From: Klebsormidium nitens
Lineage: Eukaryota > Plantae > Klebsormidiophyceae
Direction of reading: 5' to 3'
NCBI GenBank assembly: GCA_000708835.1
Contig: DF237081.1
Location: forward strand, 62,001 to 126,000
Length of the DNA stretch: 64,000 nt
Positions 1-64,000 of the stretch are shown here, piece after piece. The notes under the pieces are model-generated. The model had not been told where the DNA came from. It was given only the letters and a program-made list of their open reading frames with translations, and ran no database searches. Numbering within the stretch: position 1 is the first letter of the stretch; the number at the start of each line of letters is the position of its first letter. The position numbers were made by a program, and so were the translations under genes.

Positions 1-397
1 GCCATAACAGTAAAGAAACCATCGGTTTTCAATGAGAAATTCATCGCCAGGAGGGTGGGACATTCTTTTCGAACTAAGGAGGATCAAGATTGACAACTGA
101 GAGACGGTGAGGCTAAAGCCTGTGGGGGGAGGGAGCTGCAAAGATTAGGGAGGGGGGCATGCAGAGGGGACAACCACCCAGCTAAAAGGGCTCCCGAGCA
201 GAAATCCAAGTGAAGTTTGGCTGCATATCTCAGGTGCCCAAAAGCCTAAACCTGTTCCTTATGACCCCAATATGATCTCAAGAGTTTTCCGCCAACTTTC
301 CTGGACATTGGATCCACCAAACAAGGCCTTGAAGTTTAGCAGAATGGCTGGGAAAAGTGACAGGTGTCAAATTTGTTGCAATCAAAACCTCATATTA

Positions 398-500
398 GGG
401 GCTCCACCGCTTATGACCGGCCGAATTTTGGTATATAGGTAGGGGATGGCCCCTATAAGACGCCTACAAAATTTGGTATAGGCATACGCGGTGGAGCCCC
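398..500. mobile_element. ~100-bp MITE-like element in intron 1 of the LIMR gene
   Basis: Terminal inverted repeats GGGGCTCCACCGC(T/G)TATG at 398-415 and 483-500 (1 mismatch); a diverged copy lies at 48749-48850; no clean TSD. Confidence 0.65.
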
Positions 501-1461
501 AGATCTGTGCTCGCTACGATTGCCATTTTATTTGCCTGGGTGGTTGCCCCCTCTGGGGGCATGTTGACCAAGAAAACATAAGCTCCATGAAAGGGGGGTT
601 GGCTGGTCAAGCGCATTTGTATTGGAATGGGGGAGAGCTTGGTCACAGGAAAGCAGTAAGGTTGACAGCTTAGGAAGGGGGGCCGGAAGCATGTGTTGGC
701 AGGAAGTATGGAGGGAGTTTGAAGTGGGGCGGTGGGAAGGGGTGGCCAGGGCTGGGGTAAGCAGAAAACGTGAGCCCAGGTGTCCTCAACTACAGCAGGT
801 GCACTATTTCAGTTTCTCATGAGCTGCCGGAGAAAATCGCATTGCTCATCAAAAATTCTTCCTCGTCTAACAATGGCAAGTCAGCTTGCTTGGGCCCCCA
901 ATCTGCGCAAAGCGCCTCTCAACCAGGCCTATGCTTTCTTTGTCGTCCAGGAGACTGCCTCGCACTCCACAATGGTTCAATTCGAGCTTAGCACACAGCT
1001 GAGGCCCGGTGACCACAGGGCTGATTAAGTCTGAAGAACGACCAGTGTCAACCAGAAGCACAGGGATCGGCCCTCCATGCAAGTGTGCAACCTCTTCAAG
1101 AAGTTGCAGCTCAAGGTCATATGTGTCTCGGTTGAGTACACCCAAAATTTTCTTCTGCAAATGACTGGCTGAAACTGCTGTTGATGTATACTGAAGCACA
1201 AAGGGTTTGAGCAGAGGAAGTCGGGTTGTTGCCCCTGAATTGCTGGGGTGTATCTAAAATGGGCCTTCCACTAGTCATTTGAAGATGCAGAATGCTAATC
1301 TAGATCAAATTGTTCCAGCAGAGTGGCGCTCCGATGCAAGCACAAGCGATTCAAAAAACAGATATTGGCGCCAGTCTCCTGCTTGATTATTGCTTCATAA
1401 TTTAGGGTTTGCTGACTATGCAATGGATGCAGGAGACAGATCTTGAGGAACGAAATCTTAC

Positions 1462-1599
1462 CACAATAAACTTGGGAAAGTAGGCCTGATTCCTGTCATC
1501 TGGATGCTGGTAGTTGATCAGCACATAGATGTTGATGACAACAACCAAAACGGATATGATCACCGCCAAGACTATAAGGAAAACGCTGAAGTCCGACAT
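1462..1599 (-). CDS. LIMR/LMBR1-like membrane protein, exon 1 (remaining exons lie left of the window)
   Basis: MSDFSVFLIVLAVIISVLVVVINIYVLINYQHPDDRNQAYFPKFIV matches the plant LIMR N-terminus (NYQHPDDxNQAYFPK); donor GTAAG at 1461. Confidence 0.85.
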
Positions 1600-2537
1600 G
1601 GTGCCTCGTACCTAGACAGTGACTGTTCTAATTGATTGAAGGGTGCACCGCTGCAATACAACAGCTTCAACTGACTGTGATGGAATCACGCAACCCCAGG
1701 CAGTAACCTTAGGTTTAACTCAATCAACCTGCTGAAGCGGTCTCCCTAATTGCAACCCTTCTGCGCCCATCACCAAGAGAGGGCACATCGCAACTCATTA
1801 CCTACTTTCATAAATAGCAGCCCTAAGCGCTACAAAGCTCCACAGCTTGTAGACGCATGCTCCTGCGACCCCATCAATGCGCCATCATCTGGCTGCGCAG
1901 TAGCTGCGCTTTCTTTTTCCTCGCGATCCAACTGCAACTTTCAATTTGGCGCTTCTCTTGTATTTTACGTTAGAATTTTCTTCGCATATTTGTAAAATTT
2001 TGTTATCACCCGGTGAAGTTTTGCTGCATCACGTCGATGCGGCTTGCCGCTTCGGCTTCCTCCCAGGTTGAGATGCCGTCGACGACTCGACGGGACATTC
2101 GGAAGACTTAATATCTGACCGGGGCGTGATTACAGTGCTGTATTTCGATATGAAATCGGATTGGCGTATGTCTATGCGCGCGCATGTCCGTTGCTTCAAG
2201 TCCTGAACTTCGTTTCTCTGAGTCTTCGTCAAAACCAAAGGGTGAAAAAGACCTGGAAGAGTTACAATCAAAGGAGCCATCATAGTACAACCCCCGTACA
2301 ACCCGCCTCGCTCGAATCCCCTTCTCGCCTCCTAAGGTGTGTAACTGAAGACGAGCTGTGGATGATGTGGTCTGCCGGCTAGCGTTTGCCTGCCTAGCCA
2401 GCCCTTTGGTTGTGGAGTGATTGTGCCTTCCGCTTCGACTACACCTAATCACTCAATGTAGGTTTCCAGAAGGTTAAGCGGCCTGCTTTTAGAAGAGGTG
2501 CTTGCTTATTTACCTTTTCAACACAATTTCACATTAG

Positions 2538-4142
2538 ATGGTGAAGAAAAAGGGGCGAGCGTCCGAGCGGTCGCTCATCTGCGTGATCCAGGCCCTGGTG
2601 GGGATGAAGGTCCTGGTTGAGCTGAAGAATGACGTCACGGTCAAGGGCGTTCTGGAGGAGTGTGACCTTGGGATGAAGTGAGTGGTGACCTGCTTTCTGC
2701 CGGTATGCTCGGCAGTAGGACAGAGGTGAAAAAGATGTGAGGGCCTCTGCACTGTTTCTGTCAGCGGCTCTGGTGAAGGAGTACCAGAGCAAAATGCTCA
2801 ATTACGCGGATGGATCAGGTTGTTTCCGTAAGAACTTCACGTCTCTTGTGGAGCTTGATCTGGAACACGAGGGTGTACTCGTCTGACGGTGGATGCTTCA
2901 TTCCTGCTGCTTGTGCTCAAGATTAAGTCAAGCACCCTTGAATGCTTTGAATGCATTAGTTTGCCGGTGTCAAGTTGTTCTGATCACAGCGAGAAGATGT
3001 GAATGCTCGCCCTTCTGATTCTTTACAGTATTGTCATCAAAGATGCTATTCAAGAGAACCTCCAGGTGCGTGCAACCTCATCTTTGCGGTGCAGCTTGCT
3101 CACCCCTTGCTTCTGATTAGCTGCAAAGGCTACAAACTGGAGATTGCATCGACTGTACCACATACGACTCCTTCATGCCCTCTCTACATGCCAGTTGTCT
3201 ATGTCCTTTTGTTGCATCATGCATATACCCCAGGTTTAGCATCACCAAAACTGTTGCACAATGTTGTTTGTTGGTTTTTACTTTTCCTAGGAGCTCATGT
3301 GCAGTCTGAATGTTCACAAAGTTTTGCACTGACGCACCTTTGAGAGTGCAGAGACTTGTCATAAGGCTTGATCGGACTTGCTTTCTCTCCAGGGAATCAA
3401 GACCGAGTTAGCGTTGATGTTCATCCAGGGGAGGAGGATCCGCTTCATTCACATCCCCAAGTCCGTCAATGTTTCAGACGCTGTAGAAGCACAGGTATGC
3501 TTTTGTCAGAAGGGTCTTCATTTTGAGCTAAGACAACAGCTTTCTCTTCAGTTTGGCACAAGAGCCCACCCAGGTAGAGCATATTTCCCCCTTTCTCTGG
3601 CGCAGAAAGTTCGAAACTTCTTCACATGGTCTTCCATCAATTCCCGGACTCGTTTTTGACAAACCAGGTCCGTAGAGTAGGAACTGCTAATTCTTATGTG
3701 CCCTCTGGTTCCAGTTGAAACTACCGTTTGGAGCAAGTATCTGCTTCAGCTGCTTCCAGTGACCGGTTGACAAAACTCAAACTCGAAAGCAGTGTGTCTT
3801 GTAAGTCGTACCGCATTTGCAGTACTCAAAAAGCTTGTCTGTTTTTTTCCGGAAAATAAAGTCGGAAGCACGCAGTCTTGTTTCCTCGTCTTAGTTTGTT
3901 GTCAGCAGGAAGAGCTGCAGGGTTTCTTCCGCCACACGCACTTATGAGTAGACATGAACAAACTTTGAATATACGGAGAAAGGGCAAGTCTTGTTATCAA
4001 GACACTAAGGATGTGTTTGCTTCAGAGGGAGCGCATCCGGAAGGCAGAAGTGATGTATACACAAGCCATGGGAGGTCCAGGGGCCTCATCGAAACGGAGA
4101 GAAAGCGGTATGGACGACCAAGCCGGACCCAGCCAGATTTGA
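2538..4142 (+). CDS. LSM10: U7 snRNP-type Sm-like protein LSm10 (4 exons, 131 aa)
   Basis: Exons 2538-2677, 3029-3065, 3393-3494, 4026-4142, phases consistent. SERSLICVIQALVGMKVLVELKNDVTVKGVLEECDLGMNIV...MFIQGRRIRFIHIPKSVNVSDAVEAQ matches LSM10 (SENSLIILLQGL...FVTGRNVRYVHIPDDVNI) better than SmD1/LSM2. Confidence 0.8.
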
Positions 4143-5539
4143 CCACTGGTTATCTTCCTTCTACGCTTAGACATGTTTGTGTGGTCCCTTCCTTGTCATT
4201 CTTTCCTACCCCAAATAATCAGAAGTGTTGCAGTGTTGCTAACGCACAAAGTCGTGTGCATTCGTTAAGGTCACAGAAGCGTGGCACTTGCACAAAACCA
4301 CAGTTCGTCGCCGGTACTCCTGTAAAGTTAAGCAACACTGGGAATGATCACAACCATGGTATCATTCGGTACCTTCATTCCTTGACGGATCACGTGTCAA
4401 CTCTACCAGTCCCGCTGCAATACAGTCACATCATTGTTGTGGCACCTAGAACATGGAATGCTTTGGTAATGCACAGATACTGCAGCGGAGGCAACATATC
4501 TTAGTGGTGTATGAGCCTGCAAACAGTTTGGGACGCCATGCATAGCCACCATGATTGCAAGGACGCAATAATTTGCATCAGGCATTGCACGCCTGATTTT
4601 CTTATTGTATCGATCATGCGCGCCTACCGTACTGGTATGGCGCTGCTCCATGCGCATGCGCTATCGTACATGTGCGCAGCTCGCCTGGCCGGTAGCATGC
4701 AGTGATTGGCAGCGCTGATGTTCTCTTTTCAAACGCCGTAGCCACATGGGCCATAGGCTTCCATGGCATACATGGGATCGATTGTTTGGATCTTGAACGT
4801 CTAGCTACCTAACCAAATCAAAGTGCGTACACTGAATTAGTCACCAAACCTAGTCTAACAACAGCTTACCGGATTACAACTAAACTTGCCAGTGGCGTGC
4901 TAGTCAAAGCAACCGTGACTCCGCTAGCTACTTGTCGCCTCCGGGCAATCTGTTGGAACTAGGATTCGCACTAATCTGATCCTTACTACTGCTCACATGC
5001 ATATGATCGGCTATAGCTGCTCACCTATGATGTTATACAGATTCAAGCATGTGATGCACAATAAGTTCGCCTGTTGCACATGACCGTTTGCATGCATGGC
5101 ATGCCTGCAAACCAGATATGGCCACAGGGGAGACGGTTGCATCTCAATGATTCAGTGCAATATTGCGCAGTCTGACGATCTGGCGCGGCATCATCAGATT
5201 TGTCACCATACTATGGTATGATACCAATCGAGGTCAGCGTGCTCCCTAACCATTGCATATCCATGGCGGCAATCAAACAAATGAACCACCTCGTGAGTCA
5301 GGGGGACCGAAGCTCTGCACTGAAAAGCCTCGCTCAGTCTCGGGCCTACAAAGGGCCAAAGCAATCCTGTTCAAAAGCAAACCTAAGGCCCATCAAAGGA
5401 AAGAGTTCTGTGACCGCGTCTGCCTAATGTATGAGCCTAGGCCGTAGGACAAGAATGTGATCGATTCCGCAAGGCCGTCGTTAGTCTCGGAGCCCCGACC
5501 TATTGCAACGCTCTCCCTCTGGCCCTTTGAACGACCGTC

Positions 5540-8500
5540 TTACCAGACAAACTCTCCATTTGCCTGCGCCAAGGAAAACATATCTCAGATTGTTGCTAAA
5601 CTTCAATTTCAGATCTAGCATCGTCGACTCACTGCTTTTACGAAAAGCAGATATGTGAGACGAAGGTTTTCCGGAAAGGTGCAAACCTGCTCAAAGTGGT
5701 GGACAGAGCAAAGAAGCAAATGCTACTTACTAACCACTCCCTTTCTTAAGCTTGGCTTGTGGGTTGCAGCAACCTCGCAACTACTCCTTACATTACTAAG
5801 CGACTCTGCTCCCACTCCAATGGCACACTTCCTTTACAGGCTTGGTTTTTCAAGCGAAGGAACACACACAGTTACGGAAAGAGGCGCAGCAGAGGGAGCG
5901 GAGGAACGAAAAAGTAGAGCGAGTGCCGAAAGTCCACCACCCACCTTGTTGAAAAGAATGTCCCTTCCGTTCAGCTTGATCACGCCCTCCTTGAGCGTGC
6001 ACTTCCACTTGTTCTTCGACCGAGTCACCTGCAATCGGACCGTTGCAAACGTCAGCCACCCAGGCCTAGACGGCACCGCTGACGTCAGCTGGAATGCAAA
6101 CCCCCCTTTGCTCACGCTGACGTCATCGGAGGCTTAACGGAACAGCGAGCACAGAGGAAAGATCAGGTGGTCGCAAGCGTGCCCTGGCTGAAAGAACGAC
6201 GACTTTCTCTCGAATAAAAAAGGCCTTCTTGACTTGTAGGTCCTCTTTCGCCGTTTGCTGTCCATCTCTCATGGTCCAAATCAAAACAATACAAGATTCA
6301 TTAGAGTGCTTAGGCTGAACAGGTTTCTTCTACGACAATATGATCACGTTTGAAATGTCAGCTGACGATCCTTCTTGCCCCGGAAGCTGCATTTAACAAA
6401 AGTTTTGGACTCTCCATCACCGTCCTTGGAAGAGCCACCTTCTCGACCTTCTCAGAGTTGGTCTAGCGACGGCTCAAATGGTCAAGTGGCGCAATTCGAT
6501 CATGCTTTTTGGGGGCAGAAAAAGCCTCAGAACGTCATCCCAAAAGGTAACCCATTTCTTCCCTCGAACCTTGCCAACAAAAAGAGCAATAAAAATCTCA
6601 AGAGTCGCCGAGGGTACCCTAATGGTACGTCACTGACGTGCTCCGAACGGGAGGACGTCCTGTTTTCGAACGGCGCCAACACGTCGATAGACTCCACCTA
6701 AGTGTATCTCTTGGAAATGAGATAATCTGGCAAGAACGAATCTACAAAAGGAAAAAAGCATGAGCCCCTGAAAGCTGATGGAACGTTGCAATCGGCGTAC
6801 AGAGGCGTCAGGTTTACGCCAACACGAAGTCTATTACATCGTTCAAACGCCATCAAATCTTATAGCAACATTCGCCGGCGACGTTGAACCGGAAGCCTGA
6901 CGTTGTCTGATCGAATCTGAGACGCCACGAGTAGATAAAGCAACTAGTGGAGATCAACGGGGATGCGTGACGTCACCTTCTCGAACTGCGCCAACACGAT
7001 GTTTGCGGTCGCCTCCGCTTCGTCGTCCTCCTCTTCCTTTTGCTCCTCCTCGTCATCGAGCTCGTTCAAATCATCCTCCTCGGCGCCCGCCACCTCTAGT
7101 TCCTCCAAAGCCCGCACCTCCTCTTTCACTGTGATGAAAATTAAGACGAGATGTTCAAAAAAGGGCTCTACCGCATATCTATGCCTTGAAACTTGAGGTC
7201 TTCTGGAAAAGTTAATCTATGTCCAAGCTTACTCCAAGTCGTCTTCCTCGCCGCCCCGCCACCTCTAGTTCCTCCAATGCCCGCACCTCCTCTTTTACTG
7301 CAATAACTACCAGGAAATAGAAGTTCAAAAGTGGGCTCGTCCGATGAAACTTGTGTCTTCAAGGTCAAGTCTTCCAGAAAAAGCAAATGGTGTTAGTGCT
7401 CGTTCAGATCGTCCTCCTCGCCGCCCGCTACCTCCAGTTCCTTCAAAGCCCGCACCTTTCGGCAGGACATAGGTGTTCAAAATTGGCTCTTTCGGATGGG
7501 CCTTACAAGTTGTTCTCAAGTCTTAGACTTGTAGTCTCCTGAGATGAGTGATGTTCACACATATTTTGGGCCGTCTTCCCCGCCCAGTGTCACCTTCATT
7601 TCTCCCAAAACCCAAACCTCTCCGTTCATTGCAATCTGTAGCAAGACGAGTGGTATTCACACGTAGGCAGTTTTGGGTGATTCTCTGTCACACATTTTTT
7701 GTTACAGTGAAAGGTATTCGCTGTGTCTGAACGCGTTCGAAAGGTTATCCCCGCCCAAGTCCAACTCTAGTACGGTATCTTCAAAGCCCGCAAACCAAGC
7801 AAAGAAGGCAAGTCTATTGGAAAGTACTACATTCAGCAAAAAGTCGTAGAAATTTGTGTTTTGAAAATGTGTGGAGAAGAGTAAGACAAAGCACTTCGAG
7901 TGATGCAAGCGATATCCTCTTTCACTGCAATGGTCAGCTGGGAATAAGTGTCACAATCTTTCCAACATAGAAAAACATTCACGTTTTTACCAACAAGGGG
8001 GGTTGCTTAGCTTACCGAGAGCAAGCTCGACTCGACGAAAACAGCTCGAGGAATAGAGCTCGCAAAACCACGAAGTCTAAAAGAGCTGAAGACGAATCCA
8101 GACGAGAAAACTCGTAACGACACTCCCGAACTCGTCCTCGAGATTTGTCAGCGACGCTCAGAAGAGGTACTCGAAGGATCTGGACTCAAAAGTGCAAAAT
8201 ACAAGAGCTTGACAGATCCTGCGAAAAAGAAAAACGATCGACGAACCCTCAAAGCCCTCTCCTCATCCTCCTTGTTACTGTCTCCATTCTTCGCCCAGCA
8301 CACAACACAAGCTTGACACAACCGGATCCGGTAAAGTGGAACAATGTGGAAATACTCGACAAAACCACACCAAAGTACAAAGCACTTCCAATGAACGCTC
8401 AAAAACCGTAAACCCGCACCTTCTGGCGGCTTCTCCGGCTCCTCCTCGTTGTAATCTTCCTCATCGTCCTCGTCGCCCCCCCCGCCCCCTCGTATCCGCA

Positions 8501-11007
8501 ATCCGTCCGACCCCACCGTCACGCCAACGGACGGAACGGATGCGGACGCTAAGCCGTCCGCAGCGTTTTCTAGGCCGGGCCCGAGCTCGGAGAGGCGCCT
8601 CCGCTTGACGTCTTGGAGGCCCTGCAGGCGTTGTGTACGCTTTCAGAGCCTGTGGTATGCAAATATGAGGGTCTCTTGTCCTGAAAATCCTTCGCAAAGC
8701 TCCTTCGTCTGCAGAAGTCAAAGCATGCCGCGCTCCAAAGTGAAAGAGATAGTGCCGAGGTGATTGTAGGAGGGTGGGGTTTCTGTAGCTGATGATCTGT
8801 CTAGGCCTCCGTACCGGCTCGTGTGTATTCTACTGTGCATGCTGTCGTGCCATTCAAAGTGTCAAGTCGTACTCGGAACCCTTCTACAGTAGGAGACCCT
8901 TCAAAATTTTCTTGGCACAGGGCTTTGAGGAGATCCAACGGAGTTTGAGGTGACACCAACACGGAGCAGTTTGTTTTTTGTTTTATTTTAGTTTTTGGTG
9001 TTTTTTTTACAAGCCTTCCTCTAAACCAACCATTCCTGAAAAGTCTGCGGAAGCTGGTACTTGGAAACGCACCTCGTTGGCAGACGTAGACGGCTTGTCC
9101 TCCCCCCCAGCAGCGCTGCTGCTAGCTTCGCCCCTTCCCTGCGCCCATTTACGACCCCGTCAGACGCAAGCGACACCTTCTCTGAAGCACTTCGAGTACT
9201 ACCAGTTTTGTCCAAGCTTCAAGAGCATCTGAGGGGCAACTCCAGAAGTATGTCAAGAGGCTTTGGAGGGTGCATCTTAAACCAGTGAGGCCTGAGAGAC
9301 CTGTGATTTGTCCTGCTCTTTGACAGGAATGTCTCGAGCAGTGAGCTGCAAATTGAAGAGAATGAGTGCAACAAGTTCGTCTTTTTCCTTTTGGAGTGGG
9401 CCTTTGAAGCCAGGTAGAAGGGGGCTTCTTGGATCCAAAGTGCAACACATGGGCAAGTTCAGGAGAAAACTTAACAGTCAGGGCGAACTTAGGCCGGCTT
9501 ACAGCATCTAGAATGTTTAAGTTTATGAAAGCAAACAACCTGGCAGGAAACCTCTTTCCTACAAAGAAACCAACTGAAGAGGTACCCTGGGGCACAATCA
9601 GGGCGTCATTGATTCTGTGCCTCGAAGATTCTTATATTGATTGCCTTTGCTCCTATTTGACCAAGTAAATTGGCACCAAAGACTCTGGCACAGACTCTAC
9701 TGGCACGCGGAGACGGACTCAAGACCTTAGAGAGTTGCCAAACAGCCTTGACGACAGGCACTCTGCAACATAACAGAAGCAGGGAAACTGACCTTCACAA
9801 GTTTGGGGTGGGTTGGAAAAGATGACAGCAGCTCAAACTAAACCTGTCACCCCCCCTACTACTCAACCGACAGGACAACCTGTGACCAACCATCCAGACA
9901 ATTCAAGATTCATTCAGGCTGACCACAAAATGTGAGGCAAAGACTTACAGAGTGTGGAACAGAGACATATTCTTGAGTCGGCAGGTCCGGTGGAGGGGGG
10001 TAGTTGAGGTCTGTTGGAAAGAAGGCGTTCTGGGGAGGGGCTTCCAGGGCTGCTTGGACGGGTTTTTCCTCAACCAGCACCCCTGCTGGCTGGATTGCAT
10101 TCGTCATGAGGAGCTTATTCTCCCACATCTGTACGAAGGAGGAAAGAGGAAGAGATTGTCGATGGATGAAGAAATTCAATTACAAATGAAAGGTTTTGCC
10201 CTCCTGAGGAAGGAGTTCAGATACAAAGGAAAGGGTTTGCCCTCCTGAGGCTCAACAATGAGTAGAAACAGACCAAGCGATGAAAAGACACTGTGGGGTC
10301 TCCAGGATGTCAAATCTGAGTATTGATCCGCTTGATCATGGGCCCAAGAAATTCACAAATGGTGACGTTTTTCTATGAGAATCTAGAAGCAGGAAGCGGC
10401 GCGCCAAAATATGGATTGCATGCATTTGACATGGCCGTAAGAAGGCTATAAGCTGCCAAAGACTCCTGGGCAAGCACCAAAATACAGTCTTTGTTTCAGA
10501 CACTGACTGACTGTGATGTCTTTCCTGCTCCCATTGCTACACTACAGAAAACCAAACCCTCTTGAGATGCAGCTAGTGCCAAGCTGCCTCATTGCTTCAT
10601 TCTGTGGCTGACCACTTCCTGTTAATGAAACTACTAAACACCAGCTGATGCAAGGTTTCCCACTTACATAACAATCTCAGCAATCTAAGAGGTGAGTTCA
10701 GGTGCGAGGATTGCAGCGGACACAAGTGCTGAATGCCTTGTGATACTGGGAGCAGGTTTACTAGAGTACTCCAGCTCCCAGCCTGAACAAGATAGGCAGC
10801 GCTTTTCTCAGGAGTGCGGCCATCACATGCACATTATGGAGTGTGGAGAGTAGAATGTGGTGTAAAGGTTGCAGATGTGCAGAAGCGCACCATTCGCAGT
10901 TCGTCCAGGACGCGCTCGTCCGCTCCCTCAGCCTGAAAGTCAGCCCTTGCTTTCTCCAGGACTTCATCAATGATTCCCCGGTATACAGAGAATGTGTGTC
11001 CCTCCAT
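5540..11007 (-). CDS. TFIIA-L: Transcription factor IIA large (alpha/beta) subunit, 7 exons
   Basis: N-terminus VYRGIIDEVLEKARADF..VLDELRMMWENKL (10891-11007, 9949-10128), acidic linker, C-terminus NIVLAQFEK|VTRSKNKWKCTLKEGVIKLNGRDILFNK|ANGEFVW* (last exon 5540-5563). Confidence 0.93.
7078..7800 (-). repeat. Tandem degenerate copies (~170-bp period) of the acceptor and 5' end of a TFIIA exon, inside the upstream intron
   Basis: Motif gcccgccacctctagttcctccaaagcccgcacc at ~7085 (real exon), ~7255 and ~7425; more decayed copies at ~7575 and ~7750. Confidence 0.8.
10181..10250. repeat. Short intronic tandem duplication (41-bp period)
   Basis: tacaaa(t/g)gaaagg(t/g)tttgccctcctgagg at 10181 and 10222. 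Confidence 0.8.
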
Positions 11008-12258
11008 TGTGAGCTGGAGCTTGAAGGGTTGATCAACACAGAGAGCAGGTCAGAGGGGAAACCCTTCAAACTAGAAGAAACCTTTGAGAATAGGGGAAAT
11101 CCCAGTGAAACAGACCCAAATGGAGTCAGACTTTGTTGATACACTTCAACAAACTGGAGTTACACTGGGGTTTCTTTGCAGTGCTGCGCAGAATTGTGCA
11201 TCAGGCGAATGAGCAGCGCCTTGGTTGCGCCAGCTCACAAGGAGTTCCCAGGCTTGAAGAAGGAAAGATCAAGCTTAGGAAAGACCTACAGGCTGCTTTG
11301 GGAGCGAAGGCAGACGACCTGGCCCCAGCAGAAGGCGCCTGTGGAACACGAGGCGCCTGTTCGCTTCGTGTAGCCAGTGTGTCAAGTGAGGACGCACACC
11401 TCCTCTTTTATACTGAAACCCTATCCTCGTTAGGAGATCAGGTTTAAACGAGGAGGTTGAGGCCCCGTTTGCCCTTCTTCCCAAACTTCCCCGAAGTTTC
11501 ATCATGAGCAGACTTCCACAGGTCAAAACAAACAAGGCCTTTCTGGTTGGACATCCGAAAAGCACGTGAACCGTAGATGAGCTTCTCAATGAATGTGAAC
11601 CGTTCTGTTTCTTGGTCAAAATCTGGGTTCTGGACTCCAGGTTATGGTTAGCATGCAGCAGGGAGGAAGGTGACGAGGTGATCAACACGGTAGGTACACA
11701 GGGAAAGGAGGGGAAGAGCTTTTGTAGGGAGGGGGCGGAAGGACACGGCTCGCAGGCATTGCATTAGGCAGGGACCACACTTCATCTTAGCTGGCATCGG
11801 CAGTGCAGGGAAGCTTGTGCAAAACGCTCACCAGGGTGATTTTTTCTCTGCAAATCAGGGCAGTTTTGAGAGATATTTGCCTCGTGTGTTGTCTTCAGGT
11901 TCCGTGAAGTTTGTGATTACAACCAGTCAATCTGATCGCAGGCCTTCCTCATTTGACCGATGATTAGCATTTGAGAGTTACTAGGCAGGGCTCAGGAGGT
12001 TGTTTTGGAAGAAAGCCCATTCTGCAACTTGCGTTGCACGCAAGACAGACATCCCTCCATTGTTGCGACTGGACAAAGTCGCACTTGTACATTACATTAG
12101 TATTTATGCAGATTTCTAGAAAGGCTAAGCAACCAGTGTCTCATTAGCAGCGTGTTCGATTAGCGTCAGGGCACAAGTAGCCGGGGCTCAGCCAGTCACT
12201 GCCAGTCCTTCGCAGACAACTGAAGCAGGAGATCACTTCAAGGACTGTTTGATCCGCG

Positions 12259-15200
12259 ATGGTTGTCAAAAGAGCGCAGGTCCCTTTGGTCTGCCATGGC
12301 CATTCCAGGCCTATTGTGGATCTCTCATACAGCCCGGTCACTGATGATGGTTTCTTCCTTATGAGCGCGAGCAAAGGTGAGGCTCGCTTCAGATGAATGC
12401 AACGAAATATGACAATGTTTGCATGAGGCACAGCTGGAGCATGCACATGTCTAGGTGAAGGTTTGCTTACCTTGTGGGGAGAGGCCCGTGCTTGACTTCT
12501 TGTGGATCCATGCACGTCTGTTGAGCAAAGAAGATGAATGATTAATTGTGAAGCTCTTGGTAATGGTGTCTGTGAGGGATGCGATGGTTGTGGGACGACT
12601 TCCGGAATGATCAAGTTTCTGTTTAGGGTTCTGTAGGTTATGTCATGTTTCAAGTGGCTCAATGGGGTTGTATGAAGCACTTGGTGAGAGAGATATTTGT
12701 CTTACCGATTTTGACAATTTGGTGCAGATGGCAAGCCAATGCTGCGTAATGGAGAGACTGGCGATTGGATTGGAACTTTTGAAGGCCACAAAGGAGCAGT
12801 CTGGGGAGCTTGTCTTGACCCGTCTGCAACAATAGCCGCAACGGCATCAGCAGATTTCAGCGCGTAAGTGATAGCTAGTGTAGGCTCCATGCAACTTTTT
12901 GTTGACCTCTTGTGTCGATCAGCACAAGACAGCTCCAAACACTGCTTCAAGCGAGCTGCTTTTGCAATCCGAGAACAGGCATCGTACCTAAAATCAGGAG
13001 GCATAATTTGAAATATCAAGGATGCTGTGCCTTTTTTGCATCACAGGAGATGATGAACAGCACAAGATCAGTGCCTACTAGGAAGAAGCTGCTGCAGCAT
13101 GGTCTAGCAGCTCAATAGTCACGTGACTGGATTACCTTGTAACATGGGATCTTGTGTGCAGGCGTGTGTGGGACGCGCTAAGTGGCGAGCTAATGCACTC
13201 GTTTGACCACAAGCACATTGTGAGGAGCGTCGATTTTGCCAAGGCAAGTAAATGCTTTCTCTAGCAGCTTCACGACACCCCTTTTCAGATGCGTATGTGT
13301 AGCATCTGTGCGTTCATATCTTGTTAAGCAAATGGGCCCCTAGAGATGGTCTTCTATCTTTAGCAGTTTCCTCTTTTGAGGGACCTCAGCTCAGAAGAGG
13401 ACTTCCAACTCTGGACACGTACGGACTTGCAGACTTGAAAGGAGGTTTGTTTGGAGTGGATAGATTGACCGGTAAGTCGATCTTTGTTTGTTGTCTTGCA
13501 GAGCGGGAAGAAGATTGTGACAGGGGGCGCTGAAAAGCTGATCCGCATCTTTGATCTTGAGAGACCAGACGCAGACCCGGTGATCATTGGAGGAGCTCCA
13601 GCGACTGTTCGCATCAGCTTGTTCCATGAGAATGACAGCACTATTTTGGCCGCCTTTAATGACAACACGGGAGTAAGGTGCGCTTACGGCAACTCTATGC
13701 TCGGAACGCGTGATCAATAAGTCTGTTAGACATAGGACTACACATCATCAACTTCACCGAATCTCTCAGGTTTGCTCTTTGCTGCTCTTGGGGAGTTGGT
13801 TCATGAGTGGCAATGGCGTCAGTTTGCCCATGTGACTGGGGTGTAGCGAAATTCACCCGTGAGTTTACCCCACTTGTTCAGACCTCTCGACTCTGGCCGT
13901 GTTAAAGATGTTGTCTTCCGAAAGGGTTCCGGAAATGTCCGCCGCCCGTAGTCCGCTCCTCTGGAGTACTTATAAATCCTTAATCACATGCCGTACAATC
14001 ACCTTCTTTGATGGGTTGGAAGAGAGTCCAAGAATCTATTTTCCATCCTGTGTTCTACGTTAGCTGTTCAACTTCAATCCTTATTTTCATACGTTGCTCC
14101 TCCCGAAATTGCCCTCCTTGGTAGCCTCCGATTTGCTGCAGAACAAGCTTGGACCTGATTATCCTTTTTGAATTCGCTCTTCCCATTGCCTTGTCCTCTC
14201 TCGTTTGGGGAGGACAGCCCAGGTTCAAATCCAATTTTGCTTCCAGAAAGTGCTTCTCCATTTGAGTTGTCGTGCTCGGTCTCAATAAGATCAGCTTTCC
14301 GATGCCAGAATCATCAGAGGATCGAAAGAAGTCAAAACACCCTTGGTTTACATACCTATCGTTGCCAGTTACGGAGCAATCCCTCTTACCTGTGGCCCTC
14401 TTTCTCACCCCGCTGAAACCCCGTTCAAATCCTTCCTCGGTTGTCCAGTCTGGTGTGTTACTTGCACTTGTCGCTCGTAAAACATGCACCTCCCTCTTCT
14501 TGCCAATGGAGCATTTGAGGTATGGATGCTCTCCCTTTTGTTGCTCTGTTCCCATTGAAGCCCGTTCTCACCCGTCCGTACCTAGGCTGTACGATATCCG
14601 GACGGGCCAGCCAGTCCGCAACCTGGAGACCAAGTGCCCGACAACCAGCGTGGAGATCTCCCGCGACGGCCAGTTCATCACGACCGCGGACGGCAAGGAC
14701 GTCAAGATCTGGGACGCGCACAAGTTCTCTCTCGTCAAAAGCCACACCCTCCAGCACGCCGCCGAGTCCGCGACCCTCTTCCCCTCCATCAAGCGGTTCG
14801 TTGCAGCCGGCAACGACATGTGGGTGCGCCTCTTCGACTCAGAGACGGGGGAGGAACTAGGTGAGAGGGAGAAAGAGGGCTGGTCATTCCTGTTCCGAAG
14901 TGGTCTGCATTGGTTGACACGGACATGAAAGAAGGATTTGAGCCTCTCTCTGCGAAGAGTGTACGAGACAGGTTGCTCACGGATGGGTCCTCGTCGTCGA
15001 CTTAGAGGACGGAGAGAACTCAGATGAGCGAGCAATTGGGGCGTCTTCAAGTTGTCGGTCTTGGTCTGTTGGTCGGAAGCCTTCTCGAAACACGCGAGCG
15101 ATATTTGGAGGAGACTGGCCGTTCTAACTGTGCTGCTTTGTTGTCTGTCATTTGACGAGAAAGATCCTTGATGACCTTATGTTTCAATTTTGGTTTGGCG

Positions 15201-15860
15201 ACTCATTGCTTGTCAAGAAGCTAGATCCTCTGCGTACGCTTCTCGTAATCATTGATTGTATTGGTAGACAGAGTCCAAGCCCGTGCCTGTTTCATTCAGC
15301 GCGGGTTTAGCAACAACTTTCTCGATGAAGACATCGAGTTTTCCAGTTTTGCGGTTTGCTATTTTGCCCAGATTATTTTGCGTCCAAGCGTTGCCTTAAG
15401 CGCAGTATGCACAGAAGACAAGAGGGGGACCGTCCGGGTCCTCCAATCGTACTGCAACATCTTTTCTTTGAGCATTTCCGCTTTAACAAGGCCTTTTGGA
15501 GCATACTCTATGGTCAACGGAAAGTATGTGCTGAGCTGAACCCACGTCATTGATGCAGAATGCAACAAGGGCCATCACGGGCCAGTTCACTGCGTGCGCT
15601 TCGCGCCAGGCGGAGAGTCTTACGCTTCGGGGTCCGAGGACGGCACCATTCGGATCTGGAAGACAGTCGTCGGCAACGGGAACGATGGGGATGCTGGAGA
15701 GGGGAGCTCTAAGCAGGAGGCCGCGGAGGACAACGGGGTAGAAAAGTCGCAAGCAGAGGAGTTTCCGGTGTTAGGGGGCGCAGTAAAAGCTGTAGGAAAT
15801 GTTGTGCAAAGTATTACGCAGAAGGTAGCTGGTCTGAAAGTGAACGGTGACAAGACATGA
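12259..15860 (+). CDS. STRAP: Serine-threonine kinase receptor-associated protein (STRAP/UNRIP), WD40 repeat
   Basis: [29 protein letters not shown]|[26 protein letters not shown]...DMWVRLFD...[30 protein letters not shown]; phases consistent; GC donor at 13244. Confidence 0.93.
14810..15030 (+). repeat. Degenerate copy of a STRAP exon 3' end plus donor in the downstream intron
   Basis: Real gtgggtgcgcctcttcgactcagagacgggggaggaactaggtgagag versus copy atgggtcctcgtcgtcgacttagaggacggagagaactcagatgagcg at ~14980-15030. Confidence 0.6.
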
Positions 15861-16906
15861 TGTCTCATTTGTGGATGCAGATTGTTCCTTGTATCGAAGC
15901 TTGCCATATGGACATTGTCAAGGTGCCGAGGTGATCACTGTCTAGCATGATTTTGGCATTTGACGGTGTGATCGTTGAGATGTATAAAGAGGACAGCGCC
16001 TGCAGCCACATGCATCCTTGGTACATGGATCCACCTAATTGGCCGCTGCGCTGCATGGGGCCAGCCGCGCACTGAAGTCACGCACGTGGGCGATCAGCTA
16101 TATGCAGCATGCATCATTGCCAATAGTAATCTTAAATGACCGCACTGAGTACATATATACAGCTACATTGAGGCCTAGGGCTACACTCGACAACATGCCG
16201 CGCAGGATCCGGCGTGGGCGCCGCCTCGTAACCTTCATCGACTCGATCTTTGCAACATGCGAGGTGATCTCCAGAGCTCAACTTACTGCCAGCATGTTGA
16301 AGGGGTTTAAAGTAACATATATCGATCAGTGGCGTGTTGTGCAATGCATGCCGCACTAAGGCTTATCGCATAACGGGTACGTCGATCGTACCAGAACATG
16401 AGGCTCACTCTCATCCTCTTGATTGAATCCGGTCGGAAGGAGTCAACAACTCTTGTTTCGAGACTGCAGTATGTATGATTGACAACGAATTTCACGAAGG
16501 AGAACAAGGCTCTTCGGAGATACTTGACACTGCCAGCATTTGAACTTAGATATGAGTATGTCCTATCTACCTATTGCCTTCGATTCGTCTGGCATTGTTG
16601 TTGCATGCCATGCATGATGCCGTGTCCCTGTCAAAACAAGTCCTCCCCTATACTGAAGCACAAGACATGTTGCAGTTCTGAAGAAGTTCTTGCGATACCC
16701 TGACCTTATTTCAACCTTACAAACAAACCTTAACTATAGAAGCCCCGGCTCCACTGAAGTGCACATTACCTCATCCATGATGATCCAGTTCCAATGTCGG
16801 CTGATCAGACCGTTTAGCCGTTGATAACGTGGTTCTCCCCAAAGACAGCGACACTCCGCAAACCCCAGGCCTGCGGCTGTTCCAAGTATCAACTTCGCTC
16901 TTCCCT

Positions 16907-19900
16907 TATTTCCTTTTCCGCGTGTCCGTATCCAATCGAAGAACTTTTGAGTCCTTTTGGGGGATTTTTGAATCCTTTGACGACGACTTCGGAGCGGCTG
17001 ACGCCTCAACCGCTGGTGTCGTAGTCTCCGCCTCGGGGGATCCCTCAACCTCCTCAGCCGCCGGCTCTGGGGGCTTGAACATGGCCGCGAGCCTGCAGAG
17101 TACATGAAATTAACAGGGCCTCAAAAGCTGAACGAACGCAAGCGAGTCTTCCACCCCGTCTGGCTCCTTGATGTCAGGCTCACGGGGCTCAGATCGTCTC
17201 CACTGTCGATTGACTGAGAGCGCCTTGAGCCGGCTACAATTGAAAACCCTCTCAATCGCAAGAGGTAATCTTTTTCTGGACTGCCCAGCCTTGCTTGCAC
17301 GGAAACAAGTTGCGTGGTGCCACAACAGGCGGCCAATGTCAAGAAAGCATTGCGGAGAAAAGAACGGACTTTTCCACAGTATGCTGATTCGCTAAGAGCA
17401 ACCCCGTGCACTTTGCTCTCCAAAGTCTGCGTTCATTCAGACCCGTTCCTCTCAATGGAAAGCAGAAACCGACTGAGCTGCCAATCGTTTGAAATGGCTG
17501 CTGCAGCCGTGAGGTTCAACGAGCGGACGTTCATACGCAGAAAGCTGACGAGATGTTGCGCTCGGGATAGATTTTCAGTTCGCTTTGATGACAAGCATTC
17601 GCACCAGTTCAGAGAGGCCGCCAACATGCCACTTGGTTTGGGGGACGGGGTTTCAGGCACAAGGAAAGTGCGAAGTCAAACGGTTTGCTCTGCTAAGAAT
17701 ATTGAACAATATAACATGCAGCACGAAACTTAAAGATTCGATCTCAAGAAAGCTTGAGAAAACCTTCGCAAACAAAAAGGTCAGTGAAACGAGATATGAG
17801 AACAGAAGGGACGACAGAACGAAAGTGCAAACGGATACCAGTCCACTCACGGATTGCTCTCGTCCTTGAAAGGCCGCTTCGTTTCCTTCTTTCCAAACAA
17901 GTAGATCTTCGCAAGTGCGTGATCTGTTAGGTTCACTGGTCCCATAACTGCAAAGGAAAGGCGGAAGTCAAGCATTTGCTGAACCTTTCTATGGAAAAAA
18001 ACGTGTCTCCAAGCCAAACGGCTTCTGGGACAGATCTAAGATGCTCAATTTCGATTGCACTGTCAAAAGCCCCTGCTCAAGATCTAGAGTATTGAAAATG
18101 CTATCGTGCAAAAATGAGGCAATAGCTTACAAAGCACATACAGGCCAGAATGGAAAATCACAGAAGGAAGTAGAGGGCTAGGGTAAAGCAAGGTTTACAG
18201 CACATACTTTGGACACTGCTGCGTGACACTGGGGAGTCTGACAGTATTTCACAATCGAAGTATGTGAACTTTTTCCGGAAGTTGCTCACGAAGTTTGATT
18301 GCTGCTGCTAAGATCAGACTTAGAGAGCGCACCTGCTTGTAGGATTAGAGCGGGAACAACATTCCACTTGTAGTGAATGAAGACAGTCATCCCCACCCCC
18401 TGCAACAGACATAAATCTTCTCTTTTGAGTTGTTGATGCTTCATTTACTTGACTCTAGACTAGCTAAGGATTCCGCAGCCAGTAGATTCGAAAAGTGCAG
18501 TTTTGTCAGCGACTATCAAGCTTGTTCATTTCCAGTCCTGCAAGTTGCTTCAAATTGGTCGCTGCTTGGAGAACTGATAGACCGGTTTCTCGCGGTTTAT
18601 GGTCTGAATCCAAATTGGCATTAGCTGCTGCATATCACCAAATGGACATCCAATTAACATATGAGAACGAGGACAAACATATCTTGTTGCTAGGAAACAA
18701 CGATGAGTTGGAGTTTGAAAAAGACTGTGGGGATAACTTGAGCGTTGTGAAAAAGACTGCGAGCCGCTTTTGTCAGGACAAGCCCTCTCGAAGCCACGCC
18801 GCTCCTCAGATTGCTCCCATCATACAAGCATGATATGAGCAACTTCAGCAGAAACAACACGTGCGAGTACAAAGCAACCTTGATCACCGGGACTGTCCAA
18901 CAGAGCAGGATATTTCTCCTTTGTAAGCAGAGCTTGATCAAGAGCCCCATGTCTATCACGCAGATTGCTTTGGTTTCGGGGTCCCAACTTGTCTCCCCTC
19001 CTTCACATCTGAGCGAGGGCAGCTGTTGACACCATAGTTGGACAAAAACAATCCTTTGATTGTTCAGACCATTGATGCTGCTGATTGGAAAATCTGGCGC
19101 TGCGCTCTTTCTGCCGCAAGAAGCGGCTAGAGTCTTATGCTTGCTGAAAGGTGGGAAGATGGAGAATTGGAAAGGGTGCAACTAGCTCTGCAAAAATTCT
19201 CCTCGAAAAGAAAGTGAAGTCCGCTTACCATCAAGAACTGGATCGCCAGCTTTTGAAGCTCCTTCTGATCGTAGGCCGCGTAAGTTAGGACCGTCTCGAT
19301 TTCTTGGCTGCAAATGTTTGAGCATGATCAGGATAATTGATGATTGCCGTGTGCTAAACAAATGAGCGGTCCTGACTAAAAATTCCCACAACTTCATAAG
19401 AACCCTACAACTTGAAGTGCGGTTGAGTTGAATATCTCAACCACCGTCGATGAATTATTCCCAACTGAGTGGTGTCTTCTGCCGGGGCCTTGATAGATGC
19501 TCAAATGAAAGTGTCGACTATGATCTACACGGGATACCATCAAAGTCGTTTCACCGACTAAAGAGACCTTCTCCCCTCAACTGTACCACCATCAATTGGC
19601 AGCATTCAAAATTGAGGCCAAGTGTCGCGTCACAGGCTTGCTTTTGTTACTATGGTTCCTTCGTGCAACTTAGATCTCCAGATGTGCTGGAGTTGAGGAT
19701 GCAATCAAAACCACACCTAGCAATTGCAAGATCTGATTACCGCAACAGATCTTAGATCACGTGAATGCCCCTGGGCCATAAGCAGCCAAACGCGAACTCC
19801 TGAAACTTGCAGTCCAACGTAAACCCCTGAGACTTGCATGCACAGAAACCTCCTGCCAGTATTTGCCAACAGAAACACCCCGATTGTACTCACCCTGAGA

Positions 19901-20132
19901 CGTTCTTCTCCTTCACCTTTAGCTTCTTCTGCATGTCGCCCGTCGTGCTCAGTTTATAGGCAATCGCAAGGTACGCTAAAAATACGGCAACTACAGAAAC
20001 ACCGTACACTCCTCGTATAACGAGAAGGTTTTCTGGCGCGGCGAAATCAACCTTCATCGCCTTGAGGCCCATTATAAGAGCGGGCGCAAGGAACATCTTG
20101 ACGCTGGGCGCCATAACTGCGATGGTGGTCAA
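16907..20132 (-). CDS. PHO88: PHO88/SND3 family ER membrane protein, 5 exons
   Basis: VDFAAPENLLVIRGVYG..; TYAAYDQKELQKLAIQFLM; GVGMTVFIHYKWNVVPALILQA; VMGPVNLTDHALAKIYLFGKKETKRPFK; K-rich C-terminus. Matches Pho88 motifs (YDxxE, HxKW, KIxLFG, KRPFK). Start may be 20114. Confidence 0.82.
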
Positions 20133-20728
20133 CCCTCAAAGGAATCTACGCACGCGCTTTGCCTATCAATGAGCTGGTTAAAAGTTGGAAAACCTGGACA
20201 TCATGCGAGTTGAAGTGAATGTGCAGGCAAGGCTTTCTTTTGTTGCCTAGAGGTGTACTGCAGACAGTGCAGTCTGCAATCGCGAAGAAAGGGATCAACT
20301 GCTGACCTCTTATATGATCCAAAAGTGCCTCGTAGATTCAGCTCCTCATATTACCCCCGAGCCAAAATATATAATACAAATATTTTGCATTTTGTGAGTT
20401 TCTGTTCAGCGAGCACATTCATGCCTGACACCGGTTTTAGGTAGTTACAGTTAATAAGGCTCTCTTTTTTGCGCATAAGTGAGGCAACTGCTTTAGCGGC
20501 TATTGCGCTCGCATTCGGATTTTTGCACCTTCCTGCGAAGTCATCATAAGCAAGCCATCGTATTGCATCCCTGCATGAGGCTGTGGCTTCCTCGAGTCCA
20601 GGCCATCTCCCTCTGCTTCTGAACACCACTCTCTCTACGATTCTTCAATTTCTTGAGCCAATCTGCTAAAGAACAGCTGTTGATCCGCCTTGGCTGTCCT
20701 ACCGGCGCAACTACGAGCTGCTGCGAAG

Positions 20729-23700
20729 ATGCATCTTAAAGGGAGCTGCCACTGCGGTGAAGTGCAGTTTGAGCTGGATTCCAAGCATCCCTACCCATAT
20801 CAGGCAAGACTTTCTCACTCTGTGCTGCAGTCCTCAAGTAATGATCAACATGTGCTGAAGCACTCACTGTGAGGGTTTCTTTCATGTTGCTCCGATCGGT
20901 TCTGGTCAAGTTCAATGCACCCTCTGCCGACAGCCTCCTCAAAGTTTCTTCAGCTCTGAACTTCATAGCAAGACCACTGCACAAGAGTGGCATGACCAAG
21001 CAACATGTAATGGAGCGGCAGAGCTCCATTTGGGCTCACTATGTCTTCTACGCCCCAACCTTTCCGCTGAAGTCATTCCTCTTTTGTCTGTGCAGCACTG
21101 TTACTGTTCAATCTGCAGGTGAGGATGTGGGGCAGAAGTGTGGGATAGACTTCAGAGGAGGGGGGGAGGGGGGAGGCGAAGGGAAAGGGGGTGGGAGAAG
21201 GGCGGGTTGGTGCAAGAGTCTGGTTTGATCAAGTGCCTTTAGGAAATGACGTATTGTGGCCTCGCTTTCAATTGATTGCGATCAGTTTGGGCCACGGTTG
21301 CTATTATTGCAGAAGTTCATCCGCGACCATGCCTGCCGGAAACTTCGCTTGGATTGTGTATCCTTCTGGGAGTGCACGCGTTTCCTTAGTGTAATAGCTA
21401 GGCGGAAAGGTACCTAGCGGTTCTGCTTCAGGATCCAAGCTGCAGAAGTTGACGCTCTGGACATACCCTTCTGATCATAAAGAGCAGCGGTAAAATCATA
21501 CATTGGCCATCCTTCCTACTGGAGGAAAATGCAGTGTCAGACTTAATTGGTAAGAAAAGTTTGAACAACCGTGCAACTACGTTCCGTACATGCGTTCAAC
21601 TCCTTAGGCTTTGATTCCTCCACAAGTATTGAGGGTCGCGTGATTGCCCTTTCCAAGCTGTGCAAAACTTTACAAAATGGATCCCTTGACATGTACGCTT
21701 TCATGCAGGAGTTTCTCTTACCTTGTTTCGTGTAAAGATACATGTGTTGCTCCTCGTCAACTCTTCTTTTTACGCCTTCAGAAAAGTTGGCGGCGCTGGG
21801 TCTGCCGTAAACCTAGGTGGCGACGCCAAGACGCTGAAAGTCACCAGCGGGGAAGACAAGATTACGATTTACAATGCCAAGATTCGAGATGAAGAGGCCA
21901 AAGTGGTGAAAGTGAGCGAGGCACAAAGAAGGTAAGGCGCACTGATGACAAGCGAGGTTGTTGTTCAGTACAGCAAGACCGCTAGCATCCATCACCTGGT
22001 CCTTATTTGCAGTACATAGAGTTTGAGTAGATAGATCTAGCAGTCAGCTCGGGCGAAGACCTTGACAACACACTCACTGAGTTCGTGTATGGAGCTACGA
22101 TTTCGGGGACGTTTTTCTCTAGCTCCTGTCTGGTGGCCCCTGAACCAACCCCTGGTGTTACTAACCGCCCGTGTTTTCTCTTAACCAGGTTCTGCAGGGT
22201 TTGCGGGAGCGCGCTCTGGTTGGACGAACCCTCTTCAAAGCTGAAGTATCACATCCGCAAGCTTCTCCTCTGCTTTCTTCCAATCACCCTCTGAATTTTC
22301 CTGAACCAACCTCCGTCTTCCTGAAACCAGATTCTGCAAGATTTGCGGGAGCGCGCTCTGGTTGGACGACCCCCGGTGGCCGGAGCTGGTGCACCCATTC
22401 GCAACCGCAATCGACACCCCCTTGCCAAAGGCCCCCGAGAAGACGCACATCATGCTCGGGTCCATAGCCCCATGGATCGACCTCGACCATACTGCTTATA
22501 ACGTGAGCCGTTCATATCGAAGATTTCGTCCCCTACAGTTTTTTTCTTTCTACAGTATCATGTTGAGTGTCCAAGTGTGTGGATCAACTCAGACCACGCT
22601 GCGTACGACGTGAGCCATTCATATCGAACTTTTCGTCCACTTTAGTTCGTTTGCTTTCTTTAGTATGTTCTTGACTTGTAGTATGTTCTTGACATCCCAA
22701 GCCTCGTGTATCGACCTGGACCACACGACGTAGGACGTCAGCCGCTATATGACAAATTTCGTCCTACTCTAGTTTGTTTGCTTGTGCGCACATCATGTTG
22801 GGGTCCAAAGCCCCGTGGATCGACCCAGACCACACCGCATATTATGTTTGAAACGAGCACCCTATTTCACTTCCTTATGACGCACATCATGCTTAGATTG
22901 AAAGCCTCGTCAAGCGATTTAGATCATGCGCGTAAAGCGGAAGCTGTCGTATGAAAATTTACTCCTTTGACGAGTGAAACGTTCGTCTGACATTTCGCAT
23001 TATTTCGTTTGCTCATTGTCGGCCCGCTTTAGATTCAAGCCTCGAAAACCAGTGGATTCTGTTGTGTCCATCCTCTTCGCACTTCCAGTACGGTTTTCAC
23101 CGTTTGCTAACGCACAAACTCGAATCACGGGGGTTCACCGAGTACATGTTCAAGGTCGAAAGCAATCCATACATCGTCAGCCCAGGTTTGTGTTGAATCG
23201 GTGCCAGCCGGTTCTAGTTGAGCGTGTCGGCCCACTTTATGATCCACATGTCAGCTCGTTCTCGTTAAGGTTCAGGTTCAATGGATGCAAGCGCAAGCCT
23301 GCTCTGATTGGCTTTGAGAGCAGACCCTCTCTACTTGGTTACGGAACTGTGCCGCACTGTTTTCTTCCATATACCGGCGAATCTACTTCCTTTGCACAGT
23401 CAGCCAGGGGAATCCTCCGTAGTTGCAAGCATGCAGTTGGCGTGCACACAGATCGTGACGGAACCTGTTTTAAAGTTGGTCCCTTTTTGGCCGTCATAGG
23501 ATGTCGGTATGACTAACTTAGGCAAAATTTCATACTGATTCATACCGCTTCTACTTCAAGCTACAAATATACATGGAAGGAAGCCAAGTGTTTTGTTATA
23601 TATAACGGATCAATCTTTGATGCTTCTCTGAGATGATGAAATGGATCTTGAGTGCCTTGCACAGCCAGAGTACTAGCTGCGTGCAGGTTGCTTGGACTTG

Positions 23701-23835
23701 AAATACGGCGCTCCGCTTGTCGAGTCAGTTGCTTCAGACGCATTCTTGTCCTTGCAGGACCAAAAGTTCGACATCTATCCAGAGGAGAGTATCGCTCAAT
23801 GGCATCAACGCCTCACCCTGGAGGATCCTCAGTAG
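20729..23835 (+). CDS. GFA/CENP-V (DUF636) Zn-binding protein, 5 exons
   Basis: MHLKGSCHCGEV..YPYQ|HCYCSICR|KVGGAGSAVNLGGDA..|RFCKICGSALWLDDPRWPELVHPFATAID..|DQKFDIYPEESIAQWH; GC donor at 20804. Confidence 0.88.
22140..22950 (+). repeat. Echo copies on both sides of GFA exon 4
   Basis: Acceptor copy at 22140-22230 versus real 22301-22372; donor-side copies of ggatcgacctcgaccatactgcttataacgtgagcc at ~22580, ~22708, ~22815 and ~22880. Confidence 0.8.
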
Positions 23836-25077
23836 TCTGCCTTTTTTGGCAGGTGTTTCATGTTTGAAACGTCAAAGGTGTTTAGATATCTTACGCTTGA
23901 GACGCTGTTGTGCGAGCTGCTGTTTGAGAGCACAGACACGCAGCATTTTGGGCTACCTTTTAACAGCAAGCAGAAGTCAATCACTTTGAATTGAAAACGA
24001 CAGAACGAACTATCATCGTTTGGCATGCACGAGGTATGTGGCGATCTTGGCGCCGTTTCTAACTTTTGAAGATTAGGGAGGAGAATCGTAAAGCAAAGAT
24101 TAACGTGGCACACTGATGCTCCATGCAGTGATCGCTCCATCACTTGATCGCTTAGCCTGCCGACTCCACCCGGATCGAATAAACGTATATAAAGCGTAGA
24201 TGGACGGTGTACGAAAAAGATCGTTTGCTTACTAACGATCCATCTTTTATGGTTGACCACGCCACACGTTTGAGCTGTTGCGTTGAATATTTGCCATTCC
24301 GATCGTGAAAAGCAGCTGAGTGCGTTCGAAGGCAGGCGATGAGCTGGCCCCTGATCGAAGACGATCGTCACTTCAGTTGCATTGCAACTTTGAGTAAACT
24401 GGCGACAGTCCGATGCATGAAACTCAAAGAATGAAGGCCGCAGTGAATGATCGATATAAAGCTGTGAAGTATGCATGTGTCAATTTGTTGGACTCACGCG
24501 AACTAATCCGTAAGTTCGGGCCCCACATATTGCGGATTGAAAACCCATTGCCGCATGCTGCGCCACTAAACGTGTGCATTCAACTTGATATTTTGGGGTT
24601 TGAGCAGTCTCACGGCGCCGGGCCGTGCGGGCCTGGACGTGACCGCCTAGTGATCCTCATGGATCGAGTTCTCCAGAGTCCTCGAATGCATATGAAAAGA
24701 TCAGCGGAAAATGATTTTTAAAAAGCCTAATTTGCGGTCCTCTTTCTCCCCAGCTAGCTAGCCTATGTGAACATCTTGGCAGGGCGCATTCCGACCTGGC
24801 GTGACGTCGAATGCTCCAATCGGTTTAAGCCATGCCGCCGTATCTGCTAATTTCGTGCCCACCTACGTGGCTCTCGACAGTTATCCATCTACACGTGCCT
24901 TCAACTACCGAGTTAGATTCTATCCCTGAGTCTACCGTACGTTTGCCCCCAGTATTCTCTAGTCTACTTGCCTCCAAGCCTATTGCTTCTGCAAATTATC
25001 CATCTGTACGTATTCGTATCTATCTGACTGCCTCGGCCACACGACCTCGATCTCATCAACGGCCTCCAAGCACTTTT

Positions 25078-28000
25078 CTAGTAAGTAGCTACGTCCGACG
25101 CCCCCATCCTAGTTGCTTCGGCGGGGTCTTCGAACACGTAGATCTGCGTGTGTTCCGCCCTGCCAGCACAAGAACCGAAGCGTAGTCAGTGGAAACAGTT
25201 GCCCCGTTTTCTAGTCGCTATGCCAGCGCAGACACTAGGTACTTGCATGAAAACTGGACATCGAGCATGTTTGACTTAACAGCGCTGTTAAAGGCTTGAG
25301 CGAATGTTCGCACGGGGAAAGCTTCTCACCCGCGCTTCTCGGCGAAGATGGGGCAGTAGTTGTAGGTCAGCAGATCCTGCTCCTCTTTGATGCTCTCCGG
25401 CTTGTGGAAGTTCTTGCGGGCCTCGCTGGGCACATGAGACGCGTATAAGAAGACTTGGGCCGAGGATAATGCGAGCAAAGTGGATGCTACAGGACAGGGG
25501 GAACCATATTTTAGAAAGAAGCGGTCCCTTTGAACGGCAGTTCTTTATATTCCAAACTTGGAACGAAGAAAGGGCTAAACGGTTTTGCTTCACAGCGAAC
25601 AACTTGGCTAGCCTTCACACGGGCTCGGAGAAAGGTATGATACGACTGGAATACCGTTTTGGCATGCAGGATTTGACGGCCTTCGGACGGCCTACAAATG
25701 GAACTCCGGAAGACACTTCAACAGCGCACCTTCGAGATTCTTTCGGACATTAAGTTCATGAGCAAAACTCATAATAGAATCCGGACGGAACGTGGACGGA
25801 TCCAGAAGGCGACACGGACAAGATTCGGACAGCACAATCTACAAGATTCTCCGGACGCTGACTTTCTGAGCAGAGTCATGATAGAGTCCGGACGAAACCC
25901 GTACGGGATTCGGACGGATTCAGAAGGAAAAGCGGACGAGATTCGGACGGCGTACCTGACGAAGAAGTTGGCTGCTGCTTGGGTCATGCGGACGGCGTCC
26001 TCCGAGTGCGGGATGTCCGGAACCGCCCATTCGAACGTGTTCTTTTCTGGAAGAAAGCGCACAAGATCTTCATTTGCGAATGTAATTTCTTTCATGTGAT
26101 GAACACGGATGTGTGGAACACCTTCCGTTAACCACGCTGGTTATTCTTCACCAGGCTCGGTCAAGCTGAGAAGGTCACCGGGTCCTCGCGCGTTTTCTTA
26201 GTGTCAGCTTATCACTTTCCGTTAACCAGGCTCCTTTTTTCTAACCAGTCTTGGTTATGGCAAACCATCAGCGTACGTACCTGTGGTGCCACATGGTCGC
26301 GGCGATGGGGACTTCCCGGGCCACCATAGTGCCAACTCACAAGTCTCCGTTAACCACATTAGTTTCGTCTTAACGAGACCCGGTTAAAGAAAACCGTTAG
26401 CGTACCTGGGTGCCACATGGTCGCCGTGATGGGGTACTCGCGCGCCTCCATGGTGCTGACGTACTCCTTTCCGTTCTGGTCGATCGTGGTCGTCAGAGCG
26501 GAAAAGAAGCGGCTCAGGCGCTTGTGCTCTGCTGCCAGTAACTTTTTGGGGGACAGCGCAAACTGCACAAAGCAACTCGCTTTTGATTCAGCATGCGTCA
26601 CAATCGACTTCAATTTCCAAATCCTAGGAGGATCTGATTCAGCAACCCAGACAAAGGGGTGCGAAGTCGCGAATCGCTTTTGCAGCGTCTCACAAAAGCA
26701 ATCACTGAAGATTGAGAATGGACATCTTGCCGACTCAACTTTGCCGTAAGTCTAAAACCACAAAAGTGGTCCTCCTTCCTGATAAATTTGTCAAAAGTCC
26801 CTGGAAGCGGAGCCTGTGGCGCTTCGCCTACCAAGCCTCGACAGTGAATGACCGGTCGAGGTAATCTTATTCTTGATCAGTGGGGCTAGATACCTAGTTT
26901 AAATAAAACAACCAGGCCGCCTGCTCACGTATTAATCATATAGAGCGCTACGCCCAGCCATGGCGAGCGGCTCCTTTCCAACTTGTTCTTTAGATTTTCG
27001 TCTATTTTGGAGAAAACTCGGACGGCGCGCGCGCGAACACTTTCAAACACAAACGAAATGCAGCGTGCCACGTGTCAGTCATTATGTCGCCACGCGGCCC
27101 ACCTTGTGGTTCTCCATGGCGAGCGGCTTCTTCTCGATCTTGTTCTTCAGGTCGTCGTCCATCTTGGAAAAGACGGCGCGCTCGCGCGCCTTTTCGGACA
27201 CGAAGTGCAGCGTGCTCGGCTTGTTGAACATCTTGTACGGGTCCAGCACCTCACGTTCCTACGCGGACGTCCGAAATAAGATGAATGGTTTGACACAAAC
27301 ATAGAAAAGATACTGATCATGTTCTGTGAAACAATCCTCAAGGAATACATACCGAGTCGGGTCTGCTGTCCTTCGCGCATCTTATACGGGTCCTACTGCC
27401 AGCACCTCGCATTCCTGCGCGGACGTCCAAAACAGAAGACGAAAGTTTGAGGATCCAAAAAACAAACATTGAAAAGCATCGATGTTCAGAAAATTGTTTC
27501 TCAAGAATCACAGATTCAAGTGGTTTGAATGTTTCTTGATCGTCAAAGTCCAGCATTCTCGTGCGCTGATGTATATTCAGTCTTCGTACAATCGAACCTT
27601 AGTAGAAGATTGAGTAAGACTGTTCGTTACGAAATCTCTGACGTTCCGCATCGTCTTTTCCCGTGCGGACGTCCGAAAGTAGATAACCATCCTGTACACA
27701 TCCAGCATGTCCTCCTTTTTGATGGCAGTACGGAGGTCCGGCTGCAACAGGTTTATCTGTTTGCTCCGTCAACTATCCCCCTTGTCTTCTTCGGACGAGC
27801 GACTTGAAATGGTTTTTGGGATGCAAAGCGTTTTGCGCGCATCTCTTGCTTGCGAACATTCATCAAAGTCGCGAACAAGGTCGAAGGGCGACATCGCTTG
27901 ATAGTGGTCCGTACTACAAGATAACAGTGAACGTGATTCAAGTAGGATGGGAAGCTAATCCAACTTCATCCTTACCCCTGACACTATAACGCTGAGCGTC

Positions 28001-29731
28001 TCGAAGCCCAGGCAGGTGCCGTGGAGCGGGAAGTAGTCGTCACGCTTGTTGGCGTCGAGAGTAAGCTGCAGGGGAGCAGAGATTACGAAGAGGGGAAAGA
28101 ATAGGGGGTGAAAGATTGAAGAAAGGCAGGGAAGAGTAGAGTAAGATCAGGAAACGGCTGTCAACAGGAATTTGATCAACAAAATTGCGGGAAGCCAGAG
28201 ATTCGCCCAGTGAATGTATTTGCAAGCTGTCGAGAAACACGGAATGCCGAAAACCGAAAGCAACAGAAGCACGCGACTCAGTCGTTTAGATCGATAGGAG
28301 AGATATATTAGGGAGGCTCGGAGAGAGCTTTGTGACACAAACTGATAAAAGACGCGTCCTGCATTCCAATCCTCTAAATCCAGACGATCGTCAGATTATT
28401 CGAACGTTTTGCTTTGAAAATTTTGGTATGTCCTTGCATTGCAGGCTTATGGTTTGCGGGATCCGGATAAAGGCATTGGGATTGTTACAGGCTTACGCTA
28501 AAAAGCTTGCGGGCGCTTTTCATGTAGGGGCTCTCGAGGCTCAGGTTTGCGCTGCCTCCAGGAAACAGGATCCCGTTGATCTGTTTAAAGATCTGGAGAG
28601 GGGACGTCGAAAGCGTCGAGTCAAATGTTGTACAGCAGAGCCCTCAGATCCGTGGAATATTGTAACCTTAAAAGCATTGACTTTGAAGAAAATCCTCTTT
28701 ATGGGTGCACGGCGATGTGGGCAGATGTTTTGGGCTTTTCCAAAGATCGAGTGGTAAGCGAATGCGGTTTTACCCGTCGACAAGATCCTCTGCTCTTGCG
28801 TCCCCAAATCAAAGCAGACCAGGACTCAAAGCCGACTGCAACTCCTCAGCTTTCTTGTGCAGCCAAATGGAAAGTCTTAAACGGCCCAATCATTTTCACC
28901 TTCTCCAGTTGTTCCTCCGTCGAGTTGAAGAGGATTGGCACCGGGCGGGCCCCTCCCGCCTCTACCCACTTGACGTAAGACGCCTCGATGTGTGACGTGT
29001 TTGTCTCTTCCTGCGAGCGTACATGAGAAAAGTCGGTCAAATTCGAGTAACTTTTTTCCAGCGCCTCGATACATAATGAAGCAAAGACAGTTTCTTTTCG
29101 GCTCACTGCAAATACCAAAGCAGTTTGCTCAAGTGAAAGATATCCAGTCGAAGACCAGCAAGAAGAATATACCATTTTTTGAATGTCGACACCGTCTCAA
29201 CAAGCTGTCTGCCGGCTGTACCTGGTAAGCTTTGAGCACCCGTTCACGAAATGTCAAAAGTCGGAACGAAGATCCGTCCAGAGCCTCGCTTTACAGGTGA
29301 TCATTACACTTGAATTGTCCGCCTCTTCGACCCGCATTCCAAAAAGCACACACTTTCGTTCCGCCCACCTGACCATTTTCGTCCAGGCTCCCTTTCCCCG
29401 GCTTGGTCAGGATGCCAATGAGCGGCCGGGGATTGAACCCTTCCCCCCGGTTCCCTGTCCCGGCGACCATGATACTCTCTACGGTGGACGGGAATGTCGC
29501 CTGATTATTCGATCCGCTGGGCGGAAATTCCGCCCGGTCTCTACCCCCAGCGGACTGGCATGTCGCCCTAAAAGTCGCTCCGGTGGGCAGCAGCCGGCGC
29601 CCTTGTTGAACGGCGCCAAAGAAGGGCCCGCCATAGCCGCGCGCGTCGACCGTGAGGATGGAACTAGAGAGGAGAACAAGAGTGAGAAGGAGCCATCTCC
29701 CAGCGAATGCGCGCGCGCAGCTTTGCTCCAT
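25078..29731 (-). CDS. GGH: Gamma-glutamyl hydrolase (peptidase C26) with signal peptide
   Basis: RPLIGIL, ASYVKWVEAGGARPVP, INGILFPGG, DYFPLHGTCLGFE (catalytic Cys), MWHP|EKNTFEW (HPE motif), EARKN, QIYVF; phases consistent. Confidence 0.93.
25670..27690 (-). repeat. Intronic duplications in GGH, including exon and junction copies
   Basis: ttcggacg-rich duplication 25778-25955; donor copy 26275-26340 versus real 26401-26460; near-whole-exon copy 26945-27075 versus real ~27100-27215; acceptor copies (cctgcgcggacgtcc) at ~27385-27435, ~27545 and ~27645-27680. Confidence 0.78.
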
Positions 29732-30315
29732 ACTGCGTAACGGCCGGGTCTACGAGTCTGCGCAGAGAGTTGGTCTTATGCGCTGCAGCCAACGGGTGAG
29801 GGAATGCGCCAAGCCGCTTGCTTCGACGTTGCGTCTTGTTCGGCTGCGCTCCTGCTTCCTCCGCAAAAACTCGCCTTTCTGCTTTTACCTCTCTTCAAGC
29901 GTGTTTCTTTTGAGAGCCAAAATGCCCTGTTTCTGGAGTTAACCGCGGGTATCGAGCAAGACACGAAAATGCTTTTCTTTGTAGGCCGCCGCCAAAGGCA
30001 TCAGGTCCTGCCTGCAGGTGATTGCTTAAAAAATCCACGACTCGCTGGGGCTTGCCAAACCGCCTTTTTACAAACAACGTGCCTTCTTGAACGGAACGAC
30101 TCGAGAGCGACAGAAGCGCATGCTGGCATGTCGGTATGCAACCGAGCAGCTCCGACAGGTAACGTGTAAGTCGAAACAATGAACATTGGCCGACTGCGGT
30201 CGAGCTTGATCAGACGGTGGCTTGCAATTCAAGCTGAGATTCATGCGCACGGGCTAGCTTCGTCGAATCGCGTGCTGCCATGTGGCTAGCACTGCAGCCT
30301 ACCGGCCCGGCTAAG

Positions 30316-30504
30316 ATATCTCTTCAATTTAGGTAAAAGTAAGCTTCAGGTAAAGTAAGCCAAGCAGCCTGACACGGGTGGGGTTAGTTTGGGGGTTATG
30401 GTGGGTTCGGGTGCGGAGCGGGTGCTCTTCAGGGTTAGGTTTTTTAGTGTTAGGGTGGGAGCTTACTATACCTCGAGCTTACTTTACCTAAATTGAAGAG
30501 ATAT
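30316..30504. mobile_element. Mutator-like MITE, 189 bp, ~45-bp TIRs, 9-bp TSD
   Basis: TIR ATATCTCTTCAATTTAGGTAAA(A)GTAAGC at both ends; exact direct repeat CCGGCTAAG at 30307-30315 and 30505-30513. Confidence 0.88.
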
Positions 30505-31455
30505 CCGGCTAAGGACGAACACGAAACGCCGCTGAATTGAAGGCATGTCACTTCCATGGCGGGCCCGCCGAACCGTACGCCCTTTTCGTCTCACGTAAGC
30601 CCACTAAAAGCTTCAGCACACTGCCAGGCAGTTGTAGGTAGAGCGACGGGGTATAAGAATCCAACGTATAAATATCTTCGCATGTGAATTAACATCAGAA
30701 GACTAATGCGCACCACATATTTGCATCTAGTCACTTGCTCGTACATCGAATTACAAGATTAAGTGTACATTGCACTGTAGACTTCATACATGTACTCTCT
30801 TTTCGTTGATCATACAGAGGCCGGGACCGTATACATGGGCGCATACATGGGCCATAGCAGTGCTGGCTTACAATCATGATCGCATCCATGTATAGATCAC
30901 ATGGTGTTTTGAGTTCGGACCACGCAAGCATTGCTAACTCCGTATCACGCGTTGAACGCTTATTTGGGTAATTACCGCCGTCCACATCAGGAAGTTGCTT
31001 AAATGCCATTGAAAGACTTGTGCGACCGCCGCGGCCCTGGCACTGCAGGGCAGCAATGACTCAAGTCCTTCTGCCGAATGCGGGGATCAAGGCAAATTAA
31101 AGGCGGCCGGCGTGCCACCAGGATGCCGACTCTGATGCAATCAGCTCGAGTATTATGTTTGAATCAATGATTTGTGCAACTGAAGCTGTACGTTATTCTT
31201 TGCACTCACAGCGCTTGATTAGCACCGGCCGGGCTGGGTAGTGAGTACCGCCCTACACGTGAGTAGCTCCACGATAGTACAACGACGAAGTGTTTCCACT
31301 GCAGCTATTGCAGGTGTGAGATCTCATAAATAAGTTAAACGTCAGATCCGTAGTGTCTGCGCTCTGGTTACTCCACTGTTAAAAGGAAGCGAGCCTCCTA
31401 ACGTCTCAACCGCTATGTCTTGATGCTCGCCCCGTGCTACGGACCAACAACAGCA

Positions 31456-34400
31456 TCAGCTTCGAGTTAGGGCAATTGCCTTCAGCATAACCTGAACAAC
31501 AACGCCGTACGCTTCCGAGATGTAATGCATCCCATCTGGAGCACACGACTCCCCGCAACTCCCCGTCACTCTGAACAGGTCGAGAAGAACACCGGGCCCG
31601 TCCGGCAGCAACAGCCCGCTTTCCGACGCCACTTCGTTGTACGTCCGCAACATGCTTTCGGTCAGCCGAGCCCGCTTTGCCTGCAAGCGAAAGGCGAAGC
31701 CGTTGGGTCTCAGCTCGTCGGTTGAGTTCTGTCCGGTTTTGCCTCGGATGTCTGCAGGCCTTGAAGTCGTACCGGTTGTTTGAATGACAAGTTTGTCAGG
31801 GAAGACGACTAGTAAACAACAACGCTCCGAAGAGTCCTCCGGCATCGGTTCCGTCCCGTTTTAAAGTGAGCGTCCGATTTCAAAGCTCCGGAAATGCACA
31901 CTCCGTGCACCTGAGTCTTTTCTCAATGAACCAGATTGCAACTTGGGCCAATTTGGGCCCCCATCACCGTAGATGGCCTTGAGGTGTCCATGCACGGCCT
32001 ACGCTCACTCGATCGGAGACGGAACTGGAGATGAAGACGGGCAAGCACGGAATCAACACACTTCCTTTGGACAATCCAGAAAGCAGGCCAGGACGCAAAC
32101 GGGAAGATCAACGGCTGGCAGACAATCCGTCGATCAGAAAAGCTTCGAAGAGCTATAATCTGAAAGAGCGACAGACGCCGGATTGCCTCATCTTGTCGAT
32201 CTTACATTTACCACGTAAAGAACGCAGCGAGGCACCAAGTCGAGCGCTCTTCTTTCCACACAAGAAAAGTCGAAATGAAGCGCTTGCGCATCTCGATCTT
32301 TACTTATCGAGTTGACAACATTCCGAGGCTAGCCGTCGGAGCACCCACCTCGGTGTTGAGTTTCTCCGTGATGAGGAGCGGGCTGTTGAGCCAGAATACA
32401 AGCGGCTGCCGACGCCCCGCTATTCGGTACGTTTCCTGCAGCGTCGCCGTCAGCTGTTGCAGATTCCGGGCGTAGTCCTCTGGGTCGTTAGTGTAGAGCA
32501 TGTGCCACAGGCCGAAACTCAAAACCTGAAAAGATTTTAGAGAACTCAAGCTTCTTTCTACGAAGCAGCGCCTGGTTGCTTGGTAGTTGCAAGCTGAGAA
32601 ACGTAGGAGTAATAAAAAGGAGACGAGACAACGTCTCATCAGCCCTTGGGGCCACTCCTGTAGAGCATGGGCCACAGACCGAAATTCAATCCCTTGAAAG
32701 CCGTGAATATAATGAGTTAGAGATTGACGATAGAGCAATGTGGACTGGGGCCCGCGTGTTTGATAGCTGCATGCTGACACAAAGAAGAAGGGGCAAAGAG
32801 ACCGAAGCCCACTGCCTGTGATAGTTGTGGAAACGCTTTGGTATGTAAGCTGCATGTCATGGTAGTCGCATGCTGAGATATGATACTGGCAGCAAAGAGC
32901 ATGTATCAGAGGCCGAATTTCACAACGTGGGAAATGCGGGAAAGAAAAGGATCTTGAACGTAGATTCTGCGTGTCTAATAGTCGTCATACTGGCTGCAAC
33001 GTAATGCCGTTCGTACAATCTACGAGCCCTCGAGACTGTACGGCCGTTGAGATCGATGGCTGGAACGGCTCGTTCGTTTTCCACGTGTAGGTCATGCTGC
33101 CTTCCGAGGGGCATGCTTTCGCTGTTTCATAGCAGGACTTTTATCAACCGGGCAAAGTTTGTTACGAAGTCTTGGAAGGTACTCTTGAGGATACAGGAGG
33201 CAATCGGAAAAGGCACAATAAGTGTGAAGGCCCTCAACAGAACTGGATGCCCAAAGTCACAGAGCCGTGCTTGAGATGCGGCGTCGACCGAGACAGGCAT
33301 CAGTTGACGAACGAGCGATCACGAGGGTTCGCCTCTGTTGTCATACGAAACCGTAAGCTGTCCCGAAAAACAGTGGGATGCACGTTAGGATGCGCGCTGC
33401 CTCCATCTCTTATGGGCGACTTGGTCTGTATGATGAGCTGCCAAGCATTCTTCTTGACAAATACTGTTCCAGCCACATTCGAAAAAGCTTCAACTTCCAG
33501 CTTCTTCCGTAACTTGAAGACTGGTGTCTTGTCTTTCAGAGCTTTCAACCCGTCAAAGCGTCCGAATCGGAAATGGATGTGTGGCTCACTTTCAGTGAAG
33601 GGCTTGTGACCACTGTTGACACTTACTCAGGTCTTGATCTTGCTTCACAAACTCAGACGACAAAAAGAGGTCTTCAGATATGAACGAAACCAGGTCCAAA
33701 GACTACAAATTTTCAAGGAACACAGTCGCCGGTGGAAATCGTCTCACCATGACCGCAGGCGGTTCAGTTGCGCGCCCCTCGGTTTGCAACCGCTCAGTGA
33801 CGTTTGATGCGAACGGCGCCCACCAGAACTCGATGCTGCCAACAAAAGAAAGAACCAGGAATCAAATAGGGGAAATTGGCAGGAACGGAGAGGCTGTTGC
33901 TCAATCAGGGCCTATTGAGCTGTTGCGTTAGTACGGACTTTCTCTGGGCCAGTCGAGGCTTGTTCCTGTGCCCCACCCGTGCAATAACCTGCAAGACTCT
34001 TGCTCCATGTATCTTAATCCCAATTCGTTTGTTTCCAAACAATCTCCGAAACTAATCACGCGGCGGATGGATATGAACGTCGAAGTAACCCTTGTGCTCT
34101 GCATTCAAACGATTTTTTTCGACATGATCAGTGTGGCCTCTTACCACAGACTCCCCTCGCCAGCTGTCACGTTCCAGTCTTGGTGCTTTCGCTGAAAGAG
34201 CATCAGCTCGTCCTCCTCAATGCCCCTCAACAGCAACAACAGCGCCAACGCAAAGAGCCGCCCCTGCGAGTCTCCCGCCACCACTATTCTAGTTACTGAT
34301 TCATTTGCTTCTTTCGATGGTGTCAGTGCAGCGCTGACTGTCCTTTGTGGACCGCTGAGTGCTGCCCTCTCTGCTGTGCTCTCATCTGCTGACGACAGCG

Positions 34401-35610
34401 ACCCGCTCAACCGGGCCAACGACTGGACACTCTCTAGGCGTCCCCAGGTGGTGAAGTTGCACAGCTGGACGCCTAGAGGATCCCATTCCCAGAGCATGTG
34501 ACTCCCCTGCTGATTTAAAGACTCAGCACTCCCCCTCTTTTCTACACTGACTGAGTTATGTACGCCTCTTGTTTGGTCAGCTTCTGACTTGACCAGACTC
34601 GTATTTCTCCAAGTTCCCACAGCGAGCGTGTCTAAGCAAAACTGCAGGCTGGAATTTCTGCTGCCGTTAGCTACAGCAGTGGAGGAATGAGGAGCATGAC
34701 GTTGGCTTCTGTTGGTGATCTGCATCAAGAATGAGAGCATGGAAAAGTGTGAGAGATGGTGGTGCATCTGGCAGGTCGAGTAACGAGCAAGTCATCGTTT
34801 CCTGCCTGGCGCAAGGGTGGAAGTCCAATATACTGCCAACATAGGACGTACCAGATGTTTGAAATCAACCGAGGAGAATCCACATGATGATCTTGCCATG
34901 ATGCGACCCCACCCCCACCAGCGCAGCATTGCAAGGTTCAAGGTTCTGCGTCTTTTTCGCTTACTCAAGTATTGCTGACTTGCGTCTCAGTCCTTGGTTA
35001 TGTGAATCGCGATTACAATGCCATCATTCAAGATGGCCACATTCCTCACCTGCTGACCATAAATCTCCACGGTTTCACCAGAAAAGAGTCTCCCAGACTT
35101 CGGTTGTGGATGAGAGGCGTTGCGCTCAACAGTCTCTGCACTAGCTGTTTGGTTCTGAAGCTCTGGCCGGAGTTCACTTTGAGATCTGGGGTTTGAGCTG
35201 TTGTTAAGAGCCTCAACTGGACTCCTTAACCCTGATTCTGGATTCGTCAACTTGGAGTCTGGACTCTCTCTTCCCTCCTCTGTCTCGGCGCCAGATGGCA
35301 GCTCATTATAGGCCACTGCGCCGTTGCTGACATTTCCAAGTGGTTTAAAGGGACTCTGCTGGAAAGCCTTCTCTCCGGCCTCAACAAAAGCTGCGATGGG
35401 GGGGCCATACTTGATGCTTGTGAACTCGCGCAGCTGGTCAGGGCCTGGGAACAACGATGCAACAATTGGGATGGGTACGGCAAACAGGAAGAGGATGATT
35501 GCAGCAGGGAGCAAGCGCGTGTCCTGCTGAGCCCTCCGTCCCAGCAAGTACGCGCCGACCAGCAGCGAAGAGGACAGAACCCACTGCACGAGGAAGCTCA
35601 GGGAGGACAT
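31456..35610 (-). CDS. Membrane-anchored SGNH/PC-esterase (CAS1 N-terminal or TBL-like) O-acyltransferase/esterase
   Basis: N-terminal TM segments; RIVVAGDSQGR (GDS); IEFWWAPF; VLSFGLWHML; FWLNSPLLITEKLNTE|AKRARLT; terminal DGMHY (DxxH). Confidence 0.75.
32490..32940 (-). repeat. Three copies of an SGNH exon acceptor region
   Basis: gagcatgtgccacaggccgaaactcaaaacctgaaaag (~32497, real), gagcatgggccacagaccgaaattcaatcccttgaaag (~32663), gagcatgtatcagaggccgaatttcacaacgtgggaaa (~32898). Confidence 0.7.
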
Positions 35611-36210
35611 CTTCCCAAGAAGAGCTGCAAGCGCATCATTCCTTTAGGCCATGATGGTCCGCCTTCTGCCCGGCTGCACACGCACCTGCAGAATGTGGAG
35701 CCACACTAGTCAACGCGGATCGCAGCTGCTGCTCGGACATGCGGACACGACTTGGAACGCTACAAAAGCTGAGTCTGTCCGACAGAACCCCACCGTCCAA
35801 AGTGAAGATCGACGATTTGGGATGCAAGCAGTGGAAAGCGGTGGTCGTCCTGAGGACAGTGGTCTAATACCATGGGCATCAATGACAATATGACAGCTCT
35901 CGAAACCTCACGCCAGTGACTCTGCTTTATGAGCTAGCGCATTCATGATCATCAAAGCAGTACAGAAAAGGTTCGAGCTCTCGCAGTGCTACTTAGCTTT
36001 TCGTTATGTCACGTAGAGCTCTGTGTGTTTGAAAACATCAAGTGTGCAGCTGCGCAAGCAGCGGCGACCCGGCCGGTAGATGTTGTGCAAGGGCGACGAT
36101 GACGAGGAATTCCTTTTACTGTAAAATTTCCAAAGCATTCAATGATTTGGACGGGAAATTTGAAGGGACTCCAACAACAGCACACGGTCGCAGCAAACCC
36201 ATGACATGCT

Positions 36211-39200
36211 CTACGAACCTTTCTTCTTACTTTTCTGTCTACTGTTGCTGTTCTTCGACTTTTTATTATGCCCTTTCTTGTTGTTGGCTTTGTGTGCTAG
36301 CCGCTTTTTGATGTGTTGCTTCAGAGAGGATCCCGGTTTAGCTAACTTCTTGTTCCGCTCTTTCAGCCGCTCCTTCCCGTATGCAAGAAGCTCATCATCT
36401 CCACTATTCCCTCGCTCCTCGTCCGAGTCTTCGTCTCCCAAACCTTTGATGATGACGGTTGTGACTGCCGCTGCATCATCATAAACGACGACATCTGCAA
36501 TGAAATGAAAAGCCCGTCAGCCAACGACCGTTGGCAGCATGAGAATTGAGGATTGGGAAGCAAGATTTTGTGGACCTGATGGCTGATCAAACAAACGCTC
36601 GGATCTCTTGACCGCAAGCGAAACATAGGGCTGGCTCGAGCTCTCTTATTGCGCAAAACCCCATGAGCGGCTAGGTCGAAACCGTGCGATATACTGAGAT
36701 GCAGACCTTCCAGACGATGTTCTTGGCAGAAAGCATGTGTTGGACATCCTGGCAAGATCAACTCAGAATCTGAGGTATACGAAGTAGGCATATAGAGGTA
36801 CATGAGTGCCTCACTGATTTGACCACCAAAAAAGGTTAGCGTCGGTACATCGACTAGAAAGCAAAAGTCTCGATCGAAAGGCCACTCAGGATCGAAATGA
36901 CTAGAATGAAAGCCAGTCCCTGCTTCAAAGCGTCTCAAGGGTGCTCAAATAACAGCAACCGCTTCTGTATGGTAGTGAATATGAGAGGCCCACTGATTTT
37001 CCGATCTCTATAATGCGGATGCGGATGCAGATAGTGCTTTTTGCTACGAAGGTCGCAAAGGAAGGTGGCAGCTCAGGATGCCAGCCAGTCTGACGTTCTC
37101 CCTGCAACCCATCGTGCCAAAATCTCACTTTGTGAAAAAGTGCAGGCGCCTCTCCCAGCACAGATTGTTGGAAACACGGTTCAAGACGAGGAACTGTACC
37201 TGAAGCTTTGACTCATGAGAGAAACGTCGCTTATTGAACTGCAGCCTTTTGAAAGCACCCTGGCTTACGTGCATGTGGCCGCCCTTGAACGCCTCTGCTT
37301 ATGGCCCAGCTCCTAATATCCGACCCTGGCTTATGCCCCTAAACATCCCAATTTTCAGAAGGTCGGAATTACGAAAGATACTGACAACGGCTCACCTTCT
37401 AATCTCTCCTTCGCGTCGTCCTCTTCTGGCGGTTCCCCCGCATCACTCTCCTTGCCTGCCACGTCATCTGCTGACATCAGCTGCGCACCCTTCCCAGCCT
37501 CGGCTATATTCGCCTGTTCAGCGAGCCGCCTCTGCGAAAAGGTTGAGCTTTTTGAGGTCAGTGCAGGTGACCTGCCATCGAACTCAGGTTTCAATGTCTC
37601 GTACTGTTGCAGATTGCGCTCTGGAACCCGGGCTCTTCGACGTTGAAAAAACGAGACTCTTCGTGGGAAAGGACATGAACAGGACATCTCAAAGACAAGG
37701 GGACCCAAACCATCAGCTGGTTCTGTGAACAAATCCACAATCAATGTTCGAGAAGAAAGATTGGCGCAAATACGTGCCGCAAAGATGTGACGGCCCATAG
37801 TCGTCCAGACACAAGCGTTATGTATTGTACAAGAAAAGCAGTCCAACCTGGCAGAGCGCAGAATGTACCACGATGATAGAAAGGCATTGGCGCAGTCGAC
37901 CTACATTTCAAGATTCCGCAATTTGAGTTTCGACTCGGCTCAGGTTTTTGGGGACTATCTACATCGACTGTACGATCGGAATGGACCTTGATGAGGTGAC
38001 TGGTTGCCAGCATTTCAGTGTAACATCTACTTCCTCTTGCGAGGGGCTTACCTCTTTTCTGATCTGGATCCGTTTCTTCCGCTCTTTCTCAATGTTTTCT
38101 TTCTCCGCTTGCTTTCGCCGCTGCTGCTTCCGCTTCCGAAACCCCGTGACAAACTCCCTGCAACTCAGAAAGGGGCATTTTCAACTTGGAAGTAGATGAC
38201 GAAAACAAACGCCTGTCCCAAACCGTTTCTTATGAGCAACAGACAATCCTGTGTTTTAAAGGGCTGACTTGATCTTCCTGATTATGCGTGAAGCAAGCAG
38301 ATCCCGAAAATGCCATGATAAGCTTCTCGACAGAAATAAGGCCTCTGCAAACCCAGGTGCTTGGCACATGTGACCACCCTTACATCAGATATTTTTGCAG
38401 GGCACCTTACAGCGCTTTTACGAAAGGGGATGACCAAAAAAACACAGCATCTCCTGCTTCCAGGAAACACATCGCTGTTACTTCACCGTGCACCCGCAAC
38501 ATGGAAGAGATTTCTAAGCTTTTCGACAAACTGTCACATGTGAGCAAGGGACAGGACCGGGAATGACAAGGAGTCGGTGCATCTGAAAACAAAGCGACTC
38601 CCGATACGGTATACTTCAGGCTGGGCGCCAGAATAAGCCAGTGACTTCCGGAACGCTCTTCGCACCACCAGCATTAATCTGGCTGATTATCCGCCAGCTC
38701 TAAACCATGAAGATGTTGGCAAAGAGGCTTTCAACAACTGAGTATACCCCAAGCATATAGACTGATTTCTACAGTGTTAGAAATTCTAGGAGCGCAAGGA
38801 CTTGAATCAATCAAGTGTCCACCTACTGAATCTGCCAGGATGCATTATCCGATAGAAAAGACTGCCACCGCTGCAATGAGAAGATGTCATTGAAGGCCAG
38901 CACTACAACCACATTGATCGCTAAAAGTTCATTCACTGCTTTTCAGTGATCAACAGCAACGCTTTAAACCAGCTCAAACACTTGAACTGTTACCACGTTT
39001 TACCACAAAGTCCAGCGCCCAGCAGACAAGGCAAAAGAACAATTGCACAGGACTTTACTTCTGAAAGAGAGGCCACGACCACCATCTGAGCGTCCATTTG
39101 TTTTTGGGTCATAAACAGATTCCGATTTCGTGATTTCGTGTTTTGAAACCCCCAGAAGCTCAAAAGCAGCCACACCTTCTCGCATTCTCATCAAAAACTG

Positions 39201-39282
39201 CCACCACCCCCTTCGCTTTCCGCGCCCTTTTATTGACATGCCGCATCGCCCGCTCATCGTCGCTGCCCGGAGCGTCGTCCAT
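36211..39282 (-). CDS. NOL12: Nucleolar protein 12 / RRP17 (Nop25 family)
   Basis: MDDAPGSDDERAMRHVNKRARKAKGVVAVFDENARR|EFVTGFRKRKQQRRKQAEKENIEKERKKRIQIRKE, then acidic and K-rich tail. Confidence 0.85.
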
Positions 39283-39787
39283 CTTGAGCTTTTAGCTTCT
39301 GAACAAAAGTTGGGTAGCAATTCTTCAGGCTTTGCTGCTGCCACTGGCGCAAGAGCCTTGCCAGGCTTGCAATTGCTGAAATTTCTTTCACGGCCTTTTC
39401 CCCCTTTCCTGCTTTCCCTTCTTCCTGCCCTCCCTTGGTTTGGGTTGGAAGGGCGGTTATCTTTCAAGGTTTCTCCACCGCTTGCATGCATGGTACCTGA
39501 TTGTACCTCTTCGAGTGGGACGGTGGCCACAGAAGAGCCCGATTCTAACAAAGTAAAACAGTGTTACCAAGCGGGTTAGGACTTAACAGCACACCACCAC
39601 CAACGGGGGCTTGAAGTTGATGCCTTTCTCCTGTCAACAGCAAGCCTGAGGCTGTAGCAAGGTTCCAAAAAGGGGCGCTCGAGATCACTTGTTAATTTTG
39701 GAGGTGAGTGACCAACTCATAGGTTGTGTAATATATTCCGCTGAAGCCACAGTTGCTCTTCTCCTTCCGCCCCTCACTGCCACCACC
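39283..39787. promoter_or_regulatory. Putative bidirectional promoter between NOL12 and WDR89
   Basis: Divergent start codons 505 bp apart; no specific element identified. Confidence 0.5.
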
Positions 39788-42700
39788 ATGCCCCACATCC
39801 ATTTTGACGAGGAGGATGCTGACGCGGCAATGGACGAGGCCCCGCCGGAAGCAGCGGCGCCAGCTCCCCAGGCGTCAACCAGTGGGAGAAAGGAGACCTA
39901 CGCTGGAGCAGGGCCTGCAATGATGGTGCCTAGCAGGACTATATACACAACGCTAGGAAAGGTGGAAGATCCGGACTACGTGTTTGACATATGTACCAAG
40001 TGAGTGGTCGCTTTGCTGGGGAGATGGGTGCAAACTCGTGCTCCTCCGCAGATCAAGTTGCTGAGTTCTGTTCTCTAGCTGTACTCTACCTTGTCATGCT
40101 GCTCTGTTCTCCACGGTTTCAGCGACAGGTCGACGTACACTTGATGAGAAGAACAGTGGTTGTCTGGCTTCCAGACCTTTTGTTGGTCAATGGAGAAATC
40201 GGTCAATGTAGTTTTTCTCCAGAAGTATGCCTGTAATGAGTCATGAAACCTTCTGATCAACGATGTCCAGCCCTTCGGATTGGTTGGTGCTTCCAAGCGC
40301 CGCTGTTCCGGGGAGCAGCTGGGACCCAGCTCAAACGATGGCATAGGGGAATGCTGAAGTTTGTTGCCAACTCACTAGGAATTTGCACCGTTCCTCTTTA
40401 CCTGAACGCTCTTCATTAGTCTTCAAGGAGTCTTGTATGTGCAACAAGGAACCATGTGAAGCCAGATGCTTGTCAAACTAAGTCAATCTGATTTCCTACA
40501 GCCATGAACAATCAGCAATGGCGGCGTCTCTTTCCACGCACATTGTCAAAGTGTACCACCCCGCATCAGGAGACTTCCTGGGGCAATTTCAAGGCCACAC
40601 TGACACAATCCATGAGCTTGGCTTTCCTGAGCCAGCCTCGCCGCACTTTCTGGTGTCATGCTCCAGTGACGGCACAGTTCGAGAATGGGATCTGAGGTCG
40701 TTTTCGCAGGTGAGGTTCGAACTTGTTTCTTGACCAGCTTGTTTTAAGCCCCGTTCTCAATAACATTTGGGGGCAAGAGTGGTGAGCAGAAAGTAAGACG
40801 GGTCACAAAAAGTGGGCAAAGTCACCTGTTATCAGAGTCTTGGCCTAACATGATTGTTGGTGGGGCAAAGACGCAGAGGGAGAACTCTCACTCTGAGTGT
40901 CTCTGTTCGTTGTCTCAACTGTGATAAACCAAAGGCCTTTGTTGAGTCTATGTGGCAATGAGAGTCTCGTCAAAGGTGCAAGCCTCAACAACCAAAGACC
41001 CGTAAATGGCTCATCCTGACTTCCGAGCCTCATTGAAGTTGAGCTTCGCAAGGTGGCAAACTTTAAAGAAGAACAAACGTCAGGTCTATAAGCAGATTGG
41101 GAAATAACGGATTCAAACTAAAGTTCTTTGCGTCCTGGGAAAGGCCAAGTAAAGAGCAGAACACGACAGGAGCTCGACCGACCGTTGCTCTATTTCGATC
41201 AGGTGGGCCAGTACGCGTGTGGCCCAGGACATGAGCTGGAGAGCTTCTCCTTTGGGGGTCCGGGGGAAAATATGGTGGCAGGGGCAGGGCGTGAGGTGGT
41301 GCTGCTGTGGGACCGGAGGACGCATGCGGGGATGGGGGCGTTCGAGGAGAGCCATATGGAGCAGGTTACGCAGGTGGGGCTATTATCCGACACTTTTAAT
41401 TTTCGTCATCGACTGCAAATGGTTCCCAATTCATCAGGTTCTATTACCGTGTCCTTCGGACTCCTCGCGAAAAGTGGGCCTGTTTCGGAAGTCGGGCATA
41501 TCTTGCTTGATGTCGCAGAACCCTTGAGTTTGATAAGCAGGTCGCTCCGGATACTACAGGCATATGTCCTCTGCTTGAAAATTGGTGCCCATCGAACCCG
41601 TCTCTTCTTTGGGACTTCAATGACCGTTCACTCCCCCTCCGCTTGCAAAGGGAGATTATCACCCGATGTCTCAGGTCCGCTTCCAGCCGATGACCATCAT
41701 GCGCCGCAGACCGAGTGGTCCCTTGCTTATCGACCCAGTTCTAGGTCCGTTCTTTTCCTGCTGATCCGGGTCCGCTTCACCTGATACAACTGAGAAGCTA
41801 TTGTTCTCGTCAGTAGACATCATGGTGCCGACCTTTGACCCTTTCACTGCTCCTTCCCATTGCCAGCAATGTACTTTCGCGGTTACCAGTCGCGAGTCCA
41901 CAAGATTGCGCTCTCAAGTTTTGTCGACGGCTCGGTCAAATTCTGTGAGATGACCCGCTTTTGCTCGGTCAATGACTGGCTACATAGTCGTCGCCCTCAA
42001 GTTGTCGCGCTTCAACTTCGGCTCGCCTTTGCGAAGCACTTCCACCCACCTAGCCACTTTGCATTGCGCGACCGACTATCGAATCCGCTTTCTCATCAGG
42101 TCGTTCTTACGTGTTGCAGCTACTCAACGTGCTCAATTCAAAATAATAAAATTTTGTATGTCTACTTCTACCCGATTGATACTCGCAAGCTGCTGTCCTC
42201 GCGCTCGACGGCCCTTGTTTGCATCTTGGAAACGACACCAGTCTATTCCAATACAAAAACGGCTCATCCTCGGGTGTTGATCCGCTTTCCTTCCTCACTC
42301 GCCTAACCCATCCCACCCAAATATTTTCTTTGCATAGCTAACCGTTTCTCCATTACTCGCTTATTCGCGCGCCGTTTCCACCCGGTTCATATCAGCGAGC
42401 TGCCAAGTTTGTTACGGCCCCGGCTTCGACGCATGTTGAGCGCTAACTCTCCTAACCGAGTTCACTAAATCCAAATCGTTAGGTCCGCTTCCCCCGGTTC
42501 ACCCCAACAAGCTGCTCTCCTCCTCGGCAGACGGTCTGGGCTCAGATGCCTTTGATCCAACGTTGCTAACCAGATTCAGTAACCCCAAATTTTCAGGTCC
42601 GCTTCCATCCGGTCCACACGAACAAGCCGCTGTCCTCCTTGGTAGACGGCCTGGGCTCAGACGCGTTCTTATTCCAACGTTGCTAACCCGATTCAATAAC

Positions 42701-44845
42701 CCGATCTTTCAGGTCCGCTTCCACCCGATTCACCCCAACAAGCTGCTCTCCTCCACGGTAGACGGCCTGGCTCAGATGCGTCTCTTATTTCAACGTTGCT
42801 AACCCAGTTCGCTATACCCAAATCTTCAGGTCCGCTTCCACCCAATACATATCACAAGCTGCTGTCCTCCTCGGTAGACGGGGTGGGCTAAGATGCGTTC
42901 GATTTAACGTGTCTAACCCAATTCAACAACCTTCAGTAACCCATTTTCAGGTCCGCTTCCACCCGATTCACCCCAACAAGCTGCTGTCCTCGTCGGTGGA
43001 CGGCCTGGTGTGCGTTTTCGAGACGGGTGGCACTCTCGACGACGAAGACTGCATGGAAACGGTGCTCCCCGTCAACACGTCCGTCTCTAGTTTCGGCTTC
43101 TACGGCCCGCAGGCGGAGAACGTGTGGTGCTTGACGAACATAGAAACGATGAGGTGAGGGGGACCGGTCATCCACGGAGTCTTTCTAGTGTTGTCGACCT
43201 CTTGAAAAAACGTCCGTCTCTAGTTTCGGCTGCTACGGTCATCAGGCAGAGGATATGTGGTGCTTGACGAACATAGGAGCGTTGAGGTGGAAAAAAAAGA
43301 TAACCAGTCATTCACGCAGTTCTTCCAAGTATTGTCGACCTTTTGGAAAGAATGTTCGTCTCTAGTTTTGGCTTCTACGGTCAGCAGGCCGAGAATGTGT
43401 GTTGCTTGACGAACATCGAAACGCCCAGGTGAGGGATAGAGTCGTCGACAGTCGGAAGAGGCAACACCTTCAAACCACCGTGGATTTCTCCTTCGAGCGA
43501 ACTCACTGTGTTTGGCTAAGTTCGAGACGCTGAAGGTCACGGCAGTTGCTCAGGATTGTGCAGTCAATCTAGAGGCGTCGAGCTTCGGAAGTAAGAAAAG
43601 CCCTTACAAGAGGATTCTGCCCCTTCTGCGAGTGTAGAGTCACTGCTATGCTATTGATAAAGAATTCTTGATACGAATCAATTCTTGCCGTTCGTTCTCA
43701 CATGGAGAGCCCAGCGGTAGCCTCTCGAGGGTGCTGTAATCCTGTCTGCACTCAAGCTAGCACAATATGTTCAAACGGCTGGTTTTCTACATTTGATGCA
43801 GATCTTGCTCCTTCTTTGTGAGCAATTCCATTATTCATCAGCACCACTTTCTGAATTCTGAGTCTCCCGTTCACCGTCTCCCGTCAGCGACGCTCGTCAT
43901 TCCGCTCATCCTTTCCGTTCTCCGTGCAGTCTTTGGAACTGGGCGGAAGGGGCCCAGCTGGCGGACTTTCCCGAGACCAGGGAACTGGCGTCGAGACAAT
44001 GGCAGGGACCGCCAGTAAGATGTCGCCCAACTTTCTTATCGCTGTTGATGGATTGCACACCCGTTGAGCCTTACGTCACTTCCGTTCGAGTGGGCATAGC
44101 AAGCGCTTGCAATGGCGGTCGGATGGCTCAAATCGCCGCAACAACAGACGATCAGTTCCGTCGTCGATTTTGATTGGTCAGAAACCGACGCCGGTGATGC
44201 CGTCCGGCAAACCCCTACGCTCAATGTAATCCGTTTATAATACCTTTGAACACATGACAGGACCCCTCTAGTTGAATCAACTGGCGGTGACTCTTCTCGA
44301 CAATCTGGAGACCCGCTTGCTCTCGTGTCGAAGAACATCGCAGTGAACCGAAGAACTTCAGTGACAGCAAGCACCGTTATCATTTGAGGATCACTAACAA
44401 TTGCTCTGGGCAGGTAAACAAGCTGTCAAGAACATGCTTTCCTGAACAACTCACCAAGCTCGAACACTCTGTCCCGCAGATTGACTATCTGATCCAGTGT
44501 GAATACGACCCGTCCACGAGCCAGCTGGACCTGGTGGCAGGCACCCAGGACGGGGCAGTGGGCGTATTCACAGTAGACCAATCAAACCGCTGTTCAGACG
44601 CGGCGGTTCCCAGAGGATCGCTCCGTCCAGCAAAGGAAGTGTATCACGGCGCGCACGAATCTGTGGTAAGAGCGTTTTGTAGGATACGAGAGGGGCAGAG
44701 CTCGGGGCTTATATGGACCGGGGGAGAGGATAGGAAGATGGTGGGCTGGGCTCGGGGCCCAGGGGATGTGAGGCCTCAGCCAGCGGGTTCGAGTGACCTG
44801 GTGATGCGAACATCGGGGCCCTCGAGAAGACACAGTCCGTATTGA
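39788..44845 (+). CDS. WDR89: WD repeat protein 89 (plant GTS1-like)
   Basis: DYVFDI, GHTDTIHELGF..SCSSDGTVREWDLR, LWDRR..FEESHMEQVTQ|VRFHP..LLSSSVDGLVCVF..DDED, SLWNWAEG, IDYLIQC, AHESVVR, WTGGED, terminal RHSPY*. Confidence 0.88.
41670..42950 (+). repeat. Array of 3' splice-site echoes upstream of the WDR89 exon starting at 42951
   Basis: Unit = CTAAC branch motif + pyrimidines + AG|GTCCGCTTCCAC...GTAGACGG; AG ends at 42482, 42596, 42712, 42829 and 42950 (real); decayed copies at ~41670, 41740, 42155 and 42370. Confidence 0.92.
43080..43440 (+). repeat. Donor-side echoes downstream of the same WDR89 exon
   Basis: cgtccgtctctagtttcggcttctacgg...tgcttgacgaacatagaaacgatgaggtgagg (real, ends ~43160) repeated at ~43210-43270 and ~43355-43435. 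Confidence 0.9.
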
Positions 44846-45832
44846 GTTTCCGGCTACTAAGTAACTGCTTTCATTGTTACTTCAATGAACTCATGTCTAC
44901 AATTTTGGTATAAGACCCCCCTTACTGTCAGATGCTCTCTTATTGCCACATTTATAGGGGTTGGGGGCCTCCTGATCAGAGACTAGAGTAGTGGTGCGGC
45001 CGAATGCACCACCGACCTGGAGTAAAACAAACGGATGCTGTCAATCATGTGTGGCTTTGCTAGGCCTGCAAGCCGATGCTTGCAGGCACTCCATGACGTC
45101 ACCAATCCGCGCCATACACCTGGGTTTTCGAAAGTTAGCAGGTGTGCAGTCGAATTTGCAGAACCAGAGCGCCAGCTAGACTATCAGAATATAGTGCTTC
45201 CCTCGGACGGTTGAATCTTTAAGTTACCACAGTAGCTACATGGGCGTTCACGACCCAAAAAATGGACCCTATGGCACATGTCACGTATGCCTGGCATGGA
45301 CTCAAGCGAGTAGCCCTCGTGGCACTGATTGACGTTTGAAAGGAGAACATCACGAAGCATGTGTAATCTGAACCGTCTCGTCGAGTAACCAAGTTCCTAT
45401 CATATGCATGTCGGTGCTGCAATCACCGGTGCAAATAGTGACGTACATGCGGTGGTGCACGTGAGTCGTACAAAAGTTCCAGATCATTCAAGATGAGCAG
45501 TTCATGTATATCTGTACCCGCCGCTTCAAGCAAAAGGAATGCACCATGACCGCGGCAGAGACCGCTACGATCACAGTGACTTAACGTCCGTATGTTGTTC
45601 AGAAATCATAAACAAGATACTGACCGCCAGCTGTGGCTGAGGCCATGGTGTTGAAGTTTGACAGAGTTTAAGCAATGATCGATTCAGTAGCAACGATACA
45701 TGATTCGATTCGATATTCAGACGTCTCCCTTTGCGAAGAACATCCTGCTACAGCCCTTGCTAAACGTACAGATCACATGACATGATGACTACATGCATCC
45801 ATATTGGAGACACTGCAGAAGGTCGACCGCTG

Positions 45833-46483
45833 TCAACCAAATTCCCGTTTTTGCCTTTCTCGAAATTCGTCCAGAGCTCTTTGCTGTTCGAGACAACTCC
45901 TATATCCCTGTATGAGATCTAGCAATCCTCCTGTGCACCCTAGGAAAACCAGAGGCATCAGAGACTTTCGACGAATCCCAAGAGGTATCGCAACGGCGCA
46001 TCCAAGAAGGGAATACACATAGGAGCTGCAAATAGAAAGGGAACGTCATAAAGGATTGCAGATTGGAAGAGTGGAGGCAGGTCTTTGGGAATGATATAAT
46101 GATTACACAGATATAGTGCCAAATGTAAACCGTTTTGGTCCAGTGCGGGAACAGGACATGTATCTTCACGGCCTGCCGTCCATGAGCCTCGGACCACATC
46201 AACCAATCTTGGCGTGTTAGGAGTTGATGTATGTGAAACTATCTTCAAACTCTTGGAAGAAGGTGACGCAAGAAGTGGTGCCGGAGAACCTGTACCCCAG
46301 TCTTCGTACTTTCACAAGGTTTGCAATTATGTCTACTGGAGAGACCACAGCATGCTGTAATCCAGGTTTTGGCTGCTTGCTTCTCATGAAACCCTTGCAC
46401 TAGCGCGCTCACCTTCCCATGATGCAATCACCCAGATCTTCTTTCAGCTGCTTCTCCGTCTTGGGTATGACAGGGGGCTCCAT
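45833..46483 (-). CDS. Small (87 aa) hydrophobic membrane protein of unknown function, 2 exons
   Basis: Exons 46413-46483 and 45833-46025 in phase: MEPPVIPKTEKQLKEDLGDCIMGSSYVYSLLGCAVAIPLGIRRKSLMPLVFLGCTGGLLDLIQGYRSCLEQQRALDEFRERQKREFG*. Confidence 0.7.
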
Positions 46484-47746
46484 AAGGCTGGCGCCCCCAC
46501 TCACAGAGTGCGCCTCAAGTTTCCTCGTTGATTGAGTTTTCAATCAATGTATCCTAGCTCTCTCAAAGGAGCACCACACGTAGCTCAATTCGGATACAAG
46601 AAGTGGTATGGCTATCAACACATTAGATAACCAGTATCATTCAGATACACGGGTTTAGCTACACTTATCATTTGAAAAGAACCGAAGTGGTGGTGCTTCA
46701 CAAGAGAGCTACTGCGAAGCCTGCCTACCACTCTCCTATCTTCTGTTGTGACATGGCGACCCTGGGAAATCATCTAAGTGCAAATAAAACGGGCTTTCTC
46801 AGGTTTCTGAATCCATCTACAACGCAAAGAGCTGTAGAATCAAGCAGACGAGCAGTCTCCGCTAGTTTCAGCTGTGTACAGCATGTGCAGACAAAAGACG
46901 TTCAATATGAAGTCGTCGCACAGCAGACTTCCGCTCAACCAGCGGTTTCCACACTCCACAGGATACCTACTGAACCTGAACTTGAAGGCTGAAGCGCGAA
47001 CTGGCTCCAACTTGAATGCTGCCGCCTTCAACAAGTCTGTCCAGCTGGCAGCGAGTCGGCCGTCGTTGAACTTGACCCTCGGGAATTGCAGGTTTTCAGA
47101 CTTCGCGTACCGCGACGTTTTCGACGCTTCATGTCGAAGTTGTTGACAAGGCAGGCAAATTAGAGATAAAGTTTGGCAGGGACGACCGGGACGTATCTTG
47201 TCCCAGCTCCGCCGTCGAACGACTTTCCGGAACTAAATTCAAAATTCCAGACTGGATAATGTTCTCGTCATGACGTGACTCTTGACCACAAACCGAGGTC
47301 GGTGACACTCGGAGAGGAGCTAGACAGAGAGAAAGGAGGAGACGCGAGAGAAGGAGCCAGTGGCAGGAAAAGGGAGCGATCAGGGTTTGTGACATAAAAG
47401 GGAGGCGCTGCATACTCCCGAAGGCACTACATTAGTTAGTGACGATCCACCAGAACAGGAGGACTCGTGCATTGTGTCCGAGGAGCTGTGGTTGCGACAT
47501 GAGGGGAGAGTGAAGCTTTCATAGCTGCATTGCAGTCCCCTCCAGCAAAAGGACAAACGAACCGGCTGGCTCTTGCGCTGGATTGAACACAGTCTTTGTA
47601 GCTGCTGTGCCGGTTGTACAAGCCTGCACATTAATTTTGAAGTGACATTATCTCATCAAAAGCTTTTGGTAATCGGTGTTCCGGTGCTGCATCCTATGAA
47701 ACAGAGGACCATCTGATTGGTAAGAGGATCCGAGCATTGAGCATAC

Positions 47747-50700
47747 ATGGCGGCGTCCTCCCTGTGCAGAAATGCGGCCTTTGATCTTTGCGCCCCAACG
47801 CAGACCCGGCAGATCGAAAGCGGAAGCAGAATTGCCGGTTGCTTTGCTTCCTGCACAAGTAACATCGTTCCACAGACTCAACGATCAAAGAAGGATGTAC
47901 GTTTGAATGCGAGGAAAGTAGCAGCAAATGCAGAGGTTTTGGGTGCTTCTGCTACTTATGGTGGAGCCGCGAGGAGATGGAGAGCTGCCGATTTTGTGCC
48001 AAGGCGCACAATGCAAGAATCCGCAAGAGGGACGTGTGTAGCTGCATCGAAGGGTAAGTGTAGCATTTTACATGATTTCTGTCATCTTTCTGAGCCGAGA
48101 CCTTTTCAGTTTCTACTGGGGTAGTTCACATTCATCCACTAATGTTGGATGAGATGCCATCCCAACTGCGTCATTGAGTTTGTTGGGCCTCCAGGGCGTC
48201 TTGGTAATGATGTGGCTGATTTGAAATTGCAACAAAGATTCTTTGTACGTATGCTCAACAACTGGCTTGGCTTTTGGGTAGATGCAAAAACCTACAAATG
48301 TAGTATGACTTACTCGAACCAACGCAAAGGGAGGGAGGTTCTTGGAACCCATGGACGAGTTTGAAGGAGCACAGTACAGCGGGTGCAGCATGAACGAGGG
48401 AGTCAATTGAGTTTTGAAGTTGCCTTCCTTCTAGAGGGACAGCGCTCATTTGATACCATGTCAGATCAGGCTGTTTCATTCCGTGAGCATTAGGGGGCAA
48501 GAATTTGCTGCTCCCTGATGTCTCCAGTGAACGCTACGTTCAATGAACCATCACAGTGCTTCCAAACACTCAGCCTCGTCCGAAGGGTTCCAAACGGTCA
48601 TGATCACATCTGATGAGAGAGCTACTGTGAGCTCCCCTCTGAGGTGATTTGCTCTGGGCCTCATCTAAGAAGAGGCATGCTGCTGGAGCAGGAATTCTGA
48701 CAGACGCCCAGCCAGAATATGTAACGTCCTGTGGCGAGCATAACGTATGGGCTCCACCGCGGGCGCGTCCACCAAAATTTGCAGGCGTCTAATATGGCCT
48801 ATTGGCAACTATTTGCACCCATTTTCGGGTCAACGCACCCGGTGTAGCCCTCAGTGTCAAGGAGGAAGTGGCCCTATGTCTGACTTTCCCAGCTAAAATG
48901 CAGATTTTGGGCAATCAATTGGACTGGTCAAATGGCACCCAACAATGGCGGAAACTTGTACAGAACATACTGGGACCTAGCCAATCGATTTGAGCTTGTG
49001 GGCAGTTTGAATATGACTAATCCGTCCGCTCACAATTCTGCTCGCGCCAACTTTTTGGCTGGCGTCTGCGCCCTCCGGGTACTGATCCCGGTCCTCTTAA
49101 AGCTCCTCCCCGCTCTCTTGCGGAGTTTTCATTTAGCTTTGTGGCGTGCTCTGCAGATGGTTCAGAGGTTGTGCTTGAGTGGAGAGGAAATGCTGACAAA
49201 GTCCTGCTTACGGGATCGTTCCTGGAGTGGGACAAGAAGGTGCCCCTTGAAAAGGCGGGCGAAGGGGTGTTCAAGGTTAAATATGTGAGCATGAAGGCTG
49301 CATTTCCTCATGCTCCTAGGTCTAAAGACAGATGCTAAGGACTTTGGTGTTTTACCCCCTCTGTTTGCCTTCAATGTGAGCCCCAGCATTTTGATGGTGT
49401 GAGAGACTACTTGCGCACGGCTTGCTTCTGCAAATGTTTTGAAACTTGAAGACAGATTGTGATCCTCGGGTCAGTTTCTGAGACACAAGCAGACGGCTCC
49501 GGCCGGCTTAACAAGGTCTCACCTTGAGGACAGAAAACAAGATGCCCCATCAAGTCTTTTGCTATAATGGGGACTTTCTGAGGCTGCTAGGCGCGGTCTT
49601 TCCTACAAACCTAGTTTTCCCATACAGAATGCAATGTAAGCAAAACGCCTCTGTTTTGATTGGTCCATATGTCAATTGATAAGCAAGGGTTAGGTACAAT
49701 TTGTATAGCAAGTGACGTTGAAATGCCGCCGCTGCAACGCTTTGCTCAAGTGAACCGTCAGAGAAGATATAGCACGGTCTGAAACAGCAAGATTCAAGAG
49801 CTTTTTCTGAGCTCTGTACGGTTCCCTCACGACGTTCAATCGGACGCTGCAATCACAATGCACAAACGTAGAGGTTCAAATAGTAACTTTTATCTGTTAT
49901 GATTCTTTGTTCGTTTTGTCTCCTTTGTCGCTTGAATTTGAAGAGTGGGACCCGCCTGTATTTCCCACCCTTACTGTAGTTCCACTGTTGCCTTTCCAGA
50001 CGCTGCCACCTGGCGCTCACCAGTACAAATTTCTGGTGGACGGAGAGTGGCAGCATCGGAAAGATGTTGACACCGTCCCGGACGGCATTGGAGGGGTGAA
50101 CAACCAGGTGGTTGTGGAGGGTACGTCTCCGCAGGTTTCTTTTCTGATAAAGACAGACTACGGTGTCTGCAGCAGATTTTGCGAATTCTTTTTGTCTCCT
50201 CAGACCGTGCTTTTTGAGTGTGATAGGAACAGGGCCTCCGCAGCGACAAACGTCCGGTATTGCCGAATGGTTTCTCGCTTCGGGAAGCATAGTCCCACGC
50301 TGGATGGGTTCTATGGTTGTGTACGTTTGTATAGATGCATCATCTGAATCCTTGACACCTCAGTTCTTCTTTCTAGGGGCAGCCTCGAAAGCTAAATGAG
50401 GGTCAATCTTAAGTCAGCACATTGCGGCTATGCAAAGCTTTGCTTTGGAAACAGCAACTGAAGGTGGCTCTTGGCTGAGCTCTGGACTTGGAATGACAAA
50501 ACAGACGGGTGACTAGCCGAGCCAGGGGCTGCTCTTGGCGGGTAAACAACCCCCCCTTTACAGCCATCCTAACAGGGGGGACACTCGCATGCGAGAAACA
50601 CAACATTGTTTCACTGAGCACAATGAGAAAGTCGGCCGCAACCTTGGCCGACGTCCTCGCATCCAACGGTTTCCGGCGCCTTCGATAAAGTCAGGCTCAT

Positions 50701-53700
50701 TAGGTTCCGTCTATCAAATACAACTTTTGAAAGTCGTCAGATCGTCCATTTTTGGACGGCTTGCTGGAGAACAGCGTGGATGTCACGGCTGACATCGTAT
50801 TCTTGTGATAATAGAATCCTATCTGCAAATTTCCATTGTTTAAATAATGCTTTGAAGTTGTTCCAGCTCCGGGCAGCCCTGTTCCTGCTGGCTAGCCATC
50901 TGCTGGGAAGAGGAGACTCTGTGTGCTCCTCCATACTTCAGACTTTCCTTCAAAGGTGAAGTGTTCCCAATTGGTCCAGGTGAGCAAAGCGGCGAGAATG
51001 GAGACCAACCCTCCACCCCCACCCCCGACGAACTCCAGGCAATCGCAGTGAAGGCGCCACCCCCGGGAGAGAAGCCAGAGCCCATCGAGAAGACGGTCGC
51101 GAAGGTTATGGGAAACGATGACAAGAAGAAAGCATCAGGTGAGCGTGGCGTCTGAATATTGGCAACCTTATGCTGTGTGCACTGATTTTGTTGCAAATCT
51201 AAATTGTGTGCAGTCAGTAGTGGGTGTAGGAAACATGAAGTGATACTGTCCATAGACTCGACATAGGAGTGCTTGGCTAGTAAGGTTGTAGAGAGCGTTA
51301 CGACGTTGTTTTGACAGTCTCAATAGCTTTGGCGATGTGAGCAAGCTATAATTCCCACACAGTCTGTGGTTCGTCTTGAAAGGGGCACAGAGTCATTGTC
51401 GCTGTCTATCGTCTTCAGCAATGATTTGACTTTTTGATAGATTACTCCACTTCGGAAAATGGTTGGCGCACTGCTTTGGCCTGCATGTCCCAACGAAATC
51501 GCGTCACTCTTTTCGGTCTGCACGCTTCATGTAAAATGCTTGTAGGAACGACTCGCGGACCTACTCAATCCATAAAAAGTGTTACCCTGTCTGCTGAGGT
51601 TATTAATTGCATGCACAGACTTAAACCCAATTCATTCCAACCAGCTGAGAATCGCGCCCCTCACTATTTTGGTTTTTCCATCTGCAGAGGAGAAGGACGA
51701 GACTGCCCCCGCACCCAAGCCCGCTGCGAAACCCGCTGCAAAGCCAGCTGCTAAGGCGGCTGCCCCGGCCGCAAAGGAGGCTGACAACGGGGCGCCGACC
51801 GCAGGTGAGCGTCTTTGTCGGGAGCTTAAAGGATGGATTTGCTCTGCACGAGAAGCTAGAGAATGAACGAGTGCTTGGCAGGGAAAGCTAGAGAAGGAAG
51901 AGTGCGTAAGTGCTTACTTCGCCAGTGCGGCCTACGTTGGTTCGAAAGACGCTCCGCCAGATTTGTGAGTGGAACAACAGACGGAGGCTCATCCTGAGGC
52001 CGCAACGCCAACCACAGTATGAGCCCAAGCCCGACAAGGAATGAATGGTATTGCAAAGACTGGGGATGTCTCCACTGAAAACAGGGGCGCAAGGAACGCT
52101 ACTCGGTCAGAAAGTATGGTCATCAACACATGACTTTGGGTTGTAACTAGCATGCGCTGGTTGTAACTAGCGTGCACTCTTCCTGTCACCTCAATCTCCC
52201 CCGCAGGCCATCTCCAGTCCGGCTCAAAACCATGTTCGTTCCAATAACCCTGTGTAAGGAATTATCGCGGGACAACAACCTGTCTAGAAGACAACATTGT
52301 TTTGATTCGCACCTGTAAGATCTTGAGCAGTCAACCTGTCTTTCCCGGGTGCCTGACCAACGTCAAAAAACGAGGATTCTTTTGGGGGGACCATGTGAGC
52401 AGGGAATGCAAGTTGCCTCTTGGTTGGCGATCGTCGGGCTTCATTCTTGGCGTTGAGGTCCGCTTTGTTCTTCCCTGTGAGCTTCGTTCTCAATAAGGCG
52501 CCTCTTTCTCTCTAGCTGTTGCACCAACTTAGAAGACCAAGCCCGCTGCGGGAGGCAAAGCAGCCAACGCTTCATGTTTCTGCTTCTCCTTTTTCCAGAT
52601 ATTGCACCGACTCCGAACGCCAAGCCCGTTGAAGGCTGGGAAGAAACCCGTTTAGCCGTTTCTTAAGAAGCACACTTGCATCCCCTGCGTTTGCAGTCGA
52701 CCTACAATGCATCCTCATTTCTCACTGCAGCGTCTCCTCTTTGCCAGGTGCCCCACCAACGCCGGGAGTCAAGCCCGCCGCAAAGGGCAAGGCGGCCGGG
52801 AACAAAGCTCGTTTAGCCACCCAAGAAGCATCTTTGCATTCTCTGCGTTTGCAGTCGACCTAGGTGCCTCCTTGTTACTCATGTCACCGTCTCCTTTTTC
52901 TGCTAGGTGCCACTCCGACGCCAAAGGCCAAGCCCGCCGCAAAGGGCAAGGCGGCCGGGAAGACCGGGAAGAAAACTCATAAAGCCGTCACCCAAGAAAC
53001 GTCCTCTGCGTTTGCAGTCCACCTACGGTGTAGTGTTTCTCATTGCAGCGTCTCTCTTTTACCAGGTGCCGCTCCGACGCCAAAGGCCAAGCCCGCCGCA
53101 AAGGGCAAGGTGGCCGGGAAGAAGGCGGGCAAGGCACCCGCCAAGGCGCTCAACGAGTTGATGAACGAGGACGTGGTCCCTATGCTGTCGGCGGAACTAG
53201 AGAAGGAGAACGTGACGGACGTCGAGCTCGTGTGGGAGAACAACGAGGTGAGGGGGTCTCCTTGGCTGAAGTGCCGTTGTGTTATCTATAATATTGCATT
53301 AAGATTTCAGGGACGGCTGAAATTGCAAGCATCGAGACGTGTCTCGGTGGCTCGCGCTTTGGCTCTGGTCCATTAGAAACAGCAATCCTCTGTCTGGCGA
53401 GAGCCATGTCATTTCCTGGTCATACCAAGCGCCTGCTGAGGTCTGAATTGTTTTGGAATAAGCCAAGGGGGTCCTGGCAGCTCGAAGGGATGCCAACGGC
53501 GTGATTTGATGAACTGGGCTCACAACAAATCAAGGTGGAGTGCAGCCTACGTTCTTTCTTTAAAGGCCCTAGCGGTAGGCGTTTGCTATGCTTGAGCGTT
53601 TGGCCAGCACAGCCCAAAACGTCAAAAAGATTTCTCTGGAAGCGTTCACTACATGGCGCCTTCTGTGAAGTCCAGATCAGAACTACATTCGACTTGCTTG

Positions 53701-54412
53701 GGTCTGCGAAAATGGTCGAACGGAAACCGGTATACTGGTGAAACTGCAAGAGTGACAGTACGCTTCTCCTGACGCAGCTCCGAGGCTGTTTCGTGAACGG
53801 AGGTGTGCCGTACTGCTTCTGGGCCTTCTTTCCGGATGGCAAGATAGAAGGTAAGCCGACAACACCGTCACGACCTAGCCTCAGCGGCGGCTTATTAAAA
53901 GAAAACCCTGGCCGTCACTCGACTTGATAGGTTGAGGATGAAGAAAAGAATGGTCATCCCAACGCTCGTCTCCCGAAAAGGTGCCCAATGGGCTGCTGGC
54001 TGGTCTCTTATCCTTAGTGTTGGTCCCAGAGCAGCCGTTTCTGAGAAGCACACTTTTGCGTGTGTGGTGTTTCCTACGTGTTTCGACTTGCTCCAAGTGC
54101 TCTGCTCCTTCCTCTACATAAGGCACAAGATTTTGATATCTTCTTGAAGAGGGTCTTATGCGTGGTGAGACAAAGCAGAGATCCGGCAACGGCTACTCTT
54201 TCTTCATGTTTTTCTATTGAATCTGCTCAACGTGCTTTGTATGCGATGCAGGCTCTCGAGGATTTTCGTTAACCAGCCACGGTTATCCGCCTAGCACTAT
54301 TGAACCGTTCTTCGATGGCGAGAAGCCTCAGGCTATGTCAGCAGACATGATGGTCTTCTGGATCAAGAAGCGTCTCTTCGCACAAAAAAGCGCGCTCCCA
54401 AAGCTCAACTAG
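47747..54412 (+). CDS. NdhV: Chloroplast protein: transit peptide + CBM48 + Pro/Ala/Lys linker + NdhV (DUF2996)
   Basis: Exons begin at 47747, 49157, ~50000, ~50981, ~51689, 53066, ~53779 and ~54253, all phase-compatible. CBM48: VVLEWRGNADKVLLTGSFLEW..LPPGAHQYKFLVDGEW..GGVNN. DUF2996: FWAFFPDGKIEGSRGFSL..STIEPFF..FWIKKRLFAQ. Confidence 0.82.
48749..48850. mobile_element. Diverged second copy of the ~100-bp MITE family, in intron 1 of CBM48-NdhV
   Basis: gggctccaccgcg..accaaaatttgcaggcgtctaata..cggtgtagccc aligns with the reverse complement of 398-500. Confidence 0.6.
52520..53130 (+). repeat. Acceptor and exon-5' echoes upstream of the NdhV-domain exon
   Basis: AG|GTGCC..CCGACGCCAAAGGCCAAGCCCGCCGCAAAGGGCAAGG units starting at 52748, 52907 and 53066 (real), exact 159-bp spacing; decayed copy at ~52599. 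Confidence 0.9.
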
Positions 54413-55246
54413 TCTGCGCATAGCGGGTCCATGTTTTTGTAGCTTTGAACAACGTCACCTGGCACCACTTAGCTGCTGGAATGTCCCTCGTGTTGCCTGA
54501 GTTCCAAGCACAAACAGGTGAATTGCAGAGGTATCCTCAATTCTGTTTTCGTGAGAGGTTGAATGTAGGCCTGCCCTCATTCATCAATTCGTAAAGGTCT
54601 GACAGATCCATCCAGTCTTCACATGCAAGACATGAGTCTGTTTCTACAGAAAACAAGTTTTTCCAAGCGCAGCATTTGCTGCTTCGAGCTCGACATATGG
54701 TTGGTCGATCAAGATAACGTGTTTGATCTCTGCATGCAGTGCTCGCTCTCTCTATCTGTCAAAGTCATGACGTACAAATGCAAATGCTTTCAAGTCATGT
54801 GCCTCATTGTGCGTGAGCCATGCATGTATGTATGATGATGTATCTAGCCGACACCCATGACTCAGTAGGTGTCCAGTTGCCAGCGCGGAGTCGCTATAGG
54901 ATTCACAATATATATGGCGCAATTCCGAGCGGCCTAGCTGCCCATGCAGAATTCTCTGCGGTTGAGTGCAGCCATGCATAAAATCTGCAATCTGCAAAAT
55001 TTGACACATTCTGAGCATAATACTGGTAAGACAATTGTCTGTTGATGGTAACTTCCGGTTTATTGACGGCCTGAGTCACATAGAGCCATTGGGCAAAGTC
55101 TGCCGGTGAGACCGGGACGGTACAATGTTGATCATGCACCCATTGAATGAAGTCTCACAAGCCCGCTTATCCTCCTCTAGCCTCTCCTAGTCTGAAATAA
55201 CTTAGGTATCGGAAATTTGTCCAGGTCCAATCGCAGACCCTGTTCT

Positions 55247-58200
55247 TCAGTGTGGCGAGCGCATCAAATTTAAGATAGGTTGGTCATCAGATGTTGAAGG
55301 CCCGTTCTGTTCCAGAGGTGGGCGTTCGTGGAGCAAAGTTGGAGCGCCCCCGTTCGTGTCTCTTTGATGGTCGAACGGAGGCGACACAGACATGACACCG
55401 CCAGCTGCGCCAGACCCGCCGATGATCGGCGCTACTTGATCTGGTGTCACGGGCGCCATGCTTTCCCGTTGTCGAAATCTGTACGAAAAAGAGTGCAAAT
55501 GACCGTCAGCTGTAAAAGACGCGGGTCGCCTGGCTCGTGCCTCACCATCTTACAGTCTGTAGTGGTCGAGACTTCAAGTGAGGGCTCAAAGTCTGCGCTT
55601 CAATACGTTCATCTTGCAGACTCTTTCAAAGCACTCAGGAATGGTTCAATCCGTTCATCTTGCAGACTCTTTCAAAGCACTCAGGAATGGTCAGGCAGGA
55701 AAGGATAGATACGCACCTCTTTTGTTTGCGCTTCACGGCCTCGTCTTCGAACGTCACGCGACCAGAAACCTTGCGGAGCTTCATTGATTGTGAATCAAGG
55801 CCGAAGAAAATAAACGTCCAACCAAGCGCCCACAAGAAGTTTCCCATGAGCCGGAATCCACGGGCCGGATTGTCTCAAGGACGTCTTTACCCGTCAGTGG
55901 AATCTGACTTGCCTCACCTTTGCAAGACGGGCCGTGCCACTGGAGCCTCCCTTTCCAAGCTCGCCGCCGCAGCCCGCTTCCATGCCCGCAGATTCGCCCG
56001 CAACTCTTCCTCTCGTATCCTTTTCGCGGATTTCGCGTCTAACATTGCTCCAAGCCGTTTTTCAACCCCTCCTCCGTCTACCAAATCCAATTCAATTTTA
56101 CCGCTGCCGGGGGTCCCGGCGAGCCCGCCATCCGCCCCCCCGTTCGCCACCCCGCCGTGACCGGGGGGCACAACAAGCCCGTCATTTACCCCCCCGTTTG
56201 CCAGCTCGGCTCCTGCGGGCGAACCCGCTCTAATTTCTAACCCCAATCCGGACAACCGCTCCCCGTCGGCGGCAGTAAATGCGGCGACCGCGAAACCGCC
56301 GACGCCCGCTAGCCCGAGCGCCGCGAGGGGCCGGTAGCTGACGTCAGCTGCCAGCTGGATGAGCAGATCCTTGCCCCAGTCGGGGAGGGTAATAAAGACT
56401 TCGCACGTGGGACCTCCGGAAGCGATGGTTGTCGTGCGACGAGCGGGGAGGAGGCTGGGGGCTTTAGGGAGGGTCTGGAGGGCGGACTGGTCGAAGAGAT
56501 GTCGCTTGAGGTGATACTCTAAGACCTGCACGGGGAGGTGAAGACAAGGTTCTCTGTGTCGAATCCAGCTTCCAAAGCTTTGTTGCGAGAACTCCCGGAG
56601 TCACGGTTACTTGATACGCAACTCGTCTGCTTCAATGCCATCCGCTTTTGGAGGTGTTGTGCTGTGAGAATAGCTTATAAAAATGAGGCTCTTTGGAGCG
56701 TCCGAGGGAGAGACAAGTCAAAGAGGTCATCCTCTTGGTATTTGCGAAGTGGGTTGGGGCGAATGTTTTAAAAAAATGTAGGCAGCAAAATGCTGCAATC
56801 GCTCGGTTTACGATGAGGCGATATCATTTCAAATTTCAATCCATTCGAAAACAGCTGAATCATACAAATAGTATAGAAAGCCACTTCAGACGAATGAAAA
56901 TAGTTTACCGTATAAGACCTGCAAACATACGCTTTATACGTACTATAGCCATCCACCGCAAATAATTGTATAATCGATCGTGCGAGCATCAAATACGTAC
57001 GTCAGATTGCGTGTGCTCCTGATAAGCTATGATAAATCTAAAGCTTATCCCCGTTACGACTTTCTGGCGGGCGCGATTCAGAGAACGGCCGGCCGCGCGG
57101 CTCTGTCGGTAGTCGGGCGATGCAGACCCGACAGGCACGTGCAGAGTTCAGGGTTTAACCCCTAGAAAAAAGTTTTGCGAAGCATCGAACCTCAAAACCC
57201 GTCGAAAATGGGGGTCTGCAAAATCAGACCGTGAATCACTGAATTCTACGTTCGACGGGCCGAACCGGGCTTAATAGAGTGATCCAGTCTGCATCGCCAC
57301 TTCCCCCTTTTCTGAAACCCCGCGATTGCGACAGCTCGGTACTGACTTTGTCAGTAAACCGAGCTAAAAACTTTGGCTACTTCTAAATAGGAAACGGAGG
57401 ATGCTTCGTATACTGGATGTCTGAAGCTGCAAAGCTTGGAGGGGTACTTTACCCGCCCCGACTTTGTGACTAGAACTAGACATATCCACGCCGGTATCGG
57501 CACACGTCGGAAAACACGAAGATCGCGGCAGGGAGGGGAGGTATGATCGTTGCGAAGCAAAGCTTCTGAATCAAGGGTCATGTTCCTAAACTCAGGAGAC
57601 CGAAGATGGGTTGCCAAGTCTGCGCATGGCAACCTCCGGAACGGCTGTAGCAGCGTAAATCTAGGCACAAGAGAGCCGTTGGAAGCCTCATCATCCGCTG
57701 CGGTTGGAAGCCCATCTCTTCTCTCTACGCCTAAATAGTCCCAAAGTCAGAAACTGACCGACTTTCTGCTTCTTTATATCCATACCCGCCCTTCGCGAGG
57801 CCCCTCCCGCTCACCTCTCGATCCTCAAACGCTTCCGCCCGTCCGACCGCCGTCACGGCCAGCCTCGCGCCGCTTCCCGTGCAAAGCTCACACCGCGCGA
57901 ACGTCGCCCCGTTTCTTGCCCCGATCGCCGCGACCTCCTGATTTGGCGCCCCCCCAACCGCGTGCTGGGTTAGCCTCAAACCCCGCACCTCAGCCGCGAG
58001 CAAAACCCTTAAACCCTCGCCGAGGGCCTGCGTTTTCGGCGGCTCCAAAACCGCCGGCGCGCCAAAGAGCAACAGCCGCAGCTCTTGGTGCAGCTTGAAG
58101 AGGACGGACGCGCTGAGGGTTCCGTTGGGCGGAATCCGTTGCTGGAGCTCGAGCGAGCAGGAAACGGAACGAGGGGGCGGAATGCCGGAGATGGAGGGGC

Positions 58201-60921
58201 GCGGAAGGGGGGTGGAGCAGTGGATCCGGTGGGCGGATTCCGCCAGGCGGAAGGCGTCGTGAGGGGAGACGGAAGGGTTCCGGAGGCAGGAGAAAAGGGC
58301 GGTGAAGAACTGGGCCGCAGCCGGGGGGGCGGAATGGGTTGGCCAGTAGATAACGTGCTGGACCCCCTGCAAGAAAGAAACAGCGGAGCGGACATGACTC
58401 AGTTTGAAGGCTGATGTTCTCGGGAGACAGGGCAACCGCCGGTGTCTTCAGCGATCATAGCAAGGGAGAAAAGCGGCGCAAAAAAAGACATCCGGTGACA
58501 ATACCGGATGACGGCACGAACCAGAGAGTCGTTGAAGTGTCCCCGCAAACGCTTTGATCGCGTATCTCGCCCGAACAAGATCAAATTCCGAATCGCTTAG
58601 CTCCTCACCGGCCTTTCTCAAAGAACCTTCTGGCGATCAGCCCGGTTGTTAAAGATCCGTCGTGAACCAAGTGTTCAATGCCGGCATAGCCTGTAATAAA
58701 AGGTTTCCAACTGGTAGCCTTGAGGCAGAGTCTCGAGAAGCATGGCTCCCATATCGGTCCATTGAAATATGATGGAATGAGAACTCTCAGATCGGACGTA
58801 CATTGAGGTTTGGTGCCGAAACAAGCTTGTTACGAGCCGTTTTCTAGCCGAAAGAACAAGCGACGGGTCTACGACGCAGGCCTGGCCCCGGTTAGAGGGA
58901 CTCACTTTGCTCCGCATCAGTTCTGCGTGCTTGGGTGTGAGGACGACGTTCGCCAAAACCTGCAGACACAAAATCTATTTTCATTAACTGGCTTCTGCTT
59001 AGTCCTCCAGCCTTCTTTTTCGATCCGAAGGTGCTCGAATAGACTTTTATTCCCGCCGATGAGCCCTGTACTTCGTGATCCAACGTGAAGCTTTCTCATT
59101 CGGTCAGAAGTCGCCGATGAGCTTTCACCCCTTGCCACCACCGAAGGCGAACTCGTTCATAGGCGTCCAAAATTGTATTATTGGAAACTCTACCCGGAGC
59201 TCAAAAAGCTTTTCCGCTCGGAATTGAAGTATTCCGACCCACCAGGTATGTATCTCTTAGAGCTCAAGCACCTCAAGTTGGCGAATGTTCAACATCCTTA
59301 GGGAAGAAGTTCCACAGTCCATCAAACAGAAAGCTCATCAGCACTTCGAGACTCTCAAGAAAGATCACAGCATCCAACGGTGGCCATCTATCTGGTAACT
59401 GACGAGTCAACCAACGGTTGACTTACCAAATCCGGGAAGTGGACCGAAAATATCTCAGCCAGATTCTCAGAGGAAGGAGGCTGTGCGTCTCCCAACATCA
59501 GCAGACCCGTGACACTCGCTTCGTTGGAAAGTGTGACGATGGGTTCGGTACCCCAGGGGGAGTCCCGATGGCTGAAGAAAACTAGGTTGGGCTGCATGGC
59601 TTGAACGATGTTTTGGAGCATCTGCAATGTTGGTCGCTCGATGAACTGGACCTGTGAGAAGAGTCAAGCGTTTGGTCTCCTTTATAGAGACGTTCGAATC
59701 CGGACCAGATCTTATTCCGGATTGTTATCTTAGCAGGACAAGGTCAAATGGGAGGGGAAAACAGGGTTAAGGAAGTGGTTTGCGAAGTTACGCAGACTCT
59801 GCCAGACCCTTCTTACGAGACTTTTTCATGCAAGACCACATTGCTCAGGTCTTTCTGCTCATTATAAATTAAGCGAAGCTCTGTCATCCGTCAACCAACA
59901 CGGTGCAAAGCCAAACCACATAAGCAGGGGGTGATCGGGGAAAGTGGCAACAAATATGTTGTTCACAATGGATAAGCAGCATTCAACAGGGTGTTGCTTT
60001 TCAAAAAACGTGCTGCCTCTCTTTTTAAAATATTTCCCAACACGAATCTGACCCTCATCATTGGACGGAGGACGCCTCGCCACTAACTAATTAGGCGGGG
60101 TTCAGCTTCCACTGACTATTCCCACTAGCCTCTGGCTTACTTAACTCACCTCTGCTTCCCCTCCCTGCAGCTCCTGGAGCCCTGGAAAGGAGCGGATGAA
60201 GTCGGCTGGGCTGAAGGACGATCCGGCTGGATTGCTGGAGGCCGGAGAGGGACCAACTGCAGGCAAAGATGACATTAGTCTGGGGTTAAGTTTTGACCTA
60301 TGTGCTCATCAGTGAAATCAAGACTCTGTGATGCTTTTGGAGGCCATGTGAAGCCCCATGTGATCTGTCCCTTCCCTTCAGTTTGTACAAGCTGGTCGAA
60401 AGGCTTCACAGTATATTGACCGTAAAGCAATCCAGGAGGTATCAAAAGAAAGGTGAAAAGATGTTCTTAGCTTTAGAGCAGGACAACTTTCTTCAGCAGG
60501 TGACAGGCTCAATTGTCATAGCAAACTCCTTTGAAAGGCAGACACATTTTCACACGTTTGAATGAATCCTGCTGTTCCTTGGTTCAAGTACTTTGCACGC
60601 AAAATGTTCTAAATTCAGCAACTTGTTGTAAGATCATTGTGCATTGATCAAAAAGAATCTTGCTTAGCCAGATTGACTACTTTCTGGAAAATCCATATGA
60701 TGGAAGATTGTGCCACCAATCAATTGACAGCAACAAAGTACAATTACTTTTACACCACCCCACTCAAGAGTCACATTACATTACAGCAAGCAGTGAGCAA
60801 ATAACCAGCATACAACCAGCGGCTTTCAACTGACCTTCAACTCACCTTCTAGTTGATCTGCTGGCGGCGGCCCACTCAAGACCGCCAGCACTTTCCATTT
60901 TGACCGCCTTCCATTGACCAT
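55247..60921 (-). CDS. ARID4-like protein (homolog of the plant ARID4 N-terminal region; no ARID or PHD domain found)
   Basis: KWKVLAVLSG, FPGL, VQFIERPT, QPNLVFF, FPDLV, RSK|GVQHVIYW, GLRVLLAAEVRG, RCEL, LEYHLKR, TIASGGPTCEV..PDW..LIQLAADVSYRPLAALGLAGVGG match recalled plant ARID4 motifs; 3' exon structure is uncertain. Confidence 0.72.
55600..55691. repeat. Near-perfect 46-bp tandem duplication
   Basis: tcaat(a/c)cgttcatcttgcagactctttcaaagcactcaggaatggt twice. Confidence 0.9.
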
Positions 60922-62046
60922 GCTGAAAAGGACAGAAGCAGCTGCCAATGTGGCTGCTGGAAAGGTGACTCCACTACCACTAGAGGAGTCGCATTTTCGG
61001 TTGAAATTGAGGCTTCGATGCGTTGTTCTGAGCGAAAATGGCAGAAGAAAGACGGCCCAGCACAGGCTAAGCTCTGACTCTGAGTCTAGCTGAACACAAA
61101 ACAGAGCTGGGCATGCGAGCTATTGTGGAGGTGTAACGAGACCGGGAGGACATTTGTTTGCTATCGACCAAAACTTTCTGCACTCCATGCTCCACGTTCG
61201 AACTTCGTGATCGGACTGAAGAAGTAACCGCAACTTGAGCCGTCGATGTTGACGAACTCATGTTGAAAGCTGTACCATGCGAGAAGAGTACTCTACTTGG
61301 TAGGCCCGTCAGCAAGGCCTGCACAAACAACTTGACGTGACGGAAGCTCAACAGAAGCCTGAGAAGGAGGAGGACAAGCCTGCAAGCATGGATGATGGAG
61401 TTGGGCGCCATTGCAATGCTCAAATGCGTTTTGTAGGTCCGACTCTGAGGGGCAATTGTTTTGCTGCTCCGCCTTCTTTTCTTTGTGAGGGGTAGCTATT
61501 CGGGAAGGTCATCCCGGTTAGGGGTGATGCCAAGACTTCAGAGTTGTTTCCTGGTATTGAGTTGTGAAAGTCAAAGGCTGTGCGCCCGTGGACTACCGCT
61601 GGAATGATCATACTGGGTCCAGCAGGAGAATTGAGTTGTTTTCAGCTCTTGTTTGGTTGGGGGAGCCTTGCAAAGCGCACGTGAGCAACCCGTTGGATGC
61701 TGTCTATTGTAGAGTTCCACAGCTTCACTCCTTAGAAACAGGGTCAATTTGCAGGTCCTTGAGTTTGCTGTTTGCCGGCTGCAGGTTGCCTTGTTACTAC
61801 TACTAGCAGCCCCATGGTGCAGTGCACTCACGGGAGACTTTGAATTGTCATTAGCAGGCCTGAAAAATAAAGCAGTATTAGGAACAGCAAGGAGGAAGGC
61901 ATCATAAGTCATTTCAGTAGGATTGCTTATGTGACAAGGAGCGAGCTCGTGTCTTGATGCCAGCAAGCTCACCCTAGGCAAACCATAGGGCACTGAAAAG
62001 TAAGAACTCTAAAAGGGGGTTGAAAGGCCACGGCCTGGAGCAGAAA

Positions 62047-64000
62047 ATGTCTATCGAGGGGGACTTGCTGTTCCCACAGCCAGACTACTTCTCAGAGTTG
62101 AACCATGAAAACGTGGGGTTCAACGAAGCTGACTTTGACAAGGATATTTTTGGGCCTGCAACATCTGGACTCAGCGAGCATTCGCAGGTGAGGAGCCTCA
62201 ACAACTGCCCCTAGTATCTGCTCAGACATCTGTCATGGTGTGGCTTCTTGCAGCTCTATTCTCTCAGGGTGAGGCACTCTGGTAATTCTGAGCAATTTGC
62301 GTGGGAGGATTCAGTTTACCAATGCCCTTTCATGCATTTTCATGCAGACACTTATGTAGGGTCCTGTGGCAGCTAGTGAGATATTGAAGTTTGTAGGGTC
62401 CTGTGGCAGCTAGTGAGATACTGAGTTTCTGGGGCAACATGTGTGTGCATAGACAGAACACTTTTAAAAAAATTCAAAAACATTTATGTTCATTCTGTAC
62501 GAAACTTGTTCTGAGCTTGGCTTATTCAGAGGCTCGTTATTTGGAAGCATGCAATGCCTCATGGAGGTTTCTCAGGTAAATTATGTTGCTTGTGACTAGC
62601 TTCTCCAGACTCGGTGTGCCTGAAGAAGCAGGATAACTATCTGGTCAATGCTGTGACCTTCAGAAGCAGAAGCGTGTTGCTTCCTTGCACTTGCTCTGCA
62701 ATGTCCTGAAAATCGTTCCTTTGAATTGCAATGACCAGTCGCCTTCTCCCTGTTGCCTGGCCTGTCGGAAGAGTAGAATTTCACAATCGCAATTTTACCA
62801 TGGTCAGGCCAGTGCTTTGGAATGTTGCAAAAGCCTGGCAGTCAGAATGCTGTCACAAGTGTCAATATACCAGCAAACTTCGGTTGCAGCAGAAAGGCCT
62901 GCTTCGGAAGCTTTGACAACTCTATCTCATTTAGGGAACCTTCAGCCAGGTCAATTATCCTACTTGAAGACTTCCGCACATGTACCGCGTAAGAAGGAAA
63001 TTTTGCGTGGTGACTTGAATATGCATGGTACTTGCTTCAAAGAGAAGCTTGCCAGGTCCTCGCTGCCAGGTCGATGCCCCATGTTGAGCTGCATGTCCTG
63101 CAAGCCATAGCAGGTTGTGGCACACGGTAGTCTGGTACACTCGCTTAATGTGGAGGTTTTGAGGGAAAATTTTCTGGCAGAGCTTCTGGCTGTTTACAAA
63201 ATGCCCGGAAATAGATTGCCATCGGAAAGCCCCAACCACCGAGGTCTTTGGAGACTTTTCGTTTAGAAGTGCCGTACTTTCTCTGAGCTTCGCCATGGCC
63301 TAGGGGAGGAACCAAAACGTGCATAGCCATCCCCCTTTGTTGAATCCATTTCACATGGCTGCCTGCCTATACACTTTACCTTGGAACCTTTCTCCTAAAA
63401 AGGCCTCACAAGGGGTAAATTTGACGCAGGGTCCATCCTCAAATCCAAAGAGGATGACTGTGCCAGAAGCTAGAATATCCCTGACTGGGTTTCTTCTTTG
63501 CAGGCTCCTGTTGGAAACTATGGCGGCCTTGTAAGTGACCCCCTAAACCTGGAGGAGGACCACTTCCTCCAGAGTCTCGGCCACCATGAAGAACTAGAGG
63601 TGGAGAGCAAGTCTTCGCACTCCGGGAGGTCAAATCCGGAGAGTAATCCTCAAGGGGGCGCAGGACCCAAGCAAGAGATGCCCCCCCTGTATGGGAACGG
63701 CATGATGCCGATGAGCAGTGGGCCAATGTTCCAGTACCCCGGGATGGCCCCAATGGGGGGGTACGTTCAGCAGGACCCGCACCCCCCCAGCACGACGGCG
63801 GCCACAATGGAGCAGTTTGACAGGATGGCGCTCGAGAACCAGCACATGCAATACCAGCAGCAACAGGAGTTGTTGCAGGCGCAAGCGAGGCAGCTCCAAG
63901 CGCAGCAGCAACAACTCCAAACCCTGCAGCAAGCGCAGTTTCTGTATGCGCAGGGTCAACCCCCCCAGCACATCGTGTTCCTCGCCCCCCCCCGTCCAGG
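62047..64000 (+). CDS. Gln/Pro-rich low-complexity protein, N-terminal part (cut by the window end); possibly a transcriptional regulator
   Basis: Exon MSIEGDLLFPQPDYFSEL..SEHSQ| then an exon from 63504 that stays open to the window end (..HMQYQQQQELLQAQARQLQAQQQQLQ..); no family motif is visible. Confidence 0.6.
62355..62428. repeat. 37-bp intronic tandem duplication
   Basis: tgtagggtcctgtggcagctagtgagata(t/c)tga twice. Confidence 0.85.

What the first reader, a model, noticed from the sequence alone, without database searches (positions are those of the whole stretch)
47747..54412. Starch-binding CBM48 fused to the NDH-1 subunit NdhV
Sequence: one phase-consistent exon chain with no internal stop, encoding transit peptide, CBM48, a PAK-rich linker and DUF2996. 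Established: NdhV is a small peripheral NDH-1 subunit that aids ferredoxin-dependent cyclic electron flow, and CBM48 targets PTST-type proteins to starch. I know of no such fusion. Inference: it may tether NDH-1-bearing thylakoids to starch granules or the pyrenoid sheath, or regulate cyclic electron flow according to starch status.
Basis: partly seen in the sequence, partly recalled or inferred. Interest (0 to 1): 0.82.

Follow-up and report, generated by a model that had tools for sequence, protein, structure and literature searches.

The report
Starch-binding NdhV with skippable CBM48 cassette
This alga's gene for NdhV, a small helper subunit of the chloroplast NDH-1 electron-transport complex, really does carry a starch-binding module; the fusion is shared by all 20 non-seed streptophyte species that turned up here and I found it in no paper, and about a third of the messages skip the module.

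Summary
Eight GT-AG exons (47747-54412, + strand) give a 415-aa protein. It reads presequence, CBM48 (Pfam AMPK1_CBM), a roughly 115-aa Lys/Ala/Pro linker, then DUF2996/NdhV.

Spliced contigs from four transcriptome runs show every junction, including the CBM48-to-linker junction. This is one gene, not two.

New points:
1. A second junction joins exon 1 directly to exon 4. It skips the two CBM48 exons (249 nt, in frame) in roughly 35-40% of messages, so the same gene also makes plain NdhV.
2. The fusion is not unique. It occurs in Chlorokybus, Klebsormidium, four zygnematophytes, liverworts, mosses (including Physcomitrium patens), lycophytes and ferns. It is absent from the angiosperm, Ginkgo, Pyramimonas and cyanobacterial proteins seen.
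3. The CBM48 is a two-exon, phase 1-1 cassette of 249-255 nt in all five species mapped. Annotated Diphasiastrum isoforms differ by exactly this cassette.
4. The glucan-contact residues are conserved across 22 fusion proteins.

The pyrenoid-specific idea is weakened, because pyrenoid-less land plants keep the fusion. Starch tethering or sequestration of a dissociable NDH-1 subunit is my best mechanism, and it is inferred. I found no paper describing the fusion. Other scan notes on this genome report other starch-module fusions, not this one.

The parts
47747..48053 (+). Exon 1: start codon and a 102-aa presequence. It is rich in Ser/Thr/Ala/Arg (16 K+R against 6 D+E), looks like a transit peptide, and ends in phase 1.
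   Evidence: The N-terminus MAASSLC is shared with the complete K. subtile transcript ORF P0001. Junctions 48053->49157 and 48053->50980 appear in four runs. The region is disordered in the model.
49157..49284 (+). Exon 2: first half of the CBM48 (cassette exon A, 128 nt, starts in phase 1). It holds W127, the equivalent of AMPK beta1 W100.
   Evidence: Pfam AMPK1_CBM 33.9 bits, profile 3-38. Alignment to AMPK beta CBMs. Junctions.
50000..50120 (+). Exon 3: second half of the CBM48 (cassette exon B, 121 nt). It holds K155, W162 and N179/N180.
   Evidence: Pfam AMPK1_CBM 47.6 bits, profile 42-80. PDB AMPK beta1 CBM E 6e-7. The exon is 121 nt in Ceratodon, Calypogeia and Ceratopteris too. The junction 50120->50980 appears in four runs.
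48054..50979 (+). The span removed in the alternative mRNA. Exon 1 is joined directly to exon 4, which skips the 249-nt CBM48 cassette in frame and gives a 332-aa plain NdhV.
   Evidence: The joint 48052->50979 (GT..AG, cut +1) appears in all four runs at depth 151/470/110/18. The exon 1 to exon 2 joint has depth 257/872/185/12. Frame check.
50980..51138 (+). Exon 4: the acidic, Pro-rich start of the linker.
   Evidence: This part is poorly conserved against K. subtile (linker 55% identical).
51688..51804 (+). Exon 5: the Lys/Ala/Pro-rich part of the linker.
   Evidence: The linker is disordered in the model (pLDDT about 40).
52506..53065 (+). Array in intron 5 of four decaying copies of the 3' splice site plus the start of exon 6, at roughly 159-bp spacing. 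None is used in splicing.
   Evidence: The only junction seen is 51804->53066.
53066..53247 (+). Exon 6: end of the linker and the N-terminal helix of the NdhV (DUF2996) domain.
   Evidence: Pfam DUF2996 profile 4-38, and the junctions.
53778..53850 (+). Exon 7: the middle of the NdhV domain. It is 73 nt, the same length in all five species mapped.
54252..54412 (+). Exon 8: the C-terminal part of the NdhV domain, including the position that aligns with the ferredoxin-contact pair, and the stop codon TAG at 54410-54412.
   Evidence: Pfam DUF2996 profile 76-117. It aligns to T. elongatus NdhV (6khi_V) residues 102-141. The loose end at 53851 reads this exon in four runs.

Best explanation
Shown: this is the nuclear gene for the NDH-1 subunit NdhV of a Klebsormidium alga, in what turns out to be the ancestral streptophyte format. 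That format is a chloroplast-type presequence, a CBM48 starch/glycogen-binding module, a roughly 115-residue disordered Lys/Ala/Pro linker, and the NdhV (DUF2996) domain. The CBM48 is a two-exon, frame-neutral cassette. About 60-65% of mRNAs include it and about 35-40% skip it, so one gene yields both a CBM48-bearing and a plain NdhV.

Inferred mechanism: the C-terminal domain docks next to NdhS/NdhI at the ferredoxin-binding site of NDH-1, as cyanobacterial NdhV does. Cyanobacterial NdhV is a loosely bound, sub-stoichiometric activator of ferredoxin-dependent plastoquinone reduction. The CBM48 has an intact glucan-binding site and holds the long isoform on alpha-glucan, most likely the surface of starch granules. 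The long flexible linker would allow either of two outcomes. It could bridge stroma-exposed thylakoids to nearby starch, or starch could sequester part of the activator pool. Either way, NDH-dependent cyclic electron flow or chlororespiration would be coupled to starch status. The splice ratio would set the shares of tetherable and free NdhV.
For: Gene and transcript:
- Exon chain and frame.
- All junctions, plus the skip junction, in four transcriptome runs.
- A complete K. subtile transcript ORF with the same architecture: 78% identical overall, 89% in the CBM48 and 95% in the NdhV domain.

NdhV identity:
- A profile of 12 fusion and plant DUF2996 regions hits only T. elongatus NdhV of the Fd-NDH-1L structures 6KHI/6L7O, at E 1.7e-21 over residues 40-143 of 146.
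- Exon 8 alone hits it at E 0.0023.
- NdhV is transient and promotes ferredoxin binding through Arg122/Lys123 (PMC7021789).

CBM48:
- Pfam scores are above the cut-off on both exons.
- The modelled domain of the K. subtile orthologue superposes on the AMPK beta1 CBM-cyclodextrin structure 4yef with TM 0.95 and rmsd 0.8 A.
- The equivalents of AMPK beta1 W100, K126 and W133 are invariant, and N150 nearly invariant, in 22 fusion proteins.

Conservation:
- The same fusion occurs from Chlorokybus to ferns.
- The phase 1-1 cassette structure is the same in five species.
- Diphasiastrum isoforms differ by exactly the cassette.

Architecture: two confident domains are separated by a disordered linker, and pTM is 0.34.
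Against: - No binding, localisation or complex-association data exist; the mechanism is inference from domain identities.
- The second basic residue of the ferredoxin-contact pair is Pro in Klebsormidium (K-P, against KK in land plants and RK in T. elongatus).
- DUF2996-only proteins also occur in a haptophyte, whose plastids are not known to have NDH-1, so the domain need not always act in NDH-1.
- CBM48 modules can also mediate protein contacts, as in AMPK.
- Isoform shares come from per-contig k-mer depths, which are rough.
- Organism identity rests on similarity to K. subtile and on other agents' notes.
Confidence: 0.55

Rival explanations
1. The CBM48 is a protein-protein or structural module of the NDH-1 complex in non-seed streptophytes. 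It would anchor the weakly bound NdhV to other subunits or to PSI, and would not act as a starch binder.
For: CBM48 of AMPK beta also packs against the kinase domain in the AMPK structures that are the best fold matches. Early-diverging plants lack several SubB/SubL subunits (PMC11629750), so other stabilising elements are conceivable. Arabidopsis NdhV is described as stabilising NDH (title of Fan et al. 2015, cited).
Against: The residues that contact the sugar in AMPK beta1 are conserved across 22 fusion proteins from distant lineages, which points to selection for glucan binding. The long disordered linker and the low pTM argue against a fixed place in the complex. A plain isoform is made alongside the long one.
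Confidence: 0.2
2. The long isoform works at the starch granule independently of NDH-1. The NdhV-type domain would act as a ferredoxin-docking adaptor that brings reduced ferredoxin, or redox signalling, to starch-metabolising enzymes. Only the skipped isoform would serve NDH-1.
For: NdhV contacts ferredoxin directly (PMC7021789). DUF2996 proteins exist in a haptophyte, which from general knowledge has no plastid ndh genes. The two isoforms are made in comparable amounts.
Against: In cyanobacteria NdhV had no effect on ferredoxin-dependent plastoquinone reduction when NDH-1L was absent. The NdhV domain is the same in both isoforms. No partner at starch is known.
Confidence: 0.15
3. There are two neighbouring genes, a small CBM48 protein and NdhV, merged by the reader or by read-through transcription.
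For: An 860-bp intron separates the CBM48 exons from the linker exons. The word searches returned no public protein for this gene of the window's own genome.
Against: The exon 3 to exon 4 junction has the same depth as the constitutive junctions in four runs. The path from exon 4 to exon 8 is unbranched. The same fusion is present in 20 species (19 besides the window's own), with conserved intron phases.
Confidence: 0.02

Closest known systems
NdhV (Arabidopsis At2g04039; Synechocystis Sll0272; T. elongatus Tlr0472, chain V of PDB 6KHI/6L7O)
   Same: The C-terminal 115 residues are a DUF2996 domain. It is homologous over its full length to the structurally defined cyanobacterial NdhV (E 1.7e-21), and the Sphagnum orthologue's domain is 59-62% identical to angiosperm DUF2996-only proteins. 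Angiosperm proteins also carry a basic Pro/Ala/Lys stretch before the domain.
   Different: It carries an N-terminal CBM48 on a roughly 115-aa linker, which the cyanobacterial, chlorophyte (Pyramimonas), Ginkgo and angiosperm proteins seen here lack. The CBM48 is optional through exon skipping. One of the two ferredoxin-contact basic residues is Pro.
PTST1/2/3 (PROTEIN TARGETING TO STARCH), plant CBM48 adaptor proteins
   Same: A plastid protein with one CBM48 that could bring a partner to starch. This is the same working logic (from established knowledge).
   Different: There is no coiled-coil region. The cargo is covalently fused rather than bound, and it is an electron-transport subunit rather than a starch synthase. 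It is not a family member.
AMPK/SnRK1 beta-subunit CBM, and the CBM48 of the glucan phosphatases SEX4 and LSF1
   Same: These are the best sequence and fold matches of the CBM48: 41% identity, TM 0.95 and rmsd 0.8 A to the AMPK beta1 CBM. SEX4 and LSF1 are weaker hits. The sugar-contact residues are conserved.
   Different: There is no AMPKBI C-terminal domain and no phosphatase domain. Public names such as 'AMPK subunit beta-1 isoform X1' for the Selaginella orthologue are misnomers.
Starch-binding pyrenoid proteins of Chlamydomonas (SAGA1/SAGA2 and LCI9, with CBM20), and the TROL-like protein with a CBM25 noted elsewhere in this genome (scan note s1-261742)
   Same: A starch-binding module is joined to a protein of another chloroplast sub-compartment, which suggests tethering between starch and photosynthetic machinery (from general knowledge and an unchecked scan note).
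   Different: The CBM family and the partner both differ. The NdhV fusion persists in plants without pyrenoids, so it is not pyrenoid-specific.

Membership tests
NdhV / DUF2996 (PF11210) | Significant match to the DUF2996 profile over the whole domain | tested here: met
   The exon pieces match complementary parts of the profile (4-38 and 76-117); each piece alone scores below the 27-bit cut-off. The K. subtile orthologue, 95% identical in this domain, scores 49.2 bits against the 27-bit cut-off. The spliced window protein scores 152 bits against a profile of 11 non-Klebsormidium orthologues.
NdhV / DUF2996 (PF11210) | Homology to the NdhV chain seen bound to NDH-1L in cryo-EM structures | tested here: met
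   The profile A1 hits 6khi_V/6l7o (Tlr0472) at E 1.7e-21 over residues 40-143 of 146, and no other PDB hit falls below E 0.3. Exon 8 alone gives E 0.0023.
NdhV / DUF2996 (PF11210) | Two consecutive basic residues that contact ferredoxin (Arg122/Lys123 in T. elongatus) | tested here: inconclusive
   Land-plant fusion proteins have KK or KR at this position. The window protein has K-P and K. subtile has R-P, next to a two-residue insertion, so only one basic residue is kept and the alignment is locally ambiguous.
NdhV / DUF2996 (PF11210) | Physical association with NDH-1 and an effect on ferredoxin-dependent plastoquinone reduction | not testable with these tools
   This needs BN-PAGE/MS and fluorescence assays. 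The K. flaccidum genome paper reports an NDH complex and NDH-type cyclic flow (PMC4052687). It predates the description of NdhV.
CBM48 (AMPK1_CBM, PF16561) | Profile match above the curated cut-off | tested here: met
   Exon 2 scores 33.9 bits and exon 3 scores 47.6 bits against a 26.8-bit cut-off. The K. subtile orthologue scores 88.6 bits.
CBM48 (AMPK1_CBM, PF16561) | Beta-sandwich fold of the AMPK beta CBM | tested here: met
   In the AF2 model of the K. subtile orthologue (89% identical in this domain), residues 100-187 have pLDDT about 90. Foldseek gives 4yef_C TM 0.95 and rmsd 0.8 A over 80 columns.
CBM48 (AMPK1_CBM, PF16561) | Sugar-contact residues (AMPK beta1 W100, K126, W133, L146, N150; numbering from Polekhina et al. 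2005, recalled from memory) | tested here: met
   The window protein has W127, K155, W162, I175 and N179 at the aligned positions. W127, K155 and W162 are invariant and N179 is at least 90% conserved in 22 fusion proteins.
CBM48 (AMPK1_CBM, PF16561) | Actual binding of starch or alpha-glucan | not testable with these tools
   This needs a pull-down or ITC with the recombinant domain.
PTST family | Coiled-coil region upstream of a C-terminal CBM48 | tested here: not met
   The CBM48 is N-terminal to the other domain. The model shows no helical coiled-coil segment, only a disordered presequence and linker. It works like an adaptor but is not a PTST.

The most novel reading that the evidence does not exclude
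From the origin of streptophytes until the seed plants, NDH-1 was physically coupled to starch through its dissociable ferredoxin-docking subunit. A conserved, frame-neutral CBM48 cassette, included or skipped by alternative splicing, sets how much NdhV is held on starch granules. In this way it would tune NDH-dependent cyclic electron flow or chlororespiration to the carbohydrate state of the chloroplast. Seed plants later lost this control.
Probability: 0.35. Interest if true: 0.85.

Novelty: new variant of a known kind. Interest (0 to 1): 0.72.

Why it matters
NdhV is regarded as a small single-domain accessory subunit. Its standard form outside the seed plants carries a starch-binding module, and this appears not to have been noticed. 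No paper in the searchable library combines NdhV with CBM48, and none of the eight that mention both NdhV and starch has a title or abstract that concerns a starch-binding NdhV. [quoted passage not shown] Yet the moss has the fusion protein, filed as an AMPK glycogen-binding-domain protein (A0A2K1L204).

The finding gives:
- a concrete identity for the 'missing' NdhV of bryophytes, lycophytes, ferns and streptophyte algae;
- a testable molecular link between cyclic electron flow or chlororespiration and starch;
- an old example of a domain cassette that is kept skippable, seen in Klebsormidium and in a lycophyte;
- a dated loss at the base of the seed plants that can be compared with other changes in NDH architecture.

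Tried and rejected
- The spliced 415-aa protein has no reference, so I did not type it into remote tools. I used exon references, the K. subtile orthologue P0001 and local scripts instead.
- A word search with whole P0001 was swamped by the low-complexity linker and gave only 2 true hits among 8000 candidates. Searches restricted to the DUF2996 region worked.
- No public protein of the window's own genome appeared in those searches, so I could not tell how this gene is annotated publicly.
- The phmmer hits P0013, P0015 and P0017 are spurious low-complexity matches.
- Pfam scans of seven long ORFs in the flanks found nothing.
- The ESM Atlas look-up returned only generic CBM clusters.
- The held supplement of PMC11629750 does not list the moss fusion protein.
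- Fan et al. 2015, the Arabidopsis NdhV paper, is not held. It could mention longer homologues, and I could not check.
- Paper searches for NdhV with Klebsormidium, for PF11210 and for A0A2K1L204 found nothing relevant.
- The exact exon chain for the Closterium model failed because that model is merged with a retroelement. tblastn still shows the CBM48 in two pieces there.
- I rejected the 'two genes' reading and the idea of a pyrenoid-specific tether.
Full report
**1. Gene model**

Reading 47000-55200 and joining eight GT..AG-bounded exons gives a 1248-nt CDS and a 415-aa protein with no internal stop. The exons are 47747-48053, 49157-49284, 50000-50120, 50980-51138, 51688-51804, 53066-53247, 53778-53850 and 54252-54412.

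Pfam scans of the exon translations find AMPK1_CBM (the AMPK-type CBM48) on exon 2 (profile 3-38, E 3.8e-8) and exon 3 (profile 42-80, E 2e-12). They find DUF2996 on exon 6 (profile 4-38, E 0.012) and exon 8 (profile 76-117, E 1.9e-4). Pieces of a split domain should match complementary parts of a profile, and these do. Scored locally against profiles built only from non-Klebsormidium orthologues, the spliced protein reaches 152 bits for DUF2996 and 107 bits for CBM48.

**2. One transcript, two isoforms**

The runs that hold this stretch are coded 'RNA?'. In the four I laid (four studies, two organism labels), exon contigs have depths of 100-1100 and intron contigs 2-10, and the exon contigs are spliced. 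They therefore behave as transcriptomes.

Every predicted junction from exon 1 to exon 7 is present in all four runs with GT..AG ends. A 255-nt loose end at 53851 reads the first bases of exon 8. One contig covers the tail of exon 1, exons 2 and 3, and the head of exon 4. Another covers exons 4 to 7 and runs on. The path from exon 4 onward is unbranched, so transcripts that contain the CBM48 exons continue into the NdhV exons.

The same data show a second junction, 48053->50980, in all four runs. Its depths are 151, 470, 110 and 18, against 257, 872, 185 and 12 for the exon 1 to exon 2 junction. It removes exons 2 and 3 (128 + 121 = 249 nt, 83 codons) and keeps the frame, because both flanking introns are in phase 1. 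The product is a 332-aa protein: presequence, linker, NdhV.

By these rough per-contig depths, about 35-40% of messages skip the cassette; the estimate reaches about 60% in the shallowest run. The branch points of the contigs lie exactly where a de Bruijn graph would break if both junctions exist in the reads.

**3. Identity of the two domains**

A profile of twelve DUF2996 regions from the relatives found below hits one solved protein at E 1.7e-21. That protein is Tlr0472, the NdhV chain of the T. elongatus ferredoxin-NDH-1L structures 6KHI/6L7O, matched over residues 40-143 of 146. Exon 8 alone aligns to residues 102-141.

The paper on that structure describes NdhV as a transient, sub-stoichiometric subunit held by NdhS. 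It helps ferredoxin to bind, with Arg122 and Lys123 at the interface (PMC7021789). At those positions the land-plant relatives have KK or KR. The two Klebsormidium proteins have K-P or R-P beside a two-residue insertion.

The CBM48 aligns without gaps to the AMPK beta1/beta2 carbohydrate-binding modules. In AMPK beta1 numbering, which I recall from Polekhina et al. 2005, the sugar-contact residues W100, K126, W133, L146 and N150 correspond to W127, K155, W162, I175 and N179 here. In an alignment of 22 fusion proteins, W127, K155 and W162 are invariant and N179 is at least 90% conserved.

An AlphaFold2 model of the K. subtile orthologue shows two confident domains. Residues 100-187 have pLDDT about 90 and residues 278-385 have pLDDT 75-92. 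The presequence and a roughly 90-residue linker are disordered, and pTM is 0.34. The CBM48 superposes on the cyclodextrin-bound AMPK beta1 module 4yef at TM 0.95 and rmsd 0.8 A.

**4. The fusion is old and widespread**

A phmmer search with exon 8 against 1.84 billion representative proteins gave 29 hits. Two word searches restricted to the DUF2996 region added more. Pfam scans and source names show CBM48 plus DUF2996 in these taxa:
- Streptophyte algae: Klebsormidium subtile (390 aa, complete transcript ORF) and Chlorokybus atmophyticus.
- Zygnematophytes: Netrium, Closterium, Spirogloea and Mesotaenium.
- Liverworts: Calypogeia, two Riccia species and Marchantia paleacea.
- Mosses: Sphagnum, Ceratodon and Physcomitrium patens.
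- Lycophytes: Selaginella and Diphasiastrum.
- Ferns: two Adiantum species, Ceratopteris and Pteridium.

DUF2996-only proteins were found in all angiosperms seen (198-228 aa), Ginkgo (244 aa), the chlorophyte Pyramimonas (195 aa) and a haptophyte, and the cyanobacterial NdhV of the solved structures (146 aa) has no CBM48. The simplest history is a gain at the base of the streptophytes and a loss in the seed-plant stem. Hornworts, Chara, Coleochaete and Mesostigma were not sampled.

Between the window protein and K. subtile, identity is 77% in the presequence, 89% in the CBM48, 55% in the linker and 95% in the NdhV domain. This pattern is expected if both domains are under selection.

**5. A conserved skippable cassette**

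I mapped four public proteins exactly onto their genomic loci. In Ceratodon, Calypogeia, Selaginella and Ceratopteris, as here, exon 1 ends in phase 1. The CBM48 is encoded by two exons, the first 131-134 nt (128 nt here) and the second 121 nt. In Selaginella the public isoform retains the intron after the second exon. The cassette is a multiple of three (249-255 nt), and the next exon starts in phase 1. A 73-nt exon and a 143-146-nt last exon are conserved as well. This argues for a single origin by exon insertion, and it means skipping is frame-neutral everywhere.

In Diphasiastrum complanatum, the annotated products of one locus (O6H91_04G031500) are 320 aa and 238 aa. They differ by exactly the 84-aa cassette. 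This is the same event that the reads show in Klebsormidium.

**6. Mechanism**

The following are shown: the architecture, its expression, the two isoforms, the conservation of the sugar-binding residues, and homology to a subunit that binds NDH-1 reversibly at the ferredoxin site.

The rest is inferred. The CBM48 would bind starch, or soluble alpha-glucan. With the long flexible linker, it would either tether NDH-1-bearing thylakoid regions to granules or sequester part of the activator pool on starch. NDH-dependent cyclic flow or chlororespiration would then depend on starch status, and splicing would set the free share.

Two rivals remain open. In one, the CBM48 is a protein-contact module within NDH-PSI. 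In the other, the long isoform acts at starch independently of NDH-1. The 'two genes' rival is excluded.

**7. Comparison and novelty**

The protein is a member of the NdhV/DUF2996 family and carries a bona fide AMPK-type CBM48. It works like a PTST-type adaptor but is not one, since it has no coiled coil and its cargo is fused to it.

In the searchable literature I found nothing on this architecture:
- No paper combines NdhV and CBM48.
- Only two papers mention DUF2996 at all.
- Eight papers mention both NdhV and starch, and none has a title or abstract about a starch-binding NdhV.
- The two papers I opened of the nine that mention NdhV with Marchantia do not mention it.
- A 2024 paper on the Physcomitrium PSI-NDH supercomplex says NdhV could not be identified because it has no database record. 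The moss protein A0A2K1L204 / LOC112276432 has both domains.

Fan et al. 2015 could not be read.

Public databases already hold these sequences under uninformative or misleading names, for example 'AMPK subunit beta-1 isoform X1' in Selaginella. The sequences are therefore not new, but the reading of them is. I rate this a new variant of a known kind.

**8. Context from the scan**

Other agents' notes name the genome Klebsormidium nitens. They describe intronic 'echo' arrays of exon edges, a TROL-like protein with a CBM25 tail, and a CBM48 fused to methionine synthase in the same genome. I confirmed an echo array in intron 5 of this gene and did not test the other notes. The scan notes returned for NdhV, DUF2996 or NDH held no earlier finding of this fusion.

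Noticed in passing
window 52506-53095: Intron 5 holds four decaying in-register copies of the 3' splice site plus the first 35-60 nt of exon 6, ahead of the real one at 53056 (spacing 83, 149, 159 and 159 bp). Some keep a CAG/TAG acceptor, but none is spliced in any of the four runs.
   Followed up: partly
L005 9159-9230, 9301-9372, 9701-9760 (Closterium sp. NIES-53): The Closterium orthologue also has degenerate extra copies (70-85% amino-acid identity) of its 73-nt exon and of its last exon inside introns. The exon-edge echo habit is therefore not confined to Klebsormidium. The public model P0009 is merged with an RVT_2 retroelement ORF.
   Followed up: partly
P0085 / P0071 (Physcomitrium patens LOC112276432, A0A2K1L204): The moss has the CBM48-NdhV protein although a 2024 PSI-NDH paper reports NdhV as absent from the database. 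Isoform X2 lacks the presequence, not the CBM48.
   Followed up: partly
L003 2476-2874 (Selaginella moellendorffii): The 23 extra residues of isoform X1 ('AMPK subunit beta-1' by name) correspond to a retained 69-nt intron right after the second CBM48 exon. X2 splices it out.
   Followed up: partly
P0020 (Diacronema lutheri), P0007 (Pyramimonas), P0019 (Ginkgo): DUF2996-only proteins occur in a haptophyte. Haptophyte plastids are not known to carry ndh genes, so the domain may have a role beyond NDH-1.
   Followed up: no
window 48737-48743: Run X2 shows three clustered base differences (A>G, T>G, A>C) in intron 1 in one low-depth contig. This is a strain difference or an error.
   Followed up: no
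window 40000-47700 and 54500-64000: Seven long ORFs in the flanks gave no Pfam hit. The neighbouring genes were not resolved.
   Followed up: partly
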